Positions 1 through 64,000 of a DNA stretch of 64,000 nucleotides are shown in pieces (positions within the stretch are counted from its first letter, which is position 1; the number at the start of each line of letters is the position of its first letter). The DNA is taken from positions 128,326 to 192,325 of the forward strand of contig CADAIJ010000007.1 in NCBI GenBank assembly GCA_902787955.1. Reading direction: 5' to 3'. The notes beneath the pieces were generated by a model. The model saw nothing but the letters and a program-made list of their open reading frames with translations, was not told the DNA's origin and made no database searches. A program made the translations under genes and the position numbers. The DNA comes from an uncultured Erysipelotrichaceae bacterium. Lineage in GTDB: Bacteria; Bacillota_I; Bacilli_A; RFN20; CAG-826.

Positions 1-762
1 TCTAGCGTCAGGCGCATAGTTATATGAATAATCATTCGAAGTCATATAATCACACATAGTAATGAATAATTTAATTTCGAAATCATTATGAAGAAGTGGA
101 AGATGTCTTTCACTTTCAATCTCGCCTTTAAAGTAATAAAGAAGATCCGCTAATTTGCCTAAAGAACAATCATAAGTTGGTTCAACTTTTAAGATTTGAG
201 GGGAACCTTTATGCGTTTTTTGCTCAATTATTCCCATAAATTCATTCACAATATCTTTCACATAATTAAAGTGAACTACATAACTACGGTCTCTAATCTC
301 AATTGGTAAATCATGAGCAATGTTATAGCAAAATGTCGCGCACGCACTGTTATAATTTGGTCTACACCACTTACCAAAAACATTCGATAAACGATAAATA
401 TAAACTGGAAGATTAGAAACAAATAAATAATCTTCACCCATCTTCTTAGATTTTCCATAATCATTATCGAGTTCCGCTTGAATTGAACTAGACATAATTA
501 TTGGAGTGTTCTTTTTATGTTCTTTAACTAAATCAACAAGCTTTTTAGTGAAGTTAGTATTTCCATCATAAAACTCTTCTTTAGTTAAAGGACGATTAAT
601 CCCTGCTAAATGAATAATGAAATCAGCTTCTTCAATATAAGTGTTAAGTTCCTCAGGAGTGGAATTTAAATCATATTCAAAAACTTGATATTCTTTTCTA
701 TTTAAAGCTAGGCACATGTGTTTTCCAATAAAACCATTTGCCCCGGTTACTAATATTTTCAT
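1..762 (-). CDS. NAD-dependent epimerase/dehydratase, CapF/FnlB-like (N-terminal part; the gene runs past the window start)
   Basis: Minus-strand ATG at 762. Translation begins MKILVTGANGFIGKHM, the Rossmann GxxGxxG of the SDR family. Sits directly downstream of the capG-like and capE-like genes. Confidence 0.55.
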   Translation of the reverse strand, partial: MKILVTGANGFIGKHMCLALNRKEYQVFEYDLNSTPEELNTYIEEADFIIHLAGINRPLTKEEFYDGNTNFTKKLVDLVKEHKKNTPIIMSSSIQAELDNDYGKSKKMGEDYLFVSNLPVYIYRLSNVFGKWCRPNYNSACATFCYNIAHDLPIEIRDRSYVVHFNYVKDIVNEFMGIIEQKTHKGSPQILKVEPTYDCSLGKLADLLYYFKGEIESERHLPLLHNDFEIKLFITMCDYMTSNDYSYNYAPDAR

Positions 763-774
763 ATAAGAACTCGC

Positions 775-1920
775 TTATTTTCTCCAAACCATCTTATTAA
801 CAACGCCAGTATAAGATTGGATAATTTTCATTACTTTATCGCTAACATTAGTGTCTTTATAATCATCCACTACTTTAGCACCATCTTTATTTAAGATAGC
901 TACTTCAACTGCTTGAAGAAGATTCTTTTCATCAATTCCAGCTAAGACAAAGCAACCAGCATCTAATGCTTCTGGTCTTTCAGTGGATGTTCTAATACAT
1001 ACTGCAGCGATTGGTTTATTAATAGATGTATAGAAACTAGATTCTTCTGGAAGTGTTCCACTATCACTTACAACGCAGTAAGCATTCATTTGTAAGTTAT
1101 TATAATCATGGAAACCTAAAGGTTCGTGCATAATGACACGTTTATCAAGTTTAAAGCCAGTAGCTTCTAATTTCTTTCTACTTCTTGGGTGACAAGAATA
1201 TAGAACAGGCATATCGTATTTTTCCGCAAGAGCGTTAATCGCATTAAATAATGAGTTAAAGTTTTTATCAGTATCAATGTTTTCTTCTCTATGCGCGCTT
1301 AATAAAATATATTTTCCTTTTTCTAAATGTAATTTATTTAAGATATCACTAGCTTCGATTTGTTTAAGATTATTAGTTAAAACCTCTGCCATTGGAGAAC
1401 CAGTAACAAAGGTTCTTTCTTTTGGAAGTCCACATTCCGCTAAATATCTTCTCGCGTGTTCACTATAAGCAAGATTTACATCAGAAATGATATCAACGAT
1501 ACGTCTATTTGTTTCTTCAGGTAAACATTCATCTTTACATCTATTACCAGCTTCCATATGGAAGATTGGAATATGAAGTCTTTTCGCACCTATAACACTT
1601 AAGCAACTATTCGTGTCACCTAAGACTAAGACTGCATCTGGTTTAAGTTCCACCATTACTTCATAAGATTTAGCAATGATGTTGCCCATTGTTTCCCCTA
1701 AATCTTTTCCAACCGCGTTTAAATAAATATCAGGATCTTTGATTCCTAAATCTTTAAAGAAAACACCGTTAAGATTGTAATCATAATTTTGACCAGTATG
1801 AACGAGTAAAGTATCAAAATAATCTCTCGCTTTATTAATAACCGCGGCGAGACGAATAATCTCAGGTCTAGTACCCACAATTATTAAGAGTTTAAGTTTG
1901 CCATTATCTTTAAATTTCAT
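775..1920 (-). CDS. UDP-N-acetylglucosamine 2-epimerase (non-hydrolysing), CapG/FnlC/WecB-like
   Basis: The ORF track gives 775..1959, but an internal Met (MKFKDNGKLKLLIIVGTRPEIIRL) is preceded by GGAGGA, so 1920 is the likely start. The GTRPE motif and overall length fit the WecB family. Confidence 0.8.
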   Translation of the reverse strand: MKFKDNGKLKLLIIVGTRPEIIRLAAVINKARDYFDTLLVHTGQNYDYNLNGVFFKDLGIKDPDIYLNAVGKDLGETMGNIIAKSYEVMVELKPDAVLVLGDTNSCLSVIGAKRLHIPIFHMEAGNRCKDECLPEETNRRIVDIISDVNLAYSEHARRYLAECGLPKERTFVTGSPMAEVLTNNLKQIEASDILNKLHLEKGKYILLSAHREENIDTDKNFNSLFNAINALAEKYDMPVLYSCHPRSRKKLEATGFKLDKRVIMHEPLGFHDYNNLQMNAYCVVSDSGTLPEESSFYTSINKPIAAVCIRTSTERPEALDAGCFVLAGIDEKNLLQAVEVAILNKDGAKVVDDYKDTNVSDKVMKIIQSYTGVVNKMVWRK

Positions 1921-1933
1921 ATAGGAAGTCCTC

Positions 1934-3127
1934 CTAATCGTGTTGTCTAACTGGTCCACCGAATAATTCTAGTTTCTTAAGTAATTCTTTCATACCTTTA
2001 ACATCAAGTCGAACAGTATTATGAGAAGTATAGCTCTCTCCTAAGTTTAACTTCTTATTGCCTTTAGAGAAATACTTATCGTAGTTTAAATCACGGTTAT
2101 CGGCTTTAACACAGAAGAAATTACCTAAATCCACAGCTTTTAACATTTCTTCTTGAGTAACTAAGGTTTCAAATAATTTTTCACCATGTCTTGTACCAAT
2201 ATAAGAGATACCAGTTTTACTACCAGTTAATTCAATGATAGCTTTAGCTAAGACATCGATTGTCGCTGCTGGAGCTTTTTGAACGAATAGGTCACCTTGT
2301 TCACCATGTTCAAAAGCGTATAAAACAAGATCAACCGCATCATCTAATGTCATCATAAATCTCGTCATATCTGGATTAGTAATAGTGATTGGCTTTCCTT
2401 CATGAATTTGATTTAAGAATAAAGGAATAACTGAACCTCTACTTGCCATAACGTTCCCATATCTTGTTAAACAAAGGATTGTATCGCCTTCAAGGAGTTG
2501 TCTACTTCTAGCGATAACATTCTTTTCCATTAAAGCTTTAGAAATACCCATCGCGTTAATTGGATAAGCCGCTTTATCAGTGGAAAGGAAGATAGCTTTT
2601 TTAACATGATTTCTAACACATGCGGTAATAACGTTATCAGAACCAATAACATTAGTTCTTACAGCTTCCATTGGATAGAATTCACAAGATGGAACTTGTT
2701 TTAAAGCTGCGGCAGAGAAAACATAATCAACACCTTTAAAGGCATCGATAATTGAATCTAAGTTTCTAACATCTCCAATATAGAATTTAAGTTTGGAGTT
2801 ATTGTAGAGCTTTCTCATATCATCTTGTTTCTTTTCATCACGAGAAAGGATTCTAATTTCTTTAATTTCAGTATCTAAGAATCTATCTACGACAGCGTGA
2901 CCAAAGCTACCTGTTCCTCCGGTAATAAGAAGAACTTTATCTTTTAAGATGGAAGTATCTTTAGCAGCATATTCCATTAAACGATCTTTAATACCTTCAA
3001 GTTTGATTTGATCGGAATTCTTTTCATCACTTTCGTATGAAATATAAGTTCTAAGTGGCATTTGGACGACATTTGCCGCTTCTTTTTGAGTTAACTTGCA
3101 ATTTTTGCGTAATTCTTTTAGTGTCAT
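1934..3127 (-). CDS. UDP-GlcNAc 4,6-dehydratase/epimerase (CapE/FnlA/CapD-like) with an N-terminal XRE-type HTH of about 50 aa
   Basis: LITGGTGSFG nucleotide-binding motif typical of the CapD/PseB/FnlA family. The N-terminus MTLKELRKNCKLTQKEAANVVQMPLRTYISYE is a clear HTH_3 motif, and GAGGTG lies 7 nt before the ATG at 3127. Confidence 0.75.
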   Translation of the reverse strand: MTLKELRKNCKLTQKEAANVVQMPLRTYISYESDEKNSDQIKLEGIKDRLMEYAAKDTSILKDKVLLITGGTGSFGHAVVDRFLDTEIKEIRILSRDEKKQDDMRKLYNNSKLKFYIGDVRNLDSIIDAFKGVDYVFSAAALKQVPSCEFYPMEAVRTNVIGSDNVITACVRNHVKKAIFLSTDKAAYPINAMGISKALMEKNVIARSRQLLEGDTILCLTRYGNVMASRGSVIPLFLNQIHEGKPITITNPDMTRFMMTLDDAVDLVLYAFEHGEQGDLFVQKAPAATIDVLAKAIIELTGSKTGISYIGTRHGEKLFETLVTQEEMLKAVDLGNFFCVKADNRDLNYDKYFSKGNKKLNLGESYTSHNTVRLDVKGMKELLKKLELFGGPVRQHD

Positions 3128-3276
3128 TTTTGCACCTCGCTACCTATTAATATATTAAATATGAAAATTATTGCAAGTAGAAATATGCAGTTTTTGCACT
3201 TTTTCAAATTTTGTTAATCTTTATTATTCTTTATTCTTTATTAATTTATATAAGAGTATAATTATTTAAGTTATTT

Positions 3277-3912
3277 ATGACTTTCGAAATATTAATTCAG
3301 ATCTTCTTTCTAGGCATTGGTCTATCAATGGATGCTTTTTCAGTAGCCTTAACAGATGGACTAACTTATAAAGATATTGATAAAAAGAAATCATTTTTTA
3401 TTGCGGGTACATTTGGTTTCCTTCAAGCTTTAATGCCACTTATAGGTTTCTTCCTTGTTGAAATTGTTGAACTTATTGTTGGAGAAACCGCTGGCGCAAA
3501 GGCTGGGGAACTTACTTCTTTAGTCGTTGTGTGGGCTGCTTTTGCTCTTCTTTTATTTATCGGCGCTAAGATGTTAATCGAATCCATTATTGAAATGAGA
3601 AAACCAGCTGAAGAGAAGAATGAAAGAGTATTTTCGTTTAAAGAGGTTATATTCTTTGGCTTTGCCACTGCAATCGATGCTTTAGCAGCAGGAGTAGCAA
3701 TGCATACAGGATTATCTTCAACCACCACTGTATGGTTACATGTTTCTATAATTCTTGTTTTAACATTTGGCTTATCATTAGTTGGTTTATTCTTAGGAAA
3801 ACAAATTGTAAAATTACTTAAAGGAAAATATGAAATCTCTGGTATTATCGGAGGAATTATCCTAATTCTATTAGCGGTTTGGGTGGCTGTTAGTCACTAT
3901 ACAGGTTTGTAA
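3277..3912 (+). CDS. mntP: manganese efflux pump MntP family
   Basis: N-terminus FLGIGLSMDAFSVAL and a second DA-containing half-repeat; about 6 TM helices; 211 aa. Confidence 0.75.
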   Translation: MTFEILIQIFFLGIGLSMDAFSVALTDGLTYKDIDKKKSFFIAGTFGFLQALMPLIGFFLVEIVELIVGETAGAKAGELTSLVVVWAAFALLLFIGAKMLIESIIEMRKPAEEKNERVFSFKEVIFFGFATAIDALAAGVAMHTGLSSTTTVWLHVSIILVLTFGLSLVGLFLGKQIVKLLKGKYEISGIIGGIILILLAVWVAVSHYTGL

Positions 3913-4120
3913 AAAACATATAAGAACTAAGCTGAATAAGAAAAGAAGCAGCCTTGATGGGTGGACTGAAATCTTGAGGTGCAAAAATTTCACCGCAAAT
4001 TCTTTTTTCTAAATCTAGATATCTCCCACATTCCTTTACTGAACAAAGCATTTACATAATTGTATATAATTGAATGATGATAAAATAATGATAAGGTTAT
4101 GATAGAAAAGAGGATACATT

Positions 4121-4366
4121 ATGTTGGACATTAGACCAATTTCAGATTTAAGAAACAAATTTACAGATATTGAAAAAGCAGTTCAAGCAAACGGCCACGT
4201 TGTTTTAACAAAAAATGGGTATGGTTCAATGGTTGTTCTTTCGATTGAAGAGTATTCTCGTCTTACTAACGCTTTAGAATTAGCGTTAGATGAAGCTGAT
4301 CATCTTGCTGAATCTACTTCTTCACGACTAACACATAATAAAATTTTTCGTGGTTTGAAAAAATAG
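4121..4366 (+). CDS. Phd/YefM-family type II antitoxin (orphan; no adjacent toxin ORF)
   Basis: 81 aa. The pattern ISDLRNKFTDIEKAV...VVLTKNGYGSMVVLSIEEYSRL matches the YefM/Phd fold signature. Confidence 0.65.
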   Translation: MLDIRPISDLRNKFTDIEKAVQANGHVVLTKNGYGSMVVLSIEEYSRLTNALELALDEADHLAESTSSRLTHNKIFRGLKK

Positions 4367-4503
4367 TATGGCGAAATAAAAATAATGGAAATCCATCGGT
4401 TTTTATATAACAAACGAAATAGAACAGTAATAGTTTAAATAGACTTCTTAAATCAAAATAAAAAGAGATAGCATAGCTATCTCATTTTACTAATTAGCTT
4501 TAA

Positions 4504-5211
4504 TTATAAGTTAACGTTATGGAATACGTTTTGAACGTCTTCAAGTTCATCAAGAGTGTCTAATAATTCTTGGAACTTAGCTTTGCTTTCTTCATCTGGC
4601 ATATCGATATATTCGTTTGGTACCATTTGAATTTCAGCTTCTTCATATTCAGTAACACCTAAGCCTTCAAGAACTTCTTTAGCTTGAGCGAATGCTGATG
4701 GTGCGACATAGACAACAATTAAGTCTTCATCTTGTTCAACGGATTGAACATCAACATCTCCTAAAATGAGAGCTTCTTCAACTTCACTGACGTTATTACC
4801 CTTAAAGACTAAAACACCATATTCAGTGAAGTTATAAGCGACACTACCTAAGTGACCACCTTTACGAGTGACTTCAGTTTTAACACTGACGAACGCTCTA
4901 TTTTGGTTATCAGAAAGGGTATCAACAATAATATAAGAATTATGTGGACCAAAGAATTCATAACGGCCAGCGATAAAGACTTCAGCATCGCCACCTTGTG
5001 CTTTCTTAATAGCACGGTCAAAGACGTCACGTGGAACTGATTTACCACGATATTTTTCATAAACTGCTCTTAAGGCTAAGTTAGTTTTTGGATCAGGAGA
5101 ACCAGTTCTAGCTGCCATATATGCTTCTCTAGAAGCACGAGCGTATAAAGCTGATTTAATTTTGCCGGTTCTTGCCATAGCTGCGGCACGAACTTCATGA
5201 TGTCTTCCCAT
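4504..5211 (-). CDS. YebC/PmpR-family DNA-binding regulator
   Basis: Family-like N-terminus MGRHHEVRAAAMARTGKIK and overall length. AAAGGAG lies 8 nt before the ATG at 5211, so the track start at 5235 is probably 8 codons too long. Confidence 0.7.
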   Translation of the reverse strand: MGRHHEVRAAAMARTGKIKSALYARASREAYMAARTGSPDPKTNLALRAVYEKYRGKSVPRDVFDRAIKKAQGGDAEVFIAGRYEFFGPHNSYIIVDTLSDNQNRAFVSVKTEVTRKGGHLGSVAYNFTEYGVLVFKGNNVSEVEEALILGDVDVQSVEQDEDLIVVYVAPSAFAQAKEVLEGLGVTEYEEAEIQMVPNEYIDMPDEESKAKFQELLDTLDELEDVQNVFHNVNL

Positions 5212-5295
5212 AGTTTTATCTCCTTTTGGACGCACACTATTATACTATTATTAATAATAAGTGCCAAAAATTTTTTAATTTTTATTAAATAAATG

Positions 5296-5946
5296 TCAAC
5301 TAATCTCTAGTTCAATTATATCTGTTACATTGCATTTTAAAGCGTTCGAAAGTTTAAGCAAAATTGAGATTGACGCATTATTAATATTCTTTCTTTTTAT
5401 TTCATAATCTTGAAGTGTTCTTAAATTAACTCCAGAATAGTTTGCCAATTCTGATTGGGAAAGACCCATCGCTTTTCTTCTTGCTTGGAGCCTGCTAATT
5501 TGTTTTCTTTCTCCAATAATTCTTAGTAAAACATCAACAAACTTATCCTCACTCGCTTCGTGAAGTGGATAGTAAAGTGATGATATTTCATTCATCTTTA
5601 CAAGAGAAAGAATTGTGCTATAAGGTATTTGTGTAACATATTGAAAATAAGATAACATAGAGCCGGTCCAATACGCCACAATATCAGTTTTGCTAAAATC
5701 TAAATCCTCATTGCATGGATTCAATCCGATTTTATTTATCACAATTAAAGCTAATTCAGCCCCACTTATGCCCGTAGTGTATTTTGGATTTAATCCCTCA
5801 ATTTCTTTCAAGATTTTGGAAAAGAATAAATTTGTGATAAAAACATCCAAATCTAATTGATAATTTATAGAAACAAATGAAAATGCATCTCCCATGTTTT
5901 CCATAAGAGTTTCTAAAAGCATTTTATCCAAATTCTTGTTTTCCAT
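5296..5946 (-). CDS. transcriptional regulator with a C-terminal XRE-type HTH
   Basis: C-terminal LSQSELANYSGVNLRTLQDYE is an HTH_3 motif; the N-terminal domain is unknown. Confidence 0.5.
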   Translation of the reverse strand: MENKNLDKMLLETLMENMGDAFSFVSINYQLDLDVFITNLFFSKILKEIEGLNPKYTTGISGAELALIVINKIGLNPCNEDLDFSKTDIVAYWTGSMLSYFQYVTQIPYSTILSLVKMNEISSLYYPLHEASEDKFVDVLLRIIGERKQISRLQARRKAMGLSQSELANYSGVNLRTLQDYEIKRKNINNASISILLKLSNALKCNVTDIIELEIS

Positions 5947-5982
5947 AATTAAATTATACGACCAAAAGCGTATAGAATAATA

Positions 5983-6669
5983 CTAATTAAACAAAGACTT
6001 AATATCAGTTAAACGATTCAAAGTTTTAAAGATGTATTTTTCTAAATCTTTTGTCGGTTTAGTTAAATCAGGAATAAATATTCCCTTAATACCAGCGTTA
6101 TACGCGGATTTGATTCCATTTGGAGAATCTTCCACCGCTAAAACATCATTAGGATTTAAATGGGCTTTTTCTAAAGCATATAAATATACATCAGGGTTAG
6201 GTTTACCAACCTTAACTTCTTTCGTAGAAATAATATCTTCTAAATATGGGAATAAACCATATTCTTGAGTCATCTTAGTCGCATCATCTTTTCTAGTCGC
6301 GGTTACGATATAGCATTTAATTCCTCTATCTTTTAAGTAAGTTAGAATTTGTACCGCTCCATCTTTGACTGGGATTGGATGAGACTTAACATATTCGTTC
6401 ATTTTCTCTCTTCTAACTTCTCTAGCTCTTTTATATAAAGAATAATCACCGTACCATTTTTCAAATAGGTTCCCGGCTAAATTAGCGTCTAAGCTTCTTA
6501 ATTCTAAAGCTTGTTCATAGGTTAAAGTGTAACCAAAAGATGCAACTGCTTCTCTCCAGAAACGATTGTAATAAGGTTCACTATTGATTAAGGTTCCATC
6601 TAAATCAAAGAAGATGGCTTTTATGTCTTTTAAGTTATTAGGCATCTTCATGATCTCCATAGCCAACAT
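5983..6669 (-). CDS. HAD-superfamily hydrolase (beta-phosphoglucomutase-like subfamily)
   Basis: FFDLDGTL motif I near the N-terminus; later DS and K-x-PNPD motifs. The true start may be an internal Met near 6645. Confidence 0.7.
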   Translation of the reverse strand: MLAMEIMKMPNNLKDIKAIFFDLDGTLINSEPYYNRFWREAVASFGYTLTYEQALELRSLDANLAGNLFEKWYGDYSLYKRAREVRREKMNEYVKSHPIPVKDGAVQILTYLKDRGIKCYIVTATRKDDATKMTQEYGLFPYLEDIISTKEVKVGKPNPDVYLYALEKAHLNPNDVLAVEDSPNGIKSAYNAGIKGIFIPDLTKPTKDLEKYIFKTLNRLTDIKSLFN

Positions 6670-7387
6670 GTGCTAAAAAGAGTCCTTCTGGAGGTGCTTT
6701 ATATGGAGTAACTGAACGATCTTCTCTAGTTAATAAATCTTCAATATCTTCTTTATCAAGTTTTCCTAATCCGACTTCCACTAATGTGCCAACAATTAAT
6801 CTAACCATATATCTCATGAAGCCGGATCCCGTTATTTGGAAAACTAAACCTTCATCTACTTGATCAACGTTAAATTCAAAGATTGTTCTTTCAAAGTCGT
6901 TTTTATCTTCTTCTTTAGTAGTGAAATTTTTAAAATTATGCTTTCCAATAAAAAGTTGAGCGCATTCTTTAATTTTATTAACATCAAGAGGTCTCATAAA
7001 TTGGGTGATAATATGACGGTTAAAGATATCATATTCGCCCATGTTAAGCGTGTATAAATATGTTTTATCCACAACATCGTATCTAGCGTGGAAATTGTCT
7101 TCTACAATTGAGAAGGCTTTAACGTGAATATCGTTAGGAAGCAAACGGTTCACACTATAACGGAATTTATTAAGATCAACGATTGAAGATTCAACATCAA
7201 AATGGAATACTTGGGCAATCGCATGGACACCAGCGTCAGTTCTTCCAGAACCATGGATACGTGTTGGTGTATTTAAAATTTGGGAAATTACTTTCTCAAT
7301 TTCTTCTTGAACACTTCTTCCGTTTGGTTGAATCTGCCAACCTACAAAATTAGTGCCATCATAAGATACGATTCCGATATATCTCAT
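6638..7387 (-). CDS. truA: tRNA pseudouridine(38-40) synthase TruA
   Basis: The truA-ecfT-ecfA2-ecfA1 neighbourhood conserved in Firmicutes; N-terminus MRYIGIVSYDGTNFVGWQ fits TruA; RTD catalytic-Asp motif. Confidence 0.8.
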   Translation of the reverse strand: MRYIGIVSYDGTNFVGWQIQPNGRSVQEEIEKVISQILNTPTRIHGSGRTDAGVHAIAQVFHFDVESSIVDLNKFRYSVNRLLPNDIHVKAFSIVEDNFHARYDVVDKTYLYTLNMGEYDIFNRHIITQFMRPLDVNKIKECAQLFIGKHNFKNFTTKEEDKNDFERTIFEFNVDQVDEGLVFQITGSGFMRYMVRLIVGTLVEVGLGKLDKEDIEDLLTREDRSVTPYKAPPEGLFLAHVGYGDHEDA

Positions 7388-8322
7388 ACTTTCCTCCTAA
7401 AGGTAGTATAAAAGATTCCAATTAAAACAAATATAATAAATATTGCAAACTCAACTAAAAGAGAAAAAGCGAAAAAGAGGTCACTTGTTATGGCTAAATT
7501 TAATACTGAAACCACGACCACACCTGCGGTAATTGCACTAACATAAAGTAAAGAAACACTATCTTTAAATGACCATTTTGGCTTACGGAATCTAGTTCTT
7601 TTTCCTTTTGGATTATAGCCTCTAGCTTCCATAGCATCAGCAAGTTCATCACTTCTTTCAAAAGCAGAAACAAATAATGGGACAATTAAAGATACGATAG
7701 CGTGCATCTTTTCAACAAATTTACCATGTTTAAAATCAACACCCCTACTTGTCTGTGCGTTCATAATACGATGAGTTTCATCTAAGATTGTTGGAATAAA
7801 TCTAAGTGCGATTGAAAGAGTCATCGCTACAACATGAGTTGGGAATTTAAAGAGCTTAAGAGGGGCTAAAAACCATTCAAACGCAAATGTTAAATCAAGT
7901 GGTTTAGTGGTTTGAGTAAGAATTAAAGTTAATGAAATCATTAAGATTAAACGAATAGTGATCTTGATACTTTGGAAAATAGATGCCCAATAAACATCAT
8001 AATTCCACATTGTCCACGCCACTCCATAAGCTTCTTTATTTGGGCCAGGAATAAAGATATTAATGATTAGTAATAGAAGAATCATGAACCAAAGTGCGGA
8101 TAATGATTTAATAAAGTCTTTAAATCTAATCTTGGAAACAATCATTAAACCAAAGATAAATAAGGCTAATATTCCATCAACGATAAAAGTAACTTCATAA
8201 GTAGAGAATTGGAAAAAGATAGCCACCATTAAAAGGATAAGAGCAAGAATCTTATTTCTAGGATCTAGCCTATGAATGAAAGTATCATAAGCAACATAAC
8301 GACCAATCGATAATCTTGCCAT
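7384..8322 (-). CDS. ecfT: ECF transporter transmembrane component EcfT
   Basis: Polytopic membrane protein immediately downstream of two ECF-type ABC ATPases. Confidence 0.75.
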   Translation of the reverse strand: MARLSIGRYVAYDTFIHRLDPRNKILALILLMVAIFFQFSTYEVTFIVDGILALFIFGLMIVSKIRFKDFIKSLSALWFMILLLLIINIFIPGPNKEAYGVAWTMWNYDVYWASIFQSIKITIRLILMISLTLILTQTTKPLDLTFAFEWFLAPLKLFKFPTHVVAMTLSIALRFIPTILDETHRIMNAQTSRGVDFKHGKFVEKMHAIVSLIVPLFVSAFERSDELADAMEARGYNPKGKRTRFRKPKWSFKDSVSLLYVSAITAGVVVVSVLNLAITSDLFFAFSLLVEFAIFIIFVLIGIFYTTFRRKV

Positions 8323-9176
8323 TATTTTGCTCTTCCTTTTACTATTTCATCCACGAGGGAAGATATATCTTTTACTTTTGTTAAATCTAGCTTTAAACCT
8401 TTATCGATTAAGGCTTTTGCAAGTAAAGAAATTTGAGGTGTTTCAAGATTATATTCTTCTTGATTTTCGATAAATAACTCTGCAGGAGTCGCCTCTTTTA
8501 CGATTTCTTTATCTTTCATCACAATAACGTTAGTAGCGTATTCTAAGACTAAAGACATATCATGAGTAACAAAGATAACAGTCTTACCTTCTTCATTAAT
8601 TGTTTTAAATAAATTCATGATTTCTTTAGTGCCAGTTGGGTCAAGCCCAGCGGTAGGTTCATCAAGAACTAAAACATCAGGAGACATTGCTAAAATACCA
8701 GCAATAGCCACTCTACGTTTTTCTCCACCAGATAATTCAAATGGAGATTTTTCAAAATATGATTCTGGAATGCCAACTTTCTTTAAGCATTCAATTGATA
8801 TTTTTCTAGCATCTTCAGCTTTAGCGCCAAAATTAAGTGGGCCAAACATAACATCTTTCAAGATAGTTTCTTCGAAAAGCTGATTTTCAGAGAATTGGAA
8901 AACCACTCCAACTTTTTTACGTAAATCTTTAAGTTTTTTAGTTCTTCTTTTCTTATTCGTGGTTAAAACATATGTATCGACATTAACTTCACCACTAGTA
9001 GGAATAAGTAAACCATTTAAATGTTGAATTAAGGTTGATTTACCGCATCCGGTTTTACCAACGATACCCGTAAAAGAACCTTCTTTAATATCAAGGTTAA
9101 CATCCTTAAGAGCATTAAATTCATAAGGCGTTTTAGGAGAATATGTATAAGAGACATCAAGGAACTTTATTTGCAT
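8322..9176 (-). CDS. ecfA2: ECF transporter ATPase EcfA2
   Basis: Walker A GKTGCGKST, ABC signature LSGGEKRR, Walker B VLVLDEPTAGLD. Confidence 0.8.
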   Translation of the reverse strand: MQIKFLDVSYTYSPKTPYEFNALKDVNLDIKEGSFTGIVGKTGCGKSTLIQHLNGLLIPTSGEVNVDTYVLTTNKKRRTKKLKDLRKKVGVVFQFSENQLFEETILKDVMFGPLNFGAKAEDARKISIECLKKVGIPESYFEKSPFELSGGEKRRVAIAGILAMSPDVLVLDEPTAGLDPTGTKEIMNLFKTINEEGKTVIFVTHDMSLVLEYATNVIVMKDKEIVKEATPAELFIENQEEYNLETPQISLLAKALIDKGLKLDLTKVKDISSLVDEIVKGRAK

Positions 9177-9982
9177 ATTTCATCAACCATCCTTTGAATG
9201 TCTTTATATTCATTTACTTTAATTCCACGTTTATTAAGTTCTTCTTTAACTTCGTATAAAAATGGGACATTTAGTCCAATTCGCTTGAGATCTGAGGCTT
9301 TTTCTAAAATTTCTTCAGGTTTTCCTTTAGCGAAAATCTTTCCATGTTCTAAAACAATAATCTCGTCACTTTGGAAAGCTTCTTCAATATCATGAGTAAT
9401 AGAAATTAAAGTTAAATTTGGATTCTTTTCTCTAAGCTTAACAATCGTATCATGGATATCTTTTCTTCCAACTGGATCAAGCATAGAAGTTGCTTCATCA
9501 AAGATAATAACATCAGGGTTAAGGGCAAGAACACCAGCGATTGCCACTCTTTGTTTTTGGCCACCGGAAAGCATCTCTGGCTCTTTTTCTAAATAGTCTT
9601 CCATCCCTACTTCTTTTGTGAACTTTAAAATAATATCGTTCATCTCTTCGTGAGGGACTCTTCTATTTTCTAAACCAAAAGCAATATCATCTTGAACAGT
9701 TGAACCGATAAACTGATTATCTGGGTTTTGGAAAACGATACCAATATGACTTCTGATTTCTTCAATATTTTGTCTATTATAAGCCAAATTAAAAGCGGAT
9801 ATACTTCCTTCTTTTTTAACAAGTAAACCCATAAGTAGCTTAGCTAAAGTTGATTTACCAGAGCCATTATGGCCAATGATGGAATAGTATTTACCGCTTT
9901 CGATTACAAATGAAACCTTATCAAGAACATATTTCTCATTCTCATAATAAAAACTAAGATCTTTTACTTCGATAAGGTTCAT
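9167..9982 (-). CDS. ecfA1: ECF transporter ATPase EcfA1
   Basis: Walker A GHNGSGKST, LSGGQKQR, IIFDEATSMLD. Confidence 0.8.
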   Translation of the reverse strand: MNLIEVKDLSFYYENEKYVLDKVSFVIESGKYYSIIGHNGSGKSTLAKLLMGLLVKKEGSISAFNLAYNRQNIEEIRSHIGIVFQNPDNQFIGSTVQDDIAFGLENRRVPHEEMNDIILKFTKEVGMEDYLEKEPEMLSGGQKQRVAIAGVLALNPDVIIFDEATSMLDPVGRKDIHDTIVKLREKNPNLTLISITHDIEEAFQSDEIIVLEHGKIFAKGKPEEILEKASDLKRIGLNVPFLYEVKEELNKRGIKVNEYKDIQRMVDEICK

Positions 9983-9987
9983 ATTTT

Positions 9988-10473
9988 TTAATAATTTAAG
10001 GAAGGGACTCTACCTTCGTATTTTCTAACTTTAACTCCGGCAAGTTCAAGCATTAAGGCACTAGCTTTAAAATCAGTTTGTTCAGCGTATTTATTATCTA
10101 GATATACGATTTCAGCAATACCGGATTGAATAACCGCTTTAGCACAGTTATTGCATGGGAATAAGGTAACATAGAGAGTGCAGCCTTTAAGCTGAGAGCC
10201 ATCTCTAGTATTTAAAATAGCGTTAAGTTCAGCGTGACAAACATAAAGATATTTAGAATCTAAACCTTCGCCTTTATTCCAAGAGATTTTAGATTCATCA
10301 ATACCAGTTGGCATACCATTATAACCATTGGAGACAACTTTATGGTCTTTATCAACAATACAAGCACCTACTTTGGTGTTAGGATCTTTACTTCTTTGGC
10401 TAGATAAAATAGCCATACCCATAAAGTATTCATCCCAAGATATATTTGCGTGTGGTATATTTCCCATAAACAT
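9988..10473 (-). CDS. deoxycytidylate (dCMP) deaminase / ComEB-like
   Basis: Cytidine-deaminase zinc motifs CHAELNAI and PCNNCAKAV. Confidence 0.75.
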   Translation of the reverse strand: MFMGNIPHANISWDEYFMGMAILSSQRSKDPNTKVGACIVDKDHKVVSNGYNGMPTGIDESKISWNKGEGLDSKYLYVCHAELNAILNTRDGSQLKGCTLYVTLFPCNNCAKAVIQSGIAEIVYLDNKYAEQTDFKASALMLELAGVKVRKYEGRVPSLNY

Positions 10474-10512
10474 TCTCTCCTTTGTAAGTTTGATAAATTA
10501 TAGCATTTAAAT

Positions 10513-10701
10513 TTATTTAATGTTAAGAATTACGATAATACAAGCAATCATTAAAAGCACAACTACACCCATTGTAATTAATAGGCCAAGAGGAAATGAT
10601 CTTTTATGAAGCTCTTCTTTATCTTCTTCACTTAGTAATGATTCATCCACTTTTAAGTCTTTAGTAGGACGTTCTTCAAGTTCTTTATTTTCTTCACTCA
10701 T
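10513..10701 (-). CDS. small membrane protein (62 aa)
   Basis: Acidic N-terminus followed by a single TM helix; tightly packed between flanking genes. Confidence 0.35.
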   Translation of the reverse strand: MSEENKELEERPTKDLKVDESLLSEEDKEELHKRSFPLGLLITMGVVVLLMIACIIVILNIK

Positions 10702-11491
10702 CGAATTTATCCCTCTTTCTTTCTTTGATTACTTTTTTCATTAAGTTCAGTAAGTTTGTAACTACAAAAGCATCAAGCATAATATTGATGAAAAAGACGA
10801 TACATTGTGAGAAAAATATCACTAAGAAGTCTGTTTCAAAGAAATATGCTTTAACAATTGAGTTAAGGATTAATAAGACTAAAAATTCATCGATAATAGA
10901 AATGATTGTCACTTTATAAATGGAAAAGAAATGACCTCCATTTTGATTACGATGTTTGAAATAAATATCTAAGAAATGGATACCGATAACTGTACCCACG
11001 CTGAAGTTAAACGCTAAAACAATAATTAAGACTCTATGCCATGTTTCAAAGACATAGTTTTTACCGAATAAAGTGATGTCATTATTAAGGAGTAAAAATA
11101 CCGTCGTAAAGATAAATAAAGCACTAACAAATGCCACCAATGAGATTTTTAAGACCTTATCAGAATTAACTTTTTCGAATAGATAAATTAGTAATCCTGG
11201 GATAATTCCAAGAAGGGCGTAAACCGCGGTAAACCACGGGTTAATTCCATAGCCTAAAGCATTAGGAACTAAAACAATTCCTAGTATATCGCTTAAACCT
11301 CCAATAATTGCTCCAAAGAATGGGCCAAGTAAGATGGAGGAAAAAATAATTAAAGCAGGACCAAGTGAGATTCTAACAAAAGGAATAACTGGAATATTTT
11401 GGAGTGATAAAAATCTAGTAAAAATAATTACTAGGGCAAGTAATATTCCCGCTAAAGAAATCTTTTGAACTAAATCTAACTTAATTCTCAT
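10694..11491 (-). CDS. ECF transporter S-component-like membrane protein (possibly folate-specific, FolT-like)
   Basis: Polytopic with glycine-rich TM segments; overlaps the start of the downstream folC-like gene. Confidence 0.45.
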   Translation of the reverse strand: MRIKLDLVQKISLAGILLALVIIFTRFLSLQNIPVIPFVRISLGPALIIFSSILLGPFFGAIIGGLSDILGIVLVPNALGYGINPWFTAVYALLGIIPGLLIYLFEKVNSDKVLKISLVAFVSALFIFTTVFLLLNNDITLFGKNYVFETWHRVLIIVLAFNFSVGTVIGIHFLDIYFKHRNQNGGHFFSIYKVTIISIIDEFLVLLILNSIVKAYFFETDFLVIFFSQCIVFFINIMLDAFVVTNLLNLMKKVIKERKRDKFDE

Positions 11492-12698
11492 TTAAGTATT
11501 TTCGAATAACTCCTACAAAGGCTAATGAACCAGTAACTAAAATAATGTCATCTTTATATTCTTCCATCATTTCTTTAAGCGCGGTTTTATAATCCGCTTT
11601 AAAGTTATAGTCTCCTAAATAAAGGAAGAATTCTTCTTCAGTTCTGGCTCTTTTATGATCAAATGTGGTTAAAGTAACATCATGAACTGATTTAGAAAGA
11701 ATGTTTAACATTGAATCGACGTTTTTATCTCTAAAGACAGCGAATAAAACGTGAATTGGTTTAGTAATAGTTTTATCTAAAGTATCAGTTAAAGAAAGCA
11801 TAGCTTCTGGGTTATGCGCTCCATCAAGAATAAGATTATCTTTAACAAATTCAAATCTACATTCTAAAGGTGCGCTATATAATCCATCTCTAATATTTTC
11901 TTCAGTGACAGGAATAATATCTTTAACAATACTCGTGGCTTCAATAGCGATACTCGCGTTCTTACATTGATAAAGTGATCTAGTGTGAAGTTTAACATTT
12001 AAATATGGGAGGTAATCAAAGATTACTTCGTCATTTTCAATTCGTTCATGATGATAATCATCAACGATATGTAGTGGCGATTCATATTCTTTACAATGTT
12101 CTCTAATCGCAAACATTGCCGTGTCTTCAAGTTTACCCACTAAAGAAGGGACTTCATCTTTAATAATACCCGCTTTATTTTCAGCGATTTCAGAAACTGA
12201 ATGACCTAAATATGATGTATGTTCAAGTGATACAGAAGTAATGATACTTAAAATTGGAGTGATGACATTTGTGGCGTCGATATATCCACCCATACCAACT
12301 TCAATAATTGAGATATCTACTCCCATCTTTTTGAAGTAAGTAAAAGCGATAAATGTTTCAATTTCAAATGCAGAAAGCCCATATTTTTCAAATTTCTTAA
12401 GATAATCATTAAAGATTTCTAAGTACTCTTCATCAGTGATATTTCTACCATTTATCTTAATCATTTCCGTGACATCATTAAGATATGGGGAATTAAATAA
12501 TCCTACTTTGTAGCCTGCTTTTAGATAGATGTTATATAAGTAATTAGCGACACTTCCCTTACCGTTTGTCCCGGTAATATGAATGGACTTAATATCGTAA
12601 TTAAATTTTTCGCTTTTTAAAAACTTATCATAAGAGTCTCTTTCGTAAGTAGAGTATTCATGATCTAAAAGATATTGTTTCATTTCCGCTTTATTCAT
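11481..12698 (-). CDS. folC: folylpolyglutamate synthase / dihydrofolate synthase (Mur ligase family)
   Basis: ITGTNGKGSV P-loop of Mur ligases; length 405 aa. Confidence 0.75.
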   Translation of the reverse strand: MNKAEMKQYLLDHEYSTYERDSYDKFLKSEKFNYDIKSIHITGTNGKGSVANYLYNIYLKAGYKVGLFNSPYLNDVTEMIKINGRNITDEEYLEIFNDYLKKFEKYGLSAFEIETFIAFTYFKKMGVDISIIEVGMGGYIDATNVITPILSIITSVSLEHTSYLGHSVSEIAENKAGIIKDEVPSLVGKLEDTAMFAIREHCKEYESPLHIVDDYHHERIENDEVIFDYLPYLNVKLHTRSLYQCKNASIAIEATSIVKDIIPVTEENIRDGLYSAPLECRFEFVKDNLILDGAHNPEAMLSLTDTLDKTITKPIHVLFAVFRDKNVDSMLNILSKSVHDVTLTTFDHKRARTEEEFFLYLGDYNFKADYKTALKEMMEEYKDDIILVTGSLAFVGVIRKYLNEN

Positions 12699-13162
12699 TG
12701 ATATCTACCTCCACTTTTAAGAGCTTTATCGATTGTTCTTTTATCTTCTTTAGTTTTTTCTACATCGCGTTTATCGTATTTCTTTTTACCTTTGGCTAAA
12801 GCAATTTCAATCTTAGCTTTACCGCGTTTTAAATATACTTTAGTAGGAACAATAGTCATTGCTTGTTCTTTAGCTTTACGGAAGAATTTAGAAATTTCTT
12901 TTTTATGCATTAAAAGCTTTCTAGTTCGATCAGGTTCATGATTAAAAATATTTCCATGTTCATATGGGGTGATATGCATATTTAAGATATAGGCTTCTCC
13001 GTTACGGATAACGATATAAGAATCATGTAAGGAGGCACCATTTTTACGAATTGACTTGATTTCTGAGCCTTTAAGTTCGATTCCGCATTCTAAAAAATCT
13101 TCTAAGAAATAATCATAGAAGGCTTTTTTATTGTTAACCAAAACCTTAATTTTCTCTTCCAT
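12695..13162 (-). CDS. smpB: SsrA-binding protein SmpB
   Basis: 155 aa; ...NKKAFYDY... and the basic C-terminal tail are SmpB-like. Confidence 0.75.
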   Translation of the reverse strand: MEEKIKVLVNNKKAFYDYFLEDFLECGIELKGSEIKSIRKNGASLHDSYIVIRNGEAYILNMHITPYEHGNIFNHEPDRTRKLLMHKKEISKFFRKAKEQAMTIVPTKVYLKRGKAKIEIALAKGKKKYDKRDVEKTKEDKRTIDKALKSGGRYQ

Positions 13163-13207
13163 AGCAAAACGATTATATACTTTTTAACTTATTTATAAAA
13201 TAAAATG

Positions 13208-14482
13208 TTAATTTTCTTTATTTTTGTTAAGTAGCTTATCAATTAGGATATTTCTTCTCGTTAGAATTAAAGAAGGAACAAGGGCAAAGACGATTAAAGC
13301 AAGTGGGAAAACTGCCATTACGATTGAAAGAGGGAAGACAAACTTAAATAAATCAATATATGGAGATGTATAAATAGAAACTAAGTGACATATAAATCCG
13401 ATTAAGATAAATATTGAAACGAAGATAGATGCAGAGAAGAATGGGATCTTAAATGACTTTTGTTCTTCAATCTTTCCAAAATAGAATTGAAGGAATATAA
13501 ATCCTAATGTCATAAATAAGAGTAATCCAACAAAAATAAAGGCGAAAGAAACAATTTCAAGGATGAAAGACGCTCTACTAGTGTCTACGCTAACATTAAC
13601 TAAATAATCTTCTAAATAGGAGAATGAAGAAATTGCGCTAAAAATACTAACATTTCCACCCCCATTTTCTTTAAAAGTAAGTACACTTGGAAAAGCTAAG
13701 AATAGCACTAATAAAGCAAAGCCATAAATAAAGAATGAGAATAATACTTTTTCAATTAATCTTGAGAATCTTCCTTTTCTAAAGGAATAATAAGTTCGAT
13801 AAATCATCGCTATTGCTACATAAAGAAAGAGATTAGATAACACGGAAATATATGAACCATCAAGGACTACATAAGCGTTAAAGTTATCAATAAATTTTGC
13901 GTTAGACATAGTAACAAATAAAGTGAATAAATTACTTAATAAAATAAAGCCAATAAACTTCGCTCCTTGATAAGTAAATGGAGCCTCTTTTTTAAGCTCT
14001 TTAACGGAACGTTTTATTCCAATTGAGGCAACTATATAGGTGAAAATCCAGTTAATGGCTAAGAAAGCCGCTACTAAAATATGGTGAACAAAACCAATTG
14101 TTTCTGCTCCATTATTAGGTGTGCTCCAGTTATAGAATAAGAGGGTGATAATATTAAATTTATCATCACCAATTGAATAAAAATTCACGAATACTAAGCC
14201 GAAAGATAAAGCGAATAAAACTATCCCAGCAATAATAAATATACGTTCAAAAATAGGATTTATTTTTTCTCTTCTAGTCTTTCTTCTATCCTCTTCTTCA
14301 TTAAGGGGATCAAGTGATTCTTTCCCTAGTGATTTATTACAATGAGGGCATTTCCTATCTGTATTTTGTATTTCTTTATGGCAGTAAGGGCATAATGAAA
14401 CACCATCAAAACGTTCTCCGCAGTTAATGCAGAATGTTGCATTATCTTTATTTTCAAAGCCACATTTATCGCACTTAAGCAT
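13208..14482 (-). CDS. membrane protein with an N-terminal double zinc ribbon
   Basis: CDKCGFENKDNATFCINCGERF and CPYCHKEIQNTDRKCPHCNKS, followed by about 8 TM helices. Confidence 0.5.
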   Translation of the reverse strand: MLKCDKCGFENKDNATFCINCGERFDGVSLCPYCHKEIQNTDRKCPHCNKSLGKESLDPLNEEEDRRKTRREKINPIFERIFIIAGIVLFALSFGLVFVNFYSIGDDKFNIITLLFYNWSTPNNGAETIGFVHHILVAAFLAINWIFTYIVASIGIKRSVKELKKEAPFTYQGAKFIGFILLSNLFTLFVTMSNAKFIDNFNAYVVLDGSYISVLSNLFLYVAIAMIYRTYYSFRKGRFSRLIEKVLFSFFIYGFALLVLFLAFPSVLTFKENGGGNVSIFSAISSFSYLEDYLVNVSVDTSRASFILEIVSFAFIFVGLLLFMTLGFIFLQFYFGKIEEQKSFKIPFFSASIFVSIFILIGFICHLVSIYTSPYIDLFKFVFPLSIVMAVFPLALIVFALVPSLILTRRNILIDKLLNKNKEN

Positions 14483-14493
14483 TTAGTTCTTTT

Positions 14494-17154
14494 CTAAGCC
14501 GCTATCGAGGCTAATAAATCAAGTAGTCCTGTAATTGTATAATCCCCTAATAATAAACCTTCGTATGGAGTGCCTTGATCAAGATAAATAGTTTGAACTC
14601 CAAATGGAGGAACTTCTCTTGATACTTTTAATCTTTCATTTAAATTTGCTAAATAAGCTGGATTAAGAGTAATGAGTTCATCATTGACAAGTTCACGGAT
14701 TGTTGCGCGTTGAACATTATCTTGCATATTTTGAATCATTTGACCCATGTCACTTGCGATTTTGTAGTTATTACCTTTAACAACTGGATCATCTAAATCT
14801 TCATCAGATTCATGTAAAAGGTATTTCCACATGACGTTTTCATATTCTAATGGTTCAATAAGCGCTCCAGTACCATCATGTTTATAAATATCATTTTCGA
14901 ATACTTCAACAATCTTAAGATTATTGACCGCAGTACCTAAGTCATTGATATTAGTGGTAGATGGAATATGTTTTAAAACAAAGTTATCGTTTAAATCATC
15001 TGTGGAGAAGACATCTCCAAGAGTTAAGGAAGATAATCTAGTTGTGATGTTACTAATTAAGACATTTTCGTTATATAAAGTTTTAACGATTTGAGGAGCA
15101 GAGGCACCAGGCGCTTCAATAACATCTTGGAATGATAAGGTGTTAATTTTATTTCCTAATTCAGAAATTTTAACTGTAGATAAGGTAATCATTACTTGAG
15201 ATGGAGAAGAACCTAAATCAATAACATCTTGAAGCTCTAAATCATCAATAGCGGTATGAATGTTACCTAAAGTAGCTCCAGCATTATATAAAGCAGTTAA
15301 GACTTTTGAAGAAGCGATATCAGACGCACTAAAGATAGCGTCAAGTCCAAGAGATTTAATCGTGTTATCATCTTTTAAGTCTGCAACTGTGAAGTCTTTT
15401 AAAGCAGTTAATAAATTAGAACCTGCAATTTCATCAGCGTTAAATAATTGAGAAATTGTTAATCCTTCAATAGTAGCAGGATCAGTTAATGAAGAAATTG
15501 AGTTATCTTTTAAGGCTTTAAGAATTGGAGAGTTATTAACATCATCCCCAAAGAAATCATAAAGAGTTAAAGCGCGGATTGTATCATCATCTTTTAAGTC
15601 AGCGATAGTTTTATTAGCTAACGCAGTCAATAAGGTTGAACCATCAATATCATCTTGTGAGAATAATTCAGAAATCTTAAGCCCTTCGATTGTCGCAGGA
15701 TCAGTTAATGAATCAATTGTGTTATCTTTTAAAGCTTTCATAATTGGAGAATCGTTAACGTCATCACCAAAGATATCGTAAAGAGTTAAAGCTTTAATAG
15801 TCGCGTCATCTTTTAAATCAGCGAAAGTATTATCTTTAATCGCGGTTAATAAACGAGAAGCGTTAACCGCATCTTCACCGAATAACTCTAAAATAGTTAA
15901 GTTATTAATTGTACCATCGTCAGCGAGTTCAGAGATTGTTTTATCGGCGAGGGAAGAAAGTAAAGTTGAACCAGCGATATCTTCATCAGATAAAATCTGA
16001 TTAAGCTTTAAGTTATTGATGGTTTCTTGTTTAGTTAAGTCATCGATAGTCTTATCTTTAAGCGCGGTAAGAAGTTTAGAACCTGCTAAATCTTCTGCGC
16101 TGAATAATTCTTCAATCTTAAGGTTTTTGATTGTGTTAGGATCTTTTAAGTCACCAATAGTTTTATTTGCTAAAGCAGTTAAGATTGGAGAGGTTGATGT
16201 ATCTAAAATATCGGAGAGTTTAATACTTTCAACAGTCTCTTGTTTAGTTAAATCATCAATCGTTTTATCTTGCAATGCTTGAAGTAACTTACTACCTGCA
16301 ATATCTTCCGCGGATAGAAGATCACTAATTTTTAAGTTTTTGATTGTGTCAGGATCTTTTAAGTCACCGATAGTTTTATTCGCTAAAGCAGTTAATAATG
16401 GGTTAGCGTTAATATCTTCTTCCGACATGATGTCACTAATTTTTAATGACTCAAGTTTCTCCATGATTTTATCTTGGTTTTCTAAATCAGAAAGAGTTAA
16501 ATCCCCTAAAGCTTCCATTACTTTAGAGTCAGATGTATCAAATAAGTCACCAAGTTTTGCACCGCTTAGAAGGTTATCGACAAATCCTTCTTGAGTAAAT
16601 TCACGGATAGTATAAGGATGATCGAAGTCAAAACTACCATCTGGATTTTGTCTGAGTAAGAAATACTTCATAATCTTAGAACTATCTTCACTAACTCCGA
16701 CCATCTTAGCGATAGTGACATTATCAAAGATAGCATCGAAGATAAATTGAGGAATTTCATCGTATTTCAAATTCTTAAATGCTTCTTCATCAAATCTAAA
16801 GTGTAAGTTTTCTTCAATTGTGTCGTTAATCGAAGCTAAAAGGGTATCGACCATTGGGGTAAGTTTAGCAATACCATCTAAGGAATCAAAAGAGACTTGG
16901 CCAGAGGCTAAGGATGTGATGAGTTGGAATAAAGATTGATTTGAATATTCTTCAGTTAAAACATCTTCTGGTTTATTACCAGTCATCTTAATTAAATCGC
17001 CTGTTTTAACAACACTAGTAGCGATAACTAGTCCACCAGCGATGGTGCCAATACATAAAATAAAACCACTTAAAATACAAAGAAGGTATTTCCACCAGTA
17101 GTGTTTCTTCTTTTCTTCTTTTTTTGGTTCAGGTTGTTTTTTATTAATAACCAT
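14494..17154 (-). CDS. membrane-anchored surface protein with about 12 tandem repeats of roughly 36 aa
   Basis: Lys-rich N-terminus then a TM helix. Repeats of the form TIxDLKDxxTIKxLKISxLFSxxDIAGSxLLTAL; no catalytic motif recognised. Confidence 0.6.
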   Translation of the reverse strand: MVINKKQPEPKKEEKKKHYWWKYLLCILSGFILCIGTIAGGLVIATSVVKTGDLIKMTGNKPEDVLTEEYSNQSLFQLITSLASGQVSFDSLDGIAKLTPMVDTLLASINDTIEENLHFRFDEEAFKNLKYDEIPQFIFDAIFDNVTIAKMVGVSEDSSKIMKYFLLRQNPDGSFDFDHPYTIREFTQEGFVDNLLSGAKLGDLFDTSDSKVMEALGDLTLSDLENQDKIMEKLESLKISDIMSEEDINANPLLTALANKTIGDLKDPDTIKNLKISDLLSAEDIAGSKLLQALQDKTIDDLTKQETVESIKLSDILDTSTSPILTALANKTIGDLKDPNTIKNLKIEELFSAEDLAGSKLLTALKDKTIDDLTKQETINNLKLNQILSDEDIAGSTLLSSLADKTISELADDGTINNLTILELFGEDAVNASRLLTAIKDNTFADLKDDATIKALTLYDIFGDDVNDSPIMKALKDNTIDSLTDPATIEGLKISELFSQDDIDGSTLLTALANKTIADLKDDDTIRALTLYDFFGDDVNNSPILKALKDNSISSLTDPATIEGLTISQLFNADEIAGSNLLTALKDFTVADLKDDNTIKSLGLDAIFSASDIASSKVLTALYNAGATLGNIHTAIDDLELQDVIDLGSSPSQVMITLSTVKISELGNKINTLSFQDVIEAPGASAPQIVKTLYNENVLISNITTRLSSLTLGDVFSTDDLNDNFVLKHIPSTTNINDLGTAVNNLKIVEVFENDIYKHDGTGALIEPLEYENVMWKYLLHESDEDLDDPVVKGNNYKIASDMGQMIQNMQDNVQRATIRELVNDELITLNPAYLANLNERLKVSREVPPFGVQTIYLDQGTPYEGLLLGDYTITGLLDLLASIAA
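15250..16450. repeat. intragenic tandem DNA repeats of about 108 bp that encode the 36-aa protein repeats
   Basis: Recurrent near-identical strings, for example tcatcttttaagtc...gcagttaataa versus ...gcagtcaataa, with about 108-nt periodicity. Confidence 0.55.
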
Positions 17155-17367
17155 AAACTTTTCCCCTCAAGTTACTTCAAAGTATAACGGATATAAGACT
17201 ATTTCTAAAGTAAAACTAATAAAATATTTATAGTTTTTTTGTAAACTTACTTACTTTGAATTTTCCTTATAATATTTCTCTAAGTGGCCATATTATCGCT
17301 ACACACATGAAAAGAAATAAATTTATGATGAATTTTAGGGGTTATTTCTATATCATATTTGTAGTTT

Positions 17368-17622
17368 ATGAAGTTTAGAAAGATATTTACTCTCTTAACC
17401 TTACTAATAAGTGTCTCCTCTATTGGGGTTATTTCAGCCTATAAAGGTGAGAATAATCATACTAAAGAAGAGACTAGATTAGTTCTTAAAAAAGAGAAAG
17501 CATCTTTAATAACTTATGCGGATAACGATACTTCTTTATCAATTATTGTTATTGTCGCTGTCGTTGGTATCACAATTACGGGAGCCTATATCTATTTAAT
17601 GAAAGGAAATAATAAGAAATGA
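17368..17622 (+). CDS. small secreted/membrane protein (84 aa)
   Basis: N-terminal signal/TM and a C-terminal TM; overlaps the start of the next gene. Confidence 0.35.
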   Translation: MKFRKIFTLLTLLISVSSIGVISAYKGENNHTKEETRLVLKKEKASLITYADNDTSLSIIVIVAVVGITITGAYIYLMKGNNKK

Positions 17623-19067
17623 AAAATAAAGTTCTTAACATCATTTTATTAAGTTCAACTTTATGCGCTTTATCACTCAGCGCTATCGCTAGTATTTCCT
17701 TTAAAAAACCTATAGGAACTCACGCTTATGATACTAATTCGCTTCCGACTACTATTGATTTAAATGACTCAACTGAAGAAGAAGTTAGATCTTATTATTC
17801 AAACCTCAATTCTTTAAAGGATTCTGAGAAAAATAAAGAAAACTTACTTAAAAATCTAAAACCAATTCTCTCAAACGGACAAAAGTATTATTCCTATGAT
17901 TCCGGTAACGCCATTTGGAATATATATGCGATTAGTGATAGAGACTGGGAAAACTCCCCTGCTAAAGATGTCGGAGAAGGAACCTATAACAGTGCTACTA
18001 ACACAATCACTAACTATAAATATGGAAGTAACAATAACGATAACCCATATGTTCACTCTTTATATGTAAGTCGTAATTATGTTAAAGAACATGGTAACCC
18101 AACTAAAGCTTTTGGTAATCACACTCAAGGAGAAAACGGTATTAACCGTGAACATATCTGGCCTAAATCGAGAGGCTTTGATGAAGTATTAGAAACTACT
18201 GGAGGAGCTAGAGGAGATTTAATGCACCTTTGGGCCGCAGATGGTTACACCAATAACATCCACGGTAATAACGCTTATGGTTACGTTGATAAATCTAAAT
18301 CCTATACAGACTGTAACTCTAAAATTAAATATTCAGTTGGAAACTATCTAGGTACATCTAAAACCTTAGGAAGTGGAACTGTCTTTGAACCTCAAGATGA
18401 TGATAAAGGTGATATCGCTAGAGCCATCTTCTATATGGCGGCTAGATATAATAATATCTCCGGTACCGATAATAATATTGATGCGAATAATCCTAACCTC
18501 ACTATTAAAAATATCACTTGGGGAGTAACTGATTCAGGAACATCCACGAAAGACACTCCATTTGCGATGGGTATCTTAGATGACTTACTTGAATGGCATA
18601 GAAGTGATCCAGTAGATGAATATGAAATCCACCGCAACAATCTTCTTTATAAAAACTTCACCAATAATAGAAACCCATTTATCGATTTCCCAGAATGGGT
18701 TGAATATATATGGGGCACTAAACAAGACCTCGCGGTAGATCCTACTAAAGATGAACTTAATGTAGGTAAAACTCAACCAAGTGAAAAACCAAGTAGTAAC
18801 ACTAATATATTTAATGATCTAATTGAGTTTATGAAATCTAACCCGGTTATCGCTATTATTATCGGCGCTATAGTTCTCGCTATCATAATTGTAGTAATTA
18901 TCATCCTTGCGAAATCCTCTAAAGGTGGTAAGGGAGGAAAAGGTGGTAAATCCTCAGTTAAACCAATTAAAAAAGTAATTAATTACGCTTCTAAAGAGAT
19001 TAAAAAAGGAGGCGGTTCCTCTTCAGGAAAGAAAACCACCTCTAATAAACCAAAATCAAAGAAATAA
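17619..19067 (+). CDS. Endonuclease I-family extracellular nuclease, membrane-anchored by a C-terminal TM plus a Gly/Lys-rich tail
   Basis: N-terminal signal peptide; REHIWPKSRGF, which is EHxxP-like as in Endonuclease I; C-terminal TM then GGKGGKGGKSS. Confidence 0.55.
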   Translation: MKNKVLNIILLSSTLCALSLSAIASISFKKPIGTHAYDTNSLPTTIDLNDSTEEEVRSYYSNLNSLKDSEKNKENLLKNLKPILSNGQKYYSYDSGNAIWNIYAISDRDWENSPAKDVGEGTYNSATNTITNYKYGSNNNDNPYVHSLYVSRNYVKEHGNPTKAFGNHTQGENGINREHIWPKSRGFDEVLETTGGARGDLMHLWAADGYTNNIHGNNAYGYVDKSKSYTDCNSKIKYSVGNYLGTSKTLGSGTVFEPQDDDKGDIARAIFYMAARYNNISGTDNNIDANNPNLTIKNITWGVTDSGTSTKDTPFAMGILDDLLEWHRSDPVDEYEIHRNNLLYKNFTNNRNPFIDFPEWVEYIWGTKQDLAVDPTKDELNVGKTQPSEKPSSNTNIFNDLIEFMKSNPVIAIIIGAIVLAIIIVVIIILAKSSKGGKGGKGGKSSVKPIKKVINYASKEIKKGGGSSSGKKTTSNKPKSKK

Positions 19068-19075
19068 GGGACTTC

Positions 19076-20791
19076 TTAGTCCTTTTTCTTTTCACGGAGT
19101 GACTTTATCTTGTTATAAATTAAATAGAATAAGAAGATAAATAACGCACCAAAGAAGAAGCCTAGTGTATCAATTCCAACGTCTTCCCATAAACCACTTC
19201 TTCCAGGTGTCACAAGTTGAATAAGTTCAGAGACACCTGCGACGATAAATCCAGTTAAAATAGAGGCTACATAAGTTAGCCATTTTTTACTCGTTTTATC
19301 AAAGAAGAAGAGATAATAAATCGCTAAGGTGGTAAATAAACCAGAGACTAAGAATAATAGGAAATGTCCAATAGACTTTCTAAAGAAAGCAAAGACGTCA
19401 TCTTTATTATCGTCATTAATAATTCCTTTAGGGGTAACGGTAAAGCTACGAGAAACACTTACTTCTGGGTTTGAATTAGATCTTAAAGTAATTGAAGCAA
19501 ATCCACTTTTATTGCCGTATATTCTAATCGATGTTCCGTTATTCGCTATTTCTAAGATTTCCGAACTAGATGTTTCCACTTTAAAAGATTTATCAGATGC
19601 GTTAATTGGTTCAACGCTAACGCCAATTGAAAGGAAGGAGCCGTGTTCTAGTTCATCTTTAGAGGACGCTAAAGTAATTTCAGTAACATCAACTTTCTTA
19701 ACTTCAATATCAATTTCCTTATAGATAGTCGGGTCAAATGTGGATGTCGCTCTTATTTTAGCAACACCAGTATTACGGTATCCTCTTACATTACCTTCAT
19801 TATCCACCATCGCGATTAATGGGTTAGATGAAGTATAGATTAAACCTTTATCACTAGGAGGATTACTTCCCCAATCAATATCTAGTTTAGTGTGATGTAA
19901 ACCTTCTTCACCATAAGATGGTCCATCATAATCAACGTCTCCAATATAGGCGACTGCTTCAGATGTAACAATATTCCAGGAATCAGTTACTGGAACAATT
20001 GGATTTGGATTAGGAAGAACTTCCACATTTAAGTTAACAAAAGCGTTACTTTCTTTGTTAAGGACTTTAACTACGGTAGATCCCACTGCTTCAGCTTTAA
20101 GCACTAAGTTATCGTGAGTGGACACAATCGTGTCATCATTTGAATCTAGCTCGAGTAGATAATTATTGTAGTAACGATCTCCAACGATTTTATAGCCCAC
20201 TCCTTCAGTGGTGTTTTTAATATCAAGTGGATAAGTTAAACCCTGGTAAATTGTGATATCTTTCTCTTCGATATCAAAACTATATGGGGCTTTAAGGTCA
20301 ACGCAGTTAAAGGTGTAAGAGGCTTTAACTTCTTTATTAGATTGGCTAGTCGCGGTAATTACATAATCTGTACCTATTTCAGTAATTTCAACATAGGCAT
20401 TTAAACCTTGCTGGGAGATTTTAACTTTATCACTATTAGAGGTGAAGATAACACCTTTATTAGTCGCGTTAGATGGTTCAATAGAGGCGGTTAATAATTT
20501 AGTGCCTCCTAATGGTACTTCGTTTTGATTATAACCAGGACGAACATTAACCCCGGTATTTGGATAAGATAATGTTATTTTATTTACATCTACTTTAGGG
20601 GTATCGACATCCGCTCCACTATTGATGATCATGGAAATAAAGGTGGATATTAAATCAGAGAAGTTACCGGATTTAGATCCATCCATTCCAGCGTTAACAA
20701 GAATAAAGATATTTAAGAGTAAAGAAATCGTCCCAAAAACAATCATATGAGGGATTCTTTTTTTAACGTTAAATGTCTCACTCTTTTTCAT
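19076..20791 (-). CDS. Ig-like (Big_2-type) domain protein with a C-terminal VanZ-like membrane domain
   Basis: N-terminal TM, beta-rich repeated segments, and a C-terminal TM cluster with SELIQLVTPGR that is VanZ-like. Confidence 0.45.
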   Translation of the reverse strand: MKKSETFNVKKRIPHMIVFGTISLLLNIFILVNAGMDGSKSGNFSDLISTFISMIINSGADVDTPKVDVNKITLSYPNTGVNVRPGYNQNEVPLGGTKLLTASIEPSNATNKGVIFTSNSDKVKISQQGLNAYVEITEIGTDYVITATSQSNKEVKASYTFNCVDLKAPYSFDIEEKDITIYQGLTYPLDIKNTTEGVGYKIVGDRYYNNYLLELDSNDDTIVSTHDNLVLKAEAVGSTVVKVLNKESNAFVNLNVEVLPNPNPIVPVTDSWNIVTSEAVAYIGDVDYDGPSYGEEGLHHTKLDIDWGSNPPSDKGLIYTSSNPLIAMVDNEGNVRGYRNTGVAKIRATSTFDPTIYKEIDIEVKKVDVTEITLASSKDELEHGSFLSIGVSVEPINASDKSFKVETSSSEILEIANNGTSIRIYGNKSGFASITLRSNSNPEVSVSRSFTVTPKGIINDDNKDDVFAFFRKSIGHFLLFLVSGLFTTLAIYYLFFFDKTSKKWLTYVASILTGFIVAGVSELIQLVTPGRSGLWEDVGIDTLGFFFGALFIFLFYLIYNKIKSLREKKKD

Positions 20792-20943
20792 AATTATTAA
20801 TAATTATTATATAAAGTTATTATATTGGTCAAAATAAATCGAAAAAATAATAACGATTAGATGAGAATTAATAAAAGAAAATCCACCACCAAGTGACTAG
20901 TGATGGATCTCTAATATAACTTAGTCCTTTATTACTAAGTACA

Positions 20944-22425
20944 TTATTCTTTCTTTTCTTTCATCTGATGTTTACGTTCATACATGAGTTTATCAGCGCG
21001 CTTAAAGACATCATCAACTGATTTATCGTTATCTTTAGAATAAGTACTATATCCAATTGCCGCGCTTATTCTTTCCGATTTTTTAAGATTCATATTATTC
21101 ACTACTTCATCAATTTGGTTATTGAAGTTATTAAGGAGGATAGACGCTCTCATATAGTCGCTCTTTCTTAAGATAACTACGAATTCATCTCCACCAATAC
21201 GATAAACAGGAGAATGCTTAAATGTTTCACAAATGATATTAGCAAGTTTAATTAATGATTCATCACCAGCATCATGACCTTGCTCGTCGTTAGTGAGTTT
21301 TAAATAGTTAAGGTCAATCATGGCTATACCAAATGGTTCTTGAACGTTAATAGAGATAGCTTTATTGATCTTTTCTACTTCCGAGTTATAAGCAATCTTA
21401 TTTTGAACACCAGTTAATCCATCTCTATTCGCGAGTTCAGACATCTTTTTCGTTTCTTTTTGGGCGTTGCTTAGTTCTTTATTCATACGAACAAGTTCGT
21501 ACATTCTATCATTGATATCGTTTTCCATCTTCTTTAAAGCGATAGCAAAGTCTTCAACTTCATCACGGGTATTGATATTTAAGTTATTAAAGACACGATG
21601 AGTCTTCTCTTGGTTTTCCTTATCATATGACTTGATTGCTGTGGTTAGTTTCTTAATTGGTTTATTAAATAAGAAATGCACTGCAACAATACCGATAACA
21701 GAGATTACTGCGGTGATACCTAAAAGGAAGATAAACATATTAGTGATGAGTTTAGCTTGTTCATCACGAATTAAGTTCATCGAAACATCTACTGTAGCGT
21801 ATCCGATTACTTCTTTTGCATCCCCTTCTCCATAATAAATAGGAGTGCCACTTGTGACTAAATAACCATATTCTTCAGTATTTGTAACATATGGAGGGAA
21901 ACCAATTGTCGGATCATCTAAGACTCTTTTATTAACATCATAAAGTTCATCGATACAGCCTGGAGGGCATGCATCTTCTTCCGCGCCATCGCAGAGGTAA
22001 ATAAATAATTCATAAGTAGGGTCAACATAACAGAGATAGACGCATTCTACTTCGTTAGCAGTACCCATCTTCGTTAAGATTTTTTTAGTTCTAATAAAAA
22101 TTGGATCTTCATAAAGAAATTCAAATTGAGCAATATAAGCGTTCCAATCATCACTGCCCCATTCTTCAGAGGTTGGTTTAGGATCACTTGCTTCAAATAT
22201 CGGAGCGATTTTATCTTTTAAATATTTAACATCATCTTTATTAATGACTTCGGATGTTGTTTCCGAGAGTCTTGTCGCTGTGGAAGTAAAGCTATTATAG
22301 TTATTTTTATCTAAGACAATAGAGAAATAAGACATCGCAGTGATGACCACTAAAGAAGCTAAAAAGACAATTAAGAATATAGTCTTAACATAAATTGGGA
22401 TTCTAAATCTTCTTTTTCTTTCCAT
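20944..22425 (-). CDS. sensor diguanylate cyclase (GGDEF domain)
   Basis: RDGLTGVQNKIAY and IGGDEF motifs; two TM segments flank an extracytoplasmic sensor region; no EAL domain. Confidence 0.8.
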   Translation of the reverse strand: MERKRRFRIPIYVKTIFLIVFLASLVVITAMSYFSIVLDKNNYNSFTSTATRLSETTSEVINKDDVKYLKDKIAPIFEASDPKPTSEEWGSDDWNAYIAQFEFLYEDPIFIRTKKILTKMGTANEVECVYLCYVDPTYELFIYLCDGAEEDACPPGCIDELYDVNKRVLDDPTIGFPPYVTNTEEYGYLVTSGTPIYYGEGDAKEVIGYATVDVSMNLIRDEQAKLITNMFIFLLGITAVISVIGIVAVHFLFNKPIKKLTTAIKSYDKENQEKTHRVFNNLNINTRDEVEDFAIALKKMENDINDRMYELVRMNKELSNAQKETKKMSELANRDGLTGVQNKIAYNSEVEKINKAISINVQEPFGIAMIDLNYLKLTNDEQGHDAGDESLIKLANIICETFKHSPVYRIGGDEFVVILRKSDYMRASILLNNFNNQIDEVVNNMNLKKSERISAAIGYSTYSKDNDKSVDDVFKRADKLMYERKHQMKEKKE

Positions 22426-22477
22426 TTTCTAAGCCTAAATAAATAAAAATCGATGCTACGTTTTGTTTATGGTAACA

Positions 22478-22580
22478 CCGAAATAAAAGCTAATTGCAAC
22501 TGGCTATCCATACGTATGGACCCTATAGCTTTGCGTCGCCGAATTACTTCGGGTTTGCCAAAAACGAAACTAAAACCATT
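22478..22580 (-). ncRNA. c-di-GMP-I (GEMM) riboswitch in the leader of the GGDEF gene
   Basis: The minus strand reads GGCAAACC-CGAAGTAATTCG (a GNRA hairpin)-GCGACGCAAAGC-CTATAGGGTCCATACGTATGGATAGCC. These are the hallmark GEMM blocks in canonical order and spacing, about 60-150 nt upstream of the ATG at 22425. Confidence 0.75.
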
Positions 22581-22713
22581 ATAGCAACGATAAATATTTA
22601 AACAAGAGTTAAAAGAAAAGTTAGATATATCCTTATGTTTTTATAAATAACATTTATTAATTTGATGCGAATAAATTGAATATTAGTAAATTTAAATATA
22701 TCATTTATGGGCG

Positions 22714-24429
22714 ATGAAAACGAAAAACACTTTAATTATATTAACTTTACCTCTCCTACTTAGTGGGTGTGGTTTCTTTAATCCTCTTCCAAATTCTAGT
22801 AAGGATAATGACTCTATAAATATAAGTGATAATTCTACCTCTAATACTGAAACATCTTTTGGAGAGGGAGAGGCTCCTAATGACACTTATATGGACTTTG
22901 GGCTAAATTCTAATAACCTAAAGTCTAATCAACTCGCTATAAATAAGTATGGAGACTATGTTGAATTCACTAGTACCACTAATAAAGACTTAACTGAAGA
23001 ATATAATAAGCTCCTCACTAGTGTTAAAGGTAAAAAGAATGGAGTGTTCCAAACTGATTATCAGCAAGGTTTATTAGATTTCTTTGATTACACTAAACAC
23101 GTAAAAGTGGTCCTAGATATGTCTAATAAAACTAAAGAAGCCTTACAAAAAGACTACGAAATGAAAAACACCGAATCATATCGCCCTATTGATTTAGATC
23201 TTTATTTTGATGATATGCATTTCCATTTTAGACAAGTGGGAATTAGACAAAAAGGTAATACATCTAGAACAGAAATCTATGATGATGACCATATCTTTAA
23301 TCTAGAACACTGGAAGTTATCATTTGAAGAGACATTTGATGATGAATATACCTTAACTAAGGCTAAATGGTTTAATGAAGAAGCTTATACCTTTAGACAA
23401 GATAGAAAGTTCTTTGGTACATCTAAGATTAACTTTAGATTTAATAGAAACTTAGAGACGACTTATATTAGAGAACATTATGCCTCTAACATGTATCGCC
23501 AAAATGGTTCTTTAGCGGCCTCTACTAACCCAGTAAACTTCAATATTAAACTCGATAATAAAGAATATAACTTAGGTGTCTATTTAGCGGTGGAAAACAT
23601 CGATAAGAGTTTTATTAAAAGAAATATTATTAAAGATAGTAGAAATGGAGACCTTTATAAACTAAGTTACACCTCAATGGGTCCTGCTAACTTTAATCCT
23701 GATAGTCTTTCTAAGATTGGTTTAGATTACTTAACTTTAAGAAATAATAAGTATGATGAAGCTAAATATGTTTATTCGATTAAGACTAATAAAACCACAA
23801 CAAATCACGCGGATTTAAAAAATTTCATCAATACTTTAGGGAATACTAGAGGCGCGGATAGCCTTACATTTATGGATACTTATAGTGACTTAGATTCCTA
23901 TGTATCTTTCTGCGCTTTATCTTATCTACTAGGTGATCCAGATGACTTAAGAGGTAACTATAATAACGCTTATGTTTATTTTACAGGTGACACTCATAAA
24001 GCGATCTTTATCCCAACTGATTTAGATCGAGTCCTTGGTTCTACTGGTGGAGACGGAAATAACCCAACTGGTAACCATGGAGCGCTCACAAAACCATTCG
24101 ATAAAAATACAGGTTATGCGCATGGAAATGATTCTAATTTATTTAATAAGACTTTATTCTCCACGAATGCGACTGATATGAGAAGTAGATATCTAACTAG
24201 AATAAGTGAAATCATAGAAGCGGGTTGGATGAATATTTCTAAATTTAGTGAATACTTTAACTACTCAAACACTAACTATAAAGATGAAGTAAAAATATCT
24301 AATGGTATTGGGGGAAGCTATGTCTCCTTCAGTGTCTCTGAATCTAATAAAGACTTATATAACTCCGAGAATCTAGATGTTAAAACATTCATGGAAAATA
24401 AAGTGAATACCTTTAATAACAATAAATAA
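22714..24429 (+). CDS. lipoprotein, possibly CotH-family kinase-like
   Basis: Lipobox LLLSGC. The central stretch GVYLAVENIDKSFIKRN recalls CotH-family strings of the G-Y-L-E-D-F type; the family assignment is tentative. Confidence 0.4.
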   Translation: MKTKNTLIILTLPLLLSGCGFFNPLPNSSKDNDSINISDNSTSNTETSFGEGEAPNDTYMDFGLNSNNLKSNQLAINKYGDYVEFTSTTNKDLTEEYNKLLTSVKGKKNGVFQTDYQQGLLDFFDYTKHVKVVLDMSNKTKEALQKDYEMKNTESYRPIDLDLYFDDMHFHFRQVGIRQKGNTSRTEIYDDDHIFNLEHWKLSFEETFDDEYTLTKAKWFNEEAYTFRQDRKFFGTSKINFRFNRNLETTYIREHYASNMYRQNGSLAASTNPVNFNIKLDNKEYNLGVYLAVENIDKSFIKRNIIKDSRNGDLYKLSYTSMGPANFNPDSLSKIGLDYLTLRNNKYDEAKYVYSIKTNKTTTNHADLKNFINTLGNTRGADSLTFMDTYSDLDSYVSFCALSYLLGDPDDLRGNYNNAYVYFTGDTHKAIFIPTDLDRVLGSTGGDGNNPTGNHGALTKPFDKNTGYAHGNDSNLFNKTLFSTNATDMRSRYLTRISEIIEAGWMNISKFSEYFNYSNTNYKDEVKISNGIGGSYVSFSVSESNKDLYNSENLDVKTFMENKVNTFNNNK

Positions 24430-24444
24430 AAGAAAGTAATATTA

Positions 24445-25284
24445 ATGGAAGTAATTAAAAATAAAGTCTATAACGAAGAAAGATCACTATTTTCCTCAAA
24501 TGAACTAGAAATATATAACACTAGATTTATAGAAGGAGAATCTCCTTTAAAAGAATCTTCGAATATATATTTAGAAGAAGTAACTTTCTCCTATAAATAT
24601 CCCCTTTGGTATTCTAAGAATATTAAAGGGAATAGGTTAATTCTTGAAGAGATGGCAAGAAGTGGTATTTGGTATACCTCTAATATCGATATTATAGATT
24701 CTGTTATACACGCGCCTAAAACCTTTAGAAGAAGTACAAATATAAAACTTACTAATGTAACTCTTCATCACGCGGATGAAACGTTATGGAAATGTAAGAA
24801 GATTAAACTAAATAACATTAAGGCTAAAGGTGATTACTTTGGTTTTAACAGTGAAGATATAGAAATTAATAACCTCTATTTAGATGGAAACTACGCCTTT
24901 GATGGAGGAAAGAATATTATTATCCGTAATAGTGTTCTTAACTCTAAAGATGCAATCTGGAACTGTGAGAATGTCTTAATTGAAAATACACTTATAAATG
25001 GAGAATATTTAGGTTGGAACTCTAAAGATGTAACCCTTGTTAACTGTAAGATTATCTCTCATCAAGGTCTCTGCTATATGGAGAACGTTAAACTAGTTAA
25101 CTCTGAAATAATCGATAGTGATCTCATCTTAGAATATTCCTCTAATATCGACGCGGATATCACTAGTGTTGTTGATTCTATTAAAAACCCAACATCCGGG
25201 ATTATTAGAGTCAAAGGGGTTAAAGAACTTATCTTAGATCCTAAATATATCGATGTAAGTAAAGTTAAAGTGGAACTTAAATAA
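24445..25284 (+). CDS. right-handed beta-helix repeat protein (DUF3737-like)
   Basis: Repeated roughly 22-aa segments rich in N, V, L and I. Confidence 0.4.
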   Translation: MEVIKNKVYNEERSLFSSNELEIYNTRFIEGESPLKESSNIYLEEVTFSYKYPLWYSKNIKGNRLILEEMARSGIWYTSNIDIIDSVIHAPKTFRRSTNIKLTNVTLHHADETLWKCKKIKLNNIKAKGDYFGFNSEDIEINNLYLDGNYAFDGGKNIIIRNSVLNSKDAIWNCENVLIENTLINGEYLGWNSKDVTLVNCKIISHQGLCYMENVKLVNSEIIDSDLILEYSSNIDADITSVVDSIKNPTSGIIRVKGVKELILDPKYIDVSKVKVELK

Positions 25285-25299
25285 AGAAAGTAAATATAT

Positions 25300-26460
25300 A
25301 TGAAATATAACTTTGATAAAATCCCTAATCGAAGAGGTACCACTCAGATTAAGTGGAGAGTAAAAGAAAATGAACTTCCAATGTGGGTCGCGGATATGGA
25401 TTTTGAAACCGCGCCTAAAGTAAAAGAAGCAATAATGAACACTGCTAAATTAGGCGTGTATGGTTATAACGACACAAATGAAGAATTTTATGATGCTTAT
25501 GTAACACATTGGAACACAAAACATCATACAAGTTTAACTAAAGATAACTTAATCTATGTAACAGGAGTTATCGCTGCCTTAGATATCATCTTAAAATATA
25601 TCCCTTCTAAAAATGATAACGTTATTCTTCTTACTCCAGTCTATAATGCTTTCTTTAACTGTATTAAGAATAATGAACTAAATGTTTTAGAATCTCATCT
25701 AAGTTATAAAGACTATAAATATGAGATAGATTTTAAAGACTTAGAAGAGAAATTATCCTATAAGAACTCAACTGCTTTAATTCTTTGTAACCCTCATAAC
25801 CCTATAGGTAAGATATGGTCAAGAGAGGATATATCTAGAGTTATAGAATTATGTAAGAAATATGATGTCTTACTTATTTCTGATGAGATCCACTGCGACA
25901 TCGTATCTCCAAATAAAGAATATAACGCGATATTTAGTTTTAATAATATTGATGAAAGAAACACCATCGCTTTAGTTTCTCCATCTAAAATCTTTGGACT
26001 AGCGGGGTTACACACCGCTTGTATCATGATTAAAGATAGAGATAGAAAAGAATATCTAGAGAAACAAGTATATAAAGATGATGTTGGAGAAGCTAACTCT
26101 TTCGCCGTCAGTGCGTCTATCGCTTGTTATAGAGATTCTGAAGATTGGATAGATGAAGTTAATAAATATATAGAATCTAATAGATTACTTGTTAAATCCT
26201 ATCTAGAAGAACATATTAAAGAACTTAAACTAATCGATGGAGACGCAACTTATCTCCTTTGGATTGATATATCTAAAACTACACTTAAAAGTGAACTTTT
26301 TGCCGCTAAGCTAAGAGAGGAAACAGGTCTATTCATCCTTCCAGGTAAAAAGTATGGAGAGATTGGAGATAACTTTATTAGGGTTAATATCGCTACCTCT
26401 AAGGATAATGTAATAGATGCGTTACATAGATTAGATAAATTCGTAAAATCTTTAAACTAA
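25300..26460 (+). CDS. PLP-dependent C-S lyase / aminotransferase class I-II (PatB/MalY-like)
   Basis: N-terminus FDKIPNRRGTTQIKW is the signature MalY/PatB start; about 386 aa with a Lys-containing PLP region. Confidence 0.75.
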   Translation: MKYNFDKIPNRRGTTQIKWRVKENELPMWVADMDFETAPKVKEAIMNTAKLGVYGYNDTNEEFYDAYVTHWNTKHHTSLTKDNLIYVTGVIAALDIILKYIPSKNDNVILLTPVYNAFFNCIKNNELNVLESHLSYKDYKYEIDFKDLEEKLSYKNSTALILCNPHNPIGKIWSREDISRVIELCKKYDVLLISDEIHCDIVSPNKEYNAIFSFNNIDERNTIALVSPSKIFGLAGLHTACIMIKDRDRKEYLEKQVYKDDVGEANSFAVSASIACYRDSEDWIDEVNKYIESNRLLVKSYLEEHIKELKLIDGDATYLLWIDISKTTLKSELFAAKLREETGLFILPGKKYGEIGDNFIRVNIATSKDNVIDALHRLDKFVKSLN

Positions 26461-26515
26461 TCTCTAAAAGTCATACAATGGTATTTAATAATAATTAAAA
26501 GGTGGAAAACTAATT

Positions 26516-27046
26516 ATGTTTGGAAAAGAACTCGCACATGATGAAACATATTATAAAGAATATGGAGAATATAAGCTTTCAAGTGCCTATACCGTATATG
26601 AAGCTTATATAGAGGAGATGTTTAATAAAGACGGCACTCCAATGACTAATAAAGATGGTTCACAAAGATATCGTTATATTGATAATAAAGATATTGTCAC
26701 TATTAAAGAAGATAAGTTAGTTAAAGAAATAAGACCTAACTTCTATAAAGATATCTATGAAGTTAATGGAGACTATGTTGAAAAAGTAGAGAAAGAAAAT
26801 AAAAGAATCTACTTTGTCGTCGAAAAAGAAAAGATTAAAACCTTAGCGACAGGTAGTAAAGTAACAGAAAGAAACGGTACATATCGTTTACTTACTCAAC
26901 TTGGCTACGTTTTAGTGGATGATTATGATGTAGAAAACCCAAAAGTAGTGGCAGTCCGTAAATTCAAAACTGATAACCACGAAGAAGAAGCTAAAGAAAT
27001 CATCAAAGCTAAGCTAAGAAGATATAGCGATAAAGAAGAAGAATAA
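26516..27046 (+). CDS. hypothetical protein
   Basis: 176 aa, charged; no recognisable motif. Confidence 0.4.
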   Translation: MFGKELAHDETYYKEYGEYKLSSAYTVYEAYIEEMFNKDGTPMTNKDGSQRYRYIDNKDIVTIKEDKLVKEIRPNFYKDIYEVNGDYVEKVEKENKRIYFVVEKEKIKTLATGSKVTERNGTYRLLTQLGYVLVDDYDVENPKVVAVRKFKTDNHEEEAKEIIKAKLRRYSDKEEE

Positions 27047-27151
27047 ATAATTCACTTATAAAAATCAGTTAGATAGAAGGTGGAAACATATAGGAAGTCC
27101 CACCTTTTTGTTTAAGTGATTGTTATTCTATAATTTAATAAGAATAAATAT

Positions 27152-27838
27152 ATGTCAAAACTAACTAGAGGAATAAAAGGAGAAGATAAAGTAAAAGAGG
27201 TGTTATCATCCTTAAAGGAATATCACCATGTTTTAAATGATATTTCTTTTATAAATGATAAGACCTCTATGACTCATCAAATAGATCATATCCTTATTCA
27301 TCCTTTAGGAGTGTTCCTCCTCGAAACTAAAAACTATTATGGAAGAATAGAGATAGATAGATTAACTAAGACTTGGTATAAGATAGTTAATAATAAAAGA
27401 ATAAGAATATCTAATCCCTTATCTCAGAATAAAGGACATCTAGTTATCCTTAATAGAGTGTTATCTAAGAAGTATGAAGTAATCCCTTTAATTGTATTTG
27501 TTAAGAATAACGCACCTTATATAGATAACACCTCTAACGATAATCTTATTAATCTAGATGATCTATTACTCTTTATTAGTTCTTATCCATCTAGAAGAGT
27601 GTTATCTAATAATGAAATAGATAAGATTAAAGAAACAATAGAGAGGACTTCCTATAGTGTTTCCTCTAATGAACATATAGAGAACATTAAGATTCTTAAA
27701 GCTTATAAGAAAGAACAAGAAGGACAGATATCTTATGCTTTGACAACATCTAAATGTCCGTGGTGTGATTCTCCTATTAAGCATTATAAAAATAACGAAT
27801 ATAAATGTTCTAAGTGTAACTTTGGGTTTAAGTTATAA
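27152..27838 (+). CDS. NERD-domain protein with a C-terminal zinc ribbon
   Basis: GEDKVKEVLSSL...IDHILIHPLGVFLLETKNYYGRI matches the NERD signature; C-terminal CPWCDS...CSKCN. Confidence 0.6.
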   Translation: MSKLTRGIKGEDKVKEVLSSLKEYHHVLNDISFINDKTSMTHQIDHILIHPLGVFLLETKNYYGRIEIDRLTKTWYKIVNNKRIRISNPLSQNKGHLVILNRVLSKKYEVIPLIVFVKNNAPYIDNTSNDNLINLDDLLLFISSYPSRRVLSNNEIDKIKETIERTSYSVSSNEHIENIKILKAYKKEQEGQISYALTTSKCPWCDSPIKHYKNNEYKCSKCNFGFKL

Positions 27839-27853
27839 GAATAATAAGTAAGA

Positions 27854-29050
27854 TTAGGAGTTCTTTACTGGGACATCATTTTCAAGGTGCCAGGTTCCAT
27901 AATAATTGACCTCTAAATTATTGTTGCTACTAAAACTATTGTCCCAACCGCTTGGTTTTGAAGCGTGATAAGTAAATAATGGGGTTCCTGTTTTATAAAA
28001 TCCATAATTTTCAATTGTGGTAACAAAAGCAGGAATAACGATATAACCTGTTAAAACACTGATACCGGAATTAGAGAATGCTCTAGATTTAATCGTGGTA
28101 ACACTCTCAGGGACAAATAAGCCGTTCAAGAAGACATTATTTGGAGCAAACACTAAGGTGGTCATGTCTTTAGAGTAAATAACGTTACCAACGGAAGTTA
28201 AAGAAGTGTTATTAGAGTCTACATTAATAGTTGTGATTGCTTCAGTGTAATCAAATGTCCCTGTAGCAATATCAGAAACATATCTTCCAATATTGACCGT
28301 AGTTAATTTTTTTAATGTATATATGTTGGCTTCTATCTTAGTAACGTTAAGACCTAAATAAGTATCAGGAATTGTTAATATAGTGGAGTTGCTATTGATA
28401 TTTGTGGATAAAACCGCGCTGAATGAATTGGTATCATCAAGATATTTAAAAGTGAGTCCATTTGTAAATGATTCACTATGAGAGCCAGTTACGCATGAAT
28501 ACTTAATAGATAATGAACTTACTTCTATAGGAGTATTGGATTCACTGTTAATAATAGAGAAATAGTTATAAGAATTAGATAAAACATATTCTTCATTACT
28601 ATTAATAATAAGATCAGTTACTTCCATATAAGAGGTAGAGTAACCTAACTCTAATCTAAGACTACCTGTACCAGTATAACTAATAGAGTTAATACCTTTA
28701 ATCTCTGTAAAGTTCTTAATATATCCACCTTTATTGATTTTAGTGACTTCATTAGACCCATCACTATAGGCTTTCTTATATTTAAAAGTTAATGGATAGG
28801 TTACTACTCTAGAAGTAACAAATGATTTCTCTGTAGAGGAAACTTCACTATCAAGTAAACCATATGGGTTAAAGGATAAGTTATAAGAGATAGGATCTCC
28901 TTTAACCACCATATTGTTATCTTTGTTATTAATGATATTAGAGTTACTACTTATAACCGCGGACATAACTGTTATAAGAGTAAGGCTAGGTAAAATACCC
29001 AGCATAAAGATATTTCTGAGTTTATTATTGTTCTTATTAATTTTATTCAT
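27854..29050 (-). CDS. secreted BspA-type leucine-rich-repeat surface protein
   Basis: Signal peptide; C-terminal repeats of the form IPxSVTTIxxxAFxxSGI. Confidence 0.55.
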   Translation of the reverse strand: MNKINKNNNKLRNIFMLGILPSLTLITVMSAVISSNSNIINNKDNNMVVKGDPISYNLSFNPYGLLDSEVSSTEKSFVTSRVVTYPLTFKYKKAYSDGSNEVTKINKGGYIKNFTEIKGINSISYTGTGSLRLELGYSTSYMEVTDLIINSNEEYVLSNSYNYFSIINSESNTPIEVSSLSIKYSCVTGSHSESFTNGLTFKYLDDTNSFSAVLSTNINSNSTILTIPDTYLGLNVTKIEANIYTLKKLTTVNIGRYVSDIATGTFDYTEAITTINVDSNNTSLTSVGNVIYSKDMTTLVFAPNNVFLNGLFVPESVTTIKSRAFSNSGISVLTGYIVIPAFVTTIENYGFYKTGTPLFTYHASKPSGWDNSFSSNNNLEVNYYGTWHLENDVPVKNS

Positions 29051-29085
29051 CCTATATTAATCCCCTTTGTTTCAAATTGGGATAA

Positions 29086-29114
29086 ATTGTATCTAGTTAA
29101 TATATAAGATTCAA
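29086..29114 (-). promoter_or_regulatory. sigma-70-like promoter for the LRR protein gene
   Basis: Minus-strand TTGAAT, a 17-nt spacer, then TACAAT, about 38 nt upstream of the ATG at 29050. Confidence 0.4.
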
Positions 29115-29149
29115 GAAATTAATAAATATAGATATAAGAATATAAATAT

Positions 29150-29196
29150 AGATAGATAAAAAGAAAGACGGCAGGGAAAGCCAATTACCTACCGTC
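29150..29196 (-). terminator. rho-independent terminator
   Basis: Hairpin GACGG...CCGTC followed on the minus strand by TTTCTTTTTAT. Insulates the downstream promoter. Confidence 0.45.
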
Positions 29197-29385
29197 AGAC
29201 ATGACCTATGAAAAGGGGAGGTCATGGAAGTTTTTATATTTTCTCACGAATTTAAGTATTTGTATAGAGGGAAATTAAAAAAATGTGAATTTATATGGTG
29301 GTTAAGAGGCCACTATTAAAGGAAAATATAATTAACAAGTCAGTATTTTGTATAATAAGGATATATTAATGGGAGAACGCAAATA

Positions 29386-29985
29386 ATGAAGAGAAAATTA
29401 TCCGTTTTATTTATCTTTGGTCTTTTACTATGTTCATGCAATCAAAACATTGCAGAATTTAAAGAAGGCTTTTCATTTGAAAATCTTACAAACAATGATC
29501 CAGACGCAGATTTTATTATTGAAAGATCTTATGCAAATATCGCTCAAGCATCTCATATTAAGTATGCTGATGAGAGTTATACAAATGACTTAGCTTCAAA
29601 TGAAACAAAATACACTCAAAACATCGAAATATGGCTCTATTCTAATCCTCTTATTCACAAAATTACAAAGTTTAAACAAGAGTCAACTTCTAGCGGGGTT
29701 AATGCATCAAGAGAGACTGAAACAACAAATGTTTATCTTATAGATGAAGGTATGGAAACAGATTACACGCTGAGTGAAGGAATTTTAACAAAAAGTACCA
29801 CTACAGCGCCTGAAAATATAGAAAATTTTTATAGGCGTCCAGTTCCTCAAATAAATAAAAACTTTAGTGTATACAAAGATAAGAACGATTATGTATTGGT
29901 ATATTCTAGTGATAAAAAACAATCGCCTATGATGGCACTGGTTTTGAAAAAGAACGTATTACAATTAATAGGACTCAATACATAG
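29386..29985 (+). CDS. lipoprotein
   Basis: Signal peptide with lipobox LLLCSC. Confidence 0.5.
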   Translation: MKRKLSVLFIFGLLLCSCNQNIAEFKEGFSFENLTNNDPDADFIIERSYANIAQASHIKYADESYTNDLASNETKYTQNIEIWLYSNPLIHKITKFKQESTSSGVNASRETETTNVYLIDEGMETDYTLSEGILTKSTTTAPENIENFYRRPVPQINKNFSVYKDKNDYVLVYSSDKKQSPMMALVLKKNVLQLIGLNT

Positions 29986-30008
29986 CGAGAGTCAATAAGA
30001 ATTATCAA

Positions 30009-30536
30009 ATGTATAGCTACACTTCAATCGTAGAAGTTACGCAAAACTTTACAAAGGTAAGTGGCGAGTACTTTAAAGATATGAAATTATATTCATCTGC
30101 CAAATGCTCGATGGAACTTGAATATAAAGACAGAGTAAGAAATGATGATGTAGTTAATCAAATTACTAATTCAAGTTCAATAAAACAGATACCGGTTTGT
30201 AGCGTATTTTTTGCTGAATATAATAGTATCACTGACGTTTCTCCATATGTTTATAGAAACTATGGTCCAAAAGTAAATTATATCAATGAAAACGAATTCT
30301 TTGTTTCATTTGTTTTCAGTCACTCTTATCCATATTATTCACTAAATTTGAGAGTTTATGGGATTTTATCACCAGAAACAATGACTTCATTATATTTATA
30401 TGACGATTATAAAGTTAGTGAAGATTATAAAATGAAAAATAGAGGTAAGACGTATTTATCAGTCTCTTTTACATTAATTAGAGAAGTTAAAGGAAATAGC
30501 GAAATATTCAGCTACAAAGATCTTATTATTAGTTAA
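30009..30536 (+). CDS. hypothetical protein
   Basis: 175 aa; no motif. Confidence 0.4.
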   Translation: MYSYTSIVEVTQNFTKVSGEYFKDMKLYSSAKCSMELEYKDRVRNDDVVNQITNSSSIKQIPVCSVFFAEYNSITDVSPYVYRNYGPKVNYINENEFFVSFVFSHSYPYYSLNLRVYGILSPETMTSLYLYDDYKVSEDYKMKNRGKTYLSVSFTLIREVKGNSEIFSYKDLIIS

Positions 30537-30569
30537 TAGTCTTAATCATCTAATTAGTTGCGTAATAAA

Positions 30570-30603
30570 AGCCATCAAGAATCACTATCTTGGTGGCTGT
30601 TTA
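30570..30603. terminator. bidirectional intrinsic terminator between convergent genes
   Basis: AGCCATCAAGA-atcacta-TCTTGGTGGCT hairpin flanked by A and T runs. Confidence 0.5.
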
Positions 30604-30634
30604 CTATATATATGGTTTCTAACACTGAATTCAA

Positions 30635-31084
30635 TTAGTGTCTTTTCGCAAATTCCTTCTCGTATCTAACTCTATCGTTATCTGATACTTCTAACATTAT
30701 TTGGATTAATTCATTAGTGACATACTCTACTAACTCTTTAAATCTTTTAAGTTCTTTAATCTCTTCTTTATCTTTAATATCATGCTCATATAAAGCAGCT
30801 TCTCCGATTAAGGTAGGGAATAGTTCATATAGTTCATTTAAAGAAGCATTCATATAATCATCGATAATGTTTTCTTTATGCATGGTAACAGTTAAATCTT
30901 CCATCTCCCTTATATCAAATAGATACTGTTCCTTGTTATCTATATCAATACTAATAGGGGCATCCATATGATGGAGGTTATATAAATGCACGATATTATC
31001 AAAAAGGACGTAGTAGTCGGTGCGGATATCTGGTGGTAGTCTATTAAAGTCTTCGAATTCTTTTAAAGCGGCGAGATCAGGCAT
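30635..31084 (-). CDS. hypothetical protein
   Basis: 149 aa, acidic. Confidence 0.4.
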   Translation of the reverse strand: MPDLAALKEFEDFNRLPPDIRTDYYVLFDNIVHLYNLHHMDAPISIDIDNKEQYLFDIREMEDLTVTMHKENIIDDYMNASLNELYELFPTLIGEAALYEHDIKDKEEIKELKRFKELVEYVTNELIQIMLEVSDNDRVRYEKEFAKRH

Positions 31085-31459
31085 TTTAAAGTCCCCTTTC
31101 TTATTAGTAACTCTAAGAATATCTTAATGGTTTTTTGAAATAAAGTCACAAGAATGATTGATTTTATATTTTTTATTAAATAATAGACCAAGCAAACCCA
31201 TTTTCCGTCTTCTATATCTATATCCTTCTATCCCTATGTCAGGCTAGCTTCTTTAAAGCTTGAATGAATTGTTGAAATTTTGAATGAATTATCAATTAAC
31301 TGCTAGATTGGTGTTGATTTTTCGACTTCTATATGATTTTATAACTATGGAATTCACCCGTGGTAGCTCATGACTACCGCCTAGTGGGAATTCTTTTTAT
31401 TTATAATTTCCCAAATTTTATCAATATCATCAGGACATAATTTATAATCCTTTAAAATC

Positions 31460-31924
31460 TCACTTAGATATTCCTCTAATATCATTTCTTAAATATGAAT
31501 CTTCTTCCCAATTTTGGGGATTATAAATATTCTCATACCATTCAATAAAATCTTTTAGGCCACAAAATCTTTTAACATAGTGTGGTGCGCATCCTGCCGC
31601 AGTTATTCCAATGATATCAAAAGTATTAAGTGGGATAGAGAACACTAATAACTTAAAACCACCTGTGTAGTGTTTAATGCTATTAAAATCAACATCTCTT
31701 CCTGTGTGCTTTTTAAAGAACGCTCGTAATTGTTCCCCTGTTTCTTTGTCTTTAAAACCAAAGATTGCTTTTGTGATTTCAGTTTTTACTTGCATACTTA
31801 TTTCCTCCTTTACGTGCTTGCCTGCTTGCTTGCCTGCTTGCTTAAGCGTTCCATAAAGAAGAAAAGCTCCCATCGTTATGATAGGAGCAACTATATCTAG
31901 AATAATATTGTTCCCATCAACCAA
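31460..31924 (-). CDS. hypothetical protein (probably starts at a TTG or an internal ATG)
   Basis: ORF with an in-frame 12-nt tandem duplication encoding QAGKQAGK. Confidence 0.35.
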   Translation of the reverse strand: MVDGNNIILDIVAPIITMGAFLLYGTLKQAGKQAGKHVKEEISMQVKTEITKAIFGFKDKETGEQLRAFFKKHTGRDVDFNSIKHYTGGFKLLVFSIPLNTFDIIGITAAGCAPHYVKRFCGLKDFIEWYENIYNPQNWEEDSYLRNDIRGISK

Positions 31925-31939
31925 GCTTTAGCACTTTGC

Positions 31940-31984
31940 CTTATTTAATTAAGGTAAGTTGCTGGTGGGTCATAGGGCTTGTCC
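31940..31984. repeat. copy 3 (short, internally deleted) of the cassette-boundary repeat
   Basis: taattaagg...ttgctggtgggtcatagggcttgtcc aligns with the 3' part of the copies at 38559 and 45422. Confidence 0.5.
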
Positions 31985-32250
31985 CTCGCCACTCTCTTTA
32001 TGGTGATTTAATTATAATCTAAATTCCAAAATTAGTGGAATAGTTATTTCTTTAGTGTGATTTATGCTTTTTCTTTGATTTAAATAGGCTTGTGTCATTA
32101 CTCGTCATTAAGAGGTGAAACAGTTATTCAATCCTGACGTTTCTAGATGTATAATGGCAAATATGGTAATACGGTTTCACTTTTTGATTGGTAGTTTCAT
32201 TTTGTGCTCAAGCGGTTTCAAATGAAGAGGCTAGATAAGGATGATTATAA

Positions 32251-32280
32251 AGGCTACCCAGCAATTAAGTTGAGTAGCCT
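32251..32280 (-). terminator. intrinsic terminator of the helicase-MTase operon
   Basis: AGGCTAC-ccagcaattaagttga-GTAGCCT hairpin immediately after the stop at 32284. Confidence 0.45.
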
Positions 32281-32283
32281 ACT

Positions 32284-33066
32284 TTATTGTCTAAACCTTG
32301 AATAAGACAATTTTTGAACACGACATTTTTCTTTATAGTCTTCTGTTTTAAAATATTCTTCGTCTATTCCTACTTTAGCTAAAGGAAGAAAGCAATTGCT
32401 ATAATACTTAGGAAAAGGAGTATAATCACAAGTATCAGCGCAAACAATTCTATTACTATTTTTCCCTGGTAGGCTTCCCATTCTCAAGCGGACTTGCCTT
32501 ATTGATAATTTTCTAAATCCTTTTTCAAAGAAAAGGAAGTTTACACCACCAGGATTAGCGACAGATTTGTAAGCTAAACAATCAGGTCTTAATTCTATTA
32601 TTTCATTAATAACTTCTGTTTCTTCTTCGTTTAGGGTAATTCCTTCTTCGTTTTTCTTTAATATTTCATGAAAGGAGATATCTCTACCGTCAATAATAAT
32701 TAAGGGCTCACTATTATCTATAATAGGGAATGTGCTGGTTGCATCATCATACGCCCAAAAAGTAATAATATTATTCAATGACCCATGTTTCTTAATTTCT
32801 TTTCTTGCAGTATCTATTGAATCCGCCCAATAAGATAATTTTTGACCTGGAAAAAGAGTAGAGTATCTATTGTTAATATTAGATAATCTCAAATTTCCTT
32901 CGTTTAATTTAAATACGCTTTTGCCATAAAATGATGGATTGAATTCAACACATCTAAAAAAGTCAAATTCGTCGGTAACATATACAGGCAATCTGTTATG
33001 TTTGAAAATCTCTCTTCCCCAGTCTTGATTTGGAAATAATGGTGCATTAATTTTCCTTCCACTCAT
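32284..33066 (-). CDS. hypothetical protein, possibly RES-domain-like
   Basis: The segment NNRYSTLFPGQKLSYWADSIDTARKE resembles the RES-domain R...S...E core; weak. Confidence 0.3.
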   Translation of the reverse strand: MSGRKINAPLFPNQDWGREIFKHNRLPVYVTDEFDFFRCVEFNPSFYGKSVFKLNEGNLRLSNINNRYSTLFPGQKLSYWADSIDTARKEIKKHGSLNNIITFWAYDDATSTFPIIDNSEPLIIIDGRDISFHEILKKNEEGITLNEEETEVINEIIELRPDCLAYKSVANPGGVNFLFFEKGFRKLSIRQVRLRMGSLPGKNSNRIVCADTCDYTPFPKYYSNCFLPLAKVGIDEEYFKTEDYKEKCRVQKLSYSRFRQ

Positions 33067-33068
33067 TT

Positions 33069-36000
33069 TTACTTAACCATGTCCTCAGAAGTTTTTTCAA
33101 TGAACAATATTTCTTCATCGCTTAAACCGTACTTGCTATAAAGTTGCTTATCAATTTCAGAAACTGATTTATCCCATTGAATTTCTGAGTTATTAGAAAA
33201 ATCTAGTAATGGAATGTTTGCCCAAGTATCTTTAGGATTGTTTTGCGTAACTTTGAGTGTTCCCAGCATAAATCTTAAAAACTTTGTGTAAATATATTTT
33301 TCAAAATTTTTAGCTTCGATTTCAGTATTAAAATTACCAATGCTCATAAATGTTTGGGTATGACATTCATTTGGCTTAGCAACAATTGGCTTACTTAATT
33401 GTTCACCTAATTTTCCACTTCCATTTGCACCTGTTATAAAAACTTTATAATGATTTAAATTATCGTTTTCCCTAACATATTTATTCGCAATAAATTTCCA
33501 TGTACGTTGATTATTTTGTCTGCCACAAACTCTAATATCATCTTTATTTACTTGAGATTCAGAAAATACTTTTGGCATTTTTTCAAAAATACTAGCATCA
33601 ACTATTAGTTCGTTTCCTTTTGTAAACGTTCCGATATACTCAGGAAAATCTTTATAAATAATACTCTCAAGATTATATGTACTTTTTGGAAATGCTATAG
33701 AGTCAATAAAAACATCTGTTTTTTTTCTAACCTTTTCAATAATATTCTTAGTAATAGGATTTTCAGTGAAATGAACAATCGGGCCTATTTTTCTACTTTT
33801 ATCCATCAATGTTACCGCAACACCGCCTTTTATTTCGGCTGTAGGGAAAACAACACGTGAATCACTAAAGTAATCAATTACAGAAAAATGCTCATCATTC
33901 AACATTTTGATATTCCATTCTGCAGGAGTTTGTCCGGCATTGAATAAAAATCTTGCAGGGCTAATTAATGTAACTAAGTTTGAAATCGAAAATGAAGCCT
34001 GATAGAAATAATGATAAATAGGATTTTTTCTGTTATTATTTATTTCTTCTTGATATGGTGGATTGCCTACTATTGCATTGAATTTCATTTGCCCATGACC
34101 TCCTAAATTCCAGAATGATGGTTTTAATACTTTTTGTATAAATTGTGCTTGCTTATCTTTTAATTGCATTACTAAATCATCAAAAGAATGCATATTTGTT
34201 TTTCCATTTCTATAGCCAAGCAATGTTCTTTTAGTAATAAGTTTTGCCATTGGCGTTTTACAAATAACGAACACTTGATTCTTAACGACGTTATCCCAAT
34301 ATTCAACTTTCTTTTCAAAACTTATATCGTCTAAATTCTTAATCGCTTCTCTATATAAGGAATAAGTTACATATAGTGGATATAAACCTGTTTTTGAATT
34401 GATTTCAAGTATTTTTGCTTCTTTAGTAAACACTTTATTTGTAACATCAATTTGGTCAACAAATCTTGGTTCTTCTATCATGTTGTTATGAGATTCATCA
34501 AAGAAATCATAGCCACCAATAGTGTCTGACATATGCATATTCACAACACGCCATGGTGTCAAAACTGTTTCTTTATCAGGATTCTTAAATGTTGCAAATA
34601 ATGATGCAATTTTCTTTACTCTTTCAGTAGGTTCTAGTTCATCAGCTGTTTTAGCAATGTATCTTATTCTTCTACTTGCAGCTACAAAAATGTCTTTATC
34701 ATAATACTTAGAAAATTTTTTAAATGTTGCTTTATCTACGCCAGCAGGCATAAATTCATTCCAAGATGTATCATCAACTAAATCAGCAAAATTATCAATT
34801 GTGACATCTGCTTCAATATCGATATTCATACCATAAACTAGAAGAGGCATTCTAATAGAAATAGCTCTTAAAATAGATATAGCTGAATCGCGATTCTTTT
34901 TCTTTTCTTTTAATTCAGCAAGACGTTTCTTTTCTTCTTCAGTTAATTCTTGCTTTTTCTTTTTCTCTTTTAGTTTCTTTTCTTCTTCGGTTTCTTCCTC
35001 ATCAAAGCCTTCTTTATTAATATCAATATCTCCAGCTTTTTTAGTTTGCTTAGAAGCACCAACTATCTTTTTTAAGTTTTCGAATTCTTTTAATTCAACT
35101 TCAGTTAATTTTAGTAGCTCATCATTATAGATTTTAGGATCATCAAAGCCATTTCTAGCGACTCTTTCAGCATAAGCTTTCTTCAACTCTTGCAGCAACT
35201 CAGCAACTTGATATTCTTTCATATTAGAATCTTCAATTGCTATAACAGGGCAATAATTCAAGAACTTGGAAAGAGATAATTCAGCAACACTATTGTTTGC
35301 TCCTGCTCTTGCTGAAAGCTGTACCGATTCAGCTACCATCTTTAATGTACGATCTGGAGCAAAATCAAATACAAAGCATTCTGCCTTTATCTTGCCATTG
35401 ATATTTGCAGGAGATTGAACTCTAAAAATTGTTTGAAGATATTGGCTAGCTGCAGTCGAGTATGTGCCAGCAAGCATTAAAACTGCTGTCCATTCAGGAA
35501 CAGTAACTCCAGTAGTTAATCTTCCACAAGATAAAGTAATAGTTCTAGTATCTTCTGGGTGGTCTGTCATTTTTTCTTTTAACGCTTTTAAAGCATCAGA
35601 AGTATCAATTTCTTCTCCACCATCACCAGCAACATTAACAACAGCAAATTCTTTTAATATATGATGATTCTTTATTAGTTTTTCCAAAGCTTTAGCTTCT
35701 TTAACGCCAGGAACTACCCATAAAGAATGCCTAAAGTAATCTCTATATTCATCGGTTGAATAAGGATAATTTGTATCATCACTTTTTTTACATATTAAAT
35801 CTAAAAAGGCTTTTACATCTTGTTCATGAACAAAATCACCAGCTTTTACTCCGTTAGGTACTTTCTTGCCATCTTTTTCAATATCACCTGTCCAAATTCT
35901 AAAGAATTCTCTAAAGTTAAATGCCTTATCCATTACATCGATATATACTGGAAGACTCTTCTCAAGATGATAAGTAAATATATTCATTTTTGGAAGTTCC

Positions 36001-37082
36001 TCATACGGGTTAGAATCACCAAAATGGTTTTGGTCCCATAATGTTTTGGCTTCTTGTTCCATAATATAATCCCATGTATAAATGGATTCCTGTTCAAAAT
36101 CAGTTAGCAAGTTAAATGGTGTTCCTGATAATTCTAGAACGTGTGTTTTATATTCATCATTAGGTTTAATAACTGCTTCTAATACATTTTTACCAAGTTG
36201 TGTTTGAGTTCCTTCGTGTGCTTCATCGACAACAACAAAGTCCCAGTTTGTCTTAAACACATCATCATTCTTATCAAAGTTCCCACCAACAGCATCACTA
36301 CCACGTAAATCTTGCATAGAAGCAAAATAAACAAAAGAAAGTCCAGCTTTTTCTAGTTCTTTGATGGATTTATGGCCATCTTTTTTAGAGCCAAATGCAT
36401 AATTTGGTTTATCGTAAAAAATTTTACCAAAATCCTCGAACCAGCCATCACTTACTACTGGTCTATGAGTAATAATTATTGTTCTCTTAAATTCCATCTC
36501 TTTAGCCACTTCTAAAGCAGTTAAAGTTTTTCCAAAACGCATCTTAGCATTCCAAAGCATTCTATTATCCGTCTTGTATCTGAAAATGGTCTTTTTAATG
36601 GCTTCTTTTTGTTCTGGCCTAAATATAATAGGATTTTTATTACTCGTCATTTGTGATGAATTTAATGCAGTGTTTCCAGCCTTTACAGCTGCAATAGCAT
36701 TCTTTGCTGTATTTAAATCACATTCAAACCACTCATTTGGCTTTTTATTGAATTCAAATGTTTTCTTTTTTATACCAGAGCGGATTAAAACTTCATGTAC
36801 TTTATAGTCTCTAAATGCTTTAACTTTTCCATCTTTATTGTAGACAGCAATTTCAGTATGAATTAAATCATAATTAATTGCAGCGGTTGCTGTATATGAG
36901 TCTATTCTTTTTCTGGCTGCATAATTTAAATCATGGCAATTTGGAGCAAAGCTAGAATAAGGCTTATCAGTATGAATTGTAGCATCACCAATCTTTAAGC
37001 ACCCTGCGTGTTGCTTATCATTAATTCTAAATATATAAATAAGTTTATATTCAAATGTTGAATTGAATTTTATTGAACACAT
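33069..37082 (-). CDS. single-polypeptide restriction-modification-like enzyme: T5orf172/GIY-YIG-like domain + SF2 (res-subunit-type) helicase + coiled-coil linker + gamma-class N6-adenine methyltransferase + C-terminal target-recognition-like region
   Basis: N-terminus YKLIYIFR...LKIGDAT...EWFECDL fits the T5orf172 pattern. Walker A GKT and DEAH-box FVVVDEAHEG. A charged coiled coil EEETEEEKKLKEKKKKQ. MTase motif I-like KILEINSKTGLY and motif IV AIVGNPPYQ. Confidence 0.7.
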   Translation of the reverse strand: MCSIKFNSTFEYKLIYIFRINDKQHAGCLKIGDATIHTDKPYSSFAPNCHDLNYAARKRIDSYTATAAINYDLIHTEIAVYNKDGKVKAFRDYKVHEVLIRSGIKKKTFEFNKKPNEWFECDLNTAKNAIAAVKAGNTALNSSQMTSNKNPIIFRPEQKEAIKKTIFRYKTDNRMLWNAKMRFGKTLTALEVAKEMEFKRTIIITHRPVVSDGWFEDFGKIFYDKPNYAFGSKKDGHKSIKELEKAGLSFVYFASMQDLRGSDAVGGNFDKNDDVFKTNWDFVVVDEAHEGTQTQLGKNVLEAVIKPNDEYKTHVLELSGTPFNLLTDFEQESIYTWDYIMEQEAKTLWDQNHFGDSNPYEELPKMNIFTYHLEKSLPVYIDVMDKAFNFREFFRIWTGDIEKDGKKVPNGVKAGDFVHEQDVKAFLDLICKKSDDTNYPYSTDEYRDYFRHSLWVVPGVKEAKALEKLIKNHHILKEFAVVNVAGDGGEEIDTSDALKALKEKMTDHPEDTRTITLSCGRLTTGVTVPEWTAVLMLAGTYSTAASQYLQTIFRVQSPANINGKIKAECFVFDFAPDRTLKMVAESVQLSARAGANNSVAELSLSKFLNYCPVIAIEDSNMKEYQVAELLQELKKAYAERVARNGFDDPKIYNDELLKLTEVELKEFENLKKIVGASKQTKKAGDIDINKEGFDEEETEEEKKLKEKKKKQELTEEEKKRLAELKEKKKNRDSAISILRAISIRMPLLVYGMNIDIEADVTIDNFADLVDDTSWNEFMPAGVDKATFKKFSKYYDKDIFVAASRRIRYIAKTADELEPTERVKKIASLFATFKNPDKETVLTPWRVVNMHMSDTIGGYDFFDESHNNMIEEPRFVDQIDVTNKVFTKEAKILEINSKTGLYPLYVTYSLYREAIKNLDDISFEKKVEYWDNVVKNQVFVICKTPMAKLITKRTLLGYRNGKTNMHSFDDLVMQLKDKQAQFIQKVLKPSFWNLGGHGQMKFNAIVGNPPYQEEINNNRKNPIYHYFYQASFSISNLVTLISPARFLFNAGQTPAEWNIKMLNDEHFSVIDYFSDSRVVFPTAEIKGGVAVTLMDKSRKIGPIVHFTENPITKNIIEKVRKKTDVFIDSIAFPKSTYNLESIIYKDFPEYIGTFTKGNELIVDASIFEKMPKVFSESQVNKDDIRVCGRQNNQRTWKFIANKYVRENDNLNHYKVFITGANGSGKLGEQLSKPIVAKPNECHTQTFMSIGNFNTEIEAKNFEKYIYTKFLRFMLGTLKVTQNNPKDTWANIPLLDFSNNSEIQWDKSVSEIDKQLYSKYGLSDEEILFIEKTSEDMVK

Positions 37083-38059
37083 AAGGTATACCCCCTAGCT
37101 AGTAAATCTACATATCTTACTTTTTTATTCTTTTCCCAATCCATTATCTTTGCATATATGCCGTTATGCTGATATACATCGCCTTTAGCACAACCTATGC
37201 ATCCATTTTCTTGTACATCTTCTTCGCCAAACAAGTTTATTTGAACTATTCTTTCTACTTGACAAGATTCAGGTATAACGCATTTAATTCCATCCATTTG
37301 CCATAAATTCCAAGAAATAATAGTTGCAACTTCAATCATTAAATCTTGAGATGGAAGCTCATTTAATTTTGCATAGTAATACTCAAAATAACTAAATAGG
37401 ACATTTTCTCGTGCAAGTAATAAATTATCTCCTTGCCATTCATAACCATATGTTGCTTTTAAGGCTTCTAAAGAATATTTTACCCAGTCCTCTTTATTAT
37501 TAGTATTCTCATTAACGACTCTTAACTTTCTATCTAAAAGACCTACTCTATCCTTTAAATCAATTCTATTACCAGTAACAGTATCATAACGACTAACAAT
37601 ATAAGGGGCTTCACCACATGTTATTTCCATTCTTATATCTTTAACATAGTCTATCCACGTTTTGCCTTCTGGATACTCAATTTTAGATTCAGTAGATTTC
37701 CATGTATTATTATCTAGCTCCTCATTGAAGACACCTGTTTTATTAAACCATGCATTATCAATTAAATTGTTTTGTTTATTACACATCCAAGATGGTGTAA
37801 ATACTTCAGCATTATCTTTAGATCTCTTTGATTGTTCGGTTTTTGATTTTTGGCTTCTGGGTTTAATGAAATTCTTTTCACCAATAATAAAAGGTGACAT
37901 GTTTTCTTTAAATCTATATCCTTTTCTTTTATATGAGTCAGTAGCCCAAATAATATTTTTTCTAGTTGTATTATCTATCAAAAGTAAATCCAGAATCTTT
38001 GGATAATTTTCTAATAGGTATTTTTCATTGATGTCAATTGAATCCAAAAATTCCATCAT
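37070..38059 (-). CDS. hypothetical protein co-transcribed with the helicase-MTase (contains an EVFTP-type motif-X-like string but no NPPY)
   Basis: 329 aa; AEVFTPSWMCNKQNNLID; overlaps both the upstream HTH gene and the downstream giant gene. Confidence 0.4.
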   Translation of the reverse strand: MMEFLDSIDINEKYLLENYPKILDLLLIDNTTRKNIIWATDSYKRKGYRFKENMSPFIIGEKNFIKPRSQKSKTEQSKRSKDNAEVFTPSWMCNKQNNLIDNAWFNKTGVFNEELDNNTWKSTESKIEYPEGKTWIDYVKDIRMEITCGEAPYIVSRYDTVTGNRIDLKDRVGLLDRKLRVVNENTNNKEDWVKYSLEALKATYGYEWQGDNLLLARENVLFSYFEYYYAKLNELPSQDLMIEVATIISWNLWQMDGIKCVIPESCQVERIVQINLFGEEDVQENGCIGCAKGDVYQHNGIYAKIMDWEKNKKVRYVDLLARGYTLCVQ

Positions 38060-38250
38060 TATTCCTCCACTTCAATTTTATATTTTTCTAAATAAGGCAT
38101 TAACATTCTTTTAATTTTCATAGTTGGTTCATGCGTTCCCGCTTCCCATCTATTAACAGTACCGAAAGTCACACCAAAAAGTGCTCCAAATTCAGTCTGA
38201 GTTAAACACATTTTTAATCTAACTTTTTTTATAGCTTCATTATATTTCAT
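38059..38250 (-). CDS. XRE-family HTH protein (controller-like)
   Basis: LTQTEFGALFGVTFGTVNRWEAG is an HTH_3 motif; first gene of the operon; a TATAAT lies about 30 nt upstream. Confidence 0.6.
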   Translation of the reverse strand: MKYNEAIKKVRLKMCLTQTEFGALFGVTFGTVNRWEAGTHEPTMKIKRMLMPYLEKYKIEVEE

Positions 38251-38558
38251 TGTTAAAAAGCCTCATTTCATAAATATGTTAATATTATATCATCTTTTAA
38301 TCATTTTTGCTATTGTTAAGAGTTAATTTCTTCCTTAATATCTTTTTATTACTTCAAGTACTGGTCCAAACATAACTGGATCTAATGCATCGCAAAGCCA
38401 AGTTTATGTAATTCTTTTATCATATTTTCATTCATAAAGTTAAAACCATATGCATACCATTTGGGTCACCTCAATTTTAAATAATTGTGAACAGCGAATT
38501 TTGGCAGATACTATAAAAATGAATCTATAGATAATATTTCTATTATAAATACACAAGT

Positions 38559-38658
38559 TGCGCACATTTCTTATCCTCATACCTATACAAATAATGCCCC
38601 TATAATTAAGTACAGCATTGGAGCCCAGTGTAGTCGCCTTGCTGATGGCTAGGGCTTG
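38559..38658. repeat. copy 1 of the ~100-nt cassette-boundary repeat
   Basis: About 85% identical to 45422..45523. Differences are compensatory within predicted hairpins: GCC/GGC versus CACC/GGTG, and GCCC/GGGC versus CCCAG/CTGGG. Confidence 0.65.
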
Positions 38659-38713
38659 TGAAAATATTAAGAGGATATGCAACCAATCAAATTATCAGTG
38701 ACTGATTGGATTT

Positions 38714-40027
38714 TTATATATCGCGGTAACCTAGCATCCAATTTATCCAACTTCGAATTGTTGAAGCTCTCCTTTTAAATGTGGAATCTGATAATTTTAA
38801 TGTATCTTTTTTATCTAAAAGCATCATCTCAATATCATCTGTGGTTGACTTAGTAATACTCTTTTCTCTCAAATCATTGTAAATTTTATTAAAAATGTCT
38901 TTCGAAATTAGTCTGTTAAATATCTCTTTTTCAATTTCTTCTTTATTACCTATTACCTTCAATGCGGAATCAGTAAACTTTTTTTCATGAGTGAGAAAAC
39001 CCAAATATACCAATGCCGAAAGGTAATAAGAGATTTGCCTTTCCGTATTTAAATCTAGAATTTTTAAAGCGTAGTCTTTATCATCTAAAACTCTTTGCCC
39101 CGCAATTAACATATTTACAATCTTAGTAATGTCATTTGCTTGAGGAAGAGTATTGTTAAAACCAAGAATTATAACTTCTTTTCCGCTTTTTCTTTCATTT
39201 CCATTAGAGTTAATACTGCGCAAAGTGGAAAACTTTTCTGCATAGTAGAAAATTTGGTATTTAGAATCTTTAGAAAATAACTCTATTACTTTTTCTGTCG
39301 CATTATTACTAAGAACTAATGCAGCGCCATTATCAATTGCTCTATCGCAAACAATTTTTAATTTTTCAAAATCACTAAATGTAAATCCAGCTAATTGATA
39401 TTTTGTAAAACCATCATCATCCTCATAATCATATGGTGGATCAACATAAATTATGTCGCCTGCTTTTGCCATATTTATTGCAGCCTCATAGGAACCAGAT
39501 AGAATTTTTATCGTATCCTTATTCTCAAATAAATATTTATGTATTTCTCTTAAGTTCGAACTATCACAGATTGTTGGATTTCGATATCTTCCGATTGGCG
39601 TGTTGAATTGCCCTTTATTATTAACTCGGTATAAGCCGTTGTAGCATGTTTTGTTAAGGAAAATCATGCGTGCAGCTCTTTCGACTGGTGAGTATGCTTG
39701 CGGCCAATCTTCTCTTCTATCCCACGCTCTTACTTCATAATAAAAATCGTCAGGATCTTGCCTGTATTTAGTATCAAATTCTTGAAGCTTAATAATTAAT
39801 TCTTCAATCTTATTGGACTGGATTACTTTATACGCATTTATTAAATCTTCGTTTAAATCGTTGATTATCGCCTTAGTGGGTTTGCGATCAAAAAACACTG
39901 CGCCGCCACCTAAAAAAGGTTCGATATAAGTAAAATCTTGAGAACCATCTGCTATTTCATCGATGTATCCATTGATTTTATCTAATATTTGCCTTTTTCC
40001 ACCGGCCCATTTAACAAAAGGTTTCAT
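38714..40027 (-). CDS. Dam-family (D12 class) N6-adenine DNA methyltransferase with a C-terminal extension of about 150 aa
   Basis: FVKWAGGKRQIL N-terminal signature, FLGGGAVFF SAM motif, and VDPPYD catalytic motif. Confidence 0.8.
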   Translation of the reverse strand: MKPFVKWAGGKRQILDKINGYIDEIADGSQDFTYIEPFLGGGAVFFDRKPTKAIINDLNEDLINAYKVIQSNKIEELIIKLQEFDTKYRQDPDDFYYEVRAWDRREDWPQAYSPVERAARMIFLNKTCYNGLYRVNNKGQFNTPIGRYRNPTICDSSNLREIHKYLFENKDTIKILSGSYEAAINMAKAGDIIYVDPPYDYEDDDGFTKYQLAGFTFSDFEKLKIVCDRAIDNGAALVLSNNATEKVIELFSKDSKYQIFYYAEKFSTLRSINSNGNERKSGKEVIILGFNNTLPQANDITKIVNMLIAGQRVLDDKDYALKILDLNTERQISYYLSALVYLGFLTHEKKFTDSALKVIGNKEEIEKEIFNRLISKDIFNKIYNDLREKSITKSTTDDIEMMLLDKKDTLKLSDSTFKRRASTIRSWINWMLGYRDI

Positions 40028-40034
40028 TTATTAT

Positions 40035-40775
40035 TTATTCACTAGTTAATTTCTTTAATTGATTGTATACCATTTCTGCTAAATCTTCTTCACTTATCGC
40101 GTCTAACAATCTTACGCTGCCTAAATAAGAAATGTATTTTGCTATTTCTGCATATAAATCATTATTTTCATTGTTTGGGTTTTCATCGTAAAACCTTTTT
40201 TCTCCGCGTAAGGCACCTCTCACTAAATGTTCTTCAGAAGAGAATGAACGCCATGTTAGGTTTCTAAATCTCAATGGATTCTCAACAACCCATTTTGATA
40301 ATTCATACTTATCGGGTTTTGATTCATCAACAGTAAGTGCTATACGGAAATAACATCGAGATAAAACCCCAAACATGAGTCCTCTTCTAACACCTGTTGT
40401 GTGAAGCCACATATTTTTAATTGTTGTTGAACTATTAATCTTCATAAGGTTTTTGGTAACTAAATAGAATTTATCTAAATGCAACCAAAGCCAGAATCTT
40501 ACATCGGTTAAAATGTGTCGTGGAAGTTGATTTAAGTGTTCATATAACCTTTTAGAGTTTTCGAAATCGATTTCTTTATCTTTTCCTTCAGGGTTATCAA
40601 TTAATTCAAAATCTTCAATTGCGATTTTCTTTTCAACAAACATTGGTTGAGGAAAAGTATCTTTCATCCAAGCATTATCATCATTTGAGATAATTAAATT
40701 AGTCAAAGATTCAACGTTATGAACAAAATATTCATAAGCATCATTTGATAAAAGTTTAATATGAATAAACGCCAT
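40035..40775 (-). CDS. hypothetical protein (cassette member)
   Basis: 246 aa; directly follows the next ORF upstream with a 2-nt gap. Confidence 0.4.
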   Translation of the reverse strand: MAFIHIKLLSNDAYEYFVHNVESLTNLIISNDDNAWMKDTFPQPMFVEKKIAIEDFELIDNPEGKDKEIDFENSKRLYEHLNQLPRHILTDVRFWLWLHLDKFYLVTKNLMKINSSTTIKNMWLHTTGVRRGLMFGVLSRCYFRIALTVDESKPDKYELSKWVVENPLRFRNLTWRSFSSEEHLVRGALRGEKRFYDENPNNENNDLYAEIAKYISYLGSVRLLDAISEEDLAEMVYNQLKKLTSE

Positions 40776-40777
40776 AA

Positions 40778-41683
40778 TTATTCCTCCTCAGGTTGTGCTG
40801 TTTTCGATTGAAGCGATAATTTTTCAAGACTAGAACCAAAAGGTTTTTTCAAAAGCTGTTGTGCGAAAGAACACGCAGAAGTCTTCTTAAATGTATCAAC
40901 TTCTAAATCGGTTCCAAATAATCTTTTGTATGATGACAAAACCGATCTAAACCAAATATGTTTATTACAAATATCATCGAAATCTACGTCATCATCTTGA
41001 ATTTCACTTTTACAAATTGAGAAGCCTTCAGTTAACGCTGGAATAAGCAAAGAATTAAAGAACATTTCTTGATAAGCAGGAATTGCATAAATGATTTTAT
41101 AATTATCAAAATCTTTCTTTGCCATCGTAATAACAATCTTCTTAGAAGAATCGCAATCAACAGAAAACATTCCATCTTCTAGTTTTTCATCGCAAATAAT
41201 GGAGAATATAGATGAGACAACATTGTTTTCTTTTTCTTCGTGACGGGCATGCATGTTAAACCCATCATAAACTGCGACTATATCATATTTTTCAATGCTG
41301 AATTTATAGTCTAAGTAATCATCATCAAACTCGTCAGATGAGAGTATAAAATCTTCTGTTGCATAAGCAAATAATGAGCAATCCAATCTTTCATTAAAAT
41401 CAGATTTATATAAAGTTAATTTTTGAGGTTGCTGAGTAATGACAAATTTTTTTCTAAATACGGTATACGAACATTCAATAATTAATAAGATTTCAATTTT
41501 CTTTTCATCATAAAGCTTTTGGATTGTTTTGCTGTTCGTCACGAAACAAATGTTATCAAAAACAAATCTGTCATCATATTCAATAAAATCGTAGCTAAGA
41601 TCAAAGGTTAAATCTTTGTAATTAGATAATCCTAAATTTTTATTAATAACAGGATACGGAAACAGCTTATTTCTGACTTGCAT
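40778..41683 (-). CDS. hypothetical protein (cassette member)
   Basis: 301 aa, acidic; overlaps the GHKL gene by 17 nt, implying translational coupling. Confidence 0.4.
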   Translation of the reverse strand: MQVRNKLFPYPVINKNLGLSNYKDLTFDLSYDFIEYDDRFVFDNICFVTNSKTIQKLYDEKKIEILLIIECSYTVFRKKFVITQQPQKLTLYKSDFNERLDCSLFAYATEDFILSSDEFDDDYLDYKFSIEKYDIVAVYDGFNMHARHEEKENNVVSSIFSIICDEKLEDGMFSVDCDSSKKIVITMAKKDFDNYKIIYAIPAYQEMFFNSLLIPALTEGFSICKSEIQDDDVDFDDICNKHIWFRSVLSSYKRLFGTDLEVDTFKKTSACSFAQQLLKKPFGSSLEKLSLQSKTAQPEEE

Positions 41684-43610
41684 ATGTTATTTTAACCTCG
41701 CTTCCAAAATTTTCGTGAATATTTGTAACTAATTGAATTAAGACTTTTTGTCCTTCTTTTATCGAAAAAGGCCCAGCTTCAATTTGTGTTGAGCAATCAA
41801 CATTAATTCCATTCACTTTCATTTCTATAATCTCAATTTGCTCGCCACCATTTACATCATCAAGTCTTAAAAGTGATAAGTAACATTCTTCTTTAGAAGT
41901 TGGGGCATTAAAGACAACGTTAAATCTGCCTTCTTTTGGGTTTACACCAATAAACTTATAATTTACTCCGGCGAGCTTTGTTCGAACGAAAATGACGCTA
42001 TCCCCATCTTTTTTTCCACCTTTTTCAGTGCCAGGATGAGGGTCACCACCAGTTTTTTCATTCCTACCACCAGGATATTCAACTTCATTGCCTTCATCAT
42101 CAATGCCACCAATTTGTGGTTCAAGTCCATTGTCAAAATCGCTCTTATAGTTTGCGTTCTTGCTAGATGTTGAATTTTCTTTTCTTTTTGACATTGTAAC
42201 TTCATCAGCTGGTTTTGGTTTTTCATTATTCTTCTGTCCGCTATCACCTGCAGCTTCATCTGGCAAATATTCACCGGCCCCATTTGGATCGATCGGATCA
42301 TCATTGTCTAGTTGAAGACATTCAATAATTTTCTCATTAATCTTTATTTTAATTTCATTAATTAATCCAACGATTTCTTTTTTATATGCTTTATCTTCAA
42401 TTCTATTTGTTTCCCAATCATCATGTTTTGGGTTTTCTATATTGCGTAGGGCTTTTCCTAAATCTTCGCCTTCAATAATACAAAGTGCAGAAGCATCATA
42501 TGAATTCGACATATTAAAGTTTTTAATCTTCATATATGGTTTTCTAATCATTGTGATTTGATGTGTTGCCAAATCAGAATTATCTTTGCCAAGTTTTAAT
42601 ATATATAAACTGCAATTGCCATATTCTGTATCGATATCGAAAACGCTAACATCTTCTCCACCTTTTAAAATTAAATATTGAGATACTATTTCATTTTTTA
42701 ACTTAGCATCAATGAGTTCTTCGTCAAAAACTAAACTATCAAGTGTTTCTTTTGAAATAATAATATCTTGATATTTTACAACTATATGACCGTAGAAAAT
42801 CGATGCCATGAATGACTCAAGCACGCTATTAACAACTTCTTTTTTAGTATCTGCAGAATCAGAGTAACCGATAATAAAAATATCGGTTCCACATTCATCG
42901 TTTCGATTCAATGCACTCTCATCAAGCATCAATAAATTATCGCAAGGTTCATGCAATTCATTAGAACAATAATATCCCTTTCCTAAAGTGTAATCATTGC
43001 TTTGAGAACCAACAACTACACCGGAAGCAAAATCGGCAACGCCAATTGATCCAGAATAACTACACAGTTCACCGTTTAGCCCTTGATTTGTCTTAGTTGA
43101 ATAAAATACAACCTTAGTTGAAGACATTAAAAAGGCAGCATTTTTACCAACACCCTTAGATCCTCCTGCTAACTCACTAGGTTTTTCTGATACACCAGTA
43201 CTTTTAGCTAAAGCTAAAAATCTATTATTTTCTGATTCGTTACTTTCTATACCAACTAGACCAGTTGTATTGTAGTCGCTTACTCTTAGACATGTGATTT
43301 TTTTGCTAGATAATGACTTTAATATTTTGTCATAAACAGCAACATAGTCTTTCTTGTATGACCAAAGATCAATACAGTTTTGGGCAGCTTGGCGAAGTTC
43401 GTCAATCCCCGGAATCTTAGCTGTATCAATTTCAAATGTTTTAAATTCAACAAGGACAGGACTCTCGTCTGAAGCTCTCGCATCAATTGAGTTCTGTAAA
43501 ATTTCACGTGCAAAGCCTTTATGCGCGTTCTTTTTGAATGTTTCGGTATCAGCAGTGCTTATACCCCTTTTATCAGTGTGATTTGCTTTAGGAAATCTCC
43601 AATTATTCAT
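41667..43610 (-). CDS. GHKL/Bergerat-fold ATPase (MORC/MutL-like HATPase_c) protein
   Basis: Motif N FAREILQNSIDA, G1-like SDYNTTGLVG, G2-like GGSKGVGKNAAF. The large C-terminal region has no recognised motif. Confidence 0.65.
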   Translation of the reverse strand: MNNWRFPKANHTDKRGISTADTETFKKNAHKGFAREILQNSIDARASDESPVLVEFKTFEIDTAKIPGIDELRQAAQNCIDLWSYKKDYVAVYDKILKSLSSKKITCLRVSDYNTTGLVGIESNESENNRFLALAKSTGVSEKPSELAGGSKGVGKNAAFLMSSTKVVFYSTKTNQGLNGELCSYSGSIGVADFASGVVVGSQSNDYTLGKGYYCSNELHEPCDNLLMLDESALNRNDECGTDIFIIGYSDSADTKKEVVNSVLESFMASIFYGHIVVKYQDIIISKETLDSLVFDEELIDAKLKNEIVSQYLILKGGEDVSVFDIDTEYGNCSLYILKLGKDNSDLATHQITMIRKPYMKIKNFNMSNSYDASALCIIEGEDLGKALRNIENPKHDDWETNRIEDKAYKKEIVGLINEIKIKINEKIIECLQLDNDDPIDPNGAGEYLPDEAAGDSGQKNNEKPKPADEVTMSKRKENSTSSKNANYKSDFDNGLEPQIGGIDDEGNEVEYPGGRNEKTGGDPHPGTEKGGKKDGDSVIFVRTKLAGVNYKFIGVNPKEGRFNVVFNAPTSKEECYLSLLRLDDVNGGEQIEIIEMKVNGINVDCSTQIEAGPFSIKEGQKVLIQLVTNIHENFGSEVKITYASQK

Positions 43611-43629
43611 ACCTTTCCCCCTTTCTTAC

Positions 43630-43851
43630 CTATAACTCGAATCTTTTATTATTCTTATTGTTTTTCTTTAAAAGATATTCTTTAACTTTTTTTGTTTCTT
43701 TCTCTATTAAGCTAAACATTTTCGCAATATCATCGTCATCATATTCATAGTAAGAAGCATTGCTCAAGTTGCCTAATTGATTAATAGAAGAAACAATTTT
43801 TGAAACACGGTTTTCTGAAATCCTTTTAAAATTAGATCTTTTATTTTCCAT
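43630..43851 (-). CDS. small hypothetical protein (73 aa)
   Basis: ORF positioned between operon members. Confidence 0.3.
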   Translation of the reverse strand: MENKRSNFKRISENRVSKIVSSINQLGNLSNASYYEYDDDDIAKMFSLIEKETKKVKEYLLKKNNKNNKRFEL

Positions 43852-43937
43852 ATCAGTTTCCTCACAAAAATGTTACTATAACAAGCAATATACGTCAAAT
43901 ATTTTCGTAATATTTTTCAACTATTGTGAAAATCAAA

Positions 43938-45359
43938 TTATTTTACTAAAGTAACTTTAAAATTTAATGCACTATAAGTTGACCCACTATTTTCAACAGC
44001 ATAGTGCTCTCTTAAAAAAGAATTAATTATTCCTAGAAGAAGATATTTGTTCCAAGGGTAAACTAATGTTGGCAAAGATGAAAATCCTTTATATGTTTCA
44101 GAATCTATATTTGAAAAACTATTGATATAGAAATCTATTTCATCTTTTATCTTTTCTAAATCGCTATCAGTAATAATAAAGCTGCTCTTTCTAACAAATT
44201 TATCTTCGTTAATACTGACATAGTCATCAGCAATATCTTCAGCAAACTGCTGTATGTTTGTCAAAAATGTTATATTCAATTTCTTCGCATGCTGTTTTAG
44301 CTCGGAAAGTGTAAACGAATCTTTTGAATACGCATATTCCTTAATCATTTGTTCTTTAGAAAGGGCGGTCTCTTTTGAAAGAGAGATAAATGGTTTAGAA
44401 AAATAATAAGTTCTTCGTAACCCTAATTTAGCGATTGAGAATAAAACATTGCGGTTTGAGGATGTCCCAAGCTCTTTCATTTTGTCATAATGTAAAAGCA
44501 TCATTCTACTGTATAACTTATCAATAGAAATTGTTGTTGTTTTTAAAGAATCAAACAGGTATTGAATTTCTTTTGATAAGATTGGAATAAAATCTTCACT
44601 CAATTTGAGATCATTATTATCAAAGAATTCTTTATCAGCAAAGTAACTGTCTAAATAATTGAGACATTTTTCAATAGCACCAGCACTTTTTGGTGATGTT
44701 ATATATTTTGTCTGTGCATATTCAATCGTTTTTGTTTTGTAATTAAAAAAAGCAAATTCATCTTCAAACAAGAAAAAATCAGTAAACCCTGGCGAAATTT
44801 CATGCAATAATCCGTTAATAGTTTCAAAGTTATTAATAATATGGTTTGCTTTAAAAACATCGAGGCCAATACTTTTTAATGCTTTTTTAAATCCTTTTAC
44901 AGCTTCATTATGATAATATTCCTTAACTTCTTTAGGTTCACAAACGTGATGTCTTGAAATTAATAAAAGGCAAGATTTTAAATCGACATCATAAAATTCA
45001 AGTATGTTGACAAGCATCATAAATGAATGGGTGGCGGTGTGATTTAAGTTAATGTATAAATCACGATACATCCTATGATTTGAATTTTTGGTTTCACTAA
45101 AGAGTTTTTGCTTGCTCCACCACAATTCGTATGACAAAAGTTCCTCTTTGGTTTTAGGGTTTAAACTATCAAGTATTTTTAAAACATCAAAAACGAGATT
45201 TGTCCACCCTGTTGGATATAACTTAATATTGTCACATTCAAAATAAAATGGGGTTGTATCAGTTAAAACAGGAGTCTCTGTATCAAGAGCATATTCATAA
45301 TAATGATGCCCATTAATTACATGAATCTTATATTTATCTTTTAGCTCATCGAAAGTCAT
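43938..45359 (-). CDS. hypothetical protein (first gene of the GHKL/Dam cassette)
   Basis: 473 aa; a TATAAT lies immediately upstream; no motif recognised. Confidence 0.4.
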   Translation of the reverse strand: MTFDELKDKYKIHVINGHHYYEYALDTETPVLTDTTPFYFECDNIKLYPTGWTNLVFDVLKILDSLNPKTKEELLSYELWWSKQKLFSETKNSNHRMYRDLYINLNHTATHSFMMLVNILEFYDVDLKSCLLLISRHHVCEPKEVKEYYHNEAVKGFKKALKSIGLDVFKANHIINNFETINGLLHEISPGFTDFFLFEDEFAFFNYKTKTIEYAQTKYITSPKSAGAIEKCLNYLDSYFADKEFFDNNDLKLSEDFIPILSKEIQYLFDSLKTTTISIDKLYSRMMLLHYDKMKELGTSSNRNVLFSIAKLGLRRTYYFSKPFISLSKETALSKEQMIKEYAYSKDSFTLSELKQHAKKLNITFLTNIQQFAEDIADDYVSINEDKFVRKSSFIITDSDLEKIKDEIDFYINSFSNIDSETYKGFSSLPTLVYPWNKYLLLGIINSFLREHYAVENSGSTYSALNFKVTLVK

Positions 45360-45421
45360 AACTAACTCTTATTATAAAAAATCATTGGTTTATTCAACAA
45401 CACCTATTTTATTTCGAAACA

Positions 45422-45523
45422 ACTAAATTGAGGCGGACATTTCTTGTCCTCACACCTATATAAATAATACCCATATAATTAAGGCACAGCATTGGAACCC
45501 AGTGTAGTCACCTTGCTGGTGGC
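45422..45523. repeat. copy 2 of the cassette-boundary repeat (5' part of the GC-rich non-coding segment)
   Basis: Aligns base-for-base with 38559..38658 and carries compensatory hairpin substitutions. Confidence 0.65.
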
Positions 45524-45995
45524 TGGGGCCTAGCCTAGTATAAGGAGAAATGTGGGATACTGCATCAATCCGAAGACCAAAGTAGAAATACTTAGGTATC
45601 CGACTAAAAGAGTCGCTTAGGTTAGTGGCGCATTTCGCTTCTATATGTAAGTAGGTAATAGACCAGGCATGACAAGAGGCTCTGCAGAAATGCATCCCAC
45701 GTGCAGATAGTAGGTTTGAGACCCTATTATCTCCGTTCTCAAAGGAAGTGCTTGATTTGACGGGTGGTGACATCCTATAACTGGTCTATTATGCATCAGT
45801 AGGGGAATATCAAGTTGACCTAGTTATGAAGATCATCTTGCTGAAGCTCCCTGAAAGTTGGAGGATACTGGTTCCTCCCTAGGTATCGGTTAGTAATAAC
45901 TCTCATCGGAAGTAACGGGGTCGCTCCCTATTACTCAGCCCGATGCGTTAGTGTACGAACAACATATCGAAGTAAGAGGTGTATGACGAAGGTCG
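45422..45995. ncRNA. candidate large structured non-coding RNA (unclassified; strand unresolved)
   Basis: About 570 bp with clearly higher GC than the surroundings and no credible ORF. Many perfect hairpins, for example GGAGGAtactggtTCCTCC. An interleaved AGTAATA / CATCGG / TATTACT / CCGATG arrangement is pseudoknot-like. Confidence 0.4.
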
Positions 45996-46044
45996 CCAGT
46001 GCTATTTTTATTTAATACTTACTAGAAAAGGAGGGAGTTCCTAT

Positions 46045-46254
46045 ATGAAAAAGACAAAATCAAAGTCTAGTTACACTAACATATGGTTACATAGAAATAA
46101 ACATATGTGGCATGAGTTGGATGGCTTAATTATTCTTGAGGATAGAGAGCACACTCCTAAGATAGTTAGAGATAGAGTAGACGAGATCAATTCGAAGAAA
46201 ATGAAACCGTCAAATAATGACGATATTATGGAATTCCTTAAAGACTTCCTTTAG
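46045..46254 (+). CDS. small basic hypothetical protein (about 70 aa)
   Basis: AAAAGGAGGG RBS 7 nt before the ATG at 46045; a terminator hairpin follows. Confidence 0.45.
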   Translation: MKKTKSKSSYTNIWLHRNKHMWHELDGLIILEDREHTPKIVRDRVDEINSKKMKPSNNDDIMEFLKDFL

Positions 46255-46529
46255 GAACAAGGGTTGAGCGACATCAATCCTTTTTCTTTACTTATAAAGA
46301 TTATTTGAAAAAGAAAACATCCAGTAAGGATGTCGAATGCAGAGACCTTAAAGGCTTCCGCGAATACGTTAACTACATCGATACTGGATGTACCATCGTT
46401 TTCAATACGGCGGATATTTCTCACACTGTATCCTACGATGTCTGCTAAGTAGTCTTGTGTCCAATTCTTACTTAGTCTTAGTTGCTTAATGGATTTACCT
46501 ATTAAGCTTGAATCAATTAATGTACTCAT
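46251..46529 (-). CDS. XRE-family HTH regulator
   Basis: NWTQDYLADIVGYSVRNIRRIE is an HTH_3 motif. Confidence 0.6.
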   Translation of the reverse strand: MSTLIDSSLIGKSIKQLRLSKNWTQDYLADIVGYSVRNIRRIENDGTSSIDVVNVFAEAFKVSAFDILTGCFLFQIIFISKEKGLMSLNPCS

Positions 46530-46664
46530 ACAACACCTCCTATTCTTTGATTCATAATTTGTTTCGTAATTTACTAATAGAGGTTTTATGAGTGAAATCT
46601 ATTCTATAGATTGTTGACTCGGTAGCAACGCTGATTTTTGCTACCGAGTACAATCTAATAAGAA

Positions 46665-46880
46665 TTACGCTAGAAGTTTTGCGATTTCTGTAACAACATA
46701 ATCGTATTGATCATTTTGATCTTTGATATAGTCGAGAACTACTTCTGGGAATTCTTTTTCTTCGGTTTTAAGAACTAAATAGCCGTATGAATCGTGTTCC
46801 CACTTATCTTTGTTACTATCAAGCCATTTGTTTGCTTCTTTTACTTGAAGATGTCTTTGATATAGATCTTTACTAAGCAT
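46665..46880 (-). CDS. small hypothetical protein
   Basis: 71-aa ORF in the minus-strand gene array. Confidence 0.35.
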   Translation of the reverse strand: MLSKDLYQRHLQVKEANKWLDSNKDKWEHDSYGYLVLKTEEKEFPEVVLDYIKDQNDQYDYVVTEIAKLLA

Positions 46881-46904
46881 ATCTATTCTCTACCTCCTTT
46901 CTTT

Positions 46905-47132
46905 TTAGTATTCGTCTGGATAATTTGTATTCCACCACGCTATACATTCTCTTGTATAACGCATGCTTTCGTTTTGATCGTCTGCAACTTGTCTAATCCA
47001 ATCAGGGACACTAGGGTCGATAATAACCATGTCTCCTTCTTTGTTAAACTCCCAAGTATCTGGATGAGTTTCTAACCAATAAAGACCTTTTTCGAATTTT
47101 TCCAAATGTGACATTTTTGTTATATCTTCCAT
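46905..47132 (-). CDS. small hypothetical protein (start revised to an internal ATG)
   Basis: AGGAGG lies 8 nt upstream of the ATG at 47132. The longer track ORF would include a GGCCCAG...CTGGGCC hairpin. Confidence 0.4.
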   Translation of the reverse strand: MEDITKMSHLEKFEKGLYWLETHPDTWEFNKEGDMVIIDPSVPDWIRQVADDQNESMRYTRECIAWWNTNYPDEY

Positions 47133-47394
47133 GCGAATACCTCCTAAAGGTTTTGTTTGGCCCAGTATATTCCCCTGGGCCATGGGAAGCGGTTATAGAA
47201 ATTAGAGAAAGGAGATGTCTATGGATTTAGATTATTCACTTCTTACCGCCGGAAGAAGGATAATCCCACAATGTAAGTCAATACGGTTTTCGTATCGACA
47301 CCATTAATGTACATAAAGAAAATGAAGTCGTACAAATTCCTGACTTGTTGATATTAACAATCCTATTTTTAATAGGATTAACTGAATTTATGGG

Positions 47395-48366
47395 TTATTT
47401 GCTGTTTTTCTTAATTAGGTTGTTTAAAGGTGGGTGTCCACTTTCTGTGAGCATTTTATTAGCCGCTACAAGATCCATATGATCGTTGAAAGCGCGCATA
47501 ATAATCTTGTCTTTGCTGATATTTGCATCAAGTTTCTCGTTTATTAATGATAGGAGTTCTTGTGTTTGACGTACATCAAGGCCTAGATTAAAGCAAATGC
47601 CTATGAGGGTATATTTCTTTGGAATCGATCCATTGAGAATATTGTTGAATCCTGTTTGACTAATAACACCTGAGAAACATTGTGCCTTACTAGCGGTCTT
47701 ATCAATCATGTATTTTTTTATTTTTAAAGATAGTTCGTTGGAATCTGGTGCTTTTCTTTGAATATCGTAAATGTTTGAGGTGTACCAGAAAAAACGTTCG
47801 TATTCTCGATCTCTGCTTTCTAGCATTTCCTTGCTTTCTTTTGTAAGGTGGCCACTGACAACATTGTAATTTTCGAAAATATCTTTGTATGTTTTAAACA
47901 TTGATTCGGTGTAAACCATTAAACCGACATTTAGTTCTTCGTGTTTTTCTAAATACTTTGTAATTGCGTTAATCGCTATCTCAATTGCATCTCTTTTAGG
48001 GTATTTATAGGCACCAGTGGATAGAAGTGGAAAAGCGATACTATCTAAATCGAAATCAGTTGCCATTTTTAAACAGGATAGATAAGAAATCATTAAGAGT
48101 CCTTCTTCGTTATGTTTACCATCAATCCACTTAGGATCTGCAACTAAGATAATTCTTTTACAAGGAAGGTTATACGCATTAACAATGATGCATTGGCCAA
48201 TATTGATTGGACTAAATTGTTTTAGTTCTCTGGCAAGTTTATCTCCACCTATTTTCGCTAGTTGTTCGCCCATTGGTCCTTCTAGTTTTAATGAAGGTTG
48301 TGTTGGCACTACAATAGCGTCGTAACGTTGCTCAAAGATATCTCCCTTAACAATACTGAACCCCAT
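47395..48366 (-). CDS. macro-domain protein (divergent MacroD-like N-terminal domain plus a C-terminal extension)
   Basis: SIVKGDIFEQRYDAIVVP...GEQLAKIGG parallels the macro-domain start VKGDIT...DAIVNAAN...GGGV. Confidence 0.5.
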   Translation of the reverse strand: MGFSIVKGDIFEQRYDAIVVPTQPSLKLEGPMGEQLAKIGGDKLARELKQFSPINIGQCIIVNAYNLPCKRIILVADPKWIDGKHNEEGLLMISYLSCLKMATDFDLDSIAFPLLSTGAYKYPKRDAIEIAINAITKYLEKHEELNVGLMVYTESMFKTYKDIFENYNVVSGHLTKESKEMLESRDREYERFFWYTSNIYDIQRKAPDSNELSLKIKKYMIDKTASKAQCFSGVISQTGFNNILNGSIPKKYTLIGICFNLGLDVRQTQELLSLINEKLDANISKDKIIMRAFNDHMDLVAANKMLTESGHPPLNNLIKKNSK

Positions 48367-48461
48367 AATAAATCCCTCCTTTATGCTATATAGCGATTTT
48401 TATGTCGACACCGCTATTATAACATTTAAGAAGGGATAAACCAAATCTACTCCTAGATTTT

Positions 48462-50081
48462 TTAAAATCTAGCATAGAGGATTTCGCGGATTTTTGTAAA
48501 ACACTCGTCTAAGATAGGCATTAGTTCTTGAATAGTAAGATTATGTTTCTTCTCCATTTCTTTTAATGAAAAATTATCTAATCTATATTCTTTTAAATAT
48601 ATAAGCTTATCTCCGAAGTATTCTTCTTCATTAGGAGTAAGACTATTAATAAATTCAATAATCTTCTTTCTATCAGAGATAACTAGTTGCCAGATGTAGG
48701 TATAAATATCATCAAAAGTAAGAGTGATATCTTGATCATATTGGTTGATGACTATGCCTTCATATCTAGGATCGTTTTTAATGACTCTAACTAAATCATT
48801 AAATGGGAATACTGCGTTAGATAGCATCTCAGATTCATCCGGAAGATAGAATGGATCAGTATAAAGCGCTAAATAGACTTTATTATCTCTTCTAATCTTT
48901 TGGATTCTAGTTATTTCTTTTCCTAATCCAGTTAAAACATCTTTCTTAGTTAAGATAGAAATATTATCGTAATCCACCTCTAAAGTAGTCATTGAACATA
49001 TAAACATATTGGAGTTCTTAAGCATATTTGCTAATTCTCCAGTCATTCTAGTGTGTTCTTTTTTACCTTTAAATTTAACTAGTTCCTCCACTAGATCATC
49101 TTGCCCTAGAGTAGCGTTACTATCATAGGAGGTTTCCATAAAGACTTCTTTAAATTCACTAAGGATAGTAACCAAATCATCATCAGGAACTTTTAGACAT
49201 AAATCATTTAGTTCTTTTATTCTTTTAACTGTTAGTATGTCTCTAAATCCATGTGGACTTTTAACAATAAGATGATTTCCAGGTTTAATAGAATCTTTAA
49301 GATAAGAAGGAATACCTTTAGCTAAATAGGTGTTTGTGCCAAAATCTCCTAGATAAATATATGGTGTTTTATGTTTCTCATGTTCATAAAAGTCTTCTTC
49401 ATATTGTTCGAAGTAATCCATTGCTTCTCCTATTTCAAAGATAAACGGGTTAATGAGATTTAATCTATCTAGATGATCTTCCTTAAGTTCTTCATAGGTA
49501 TCTAATGGGAATGGGTAGACGACTGCATCATCTTTAGTACCATCATTAAACGCGACCAATATGTTAGGATTTCCGTTTTCATCATGTTGATTAACTAAAG
49601 AAACGCAGTTGATATGGTCAACGTTTATACCTTTTTCTTCTTTAATCATCTCTGGAAATGCTATCCAAATCATTTCTAAGAGTAAAGTAACTAAACGATA
49701 ATCAAGATTATTATCATAGGAATTTATAATTGTGGATACGGTCGGGAAACATGTAGCGCCGATTATGTTGATAGAGTCTATCTCTTTAGCCCACTCTTCT
49801 CTAATTAATGGGTTTTCCACTAAAGATTCTTTATCTTCTAAGACATTTCCATAACAATCAGCGAACACCATAAACTTCTTTTCCATATCGTGATATAAGA
49901 AAGGATAATGGTGAGTAAAAGTTTTATGGCAATGTGGGCATGTTACATGAAATAATGAAGTATCTAATAGTTTTTCTTTAAGTTCAGGGTCTAAAGTGAC
50001 ATTGATACTATCATAGATAACACAAGGAATCTTCTTATTGCATTTAGGACATTTAAAACTATAAATATGGGATTTAGACAC
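48462..50081 (-). CDS. hypothetical protein with an N-terminal double CxxC zinc ribbon
   Basis: CPKCNKK...VTCPHCHKTF; 539 aa. Confidence 0.4.
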   Translation of the reverse strand: MSKSHIYSFKCPKCNKKIPCVIYDSINVTLDPELKEKLLDTSLFHVTCPHCHKTFTHHYPFLYHDMEKKFMVFADCYGNVLEDKESLVENPLIREEWAKEIDSINIIGATCFPTVSTIINSYDNNLDYRLVTLLLEMIWIAFPEMIKEEKGINVDHINCVSLVNQHDENGNPNILVAFNDGTKDDAVVYPFPLDTYEELKEDHLDRLNLINPFIFEIGEAMDYFEQYEEDFYEHEKHKTPYIYLGDFGTNTYLAKGIPSYLKDSIKPGNHLIVKSPHGFRDILTVKRIKELNDLCLKVPDDDLVTILSEFKEVFMETSYDSNATLGQDDLVEELVKFKGKKEHTRMTGELANMLKNSNMFICSMTTLEVDYDNISILTKKDVLTGLGKEITRIQKIRRDNKVYLALYTDPFYLPDESEMLSNAVFPFNDLVRVIKNDPRYEGIVINQYDQDITLTFDDIYTYIWQLVISDRKKIIEFINSLTPNEEEYFGDKLIYLKEYRLDNFSLKEMEKKHNLTIQELMPILDECFTKIREILYARF

Positions 50082-50866
50082 TAAAAACCACCATACCTTT
50101 CCTTGAATTCATTAATAACACCTCTCATCTCTAAAGGAAGAGTGTTAATAACGTCATTAACTAAACTAGCAGGAATTACTTTATAGTAGGCTTCTGCAAC
50201 CGCACAAGAAATTGCCGCGGTTGTGTCACAGTCTCCTCCAATTGAAATTGTGGTTCTTAAACAATCTTCAAAGGAAGTAGAAATAAAGAAACAATATAAG
50301 GCTTCTGGAACGGTTAGTTGACATATTTCAGGACCATGAACATATGTGCTCCTAAGTTCTTCATAATCGAAGTCTAAATCATAGAACTTGGAAGCAAAAT
50401 CCTTGAGTTGCTCTTTATTTTTTCCATTTCTAGCCATACGAATGAGTTCACTTGTAACATAAGCACCCTTCATTCCTTCTTTATGGTTATGAGTAACTTT
50501 AGTAAAGGTATCACTTAATTCCTTAACTACATTAGGATCATCGCTTACCCATCCTACTGGGGATATACGCATTGCGCTACCATTGCCGCAGGAATTATAT
50601 GGTTTTGGGTTAGCCATATACATCCAGCTTGAAAATGAACCACCATAACCGGCATTAGGATATTCTTGAGCCAATTTTTGTAAATATTTAGCCGCAGAAA
50701 CCTCGTCTTTTATTTCTGCATGAAGTAACCAATCCATACAGGCGATAGTTAAAACGGTGTCATCGGTGTATGTTGAATTTTTAGTAACTAAGGTGAATTC
50801 TTTAGTTTTAATGTTATTGAATTCGAAACGTGAACCCACTACATCTCCAATAATCGCTCCTATCAT
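50081..50866 (-). CDS. ADP-ribosylglycohydrolase (ARH/DraG family)
   Basis: MIGAIIGDVVGSRFEF and YTDDTVLTIA correspond to ARH metal-binding motifs. Confidence 0.65.
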   Translation of the reverse strand: MIGAIIGDVVGSRFEFNNIKTKEFTLVTKNSTYTDDTVLTIACMDWLLHAEIKDEVSAAKYLQKLAQEYPNAGYGGSFSSWMYMANPKPYNSCGNGSAMRISPVGWVSDDPNVVKELSDTFTKVTHNHKEGMKGAYVTSELIRMARNGKNKEQLKDFASKFYDLDFDYEELRSTYVHGPEICQLTVPEALYCFFISTSFEDCLRTTISIGGDCDTTAAISCAVAEAYYKVIPASLVNDVINTLPLEMRGVINEFKERYGGF

Positions 50867-52095
50867 TATTCATTCCCCTCCTTTTCTTTCATTTTTTGGT
50901 CCATATATTCTTTGAATTTCTCCGCAAGAGATGGACTATTTGCGGTTAATCTTTTAATTTCAAGGTTTGGAATTTGGTTAACTGCTCTACCCAAATGAGT
51001 AACAGTCTTTTTAAATTCGTCTTTGAAATTCTGGACTTTCTTAATAATGTCTTCGCACATCTTATCGACCTGGTCATAAATCTTACCCGCGTTAGAGTAA
51101 TCAGTATTGATCTTATCTACGACTGTTCTAACCGCTGTTTCAAAGTTAGCGATATCAACATTTTCTTTTTTATATCTATCGATTTCTTTTCTATAGCTTA
51201 AGGTATTTCTCGCCATTGAACGGATTAAGCCGATGATAGTGAGGAAGTATTGAGGTCTAACCACAAACATCTTTGGATAACGATGTGACACATCAACGAT
51301 ACCTTTATTATATAAAGTGCTATCGCTTTCTAAGGTAGAGACTAAAACTGCATACTCACATCCTTTGGATGTTCTATTTTTATCAAGCTTACTAAAGAAG
51401 TGTTCGTTTTTATGCTTATCTTTAGTGGTGTCTTTTTCTGTCTTCATTTCAAACATGATGGAGACAGTTTCAATACCATCGATATAGTCGCGGAAAATGA
51501 AGTCACCTTTTCCTTCTTCGTCCACTTTATTATCTTTTTCAAAGTAGGAATCTGGGTAAGCAGTCATTCTTACTTCGTTAAAAGCATCCTGACAGTATTT
51601 CTCTAAGGACTCACCTAAGTCTTTAGTGGAATCGCCCATTCTAAATTCCTTCCAAAGCTTAATCTCGTTATCTTTAGCTTCGAGTTGGAATTCGTATTGC
51701 TCTTTAAGCTTTTGGGTGGATAACACTAATTCCTTTTCATTATTAGCGATTTGGCCTTTAAGCTTAGTGATCTCTTCGTTCTTCTTAGAGATAGTCTCTT
51801 TATAAGTGTCTAAAGCAGAATTGACGGCAATTGTTGTGTCTTTTTCGGAGTTAGCTAACTTCTCTTCTAAGACTTTAATCTTGTTGTTAAGTTCCGCGTT
51901 TAAAACTTCTTGGGCCGCTTTTAGTTTATTGGCTTCGATTTCGTTTTTAGCTTTATAAACTTTTTCGAGGTCAGTTACCTTATCTTTAACTCGACGTTCG
52001 ATTTCTTCGGTTTCGATATCTTGAAGGAGAGAATTATATTCATCCTTCCCGATTTCGATAATTTCTTTACATTTAGGACATGTGATTCTTAACAT
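50866..52095 (-). CDS. coiled-coil protein with an N-terminal zinc ribbon (DUF2130-like)
   Basis: MLRITCPKCKEI..., a long coiled coil, then an alpha/beta C-terminal domain. Confidence 0.4.
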   Translation of the reverse strand: MLRITCPKCKEIIEIGKDEYNSLLQDIETEEIERRVKDKVTDLEKVYKAKNEIEANKLKAAQEVLNAELNNKIKVLEEKLANSEKDTTIAVNSALDTYKETISKKNEEITKLKGQIANNEKELVLSTQKLKEQYEFQLEAKDNEIKLWKEFRMGDSTKDLGESLEKYCQDAFNEVRMTAYPDSYFEKDNKVDEEGKGDFIFRDYIDGIETVSIMFEMKTEKDTTKDKHKNEHFFSKLDKNRTSKGCEYAVLVSTLESDSTLYNKGIVDVSHRYPKMFVVRPQYFLTIIGLIRSMARNTLSYRKEIDRYKKENVDIANFETAVRTVVDKINTDYSNAGKIYDQVDKMCEDIIKKVQNFKDEFKKTVTHLGRAVNQIPNLEIKRLTANSPSLAEKFKEYMDQKMKEKEGNE

Positions 52096-52098
52096 ATA

Positions 52099-52677
52099 TT
52101 ATTTATTCTCCTTTCCTAATTCGTATTTTAATGTAATGACATAGTCATTATGATAATTAGATAAACCCGCGACAGTCACTAAACACTTCTTATATGAGTA
52201 GCGTTTAGCTTTATGCATTAAATCGAAGAGTGTTCCTTCCATATTGCAGTTAATGCAACTAAATGTCTTATTAGTGATACTTATAGCAACAGAGTGATTG
52301 TCCTTACAAAATGGACAATTAACATATAGGAAGTCGCCTTTTTTAGTTACATTTTTAAATAAGAAGTCCACTACTTTAATGGTGTCAGCATGCTTTAAGA
52401 CATCTTTCTCTGCTCTTTTAAATACTCTACGTGCCTTGCGCATTTCCTTACGTCTAATACGAGTAGCTTTTTCCTCCTCGGCAGCAGCTACATCAATGTC
52501 GTACTCAAGATACTTAGCGCATTTAAGTAAGTCTTCGAGAGCTAATCTATCATCGTAGAACTCTTCGAGACAGTTAAGCATGGTGACTTCTAGCACGTCT
52601 TCGCGTGTTAAATTAGATTCGGACAATTGATAATCAATTAAGTCCTCGATGTGTTGTTGAATTTCGTTTTTAGTCAT
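52099..52677 (-). CDS. zinc-finger hypothetical protein
   Basis: CPFCKDNH...CINCNMEG; basic central region. Confidence 0.4.
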   Translation of the reverse strand: MTKNEIQQHIEDLIDYQLSESNLTREDVLEVTMLNCLEEFYDDRLALEDLLKCAKYLEYDIDVAAAEEEKATRIRRKEMRKARRVFKRAEKDVLKHADTIKVVDFLFKNVTKKGDFLYVNCPFCKDNHSVAISITNKTFSCINCNMEGTLFDLMHKAKRYSYKKCLVTVAGLSNYHNDYVITLKYELGKENK

Positions 52678-52679
52678 GC

Positions 52680-53601
52680 TTATTTTCCTCCATTCTTTTG
52701 ACGATCAATTTCATCTAATACTTCTTTTTTAGGTTCGTAACCCATCGCTAAGGTGAGGACTTCGAGGTCATTACGACACATTTCGTCATCTAAGTAGGAT
52801 TTAAAGAATCCATCAAGGATGATGGCGTCAATTTCTTCGTCATCCTTGTTTTTATACTTGTTATGTAATTGTTCTCTTAGTTTTTTTAAGAACGCTCTTA
52901 TTTCTTGTTCGTTCATACTATTTATTTCCTCCTTTTAATTCTTCTAACCATTCAGGCCTTTTAATTGTTTCCATAAGGACATCAATAAGGTCAGTGACTA
53001 AGTCGTTATAATCACGAGCCATAAAGGTGTCGATAATAACACCACCTGGAAACTTACCGGTGTTGATGTCAATAGCCTCTTTTTCAAAGGCTTTAAGTTT
53101 CTTTAATAAGTGTTCGCGCTTACTAAGTAGTTGTTGATTAGTGTTGTTTTTTACGCTTGCCATATATTTTTCTCCTTTACTTAAATAACACTGACATAAT
53201 GTCTAGATGGTCTTTTTCTCACTACTGAACTTAAATCATCCATCCAGCGAATGATAACCATGTAATCGTGGGAACTAATTTCTCCTGAGTTATAGCCATT
53301 ACGGAATCTCTCCATAAGTGTGTGATTAGTGATGCCGCGCTTATTGGCATCTTTTACTAATTGATTGAACTTATCTTTGTTCATACACTACTACCTCCTT
53401 TTCTAAGTAATTCTCGTAGTCCTTATCCTGTAAGAGGCTACTCAACTTGAGCTCCTCTTTTTTACGGAGATAGGCGATTACTTTCTTATTCCTATTAGTG
53501 AACTTGATGTCACTGATTTTGCTTGAATATATCTTGCTATTCATTTTTATTTCCTCCTTGTTAGCTAAGTTTTTCATCTCGGTTTTCTCTCGAGCCAACA
53601 A
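52680..53601 (-). other. array of four tiny ORFs (78, 81, 67 and 76 aa), tightly packed
   Basis: Contiguous or overlapping stops and starts: 52680-52916, 52918-53163, 53181-53384, 53371-53601. Resembles a phage or anti-defense early-gene array. Confidence 0.35.
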
Positions 53602-54099
53602 TAGGTTAAAATAGAATATGAATTTCAGATAATTCGTGACTTGTCGTAAAAAATAGTCCTATACTTTGTATAGGACTTTCTTGTAATTTCTCAATTAAGG
53701 ATTGTAGTCCCATAACTTAGGTATAATTCAATAACCACCTTTATTATGGGGAATGAAGATTAGGATTTGGTCAATCCGGAAATGACAAATATAAAATATG
53801 AGGAAAATGGTCAATTGTTCCCCCACACTTATTTTCACCCACTATATTTATATAGTATTTGCCCTTTTTAGCACTAAAGAGGCTCGGGGAGGGCCAAATA
53901 TCTAGATAAGGATATTTAAATCCTAACTATATATTTCGTGGCCCTACGAGCCTCTTTTTATAAATCTATATTTCTTAGTAATCCTAAATAATATTATTAA
54001 TATTTTTAATATTGTTGTTCCACTCTTAACATTTGCTTAACATATAGGTGAAATAAGAAGTCGTTGTGTTTCGTTTCATTCCTCACTTTCTTTAGAAAA

Positions 54100-54133
54100 G
54101 GATACCCTTATCGCTTGGGGTATCCTTTTCCTT
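54100..54133 (-). terminator. intrinsic terminator
   Basis: GGATACCC-ttatcgctt-GGGGTATCC hairpin with an A tract on one side and a T tract on the other, just downstream of the minus-strand gene ending at 54158. Confidence 0.55.
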
Positions 54134-54157
54134 ATCTTTATTAATGCCTTTGTTTCT

Positions 54158-54511
54158 TTAGTCTTTAAACCTTAATAGAACCCCACCTGGTCTATCTTTC
54201 TCTTTAGATTTTTCTTTAACTAATGAGTTATATAAGTTAGTGTTCCTCTTCTTAATAAGTTCATCATAATACTCTAATAATTCTTCAACATATAATGGCT
54301 TTCTAACTCCAGCGCAGTAACACGCCATAGAGGTGACACCTAGTTGGAAGACAGTGTAATCATCTAAATCCACGGCAATACCTATTACTTTATCTTTAAG
54401 ATTATAAACATCATCTAACTTATGATAGATCTTATATCCATCTTCTTTACTTAATCTATTAATAAGTGTGTTAATCCCATCATAGGATTTATAAGTTAAG
54501 ATATACTGCAT
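54158..54511 (-). CDS. hypothetical protein (117 aa)
   Basis: Last gene of the operon. Confidence 0.4.
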   Translation of the reverse strand: MQYILTYKSYDGINTLINRLSKEDGYKIYHKLDDVYNLKDKVIGIAVDLDDYTVFQLGVTSMACYCAGVRKPLYVEELLEYYDELIKKRNTNLYNSLVKEKSKEKDRPGGVLLRFKD

Positions 54512-54525
54512 ATTAATATTATTAT

Positions 54526-55299
54526 TTAATCTCTTTCTTTAAATTCTCTTACTTGTTTATAGCCCTCTAACATATATTTCGCTAAAGTATGTGGCTCTAC
54601 TCCCCCAGTTAAACCTCCAAAGGCAGGGATAACGATAGAATGGATGTTAGCTTTAAGCGCCATAATAAGAGTGCTTCTCATCGAATTATAGATAACTAGA
54701 GGGTCTTTAATAATAGAAGGTGTTCTCATCGTTGGAGTGTGTATTAACTTCTTATCTGTATTAGGGATATCCACGAGAATTGAAGTTCCTACAGGTTGTT
54801 CACCAAAATAATTTTGTTTAATGAAGTTCTGGACTCTTTTTTGTAAAGTATCTCCAAAGTATCTAGTAATCGCTAAGTCGTAGCCTCCATTCATGATTCC
54901 AAATGAATTAGCAGGACTTACAATACATTCAACATTTTTATGTGTGTCCATAAAGTGTTTAAAGTCATCTAAGACTACTTCTACTTCTTTATAGCTAGAG
55001 AAAGCTTTTTTAAATTCAGAGATGATTTTAGGGTTAATATCAAGAAGATAGATTTTAAGGTTATTAAGATTAGAATAAACTTTCACAATATGGCCTTTAT
55101 TATAGAAAGGTTCAGAACTTACTAAGTCTAAAGAGATAAGTTCGTTAAAGATAGAATCCGCTAAAGGGAAAGAAATAGAGAATGTTCTTTGTAAGGTTGA
55201 GATAGAAACGTATTTCGTATCTTTAAGCCATTCTTTAATCACATCCATTAAGCCTTCGTTATAGGCTTTAGTTAGTAAGTCTTTGTTATTATTCATCAT
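54526..55299 (-). CDS. FtsK-gamma-like winged-helix + macro-domain protein
   Basis: YVSISTLQRTFSISFPLADSIFNEL resembles the FtsK gamma wHTH. ECIVSPANSFGIMNGGYDLAI and AFGGLTGG are macro-domain signatures. Confidence 0.5.
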   Translation of the reverse strand: MMNNNKDLLTKAYNEGLMDVIKEWLKDTKYVSISTLQRTFSISFPLADSIFNELISLDLVSSEPFYNKGHIVKVYSNLNNLKIYLLDINPKIISEFKKAFSSYKEVEVVLDDFKHFMDTHKNVECIVSPANSFGIMNGGYDLAITRYFGDTLQKRVQNFIKQNYFGEQPVGTSILVDIPNTDKKLIHTPTMRTPSIIKDPLVIYNSMRSTLIMALKANIHSIVIPAFGGLTGGVEPHTLAKYMLEGYKQVREFKERD

Positions 55300-56021
55300 T
55301 ATTTCTTTTGATACTCCTCTCTTAGTTTCATAAGTAAGATCCCTAGATTATTCTTTCCTTTTCCTTTAGATACTCCCCAGAAAGTATCATTCCAATCATT
55401 ACCTTCGATTAATATTCTATCTTTGGTATTTATTAGTTTCTCTTTTAAGTCAGGATATGTATTAAATTTAATTCTTAATATATCCTCCATGATATTAACT
55501 TTAATGTCTTCCCAATCACTTCTTAAAGTTACTTTTCTTCCTAATCTTTTTGCACTTGTAGGAGATAGATTTTTAAATTCTTCACTCCTACTTAAATCTT
55601 TTTGAGCTTGGAAGGCTGCTTCATTATTTAAGTAAGTAATCCCGTTATAAGTAATACTAGCGTTATAGAAATTACTTAAGAAATCATATTCTCCCCTAAA
55701 GGAAGTTATCGCGTCTTTAAGTTTTATTCTTTCTAATTCTATTTCTTCTAGTTTCTTTCTTTTAGTTTCTTCTTCAAGTTTAGCTAATCTAATACTTTCT
55801 TTATTTTCAAATTCTAAATAGTCTTCCATTAACTTATTTAGTTTTTCTTCTTTAAATCTAAGGTATCCACTTCGATAGGCGAGATATAAGCTATATTTCT
55901 TATCATTAGATAGACTAATAATTATTTCTTTAATCTCACTAGATTCATTGGTGGCTTTAATTAAATATGTCTCCCCTACTTTATTAATTACTTCCTTATT
56001 TAAAAGTGTCTTATTATCCAT
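55299..56021 (-). CDS. NADAR (YbiA-like, DUF1768) domain protein with an N-terminal coiled-coil extension
   Basis: YDFLSNFYNASITYNGITYLNNEAAFQAQKD...SDWEDIKVNIMEDILRIKF...GNDWNDTFWG matches the NADAR consensus closely. Confidence 0.7.
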   Translation of the reverse strand: MDNKTLLNKEVINKVGETYLIKATNESSEIKEIIISLSNDKKYSLYLAYRSGYLRFKEEKLNKLMEDYLEFENKESIRLAKLEEETKRKKLEEIELERIKLKDAITSFRGEYDFLSNFYNASITYNGITYLNNEAAFQAQKDLSRSEEFKNLSPTSAKRLGRKVTLRSDWEDIKVNIMEDILRIKFNTYPDLKEKLINTKDRILIEGNDWNDTFWGVSKGKGKNNLGILLMKLREEYQKK

Positions 56022-56109
56022 TATTCATCCTTCTTTCTTGGCTCATATTATGGAGGGGGTTAATGAAAAAATGTAAAGACTTGACTTAATTTAACTACTG
56101 TTAAGAATC

Positions 56110-56784
56110 TTATTTATTTTTAAACTTATGATAGATAGTTAGAGGTTTAATTCTATTTACTACTTCATATGGGGATTCTTTAAGAGAGAGGGAATCACTA
56201 TTAAAGATAGCAACTTCATTATAGTAACCTTTTTGTTTTTCTTTCTTAGTAGGTAAGATACGACGCGAATAGTTAATTTTAGATATAGGATCTTCTTTTA
56301 AAGTTACTTTTAGGTTTCTAGTTAATTTATTAGGATCTTCTTTTCCTTTAAATAACTCGTAGAAGATATTACCTGTATTAGATTGAAGAAGTGTTTCATT
56401 ATTATATCTAGATACTTTAATTAGATAGGAGAGTTTAATGTTTGGATTATCTCCTATTACTATATCCACCCCTTTCCTTGTAGGACATTTATTATGATGA
56501 AGATAGAAATGGAAAGGGGATGATTTATCTCCTCTTTGTTCATCCTTACCTTCATGAATAAAGGAGTCTATATAGTGGATTTTATTATTTTGATCTTTTT
56601 CATGTAGATCTTCAAAGTAAGCCTCTACAAAGAGGGGTTTAAGTTCTTCATCATTATCAAAACAAATAATAGAGTTAAGTAGATACTCCCCTATCTTTTG
56701 AATAAGACTAGTTATCTCTTCCGTAGATTTATTAGGAGAGATCTCATGATATAAAGATAGGATTTTATTTTCGATATTATTCAT
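56110..56784 (-). CDS. hypothetical protein
   Basis: 224 aa; first gene of the NADAR operon. Confidence 0.4.
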   Translation of the reverse strand: MNNIENKILSLYHEISPNKSTEEITSLIQKIGEYLLNSIICFDNDEELKPLFVEAYFEDLHEKDQNNKIHYIDSFIHEGKDEQRGDKSSPFHFYLHHNKCPTRKGVDIVIGDNPNIKLSYLIKVSRYNNETLLQSNTGNIFYELFKGKEDPNKLTRNLKVTLKEDPISKINYSRRILPTKKEKQKGYYNEVAIFNSDSLSLKESPYEVVNRIKPLTIYHKFKNK

Positions 56785-56834
56785 AACTATTAATCATTAT
56801 AGCGGTTCTAATCTAATTTATCAGTTTAGATAAA

Positions 56835-56875
56835 GAAAAAGACCGCAGAACCCAAGTGTTTTGGGAGTGCGGTCT
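56835..56875 (-). terminator. intrinsic terminator after the macro gene
   Basis: AGACCGCA...TGCGGTCT hairpin followed on the minus strand by TTTTTCTTTAT. Confidence 0.55.
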
Positions 56876-56923
56876 ATCTCGCTCTGTTGCGCTTAAATAA
56901 TAATATTAAACGATCGGGTGATG

Positions 56924-57601
56924 CTAGAACAAAGATAATTGCTTATTAAATTCAATATTTCCATCATAATAAAGTCTAAATATCGACTTATATGTTTCCG
57001 CTCCAATATCTTTAATTTTTGATATATCAACAAATCTAACAATTTTACTTTGTTCATTTTCTAATGAAGTAATTTGCTTTTTTGTTAATCTGACATATTT
57101 TTTAAGTTCATCAATCGGCGTTTCTTTGAAAGAGTTAATCATTTCAAGTTCTTTCCCTTCAACCAATTTAGATCGACAAATATAAACATCAATATCAAGG
57201 TTTGAAAGGTATTTAATCATTACTTTCTCAACTTCCTCTGGATTTAAGCCGCCATTAGAAGCACCAAGCAATGGAAAAGCAACAGAGTTAAATCCCCACT
57301 GTTTATAGTTTTCGGTGAAATACTTTAAGCCTTCTTCAATCCACTCCATTTGAGATGGGTATTTAAAATGGAACTTAGTTGGAAAGTTTATTATCTTTTG
57401 TCCATCAATTTCATAAAAATATACTTTTCCGGTATGGATTAAGTTATTATGACACTCTTCAATATATTGTTCGTTTAATTTTGGATAGCGTAAAGCAAAT
57501 TCAAGTGCAAGGCCTTTCCCCATTAAGCCAACACAGTTAATCGTATTAACAATGCATTCAGCTTTTGTATTAAAAACAGTTGAATCAGTAATTATCATCA
57601 T
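56924..57601 (-). CDS. macro-domain protein of the TARG1/DarG type (candidate antitoxin or reversal enzyme)
   Basis: AECIVNTINCVGLMGKGLALEF and AFPLLGASNGGL match the DarG/TARG1 macro clade. Overlaps the DarT-like gene by 17 nt. Confidence 0.6.
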   Translation of the reverse strand: MMIITDSTVFNTKAECIVNTINCVGLMGKGLALEFALRYPKLNEQYIEECHNNLIHTGKVYFYEIDGQKIINFPTKFHFKYPSQMEWIEEGLKYFTENYKQWGFNSVAFPLLGASNGGLNPEEVEKVMIKYLSNLDIDVYICRSKLVEGKELEMINSFKETPIDELKKYVRLTKKQITSLENEQSKIVRFVDISKIKDIGAETYKSIFRLYYDGNIEFNKQLSLF

Positions 57602-58544
57602 TTTTATGCCAAAATAATTCCCAGCGAACTTCGCATTTTCTCCTAATTTGTTCTCTTTTATTATAAGGCAAACAATTGATAAAGTTATCTAATTCGTCTT
57701 CCGATTCGAAATAAATATGCTTAATAATTTCCGCACTAACTTTGTTGTGGAACAAGATTTCAGCAGCTAAATATGGATTATCCTCATAAGCATCATAAGC
57801 ATCGTAAGTTTTTGCAAAATTAAAGTTAAATCGATTTAGATTTTTAAGGTTTCCTTGATATCCAATGTTAAATCTTCCCCAGTAAAAATCACCATCATAC
57901 ATAAAATGTCCATTTACCGGATAAAGAATTACATTGGTACCTGACTTCCAAATTGAATCATAATCGAGAGCGATTATAACTCCATAAGTATTGTTTTTGA
58001 TAAAATTGTGATACATCGAGCATGTGGCTTTATTTCTTATGTTTAGATAAAATCTTGCATATCGTTGCAATATTGGTGAGTAATTTGATCCCATAACAGA
58101 ATTAGATGTTTCGTTCATTTTATCATTATCATATTTGATTAAAATACCTCCATAATATCTAGAATACAAATACCCTGTGGAAATAATTGAGACAGCGTTT
58201 TGAACTGCTGTAAAATGATAAAACTCAACAGGACCGTCGCTATGTCGTTGCAACATATTGTAAAGTTCGTCATAAGATGTGGCTAAACTCTCAAAACGAA
58301 GACCGGTTTCTTTAGTCTCACATACATATGGTTTTGCAATCACACTTCTTTCTTCAATATTTTTATATATAACGCCTTCAATTTTATCTTCGTTTGTCCA
58401 AAAATCGCGCATTTCGCCATCTGTGAATACTGCTTTGTGTTCATCTTTAATTGATAGAATTGTCTTCCTCTCACCGTTTTTAAAAACAACGATATCGCCT
58501 TTTCTCAAATCTTTATATGAATTATATTTTTGAATTTTTTCCAT
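57585..58544 (-). CDS. DarT-like (DUF4433) ADP-ribosyltransferase with an N-terminal extension of about 100 aa
   Basis: FYHFTAVQNAVSIISTGYLYSR parallels LYHFTHIDNLPSILxxGLLSR. C-terminal AAEILFHNKVSAEIIKHIYF parallels the AEfLV...IP...I motif that carries the catalytic Glu. Confidence 0.55.
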   Translation of the reverse strand: MEKIQKYNSYKDLRKGDIVVFKNGERKTILSIKDEHKAVFTDGEMRDFWTNEDKIEGVIYKNIEERSVIAKPYVCETKETGLRFESLATSYDELYNMLQRHSDGPVEFYHFTAVQNAVSIISTGYLYSRYYGGILIKYDNDKMNETSNSVMGSNYSPILQRYARFYLNIRNKATCSMYHNFIKNNTYGVIIALDYDSIWKSGTNVILYPVNGHFMYDGDFYWGRFNIGYQGNLKNLNRFNFNFAKTYDAYDAYEDNPYLAAEILFHNKVSAEIIKHIYFESEDELDNFINCLPYNKREQIRRKCEVRWELFWHKNDDNY

Positions 58545-58568
58545 TTTTATGTTACCCCTTTGCTTTTA

Positions 58569-59570
58569 TTATGCCTCTCCTGGCTTTTTACCATTAAATA
58601 ATTCTTCATCTAAATGGTTAATTAACATTTGATAAAAATTCTTAAATCTTTCAGGAACATACAAGTTCTCCCTTTTTATGTTTTTTAGTAATCTTTTTGC
58701 TTCTTTGTGATCTCTTTCTACACCATCGATATCGGAAGCAAAGCATAATGCAGAAATAATACGGCATAAAGGATTTGCAGTCCTCATAGTTCCCGCTACC
58801 GCAATAAAGAATCCTTTGTTATTAATATTAAGACTGCCTGTCTTTTCATACTCTTCTTGAAGAAATAATAATGAAAAAATGGCATAGGAATCGCCGTTAA
58901 ATCTCTCATACAAACAATTAATAACATCTTCATAATCGCTTTCGTAAGCAGCGTTAAATAATCTAACATTCAACCCGTTGTTTGAATAAAGAGCACCGCC
59001 ATATTCATTAAATATTTTTAAATAATGAAACTCTGTATTATCTTTAAAAAATTCTTTATAAGGTGGAAATAGATTATTTAGCGTTTTATATGATTGTGAA
59101 AGTATATAAGCGACTTGGCCCTTTCTATTATTGGGAGCGTATTCAAAAGCAAGATTTAAATATTTCGATGCTTTTAGATAATCAACCATATCTGGCTCTA
59201 AATTGTTAAAAATATGTAAGTTGGCTAATTCCAAACATGCTGAATAACTATGTTTATTAATCCCTTCTTCAAGAACTTTCACTGCTTGATAAACTTTCGC
59301 TAGATTACCTACAGTTATTTTCACATAAAGATTATAGGCATCATATCCTTCCTCAATCGCTTTTAATGCGTATTCTTGCGCTTCTTTATACCTTCTTAAA
59401 CGGCATAATGCTAGAGCAATAAAATAGTATAATGATTTATCCTCTTTGATTTTTAAAGCATCATTAAAACAATTAATTGCAATTTCTTCTTCACTAGTTT
59501 CTTTGTCAGTACCAAAAAGATTAACTAATCCTAAAACTTTTTTCTTATCAAAATCACTCAAATAAAACAT
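58569..59570 (-). CDS. helical-repeat (TPR/Sel1-like) protein
   Basis: Repeated amphipathic helices rich in Ala, Tyr and Leu; 333 aa. Confidence 0.35.
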   Translation of the reverse strand: MFYLSDFDKKKVLGLVNLFGTDKETSEEEIAINCFNDALKIKEDKSLYYFIALALCRLRRYKEAQEYALKAIEEGYDAYNLYVKITVGNLAKVYQAVKVLEEGINKHSYSACLELANLHIFNNLEPDMVDYLKASKYLNLAFEYAPNNRKGQVAYILSQSYKTLNNLFPPYKEFFKDNTEFHYLKIFNEYGGALYSNNGLNVRLFNAAYESDYEDVINCLYERFNGDSYAIFSLLFLQEEYEKTGSLNINNKGFFIAVAGTMRTANPLCRIISALCFASDIDGVERDHKEAKRLLKNIKRENLYVPERFKNFYQMLINHLDEELFNGKKPGEA

Positions 59571-59579
59571 ATCCCCTCC

Positions 59580-59909
59580 TTATGCCATATCACTAATATC
59601 TTTATTATACTCAAACTCTAAATTCCACTTTTTTAAAAGCATATCCTTAAGTAAATTAGAGCAATCATCATATGCATTATTTAAAACGTATTGAAATTGT
59701 TTGTTATATTTCTCATCTTTCTTTGCATATCGAAAAAATCTAGCACAAAGATCTTTAAATGATTCTACATCTAAAAAAACATCCCCATATGCACCTGAGC
59801 ATATACTTAAAATAAGTAAATACTCGTCAGTTTTCTTATCGCTAGGATCCCAATAGATTTTAATTGGATCATCTTTTGTTCCAACAAATGTTATGTTTGT
59901 CTCTTTCAT
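59580..59909 (-). CDS. hypothetical protein (109 aa), first gene of the DarT-like operon
   Basis: ORF downstream of the 59.9-60.3 kb intergenic region. Confidence 0.4.
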   Translation of the reverse strand: MKETNITFVGTKDDPIKIYWDPSDKKTDEYLLILSICSGAYGDVFLDVESFKDLCARFFRYAKKDEKYNKQFQYVLNNAYDDCSNLLKDMLLKKWNLEFEYNKDISDMA

Positions 59910-60260
59910 AATTCCTCTTTCTTCCTCCTTAAATACTAATAAGAACTGGCCCGGAAGTTCTTTTTTTTAGAAAGGAGGTTATGCATAAAACTGGAAAAGA
60001 TTTTAGTTACACCAAGCCGGGCCTCTTGAATGTAACTAAATATTAACCAAAAAATAAATTATTAATAGTCTTGTAATTCATAGAAGATATGGCAAAATCG
60101 TAACCCACGACTCTTCTATCTGAATCTATTCTTACTGAATATATTCTGTATCTCTGAATATCTTATCCTATTATCCTTCTCTTCTTATTCTTTATCTTTC
60201 TTCTCTACTCCCTTTTTTAAAATTTTTTGAAAATTATTTATAAATTCGCTCAAATATAAA

Positions 60261-60288
60261 ACGCCCCAGCATAAACTGAGGCGTTAAT
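60261..60288 (-). terminator. intrinsic terminator after the AAA-protease gene
   Basis: AACGCCTCAG...CTGGGGCGTT hairpin followed on the minus strand by TTTTATATTT. Confidence 0.5.
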
Positions 60289-60310
60289 TATATATTTAAA
60301 AGAAACGCAC

Positions 60311-61678
60311 TTAGGCGCTTACGTGCTCGTTATTATTAAACCTATTTAGTATTTCTTCAACTTCTCGCTTAGAGAGTTTTTCTTTCTCTTTAAGTTCGTT
60401 ATATAACGTTTTAGCAAGGTTCATATTCGATTGTATTAAAGCTTTAGCATTTTCAAACGCTTCGTTTAGTAATTCTGTTTCAAGTCTTTCTGTTACTTCA
60501 AGTCTCTTTTCAGAGGTTGGAGTAGTATCTGCAGCAAAACCACCACTTGCTCTATTAGGTGGAAGTTTATCAAACCCAAAAGCACCAACATTCATAAGAT
60601 GAGATATGGCCGTTCTAGCTTTATTGACATCATCAACTGCTCCAGTAGTCATGTCACTACACATAACTTCTTCACCAGCAAGACCACCAAGCATTGTAAT
60701 TAGTTTCTTCTTAAGAGTGTTTTTACTTACTCGTTCAAATTCAATTGTTTCTTCTTCAAACAAGATATGGCCTGTTATTCTTCCAAACTTTTCAGTAGAG
60801 ATTGATGTCACAATACCACTTGTTTTATATTCTGCAATGAAATGGCCAATTTCATGATAACAAGTTAAATCATCTGGGCCATATTTATTTCTCTTTCTAA
60901 TATCTTGAAATCTTACAACAGGAATATTCCTTTCGAAGTCAATAAGTGTAATCTTATTAATTCCTTGGGATGTGCAGTCAATAATTGTCTCGTTTACGAG
61001 TGTCTTTATGTCCGCTCCACAGAAATTAGGAGTCTTAAGAGCAAGTTGATGAGCATCTATATCATTAAGTAATTCGTTCTTACTTAAATAGAGTTTAAAT
61101 ATTTCTTCTCTATCGATGGTGTCTGGCATATCAATAGTGATACGTTTATCCATTCTTCCACTTCTCATTAAAGATGGCGGAAGAATTGGGCGGTGATTTG
61201 TTGTAGCAATAACTAAAATACCATCGCTAGAAGAAATGCCATCAATCTCAGTTAAAAGAATCTTTGTTGTTTTTCTTGAGTAATCAGAAGTAAAGTCATT
61301 TGTCATAACTAATTCATCAAGTTCATCAATAAAGATAATAGCAGGAGGATTTTCTCTCGCTTTCTTGAACAATTCTTTAATGGATTTAATAGTAGCGGCT
61401 TCGGTTTCGCTTTCATTACTTTCGTATTCAAAGAATGGAACCCCACTTTCAGAAGCAATAGCTTTAGCAAGCATGGTTTTACCTACGCCAGGATTGCCAG
61501 ATAAGATTAAACCTTTAGGTATATACGCACCCTTCTTCTCGTACTTCTCGTGGTTTTTAAGAACCTCGATAATCTTCTTAGCCTCGGCTTTTTCTTCTTC
61601 ATAGCCAGCGATGTCACTTAAATAAATTTTGTCTTCCATATCTAATATTCCTTTCATTAAAAATTTGTAAAAAACCAT
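60311..61678 (-). CDS. soluble FtsH-like AAA+ ATPase fused to an M41 zinc metalloprotease (no transmembrane N-terminus)
   Basis: Walker A GNPGVGKTMLAKAIA, Walker B IIFIDELDEL, second-region-of-homology-like ATTNHRPILPPSLMRSGRMD, zinc-binding HEIGH. Confidence 0.7.
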   Translation of the reverse strand: MVFYKFLMKGILDMEDKIYLSDIAGYEEEKAEAKKIIEVLKNHEKYEKKGAYIPKGLILSGNPGVGKTMLAKAIASESGVPFFEYESNESETEAATIKSIKELFKKARENPPAIIFIDELDELVMTNDFTSDYSRKTTKILLTEIDGISSSDGILVIATTNHRPILPPSLMRSGRMDKRITIDMPDTIDREEIFKLYLSKNELLNDIDAHQLALKTPNFCGADIKTLVNETIIDCTSQGINKITLIDFERNIPVVRFQDIRKRNKYGPDDLTCYHEIGHFIAEYKTSGIVTSISTEKFGRITGHILFEEETIEFERVSKNTLKKKLITMLGGLAGEEVMCSDMTTGAVDDVNKARTAISHLMNVGAFGFDKLPPNRASGGFAADTTPTSEKRLEVTERLETELLNEAFENAKALIQSNMNLAKTLYNELKEKEKLSKREVEEILNRFNNNEHVSA

Positions 61679-61719
61679 CAGAAATCCATTAAATTGAAGT
61701 CTGATGGTAAATTAGTGTG

Positions 61720-62688
61720 TTATTTATTAGTGTTACAAAGTTCAACAAATTCTTGGTATGTGATTATTCTTCCACCATATGGGTACTTTAGACCAGAAGA
61801 AATCTCTTCTTTATTCTTCTTGTCTATAGTAACAAAGAAATCAGAACCATTTGTTCTATCATATGCAACAAAGTTGTTTTCTTTAATTAATTTAATAAGA
61901 TTCGTTAGTTCTTTATGATGCTCTTTCATTTCACCACTAACAGTAACGAATTTACCAATTGAATTAGGATCTTCCAAAAGAGGCAAGTGTTTGCGATATA
62001 ATTCACCCCACATTACTTGCCCTTCATCTCTCTTCTTCTTGTTGACATGACTTTTTCTTTTATATCGCTCGTTTTTATTCTCTTTATACTTCTTCCAATA
62101 TTCAAAAGCAGAAATCTTTGAATCTTGGCATGAGTCGAGAAGATCTTGAACGCTAAACTCTAAGTCCACTACCATAGATTTAAAAACAAGCATTGTTTTA
62201 TAAGCATCATCATCCGCTTTATGATCTATTAAACTGCTTCTTTCATTCTCAGGAACAATATCAATAAAGGCATTATCTAAAGACGTATATCTTTTGTTTT
62301 GCTTATCGAAAACAGGAAGCATCTTTTGAACATCATATGCTACATAATCAAACTTATCCAATTTATAACGGTTACAAGCCTTAATAAGGTAACGAATGTC
62401 GTTATCTACACTATGACCGAAGATTAATATATCTTTTTGGGTCATAAGAAATTTAATATTGTCATAAGCATCGTCAAATGGTTTATGTTTATAATATTCT
62501 TCTTCAGGGTAGGATAGTTTTAAGTCAGATTGACCTTTTCTACCCGTAAGATTAAATTTGCATTTCGGATTAATAAGGATGTTTTTCTTTCGAATGATAT
62601 TTAAACTCTCATCGCATAAAACATATCCAAATTCGCATATGGCTCTACTTCCATCTGCGCATTCAATGTCGAAAAATAAGTATCTCAA
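61720..62688 (-). CDS. DEDDh 3'-5' exonuclease (DnaQ/RNase T-like) with a C-terminal extension
   Basis: LFFDIECADG (exo I), FGHSVDNDIRYL (exo II) and HKADDDAYKT (exo III). Confidence 0.65.
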   Translation of the reverse strand: MRYLFFDIECADGSRAICEFGYVLCDESLNIIRKKNILINPKCKFNLTGRKGQSDLKLSYPEEEYYKHKPFDDAYDNIKFLMTQKDILIFGHSVDNDIRYLIKACNRYKLDKFDYVAYDVQKMLPVFDKQNKRYTSLDNAFIDIVPENERSSLIDHKADDDAYKTMLVFKSMVVDLEFSVQDLLDSCQDSKISAFEYWKKYKENKNERYKRKSHVNKKKRDEGQVMWGELYRKHLPLLEDPNSIGKFVTVSGEMKEHHKELTNLIKLIKENNFVAYDRTNGSDFFVTIDKKNKEEISSGLKYPYGGRIITYQEFVELCNTNK

Positions 62689-62778
62689 TTATACCGTCCT
62701 CCTTTAAATATAGAGGATATACCCGATATTGCGGGAAATATCCATTTGTAGATAATAAGTAGATTTTACAAAGTAAAA

Positions 62779-63990
62779 TTAGAAAATGCTTTTTTCGTAG
62801 TTTTTAATCAATTTTTCTAAAAAATCTGTCTTATTGTAATTAAACTTGTTGAATAATGTGTATTGGGGTTTCTCGCCTTTTCTTGTTTTCCTTAATGTTG
62901 GAAGAGGAATGGCGTCTTCAGCAAGAAGTGATTTAAGAGAATAACCTAATTCGTTTGGATATTCATGCACGATATAAAGAAAGATAAAAAGTTTCGAATA
63001 GCCATCATCTAGATCTTCAAGTGATTTTATTAGTAATTTAGCTTTTTGAGGAGAATTAATTTTAATTTTGAGTTTTCGGTAAGCTCTTCTAATAGTGTTA
63101 ATAAAATTGGCTTTTTTAAGCTCAAAATCATTATTTAAAGTTTTATCACTAATGTTATCAATTGCTTCCTTAATTTCCGATAGTATCTCAATAGATGCTT
63201 TGTTTTGTTTATATATATCAGTTTGGAATCCTTTAGTGGAATAATCATGTTTAAATAGATTAAAGAATGGAATAGTTTTTGTTCTAACATCATCTTCAAA
63301 TGCAGAATTATTAACAATATCCCATAGATAATCCATTGTTGTTTTAAATTCGCGGTCAATATTACTTTTTTGTTTAATATCACTTATCTTTGGCTTACAG
63401 TTCTTATCTCTAGAAACAATAGTGAAAAATAAAGGCTTTTTACTATAATAGCCGTGTTTGATAGCGTAATTTCTAACCCTATTATATTCACTGGTTGTGT
63501 TGTCGAATGGGAAACTACGCTTAGCGCTATCGATTTCCGCACCTGATAGAACTGCTAAAATAGCAATTTCGTTATATAGTTCTTTATGTTCGTTACCTTT
63601 ACCATATTTATAGTTATTCCAAAGATGGCTATTTAATAATTGAGAGAGGTTAACGATTTTACCAACATTGTTATTAGCGATTTCGTTATCAATTTTGTTT
63701 TGATTTAAAAGAAGATTCTCTTTTTTATCAGTTGAAAATTGTTCCATTGCTTTATTAGTAGATCCAAATCCAGTAAATGGAACAGGGAAATTGTTATAAT
63801 TTTTAATAGCGGATTCCACCAAAACAGGATTATCGGTTAAAAGCATTGAATCAGAGTCATAATCGCATCCACTTAATCTTTGTTGGATATTATTGTTAAT
63901 TGCATCCACCACAACTATTTCATTAGTGAGATTAAAATATTTATCTATCTCAGGGAGTCTTTTATTTTTTGCATATAAGACATTTCCCAT
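62779..63990 (-). CDS. hypothetical protein
   Basis: 403 aa; no motif. Confidence 0.4.
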   Translation of the reverse strand: MGNVLYAKNKRLPEIDKYFNLTNEIVVVDAINNNIQQRLSGCDYDSDSMLLTDNPVLVESAIKNYNNFPVPFTGFGSTNKAMEQFSTDKKENLLLNQNKIDNEIANNNVGKIVNLSQLLNSHLWNNYKYGKGNEHKELYNEIAILAVLSGAEIDSAKRSFPFDNTTSEYNRVRNYAIKHGYYSKKPLFFTIVSRDKNCKPKISDIKQKSNIDREFKTTMDYLWDIVNNSAFEDDVRTKTIPFFNLFKHDYSTKGFQTDIYKQNKASIEILSEIKEAIDNISDKTLNNDFELKKANFINTIRRAYRKLKIKINSPQKAKLLIKSLEDLDDGYSKLFIFLYIVHEYPNELGYSLKSLLAEDAIPLPTLRKTRKGEKPQYTLFNKFNYNKTDFLEKLIKNYEKSIF

Positions 63991-64000
63991 TGTGGTATGA

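Follow-up and report, generated by a model that had tools for sequence, protein, structure and literature searches.

Several precedents for the locus analysed here have been described. The chemistry of DarTG1 and DarTG2 has been reported; NADAR proteins reverse ADP-ribosylation of guanine, and DarG-type macrodomains reverse that of thymine, as a previous sequence-only reading of this DNA had correctly stated (PMC11543638). NADAR proteins are also found with partners other than DarT, as in YarT-YbiA (PMC11125620) and in the validated PRTase-NADAR defence DS-32 (bioRxiv 10.1101/2025.01.08.631726). Orphan NADARs guard against DarT1 (PMC11825919), and ADP-ribose hydrolases have been proposed as a shield against ART toxins (PMC11833690).

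We analysed a stretch of 64,000 nucleotides (the window) from contig CADAIJ010000007.1 of an uncultured Erysipelotrichaceae bacterium, a gut or rumen organism with a low GC content (~32%). The sequence-only reading had listed six ADP-ribose genes in it. All of the listed ORFs were found at the coordinates it gave, on the minus strand, and a domain-level HMM check placed all six genes above the curated Pfam cut-offs (three Macro domains, NADAR, ARH and DarT) within 11 kb. Of the three to four macrodomains proposed, three were confirmed and a fourth was not, and the DarT-like transferase was a DarT family member lying mostly beyond the end given for the block, position 57601. A Pfam scan of ~65 further window ORFs found no other ADP-ribose-related gene. 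Genes of this type usually number only a few per genome, a general baseline far exceeded by six in ~21 consecutive genes. Comparison of related contigs divided the block into three cassettes, A, B and C, which are found separately, and a single system was not well supported. We consider it rather probable that three independently mobile ADP-ribose cassettes lie next to each other, as a mosaic, in a hypervariable defence island of the chromosome.

Gene content of the three cassettes

As listed in Table 1, the block genes share one strand and overlap within each cassette, while the cassettes are set apart by gaps of 139 and 556 nt. The three macrodomains belong to different clades; their pairwise identity is at most 23%, and they are therefore not recent duplicates.

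Table 1 Positions in the window of the cassette genes and nearby elements
Feature	Position	Strand	Length	Supporting match
Cassette A
Sel1/TPR-like protein (gene 1)	58569..59570	-	333 aa	Pfam: weak TPR matches only
DarT-family DNA ADP-ribosyltransferase (gene 2)	57585..58544	-	319 aa	Pfam DarT 38.9 bits (cut-off 22.5)
Short DarG antitoxin (gene 3)	56924..57601	-	225 aa	PADLOC DarG 164.5 bits
Cassette B
Whole unit, shared DNA segment	53793..56863	-	3.07 kb	blastn vs L177, L176
Promoter-like site upstream of gene 1	56796..56824	-		CTGATA-17-TATAAT, 10/12 consensus matches
AAG/MPG alkyladenine DNA glycosylase fold protein without family annotation (gene 1)	56110..56784	-	224 aa	
NADAR protein (gene 2)	55299..56021	-	240 aa	Pfam NADAR 90.0 bits (cut-off 35.1)
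Probable wHTH + macrodomain (gene 3)	54526..55299	-	257 aa	Pfam Macro 48.0, Macro_2 33.2 bits
117-aa protein (gene 4)	54158..54511	-	117 aa	no Pfam match
Terminator-like palindromic hairpin, closing cassette B	54095..54130	.		14-bp stem
Cassette C
DnaG-type CHC2 zinc finger protein	52099..52677	-	192 aa	Pfam Zn_ribbon_DnaG 30 bits
DUF2130 protein	50866..52095	-	409 aa	Pfam DUF2130 207.9 bits
ADP-ribosylglycohydrolase (ARH)	50081..50866	-	261 aa	Pfam ADP_ribosyl_GH 114.7 bits (cut-off 26.2)
CpXC zinc ribbon + weak SseB-like C-terminal region	48462..50081	-	539 aa	Pfam CpXC 75.4 bits; SseB 18.3, below cut-off
MacroD/YmdB-like macrodomain protein	47395..48366	-		Pfam Macro 79.4 bits (cut-off 22)
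Beside the block
AAA+ ATPase (soluble) fused to M41 (FtsH-type) peptidase	60311..61678	-		Pfam AAA 112 bits, Peptidase_M41 62 bits
Terminator-like hairpin, downstream of AAA+/M41 gene	60260-60285			

Cassette A comprises three genes and is a variant of the DarTG2 toxin-antitoxin defence. Its DarT has a 108-aa N-terminal extension followed by an ART domain (aa 109-303), with the motifs 'YHFT' (aa 109) and 'AAEILF' (aa 260). It scored 22.8 bits on the PADLOC DarT model, and phmmer matched it to no DarT structure in the PDB. A word-based search of 5.8 billion sequences retrieved 13-14 homologues; twelve were 44-54% identical over 92-98% of the query and all twelve carried PF14487, and one further homologue was shorter (244 aa) and had no Pfam match. 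The darG gene overlaps darT by 17 nt. Its product, previously called a TARG1-type macro protein, does contain a macrodomain (Pfam Macro 47.7 bits), which is specifically of DarG type (aa 1-145, followed by an 80-aa tail), as shown by its matches to the DarG macrodomain structures 5m3i (E 1.9e-26) and 5m31 (E 1e-25). The 'FPTK' lysine (K76) is kept, and the protein scored 152.9 bits on the NCBIfam antitoxin_DarG model, below the 250-bit cut-off, with only model positions 7-169 of 338 matched. The Sel1/TPR protein, a conserved third partner in this DarTG clade, aligned over 256 aa (26% identity, E 8e-8) with the Sel1-like protein encoded beside DarT in locus L182, which in turn is clearly homologous to those of L178 and L180.

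Cassette B is a self-contained transcription unit, with a promoter-like site at its head and, 28 nt 3' of the 117-aa gene and within the shared DNA segment, a strong terminator-like hairpin. The promoter-like site is a consensus match only; across the region such sites numbered 54 against 74 expected and thus showed no enrichment. The NADAR protein has a ~100-aa N-terminal extension and a YbiA-like NADAR domain (aa 111-236), and it matched the structures of YbiA (2b3w, E 8.5e-20) and 8bau (E 8e-6). A 1-nt overlap joins the start of the wHTH-macro gene to the NADAR stop. The macrodomain of this proposed fusion was confirmed; for the N-terminal wHTH the sole match was to FtsK_gamma, below threshold (23.3 bits, cut-off 30.6). 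The closest PDB match of the protein was yeast YMR087W (1njr, E 1e-4), an Appr-1''-phosphatase. No transferase, and no recognisable toxin, sensor or effector, was found in cassette B, so that its putative defence role is argued from its neighbours.

The 224-aa gene between DarG and NADAR, missed by the sequence-only reading, is the most unusual gene of the block. Its product resembles AAG in fold alone: Pfam PF02245 did not match, and an HHalign comparison with a vertebrate AAG profile was not significant (probability 0.6%). Its E-A-Y motif has invariant E54 and Y56 and a nearly invariant A55, and E54/Y56 would correspond to E125/Y127 of AAG by motif and secondary-structure reading, not by superposition. 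The same word-based search of 5.8 billion sequences retrieved five close relatives. In the larger, more distant branch of the family a PAD_porph deiminase and a phosphatase-like protein take the downstream place of an ADPr hydrolase, so that a tie to ADP-ribose is not intrinsic to the family.

Cassette C is a third, translationally coupled operon, in which the genes are separated by 1-17 nt or overlap; the ARH gene overlaps each neighbour by 1 nt, and four small ORFs (52680-53601) precede the CHC2 zinc finger gene. The ARH protein matched ARH3 (E 2e-12) and DraG (E 2e-9) in the PDB and carries 'YTDDT' (aa 33) and 'GGDCDT' (aa 210). The DUF2130 motif 'GDFIFRD...MFEMK' is possibly that of a PD-(D/E)xK nuclease. 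The MacroD-like protein consists of a macrodomain (aa 1-165) and a 155-aa C-terminal region. Its match to YmdB (1spv, E 2.7e-18) makes the fold assignment sound, but the first YmdB loop, 'NAAN...GGGVDG', reads 'VPTQ...LEGPMG' in the 1spv alignment, all NCBIfam equivalogs were below cut-off for this protein, and its activity is uncertain.

Separate occurrence of the cassettes in a defence island

Five other DarT loci were fetched. In each, a 225-aa macro protein 70-73% identical to the window DarG follows DarT, and a Sel1-like protein (~320-350 aa) flanks the pair (5/5, including L178, L180 and L182). The neighbourhoods of these loci are unrelated to each other, and none contained a match to the NADAR, AAG-fold, ARH or other macro proteins of the window. 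The sole other shared gene was a DUF2130 homologue (59% identical) directly after DarG in L182. Cassette A is thus a separate unit that recurs without the other hydrolases.

Cassette B was likewise found elsewhere. By blastn it was 94.9% identical over 3,073 bp to contig L177 and 95.9% identical over 2,397 bp to L176, which covers the right-hand 2.4 kb only, and neither contig shared DNA near the cassette beyond the segment itself. The flanks differed, with type I R-M, DUF2971, T5orf172 and an MrcB_N/NOV_C protein. In L177, which was fetched with its upstream flank, type I R-M lies downstream of the cassette, a McrB-like gene is also beside it and DarTG is absent. The wHTH-macro protein was 94-96% identical in L091, L176 and L177, and the 117-aa protein directly follows the macro gene in L176 and L177 (96-97% conserved). 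The cassette is collinear in L091 except that NADAR is absent, and NADAR (58% identical) and AAG-fold (65% identical) genes are neighbours again in L090. These results showed that cassette B is a separate unit, moving between unrelated flanks.

The setting is a strain-variable, hypervariable chromosomal defence island of ~40 kb, whose left end lies beyond the window, near the contig end. It holds the candidate defence system PDC-M33 (A/B/C: 412, 166 and 128 bits) and, near the block, a type IIG R-M enzyme and two methyltransferases, and the conflict setting that the sequence-only reading had proposed was borne out. The genes proved variable and their domain calls held, so that neither outcome it had named as refuting, HMM failure or conserved core genes, was observed. 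Beside the block, the AAA+/M41 protein is IetA-like on PADLOC (95 bits), and its homologues are found close to the AAG-fold gene at 39 of 80 metagenome loci as well as in L087.

Alternative readings of the block

Could the block be the counter-defence arsenal of a mobile element? It would then derive from a prophage or satellite that has decayed, or form the leading region of an integrative element, and its orphan hydrolases would shield the element's DNA when a new host meets it with DarTG-type or other ADP-ribosylating defences. Orphan NADARs and DarG-like proteins of phages have been proven to counter DarTG (PMC11825919, PMC13309987), and at least 80 IMG/VR viral contigs carry NADAR homologues, with ~50-58% identity across the domain. 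The prophage end L082 carries SLOG-like, macro, SIMPL and ARH genes beside two serine recombinases, its ARH being 55% identical to that of cassette C and its macro protein 27% identical to the MacroD-like protein over the full length of the latter; in phage contig L084 an ART lies beside an ARH (43% identical). The island also has many small ORFs, the CHC2 zinc finger, a DEDDh exonuclease and a ROOL RNA, an RNA often, not always, found in prophages (PMC5737381). However, no integrase, capsid, tail, terminase, relaxase, type IV secretion or conjugation gene was found in the ~40 kb seen, ten island proteins without an informative Pfam match also lacked a PHROG match, and the region had no DNA match in phage or plasmid collections; a distant integrase could still lie beyond the left end of the island. 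A pattern scan of IMG/VR found no relatives of the DUF2130, CpXC/SseB, MacroD-like or AAG-fold proteins (the last via its distant branch). Moreover, the neighbours are R-M systems and PDC-M33 here, and type I R-M with a McrB-like gene in L177, and possession of its own DarT toxin is defence or addiction behaviour, not anti-defence alone. Such an arsenal, which the sequence-only reading had also suggested, agrees with the phage-contig relatives but is unlikely overall.

We regard as less probable still a single integrated system, in which DarT is the effector and DarG, NADAR, wHTH-macro, ARH and the MacroD-like protein are co-evolved layers of antitoxin and regulation acting on DNA ADP-ribosylation. 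The tight packing on one strand is consistent with it, and Macro, NADAR and related domains co-occur above chance in DNA viruses (PMC9503650). The DUF2130 homologue after DarG in L182 also hints at a link between cassettes A and C that independent modules leave unexplained. But this multi-layer proposal of the sequence-only reading was largely refuted by the comparative data, namely the five DarT-DarG-Sel1 loci without the other hydrolases and cassette B without DarTG in L177, and the gaps, promoter-like site and terminator-like hairpin between units, as well as the divergence of the macrodomains, also argue against it.

That these are ordinary NAD/ADP-ribose housekeeping neighbours (tRNA-splicing by-product clean-up, YbiA-type riboflavin-intermediate repair or O-acetyl-ADP-ribose turnover) is very unlikely: NADAR fell just under the riboflavin-intermediate N-glycosidase model TIGR02464 (73.5 vs 73.7 bits) and the wHTH-macro and MacroD-like proteins resemble YMR087W and YmdB, but no housekeeping equivalog model reached its cut-off, few close relatives of the AAG-fold and DarT proteins were retrieved, cassette B moves as a unit, and the island is strain-variable, with defence systems around and a DarT toxin adjoining.

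Proposed roles of the cassettes

Under the mosaic reading, each cassette would have its own task. By analogy with characterised DarTG2, the DarT of cassette A would ADP-ribosylate thymidine in single-stranded DNA and block replication during phage infection, and as long as the cell is uninfected the DarG macrodomain would strip this mark; the Sel1 partner may be a regulator or sensor. We infer the roles of cassettes B and C, and all substrates, from the domains and neighbours described above. The ARH of cassette C probably reverses ADP-ribosylation of protein side chains. Cassette B would clear ADP-ribose adducts from nucleic acid, with NADAR acting on guanine-linked ADPr, the putative DNA-binding macrodomain on another ADPr linkage, and the AAG-fold protein flipping out or excising modified bases beyond rescue by hydrolysis. 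It probably serves to protect against foreign ADP-ribosylating toxins of phages or competitors; alternatively, it could itself act as an anti-phage module. The cassette combines two enzymes that remove ADP-ribose with a protein of DNA-repair-glycosylase fold that had no earlier annotation.

The ADP-ribose gene block and its island setting

All the open reading frames listed by the sequence-only reading were found where it had placed them, every one on the minus strand, and an HMM check put each of its domain assignments above the curated Pfam cut-off. Since all these domains passed and none of about 65 other window ORFs scanned had an ADP-ribose-related Pfam match, the concentration of ADP-ribose genes is real. 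The macro protein next to DarT, which had been called TARG1-type, does carry a Macro domain and is specifically DarG-like (PADLOC DarG 164.5 bits; 5m3i, 5m31). Pairwise identity among the three macro proteins is at most 23%, so they are not recent duplicates. The wHTH at the N-terminus of the wHTH-macro protein corresponds to an FtsK_gamma match below threshold (23.3 bits, cut-off 30.6).

Features of the ADP-ribose gene block (cassettes A, B and C) and of its surroundings in the window
Feature	Cassette	Coordinates	Strand	Score or remark
GGDEF gene		20944-22425		
c-di-GMP-I riboswitch		22492-22569	-	
Small ORF beside SAM riboswitch		31460-31924		111 aa as called on source contig
SAM riboswitch		31911-32006	-	
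Last island gene		32284-33066	-	
Type IIG R-M enzyme, 1337 aa		33069-37082	-	ResIII + Eco57I
Type II methyltransferase		37070-38059	-	370 bits
Dam-like D12 methyltransferase fused to DUF7226		38714-40027	-	DUF7226 resembles type II restriction enzyme C-terminus
PDC-M33 C		40035-40775	-	128 bits; Pfam DUF6339
PDC-M33 B		40778-41683	-	166 bits
PDC-M33 A		41667-43610	-	412 bits
ROOL RNA, full-length, RF03087		45474-46014	+	186.8 bits, gathering score 99.1
Macro (MacroD-like)	C	47395-48366	-	Pfam 79.4 bits, cut-off 22
CpXC/SseB	C	48462-50081	-	
ADP_ribosyl_GH (ARH)	C	50081-50866	-	Pfam 114.7 bits, cut-off 26.2
DUF2130	C	50866-52095	-	
CHC2 zinc finger	C	52099-52677	-	
117-aa protein	B	54158-54511	-	
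Macro / Macro_2 (wHTH-macro)	B	54526-55299	-	Pfam 48.0 / 33.2 bits, cut-offs 22 / 27
NADAR	B	55299-56021	-	Pfam 90.0 bits, cut-off 35.1
224-aa protein	B	56110-56784	-	
Macro (short DarG)	A	56924-57601	-	Pfam 47.7 bits, cut-off 22
DarT	A	57585-58544	-	Pfam 38.9 bits, cut-off 22.5
Sel1/TPR	A	58569-59570	-	
AAA+ ATPase-M41 fusion		60311-61678	-	PADLOC IetA 95 bits
C-terminal part of 940-aa protein		62779-63990	-	continues past window; no Pfam match

Over roughly the first 30 kb of the window the genes look mostly like ordinary chromosomal ones (polysaccharide biosynthesis, ECF transporter, TruA, YebC, CotH, aminotransferase), with a GGDEF gene behind a c-di-GMP-I riboswitch, and the GC content of the window is about 32%. 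From about 32 kb to past the window end all genes lie on the minus strand and most are unannotated. Candidate or known defence genes (a complete three-gene candidate system, PDC-M33, at 40035-43610 on the minus strand; R-M; methyltransferases; an IetA-like AAA protein), together with a content that varies between relatives, mark the region as a defence island. All gene-context comparisons were drawn from metagenome contigs; those of the source species belong to ENA assemblies such as ERZ27280421 and ERZ28614274. The AAA+ ATPase in question is a soluble fusion with an M41 (FtsH-type) protease, like a fused IetA/IetS ATPase-protease; a similar AAA-M41 fusion was seen in Lachnospiraceae MA2020, and an AAA-trypsin fusion takes the same kind of position in L090, a contig with relatives of cassette B.

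A SAM riboswitch lies just upstream of a small ORF, and this region, below the last island gene, is probably the right-hand edge of the island. When the flanking 149-aa gene was used as an empty-site probe, it returned the same island and a 1.5-kb contig with other upstream genes, which was not decisive. The source contig continues past the window with about 7.5 kb of similar content, encoding proteins of 432, 330, 739 (with HTH), 240 and 940 aa. About 372 aa of the 940-aa protein are 33% identical to a protein found about 6.5 kb from a NADAR gene in eight IMG/VR contigs (e.g. L009). The ROOL RNA runs on the strand opposite to all surrounding genes and overlaps two probably spurious ORFs (45456-45773, minus; 45979-46254, plus). 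ROOLs, a class of large RNAs whose function is unknown, commonly occur close to tRNAs and within prophages (PMC5737381) and assemble into homo-oligomers (PMC12286853); a search of the window found no tRNA.

Within this setting, the block is best explained as three separable ADP-ribose cassettes that together form a mosaic within a hypervariable defence island: cassette A with DarT and its macrodomain partner, cassette B with NADAR, and cassette C with ARH and the MacroD-like protein.

Cassette A and its relation to DarTG2

The window DarT is a protein of 319 aa including a 108-aa N-terminal extension; its Pfam match (PF14487) spans aa 109-303, and PADLOC DarT gave 22.8 bits. Thirteen homologues were found in a collection of 5.8 billion sequences, and 12 of them were near full length (44-54% identical), each of these 12 carrying PF14487. 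A phmmer search with the window DarT returned no PDB match to the solved DarT structures, its sequence being too divergent. The protein contains 'YHFT' (aa 109) and 'AAEILF' (aa 260), which we take, as a likeness of motifs rather than of aligned residues, to resemble the NAD-binding His and catalytic Glu motifs of DarT.

The DarG gene follows directly downstream with a 17-nt overlap and encodes 225 aa. Against solved DarG macrodomains the protein gave E 1.9e-26 (5m3i) and 1e-25 (5m31), with 'FPTK' aligned and K76 conserved; by this motif, K76 would correspond to K80 of T. aquaticus DarG, the catalytic lysine (PMC11543638). The NCBIfam antitoxin_DarG score of 152.9 bits is below the 250-bit cut-off, and of the model's 338 positions only 7-169 match. 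The protein lacks the C-terminal half of this canonical DarG and ends instead in an 80-aa tail, and the same short form was seen in all five other DarT loci fetched.

A gene for a 333-aa TPR/Sel1-like protein lies 24 nt upstream of DarT. In each of the five other loci a 225-aa macro protein follows DarT, and the pair has a Sel1-like protein (about 320-350 aa) encoded before or after it; the relation of these proteins to the window Sel1-like protein is distant and significant (E 8e-8). Relative to window 56924-58544, the antitoxins of these loci (L178-L182) are 70-73% identical to the window DarG and the toxins 44-50% to the window DarT, and the Sel1 partners reach at most about 26% identity to the window protein, the antitoxin being by far the best conserved of the three. 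The five loci lie in unrelated neighbourhoods, one with housekeeping genes and one defence-like (SLFN-type helicases, NERD, MazG), and NADAR, the 224-aa protein, ARH and other macros are absent from all of them.

Because DarT, short DarG and Sel1 recur together in five other loci, cassette A can be classed, as judged by sequence, as a three-gene variant of DarTG2. Like DarTG2 (PMC11543638, PMC7003065), it has a DarT-family ART gene followed by an overlapping DarG-type macrodomain gene that keeps the 'FPTK' lysine. Unlike DarTG2, its DarG is short, with its own tail in place of the C-terminal half of the model, its DarT is extended at the N-terminus and too divergent to match solved DarTs, and the Sel1/TPR gene forms a conserved third member. 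DarTG2 ADP-ribosylates thymidine in ssDNA, and its macrodomain reverses the modification (PMC11543638); by analogy, cassette A should work in the same way.

Cassette B and its AAG-fold protein

The gene for a 224-aa protein leads cassette B; NADAR comes next, then the wHTH-macro gene, whose first codon overlaps the stop of NADAR, and last the gene for a 117-aa protein. Positions 56796-56824 hold a promoter-like site, and a hairpin (14-bp stem) lies at 54095-54130; promoter-like sites are not enriched across the region, and the strongest site and the hairpins were taken as weak support only.

The cassette recurs on other contigs. Window 53793-56863 is 94.9% identical to contig L177 over 3,073 bp, and the right-hand 2.4 kb of the segment is 95.9% identical in contig L176, with NADAR present in both. 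The flanks in these two contigs are wholly different from those in the window: HTH proteins and an 813-aa beta-propeller protein lie upstream in L177, where no DarT was found in the fetched upstream flank, and DUF2971, a type I R-M system, T5orf172 and an MrcB_N/NOV_C protein make up the downstream flank in L176/L177. The 432-aa island gene beyond the window is also in L177 (92% DNA identity), and L177 seems to represent an island of the same type that carries other cargo. A third contig, L091, lacks the NADAR gene, its wHTH-macro gene (94% identical) coming straight after the 224-aa gene, so NADAR is dispensable for the architecture of cassette B. L090 has a NADAR (58% identical over its full length) and a homologue of the 224-aa protein (65% identical) as close neighbours, with a macro protein, SIMPL, CpXC and the AAA-trypsin fusion nearby.

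The NADAR protein (PF08719) matched YbiA 2b3w with E 8.5e-20 over aa 102-236, with 'FQAQK' and 'WG...GxNxLGxxLM' aligned. It is not operonic with a DarT1: the gene directly upstream encodes the 224-aa protein, and the nearby DarT pairs with a macrodomain. A scan of GTDB genomes with the wHTH-macro protein gave three loci only, in which the macro domain alone matched, and no named close relative.

The 224-aa protein had no match in Pfam, PADLOC or PHROG and a single insignificant match in NCBIfam. Five close homologues were found, and a structure model built from them was unusable (pLDDT 46.6). An exhaustive HMMER search of 1.84 billion representatives gave 41 related proteins, and with these distant representatives added AlphaFold2 reached pLDDT 93 and pTM 0.91. 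In this model the 224-aa protein is predicted to have the same three-dimensional fold as AAG/MPG (PF02245; PDB 1ewn, 1f6o). The possibility that the gene encodes a hidden ART toxin, by analogy with YarT-YbiA, was rejected, as the confident model has the AAG fold and not an ART fold.

In the 44-member alignment E54, Y56, D73, S119 and L121 are invariant and A55 is near-invariant. E54 and Y56 lie on the strand that matches AAG 'VETEAY' by strand order, a correspondence of strands and not a residue-level superposition; on this basis the E-A-Y motif may correspond to the catalytic E125, A and base-stacking Y127 of AAG, whose sequence and numbering were confirmed against the PDB. The 44-member profile did not find AAG among PDB sequences, hhalign of the family against a single AAG sequence gave no significant link, and HHalign against an 18-sequence AAG profile gave a probability of 0.6%, in a weak test with a shallow, vertebrate-only profile at 61% identity or more. 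The 224-aa protein thus differs from AAG/MPG in its lack of significant sequence similarity (no match to Pfam PF02245); it also differs in an extra N-terminal helical pair and in the genomic partners of its family, which are ADPr hydrolases or, in a distant branch, a PAD-type deiminase and a phosphatase-like protein.

This distant branch was represented by 80 human-gut metagenome loci (L093-L172; 14 clusters at 90% identity). The conserved operon of this branch begins with a Sel1 gene; the AAG-fold gene comes second, a gene for a PAD_porph-type deiminase third, and the fourth encodes a CPCC zinc-ribbon protein that weakly matches a dual-specificity phosphatase (e.g. L125 5370-8163). The deiminase gene is immediately downstream of the AAG-fold gene in 60 of 78 loci, with overlapping start and stop codons, an AAA-M41 protease gene is near in 37-39 of 80, and a reverse transcriptase or WYL regulator accompanies some of the operons. 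The operon was not found described in the literature searched, and an IMG/VR scan with the distant branch (alignment A3) found nothing. Because this branch is partnered with a deiminase operon, the AAG fold is not intrinsically tied to ADP-ribose; the recurring theme is an AAG-fold protein together with an enzyme that removes or alters a chemical group.

The least certain step of the interpretation is that cassette B would rid nucleic acid of ADP-ribose adducts, the AAG-fold protein acting as its base-flipping or excising component. We tentatively propose, as a possibility that we hold with considerable doubt, a new system in which AAG-fold N-glycosidases, NADAR and a DNA-binding macrodomain act on ADP-ribosylated nucleic acid, the wider family being a modular toolkit. 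Cassette B resembles orphan NADAR or DarG-like neutralisers of DarT (phage AdfN, chimallivirus DarG2-like; PMC11825919, PMC13309987) in being an operon without a cognate transferase, and it resembles the DS-32 PRTase-NADAR pair (bioRxiv 10.1101/2025.01.08.631726) and YarT-YbiA (PMC11125620) in that NADAR is operonic with a non-DarT partner. Unlike the orphan hydrolases, it is chromosomal and lies in a defence island, not in a phage. Its partner is an AAG-fold protein, and not the ART or PRTase of YarT-YbiA and DS-32; it joins NADAR with a probable DNA-binding macrodomain, unlike orphan NADARs and NADAR antitoxins; and, unlike in known NADAR systems, NADAR can be missing from it.

Cassette C, phage relatives and the reading of the block

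After a 556-nt gap, cassette C follows with four small ORFs and the genes for the CHC2 zinc-finger, DUF2130, ARH, CpXC/SseB and MacroD-like proteins, with intergenic distances of -14 to 17 nt as far as CpXC/SseB and of 95 nt ahead of the MacroD-like gene. In the ARH protein (PF03747) 'YTDDT' and 'GGDCDT', which we take to be its metal-ion-binding motifs, align with the acidic motifs of ARH3 at both domain ends; it is not a DraG or Tri1 equivalog (64.7 vs 337 bits and 29 vs 490 bits, NCBIfam). The MacroD-like protein has the macro fold (YmdB 1spv, E 2.7e-18) and scored below cut-off for every NCBIfam equivalog. In the 1spv alignment its second loop 'STGAYKYP' is kept, and its first loop reads 'VPTQ...LEGPMG' where YmdB has 'NAAN...GGGVDG'. 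The first loop is catalytic in YmdB-type macrodomains, and because its residues are replaced the activity of the MacroD-like protein is uncertain. Among recognised domains, cassettes B and C are predicted to contain only removal enzymes; a hidden transferase in cassette C is possible.

In the DarT locus L182 the gene just after DarG (9800-11089) encodes a DUF2130 homologue (59% identical) and is followed by one for a 318-aa protein; DUF2130 proteins may be linked to the DarTG cassette. We also noticed 'IFIEDK' in the 318-aa protein, read as PD-(D/E)xK-like, and a similar 'D...EMK' motif in the window DUF2130.

Relatives of several block genes were found in phages. In IMG/VR, at least 80 contigs encode NADAR domains of about 50-58% identity, and scans of the same collection found no close relatives of DUF2130, CpXC/SseB or the MacroD-like protein. 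The prophage end L082 has a tail gene, SLOG-like, macro (27% identical over the full length of the window MacroD-like protein) and SIMPL genes, an ARH-DUF6508 fusion (55% identical) and two serine recombinases. In phage contig L084 (8433-10795) a 502-aa protein with a C-terminal ADPrib_exo_Tox/ART domain is encoded directly upstream of an ARH (43% identical); a major capsid gene is nearby, and this looks like a phage-borne transferase-hydrolase pair. One region of Lachnospiraceae bacterium MA2020 (L087) holds a macro (57% identical), an ARH (41%) and the AAA-M41 protein (28%), along with thymidine kinase, WYL and DnaA-like genes. These loci and the IMG/VR NADAR matches indicate that phages and host islands have ADP-ribose genes in common, in line with what Iyer et al. 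reported for phage ADPr domains (PMC9503650). The phage clusters of that 2022 study bring together Macro, NADAR, SLOG, Nudix and ARG domains (PMC9503650). The window cluster likewise combines several unrelated ADPr-processing domains, and the L082 cluster has homologues of two window genes; unlike the phage clusters, the window cluster is chromosomal and sits with R-M systems and a DarT toxin, and glycosylase, Sel1, SIMPL and FtsH partners are unmentioned in that study (PMC9503650).

That the block is a mobile-element counter-defence arsenal, as the sequence-only reading had allowed, we consider unlikely: positive evidence was lacking in the DNA covered, and the idea keeps some weight because the far end of the island is beyond that DNA. 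No integrase, phage structural or conjugation genes were found in the island including about 7.5 kb past the window, ten island proteins without an informative Pfam match had no PHROG match, and megablast of 47-60 kb against plasmid and phage collections returned nothing. The other suggestion, a single integrated multi-layer system drawn from the crowding of ADP-ribose genes, was not borne out and is very improbable, being contradicted by the separability of the cassettes, of which A and B recur separately.

Among the closest precedents for cassettes B and C are orphan antitoxin-like hydrolases that neutralise DarT (PMC11825919, PMC13309987), another is the proposal that hydrolases protect against ART toxins (PMC11833690), and NADARs with non-DarT partners are a further one (PMC11125620; bioRxiv 10.1101/2025.01.08.631726). 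The block carries a caution: genes of one theme that crowd together in a defence island can belong to separate, independent cassettes, a point to bear in mind when new multi-gene systems are proposed solely on the strength of co-localisation.

Research on DNA and RNA ADP-ribosylation in phage defence and bacterial competition is moving fast. The short DarG and its Sel1 partner could show how DarT is restrained and released without the canonical DarG C-terminal domain. Cassette B is a compact, transferase-free cassette that couples NADAR and a macrodomain to a protein predicted to have the AAG DNA-glycosylase fold. Direct reversal, nucleotide excision repair and recombination have been described as routes for ADPr-DNA lesions (PMC7003065), and no dedicated glycosylase for them is described in the literature searched. 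If the proposal for cassette B is right, the cassette would either protect the cell from foreign toxins that ADP-ribosylate DNA or act against phages, and the wider AAG-fold family would form a modular set of tools with which modified bases are removed or processed. If the 224-aa protein excises ADP-ribosylated bases, it would represent a new glycosylase family and a new repair route, in which base excision of ADPr-DNA lesions complements direct reversal.

What the first reader, a model, noticed from the sequence alone, without database searches (positions are those of the whole stretch)
56924..58544. DarT-like ADP-ribosyltransferase with a novel N-terminal extension, paired with a short TARG1/DarG-type macro protein
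The 319-aa protein matches DarT/DUF4433 N- and C-terminal signatures (YHFT...G.L.SR; AEILF with the catalytic Glu) and has an extra N-terminal domain of about 100 aa. The next gene, overlapping by 17 nt, encodes a 225-aa macro protein of the DarG/TARG1 clade (VNTINCVGLMGKGLALEF). This is only a macro domain plus a tail of about 70 aa, much shorter than canonical DarG at about 350 aa. This looks like a compact or variant DarTG-type DNA ADP-ribosylation toxin with its reversal enzyme. It is embedded in a four-gene operon with a TPR-like protein and a 109-aa protein.
Basis: partly seen in the sequence, partly recalled or inferred. Interest (0 to 1): 0.7.

Follow-up and report, generated by a model that had tools for sequence, protein, structure and literature searches.

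The report
Long-DarT / short-DarG DNA ADP-ribosylation toxin–antitoxin pair
Two overlapping genes encode a divergent DarT-type ADP-ribosyltransferase toxin with an extra N-terminal domain and a shortened DarG-type enzyme that should erase its mark; this layout is a widespread variant of the DarTG anti-phage system that the papers I could search do not describe.

Summary
On the minus strand, 57585-58544 encodes a 319-aa protein. Its C-terminal 215 aa pass the Pfam DarT threshold, and its model matches only solved DarT structures. It keeps the NAD-site His/Thr/Asn/Tyr and the catalytic Glu (E262). Residues 1-60 form a confident small beta-barrel with no Pfam match.

The gene 56924-57601 overlaps it by 17 nt. 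It encodes a 225-aa DarG-type macrodomain (1.1-1.4 Å rmsd to solved DarG macrodomains, catalytic Lys K76 kept) plus an 80-aa helical tail.

The tail matches the middle segment of full-length DarG, so the protein simply lacks DarG's last ~130 aa, the DarT-binding domain.

DarT and macro genes are adjacent in all nine distinct contexts examined. In 80 loci from reference genomes, short DarG pairs with long DarT (35 long, 10 short). Long DarG pairs only with short DarT (0 long, 13 short; p = 4e-7).

Terminators delimit the four-gene operon in this window. However, the 109-aa and TPR-like genes form a separable cassette that precedes other cargo elsewhere.

The module lies in a probable mobile island that also carries NADAR, ARH and two further macrodomain genes.

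Verdict: a real, probably active DarTG2-like module and a new architectural variant of a known kind. Activity, target base and regulation are untested.

The parts
57585..58544 (-). DarT-like toxin gene, 319 aa
   Evidence: Pfam DarT 38.9 bits against a gathering score of 22.5. PADLOC DarT 1.6e-5. The top 8 Foldseek PDB matches of the AF2 model are all DarT. 13 full-length homologues at 44-54% identity.
58365..58544 (-). N-terminal domain (aa 1-60), a small beta-barrel of SH3/Sm-like appearance
   Evidence: Five strands with pLDDT 77-92. Only weak Foldseek matches to Hfq and other small barrels, E 0.1-0.5. No Pfam match. Conserved in the family. Also found on a 509-aa non-DarT protein, P0064, and on a more canonical DarT, P0056. 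Absent from the 80 reference-genome loci.
58233..58364 (-). Variable linker (aa 61-104); its last part is a helix (aa 91-101)
   Evidence: pLDDT below 50 for aa 63-81. Poorly conserved and full of indels in alignment A1.
57588..58232 (-). ADP-ribosyltransferase (DarT) domain, aa 105-319. H110 (58215-58217), R129 (58158-58160), R164 (58053-58055), Y166, E262 (57759-57761)
   Evidence: H110, R129, R164 and E262 are the only invariant residues besides the start Met in 36 diverse relatives. The profile aligns E262 with the Glu-to-Ala site of all four solved DarT constructs. It aligns H110/T112/N116/Y166 with Thermus H13/T15/N19/Y71 (residue roles from PMC9967889). Codons checked.
56924..57601 (-). 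Short DarG-type antitoxin gene, 225 aa; its start overlaps the DarT gene's end by 17 nt
   Evidence: PADLOC DarG 1.1e-48. phmmer against PDB: M. tuberculosis DarG macrodomain 1.9e-26, T. aquaticus 1e-25. AF2 pLDDT 92.4. More than 600 relatives; nearly all of the 120 listed are 217-241 aa.
57167..57601 (-). Macrodomain (aa 1-145); N22, K29, catalytic K76 (57374-57376), H78, F79
   Evidence: Foldseek: 5m3i and 5m3e at rmsd 1.1-1.4 Å, TM 0.89-0.90, 35-36% identity, followed by TARG1. Residues mapped on TaqDarG N22, K29, K80, H82, W83 from the alignment and PMC5179494. K76 is invariant in 53 homologues.
56927..57166 (-). Helical tail (aa 146-225), helix-hairpin-helix-like; equivalent to the middle segment of full-length DarG
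   Evidence: Five helices at pLDDT above 90. An HMM of the tail hits aa ~150-220 of 341-385-aa DarGs at E 1e-8 to 3e-19. There are only sub-threshold Pfam HhH hits: HHH_3 at 1.4e-3 and 3.6e-3 on that segment of two long DarGs, and HHH_5, HHH_8 and HHH_2 in four of 53 short-DarG homologues, where the matched region was not reported.
58569..59570 (-). 333-aa TPR-like accessory gene, 24 nt upstream of the DarT gene
   Evidence: Weak TPR_12 hit. 13 homologue clusters, one named a TPR repeat protein by JGI. 28% identical to a 335-aa gene near DarT in L018 and distantly related to the Sel1-like genes in L001, L004 and L009. Also occurs without DarT in L019, L020 and L021.
59580..59909 (-). 109-aa gene of unknown function, first gene of the transcription unit
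   Evidence: No family hit. 48-55% identical partners precede the 333-aa homologue in L019 and L021.
56826..56880 (-). Intrinsic terminator after the macro gene (hairpin 56835-56880 followed by a U-run)
   Evidence: RNA fold -25.1 kcal/mol, z-score -5.0, none of 200 shuffles as stable, followed by UUUUUCUUU. A promoter-like site, CTGATA-17-TATAAT, follows at 56824-56796.
60260..60285 (-). Terminator of the preceding FtsH-like gene; upstream boundary of the operon
   Evidence: Stem of 11 pairs (6 G-C) followed by a T-run, then a 350-nt gap before the 109-aa gene.

Best explanation
This is a DarTG2-like toxin-antitoxin (probably abortive-infection) module of a long-DarT/short-DarG architecture. 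Inferred mechanism: the C-terminal domain of the 319-aa protein binds NAD+ (H110, T112, N116, Y166). Using E262, it transfers ADP-ribose onto a base of single-stranded DNA, most likely thymine, which blocks replication. The translationally coupled 225-aa protein removes the adduct with its DarG-type macrodomain (K76). Its helix-hairpin-helix-like tail probably holds it on DNA. This DarG lacks the C-terminal domain that in canonical DarG binds and occludes DarT, so neutralisation should be mainly enzymatic. Control or triggering of the toxin is probably carried by the extra N-terminal domain of DarT, possibly together with the co-transcribed TPR-like protein. Shown here: domain identities, conserved residues, gene linkage, operon boundaries and the architectural correlation. 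Inferred: activity, DNA and base target, the antitoxin relationship, and the roles of the N-domain, tail and TPR protein.
For: Toxin identity: Pfam DarT above threshold. The AF2 model's top 8 PDB matches are all DarT, with DarT2 best at E 7e-8 and TM 0.64-0.70. A profile of 36 relatives reaches the solved DarTs 7omu (5e-11), 7omv (6e-8), 8baq (1.8e-5) and 7yk3 (7e-4). It aligns E262 to the catalytic Glu and H110/T112/N116/Y166 to NAD-site residues. Antitoxin identity: the macrodomain is 35% identical and 1.1-1.4 Å rmsd to DarG macrodomains, with N22, K29 and K76 kept. The TaqDarG macrodomain alone is a sufficient antitoxin (PMC5179494). Linkage: the two genes overlap by 17 nt here and are adjacent in 9 of 9 distinct contexts. 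Several contexts are defence islands with restriction-modification, DEAD/MZB, NERD and AbiE-type genes. Architecture: short DarG with 35 long and 10 short DarT, long DarG with 0 long and 13 short, Fisher p = 3.6e-7. The tail matches the middle segment of DarG, which gives weak HhH hits. The operon is bounded by terminators.
Against: No activity data exist. The DarT domain is very divergent: the single sequence and the 13-member profile do not reach any solved DarT by sequence. The catalytic Arg (R51 in DarT2, R52 in DarT1) has no alignable equivalent, and that loop (aa 128-160) is modelled at low confidence. The oxocarbenium-stabilising Met aligns with Ala173. The family instead has its own invariant R129 and R164, so chemistry or target could differ. 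The HhH assignment of the tail rests on sub-threshold hits. A regulatory role for the N-domain or the TPR protein is pure inference. The TPR cassette occurs without DarT, and DarT-macro pairs occur without it.
Confidence: 0.72

Rival explanations
1. The pair has the same two-enzyme logic but a different substrate. This DarT clade would modify another base (guanine or cytosine), RNA, or a protein, and the macrodomain would reverse that modification.
For: There is no alignable equivalent of the catalytic Arg, Met78 aligns with Ala, and R129 and R164 are family-specific invariants. Only 57 representatives among 1.84 billion proteins reach E <= 1e-3, so this is a distinct clade. DarT relatives with other base specificities are known (PMC11543638; abstract of PMC12945103).
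Against: The partner is a close DarG-type macrodomain, the type known to reverse thymine-linked DNA ADP-ribosylation, whereas guanine adducts are reversed by NADAR (PMC11825919; PMC13309987). The DarT model is closer to DarT2 than to DarT1. The tail looks DNA-binding.
Confidence: 0.15
2. The element carries the pair mainly for its own benefit. The pair would act as an addiction or stabilisation module or as a weapon against the host or rival elements, and it would belong with the neighbouring ADP-ribose erasers as counter-defence.
For: The setting is a long one-directional gene array with many small ORFs next to chromosomal genes. The 940-aa neighbour has homologues in gut phage contigs, in Clostridium plasmids, and in phage genes annotated as RNA polymerase. 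The NADAR domain is 52-54% identical to those of Bacillus phages. Orphan NADAR and DarG-like macrodomains are proven phage anti-DarTG factors. A related element has other cargo in the same slot.
Against: The same DarT-macro pair sits between housekeeping genes or in defence islands in other genomes, without any erasers nearby. The macro gene is not an orphan. The neighbouring erasers are separate transcription units. The mobile-element assignment is itself only probable: no structural, integrase or conjugation genes were seen, and there is no synteny with the 176-kb phage contig.
Confidence: 0.1
3. The DarT-like gene is a decayed or inactive relative, and only the macrodomain is functional.
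For: Inactive DarT-like proteins exist, for example MMSYN1_0281, which has all four key residues replaced (PMC13621843). Two mechanistic residues cannot be matched here.
Against: The ORF is intact. H110, R129, R164 and E262 are invariant across 36 relatives that are otherwise 20-52% identical to the window protein. The gene is translationally coupled to an eraser, which is expected only if the transferase is dangerous.
Confidence: 0.03

Closest known systems
DarTG2 (Thermus aquaticus, M. tuberculosis and EPEC DarT2 with macrodomain DarG2)
   Same: DarT-fold transferase followed by a DarG/TARG1-type macrodomain hydrolase in one operon. Catalytic Glu and NAD-site residues in the toxin. N22, K29 and the catalytic Lys in the antitoxin. 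The middle helical segment of DarG is present.
   Different: The toxin carries about 105 extra N-terminal residues (beta-barrel plus linker). Its sequence is too divergent for a direct match to solved DarT. The catalytic Arg and Met equivalents are not identifiable. The antitoxin lacks the terminal DarT-binding, ssDNA-mimicking domain. A TPR-like gene and a 109-aa gene are co-transcribed.
DarTG1 (E. coli C7 DarT1 with NADAR DarG1)
   Same: DarT-fold toxin. A NADAR gene lies two genes downstream in this window.
   Different: The adjacent, overlapping partner is a macrodomain, not a NADAR. The NADAR gene lies in a separate downstream unit, after a terminator and an intervening 224-aa gene, and is absent from all related loci. 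The model is closer to DarT2 (E 7e-8) than to DarT1 (6e-5).
DarHTG (DarT + UvrD-like helicase DarH + ARH-type DarG3; PMC13069673)
   Same: A precedent for DarTG variants with an extra essential component and a non-canonical antitoxin. Relatives of the window system in L004 and L010 have a helicase gene overlapping the DarT start.
   Different: There is no helicase in the window. In the relatives the helicase is SLFN-g3 type, not UvrD-like. The antitoxin is a macrodomain, not an ARH.
Phage orphan antitoxins AdfM (DarG2-like macrodomain) and AdfN (NADAR)
   Same: A DarG-like macrodomain without the DarT-binding domain, in a probable mobile element. The neighbouring NADAR resembles phage NADARs.
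   Different: The macro gene here is not an orphan: it is translationally coupled to its own DarT and keeps that pairing in chromosomal loci.

Membership tests
DarT (Pfam PF14487 / DUF4433) | Match to the family HMM above the curated threshold | tested here: met
   38.9 bits against a gathering score of 22.5, aa 109-303 on profile positions 1-192 of 201. All nine longer relatives scanned also pass.
DarT (Pfam PF14487 / DUF4433) | PARP-like ADP-ribosyltransferase fold closest to solved DarT | tested here: met
   The top 8 Foldseek PDB hits are all DarT, E 7e-8 to 3e-4. Caveat: model mean pLDDT is 68, and the loop at aa 128-160 is unreliable.
DarT (Pfam PF14487 / DUF4433) | Completely conserved catalytic Glu (E160 in Thermus, E152 in DarT1) | tested here: met
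   E262 in AAEILF is invariant in 36 relatives and aligns with the Glu-to-Ala site in 7omv, 8baq, 7omu and 7yk3.
DarT2 / DarT1 (characterised subfamilies) | NAD-site His/Thr/Asn and nicotinamide-stacking Tyr (H13, T15, N19, Y71) | tested here: met
   H110, T112, N116 and Y166 by profile alignment. Residue roles from PMC9967889.
DarT2 / DarT1 (characterised subfamilies) | Catalytic Arg on the NAD-binding loop (R51 / R52) | tested here: inconclusive
   The profile alignment places the Thermus Arg pair (ERR) opposite N144/E145. The loop is poorly aligned and modelled at low confidence. Invariant R129 and R164 are candidate substitutes.
DarT2 / DarT1 (characterised subfamilies) | Intermediate-stabilising Met (M78 / M71) | tested here: not met
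   It aligns with A173 (NKATCSMY against RSPMLY). For this reason I do not file the protein under DarT1 or DarT2, only under the wider DarT family.
DarT2 / DarT1 (characterised subfamilies) | NAD+-dependent ADP-ribosylation of a base in ssDNA, and toxicity | not testable with these tools
   Requires expression and biochemistry.
DarG2 (DarTG2 antitoxin) | TARG1/DarG-type macrodomain with catalytic Lys (K80) and N22 | tested here: met
   K76, N22 and K29 are kept. rmsd 1.1-1.4 Å to 5m3i and 5m3e.
DarG2 (DarTG2 antitoxin) | Gene adjacent to and co-directional with a DarT gene | tested here: met
   17-nt overlap here. Adjacent in 9 of 9 contexts and in 58 of the 80 reference-genome loci.
DarG2 (DarTG2 antitoxin) | Second, C-terminal domain that binds and occludes DarT | tested here: not met
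   The protein ends at aa 225. The PADLOC DarG model is matched only over positions 1-145 of 329. An HMM of the last ~138 aa of long DarGs finds nothing in the macro protein, DarT or accessory proteins. Hence 'short DarG', not canonical DarG2.
DarTG1 | NADAR antitoxin as the operon partner of DarT | tested here: not met
   The NADAR gene (55299-56021) lies beyond the operon terminator and the 224-aa gene. It is absent from all related DarT loci.
DarHTG | Helicase gene in the operon and an ARH-type DarG3 | tested here: not met
   The window operon has no helicase, and the antitoxin is a macrodomain. An SLFN-type helicase is present only in relatives L004 and L010.

The most novel reading that the evidence does not exclude
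Long-DarT/short-DarG pairs are a distinct third mode of DarTG organisation. The antitoxin has lost its toxin-occluding domain and acts only as an eraser. The toxin carries an exchangeable N-terminal module (beta-barrel here; ankyrin repeats or predicted coiled coils elsewhere) that senses infection or autoinhibits the enzyme, sometimes helped by TPR/Sel1 or helicase partners. The catalytic Arg may have moved to R129 or R164, which could change base specificity.
Probability: 0.35. Interest if true: 0.7.

Novelty: new variant of a known kind. Interest (0 to 1): 0.55.

Why it matters
How DarTG is kept silent and then triggered by phage is still unknown. Canonical DarG blocks DarT both by erasing its mark and by physically occluding it. 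Here the occluding domain is absent, and the toxin has instead gained swappable N-terminal modules. This architecture is a natural experiment that separates enzymatic from steric neutralisation and points to where the trigger might be read. It also provides compact, divergent DarT enzymes that might have a different sequence or base preference, which matters because DarT2 is already used for DNA ADP-ribosylation-based genome editing (PMC13368585). The neighbouring set of all three eraser superfamilies shows how strongly ADP-ribosylation conflicts shape this element.

Tried and rejected
- Nucleotide and protein searches of the phage collection with the locus and with DarT found nothing.
- Pattern scans with the DarT alignment found no relative in IMG/VR or in the reference genomes. 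The patterns were too strict: a Mollicutes MAG relative (L023, ART domain 42% identical) appeared later through the macro scan.
- The single sequence and the 13-member profile gave no DarT hit among PDB sequences. Only the 36-member profile and the fold search connected them.
- I tested whether the lost DarG C-terminal domain had moved onto DarT or an accessory protein. An HMM of that domain found nothing at E below 0.2, so the idea is rejected at the sequence level.
- I first assumed the window was a jumbo phage. Positions 1-29 kb hold ordinary chromosomal genes, so that is rejected.
- Synteny with the 176-kb gut phage contig is limited to the 940-aa gene. The FtsH-like gene was uninformative about element type.
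- Pfam, PHROG and PADLOC gave no assignment for the N-domain, the tail, the 109-aa protein, the 224-aa protein or P0064.
- No tRNA gene is present. Cluster look-ups returned no names.
- Literature searches for DarT3/DarG3 and for extended DarT or short DarG found DarHTG, AdfM and AdfN, but no description of this architecture in the held library.
Full report
**1. Observation**

All genes discussed are on the minus strand. ORF 57585-58544 encodes 319 aa and ORF 56924-57601 encodes 225 aa. The second starts 17 nt before the first ends. The quoted motifs are present.

The 319-aa protein matches Pfam DarT (PF14487) at 38.9 bits, against a curated cut-off of 22.5, over aa 109-303. It also matches the PADLOC DarT model at 1.6e-5.

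The 225-aa protein matches Pfam Macro (1.8e-12) and the PADLOC DarG model (1.1e-48). That second match covers only positions 1-145 of a 329-position model.

**2. The toxin**

The protein is very divergent. Neither it nor a profile of its 13 close homologues reaches any solved DarT by sequence.

An AlphaFold2 model was built on those homologues (mean pLDDT 68; aa 63-81 and 128-160 unreliable). Its top eight PDB matches are exclusively DarT structures:
- Thermus DarT2: E 7e-8, TM 0.64-0.70.
- E. coli C7 DarT1: E 6e-5.
- M. tuberculosis DarT and the Thermosipho DarTG fusion.

An exhaustive HMMER search of 1.84 billion representative proteins returned only 57 proteins at E <= 1e-3. This is a small, distinct clade.

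In an alignment of 36 of these relatives, which are 20-52% identical to the window protein, the only invariant residues apart from the start Met are H110, R129, R164 and E262. The profile of that alignment does reach solved DarTs: 7omu at 5e-11, 7omv at 6e-8, 8baq at 1.8e-5 and 7yk3 at 7e-4.

That profile puts E262 on the Glu-to-Ala position of all four crystallised constructs. It puts H110, T112, N116 and Y166 on Thermus H13, T15, N19 and Y71 (residue roles from PMC9967889).

Two mechanistic residues do not carry over. The catalytic Arg (R51 in DarT2, R52 in DarT1) has no reliable equivalent. The Met that stabilises the oxocarbenium ion aligns with Ala173.

I therefore place the protein in the wider DarT family but not in the characterised DarT1 or DarT2 subfamilies.

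**3. The N-terminal extension**

Residues 1-60 fold as a confident five-stranded beta-barrel (pLDDT 77-92). It gives only weak matches to Hfq and other small barrels and has no Pfam match.

The domain is conserved in the 13 close homologues, so it is coding sequence and not a mis-called start. The same domain precedes a non-DarT 509-aa protein (P0064) and a more canonical DarT (P0056).

Within the clade, other members carry different N-terminal modules on a similar catalytic domain. One example is the Mollicutes MAG protein in L023, whose ART domain is 42% identical. The extension therefore behaves as an exchangeable module.

**4. The antitoxin**

The macrodomain is 35-36% identical to the M. 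tuberculosis and T. aquaticus DarG macrodomains. The model (pLDDT 92.4) superposes on them at 1.1-1.4 Å with TM 0.89-0.90, and TARG1 is the next-best match.

Mapping on TaqDarG gives N22, K29, K76 (= K80, the catalytic Lys), H78 (= H82) and F79 (= W83). G119 is Ser here. K76 is invariant in 53 homologues.

The 80-aa tail forms five helices. An HMM of the tail also matches aa ~150-220 of 341-385-aa DarG proteins at E 1e-8 to 3e-19. The tail is therefore the conserved middle segment of DarG.

Sub-threshold helix-hairpin-helix Pfam hits support this only weakly. HHH_3 matches that middle segment in two long DarGs. HHH_5, HHH_8 and HHH_2 appear in four of 53 short-DarG homologues, where the matched region was not reported. 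This makes a DNA-binding role plausible but not established.

What is missing is the last ~130 aa. In canonical DarG this is the domain that binds DarT and mimics ssDNA (PMC11825919; bioRxiv 2023.12.14.571748). An HMM of that domain finds nothing in the macro protein, the long DarTs or the accessory proteins.

The TaqDarG macrodomain alone has been shown to suffice as an antitoxin (PMC5179494).

**5. Linkage and distribution**

DarT and macro genes are adjacent and co-directional in all nine distinct contexts I retrieved:
- Some lie between housekeeping genes: MetRS and pyruvate kinase, ValRS and LepA, or IF3-L35-L20.
- Some lie in defence islands with restriction-modification, DEAD/MZB, NERD or Mrr-type genes.

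The short-macro family is much larger than this DarT subfamily, with more than 600 relatives; nearly all of the 120 listed are 217-241 aa.

A scan of one genome per species found 582 relatives. Hosts include Mollicutes, Clostridia, other Bacillota, Cyanobacteria, Halanaerobium, Bacteroidota, Chloroflexota and archaea.

I ran my own ORF and HMM census on the best 80 loci:

| DarG length | Adjacent DarT > 240 aa | Adjacent DarT <= 240 aa |
|---|---|---|
| Short (<= 260 aa) | 35 | 10 |
| Long (>= 278 aa) | 0 | 13 |

Fisher's exact test gives p = 3.6e-7. This test is not corrected for phylogeny, and ORF starts were taken at the first possible start codon.

The extensions vary in sequence. One has ankyrin repeats (L077). 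None of the 80 loci has the window's barrel.

I found no description of this architecture in the held literature. The closest published variant is DarHTG (PMC13069673).

**6. The operon and accessory genes**

A terminator at 60285-60260 ends the preceding FtsH-like gene. The 109-aa, 333-aa, DarT and macro genes then follow with spacings of 9, 24 and -17 nt.

A strong hairpin with a U-run at 56880-56826 (-25.1 kcal/mol, z -5.0) ends the unit. A promoter-like site precedes the next gene. Co-transcription of the four genes is therefore well supported.

In evolutionary terms the unit consists of two modules:
- The 109-aa and 333-aa pair recurs at 48-58% identity in L019 and L021, and the 333-aa gene alone in L020. 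In those loci it is followed by quite different genes: DUF488 + DUF488 + DuOB, a PRTase-like gene with a DprA/SLOG-like gene, or a UvrD-type helicase.
- L019 is a related element (FtsH-like protein 79% identical, exonuclease 67%) with different cargo in the DarT slot.

Conversely, DarT-macro pairs occur with distantly related Sel1-like genes (L001, L004, L009), with a 335-aa relative of the TPR-like protein (L018), with a MazG-like gene and an SLFN-type helicase that overlaps the DarT start (L004, L010), or with none of these. A TPR/Sel1 partner is recurrent (5 of 9 contexts) but not obligatory.

**7. Setting**

Positions 1-29 kb hold ordinary chromosomal genes of a low-GC bacterium: truA, an ECF transporter, yebC and a folC-like gene.

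From about 30 kb to the window end lies a one-directional array. It contains a type IIG-like restriction enzyme, a Dam methylase, many small ORFs, and an unusual concentration of ADP-ribose erasers.

The gene that runs off the window end (62779-63990) is part of a 940-aa protein with a DYDSD motif. Its homologues are found in gut phage contigs, in Clostridium plasmids and, more weakly, in phage genes annotated as RNA polymerase.

The island is probably a prophage-like or other mobile element, but this is not proven. No structural, integrase or conjugation genes were seen, and synteny with the 176-kb phage contig is limited to that one gene.

**8. Mechanism and verdict**

The most likely mechanism is that of DarTG2:
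- NAD+-dependent ADP-ribosylation of a base in ssDNA by the toxin, probably thymine because the partner is a DarG-type macrodomain.
- Continuous reversal by the co-translated macrodomain protein.
- Growth arrest or abortive infection when the balance is disturbed.

The distinctive feature is that steric neutralisation by DarG is absent and the toxin has gained an N-terminal module. I infer that control has moved to that module, perhaps with the TPR-like protein.

It is a new architectural variant of a known kind, of moderate interest.

Confidence in the DarTG2-like mechanism is about 0.7. Confidence in the proposed regulatory role of the N-domain is much lower.

Noticed in passing
window 47395-56021 (minus strand): 55299-56021, 54526-55299, 50081-50866, 47395-48366: Besides the DarG-type macro, four more ADP-ribose eraser genes lie within about 10 kb. 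They are a NADAR with a 100-aa N-terminal extension (YbiA 8.5e-20; 52-54% identical to Bacillus phages AR9, PBS1 and SPbetaL3), a winged-helix plus Macro_2-type macrodomain (257 aa), an ARH/DraG-type glycohydrolase (261 aa) and a MacroD-type macrodomain (323 aa). All three eraser superfamilies are therefore present in one island, possibly as a counter-defence set. None of them occurs next to the DarT relatives elsewhere.
   Followed up: partly
window 62779-63990 (runs off the window end); L007 2944-5766: This is the C-terminal part of a 940-aa protein with a DYDSD motif. Homologues at 31-36% identity occur in C. botulinum and C. perfringens plasmids and in a 176-kb human-gut phage contig. Weaker matches (21%) hit Thomasclavelia and Enterocloster phage genes annotated 'RNA-dependent RNA polymerase'. 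It may be a YonO-like single-subunit RNA polymerase, which would suggest that the 30-64 kb region is a prophage-like element.
   Followed up: partly
L019 5657-8900; L021 5658-8439; L020 6001-10041: The 109-aa and TPR-like 333-aa cassette is followed by different two- or three-gene sets in different elements: DarT + macro, DUF488 + DUF488 + DuOB, a PRTase-like gene with a DprA/SLOG-like gene, or a UvrD-type helicase with a Zn ribbon. This resembles a conserved adaptor with swappable effectors, or a cargo hot-spot.
   Followed up: partly
L004 7850-11626; L010 7847-11634: In two defence islands, a MazG-like gene and a 617-aa SLFN-g3 helicase gene precede the DarT-macro pair, and the helicase gene overlaps the DarT start by about 20 nt. 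This parallels the recently validated helicase-containing DarHTG system, but with a different helicase and a different antitoxin.
   Followed up: no
protein P0064 (509 aa): The DarT N-terminal barrel domain is fused here to an unrelated C-terminal region containing a PD-(D/E)xK-like motif (IPDIVAIDQ...VIEGKP). There is no Pfam hit. This suggests the barrel is a shared module of several toxin or effector types.
   Followed up: no
window 56110-56784 (minus strand): A 224-aa gene with its own promoter-like site sits between the macro gene's terminator and the NADAR gene. It has no match in Pfam, PHROGs or PADLOC.
   Followed up: no
window 33069-43610 (minus strand): A 1337-aa ResIII + Eco57I-type (type IIG-like) restriction-modification enzyme, a Dam-class methylase fused to DUF7226, a DUF6339 protein and a 647-aa protein with a weak GHKL-ATPase hit. 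Together these look like a defence-gene block at the chromosome-proximal part of the island.
   Followed up: no
window 60311-61678 and 61720-62688 (minus strand): An FtsH-like AAA+/M41 protease of 455 aa and a DEDDh exonuclease lie just upstream of the operon. Both are conserved (79% and 67% identity) in the related element L019.
   Followed up: partly
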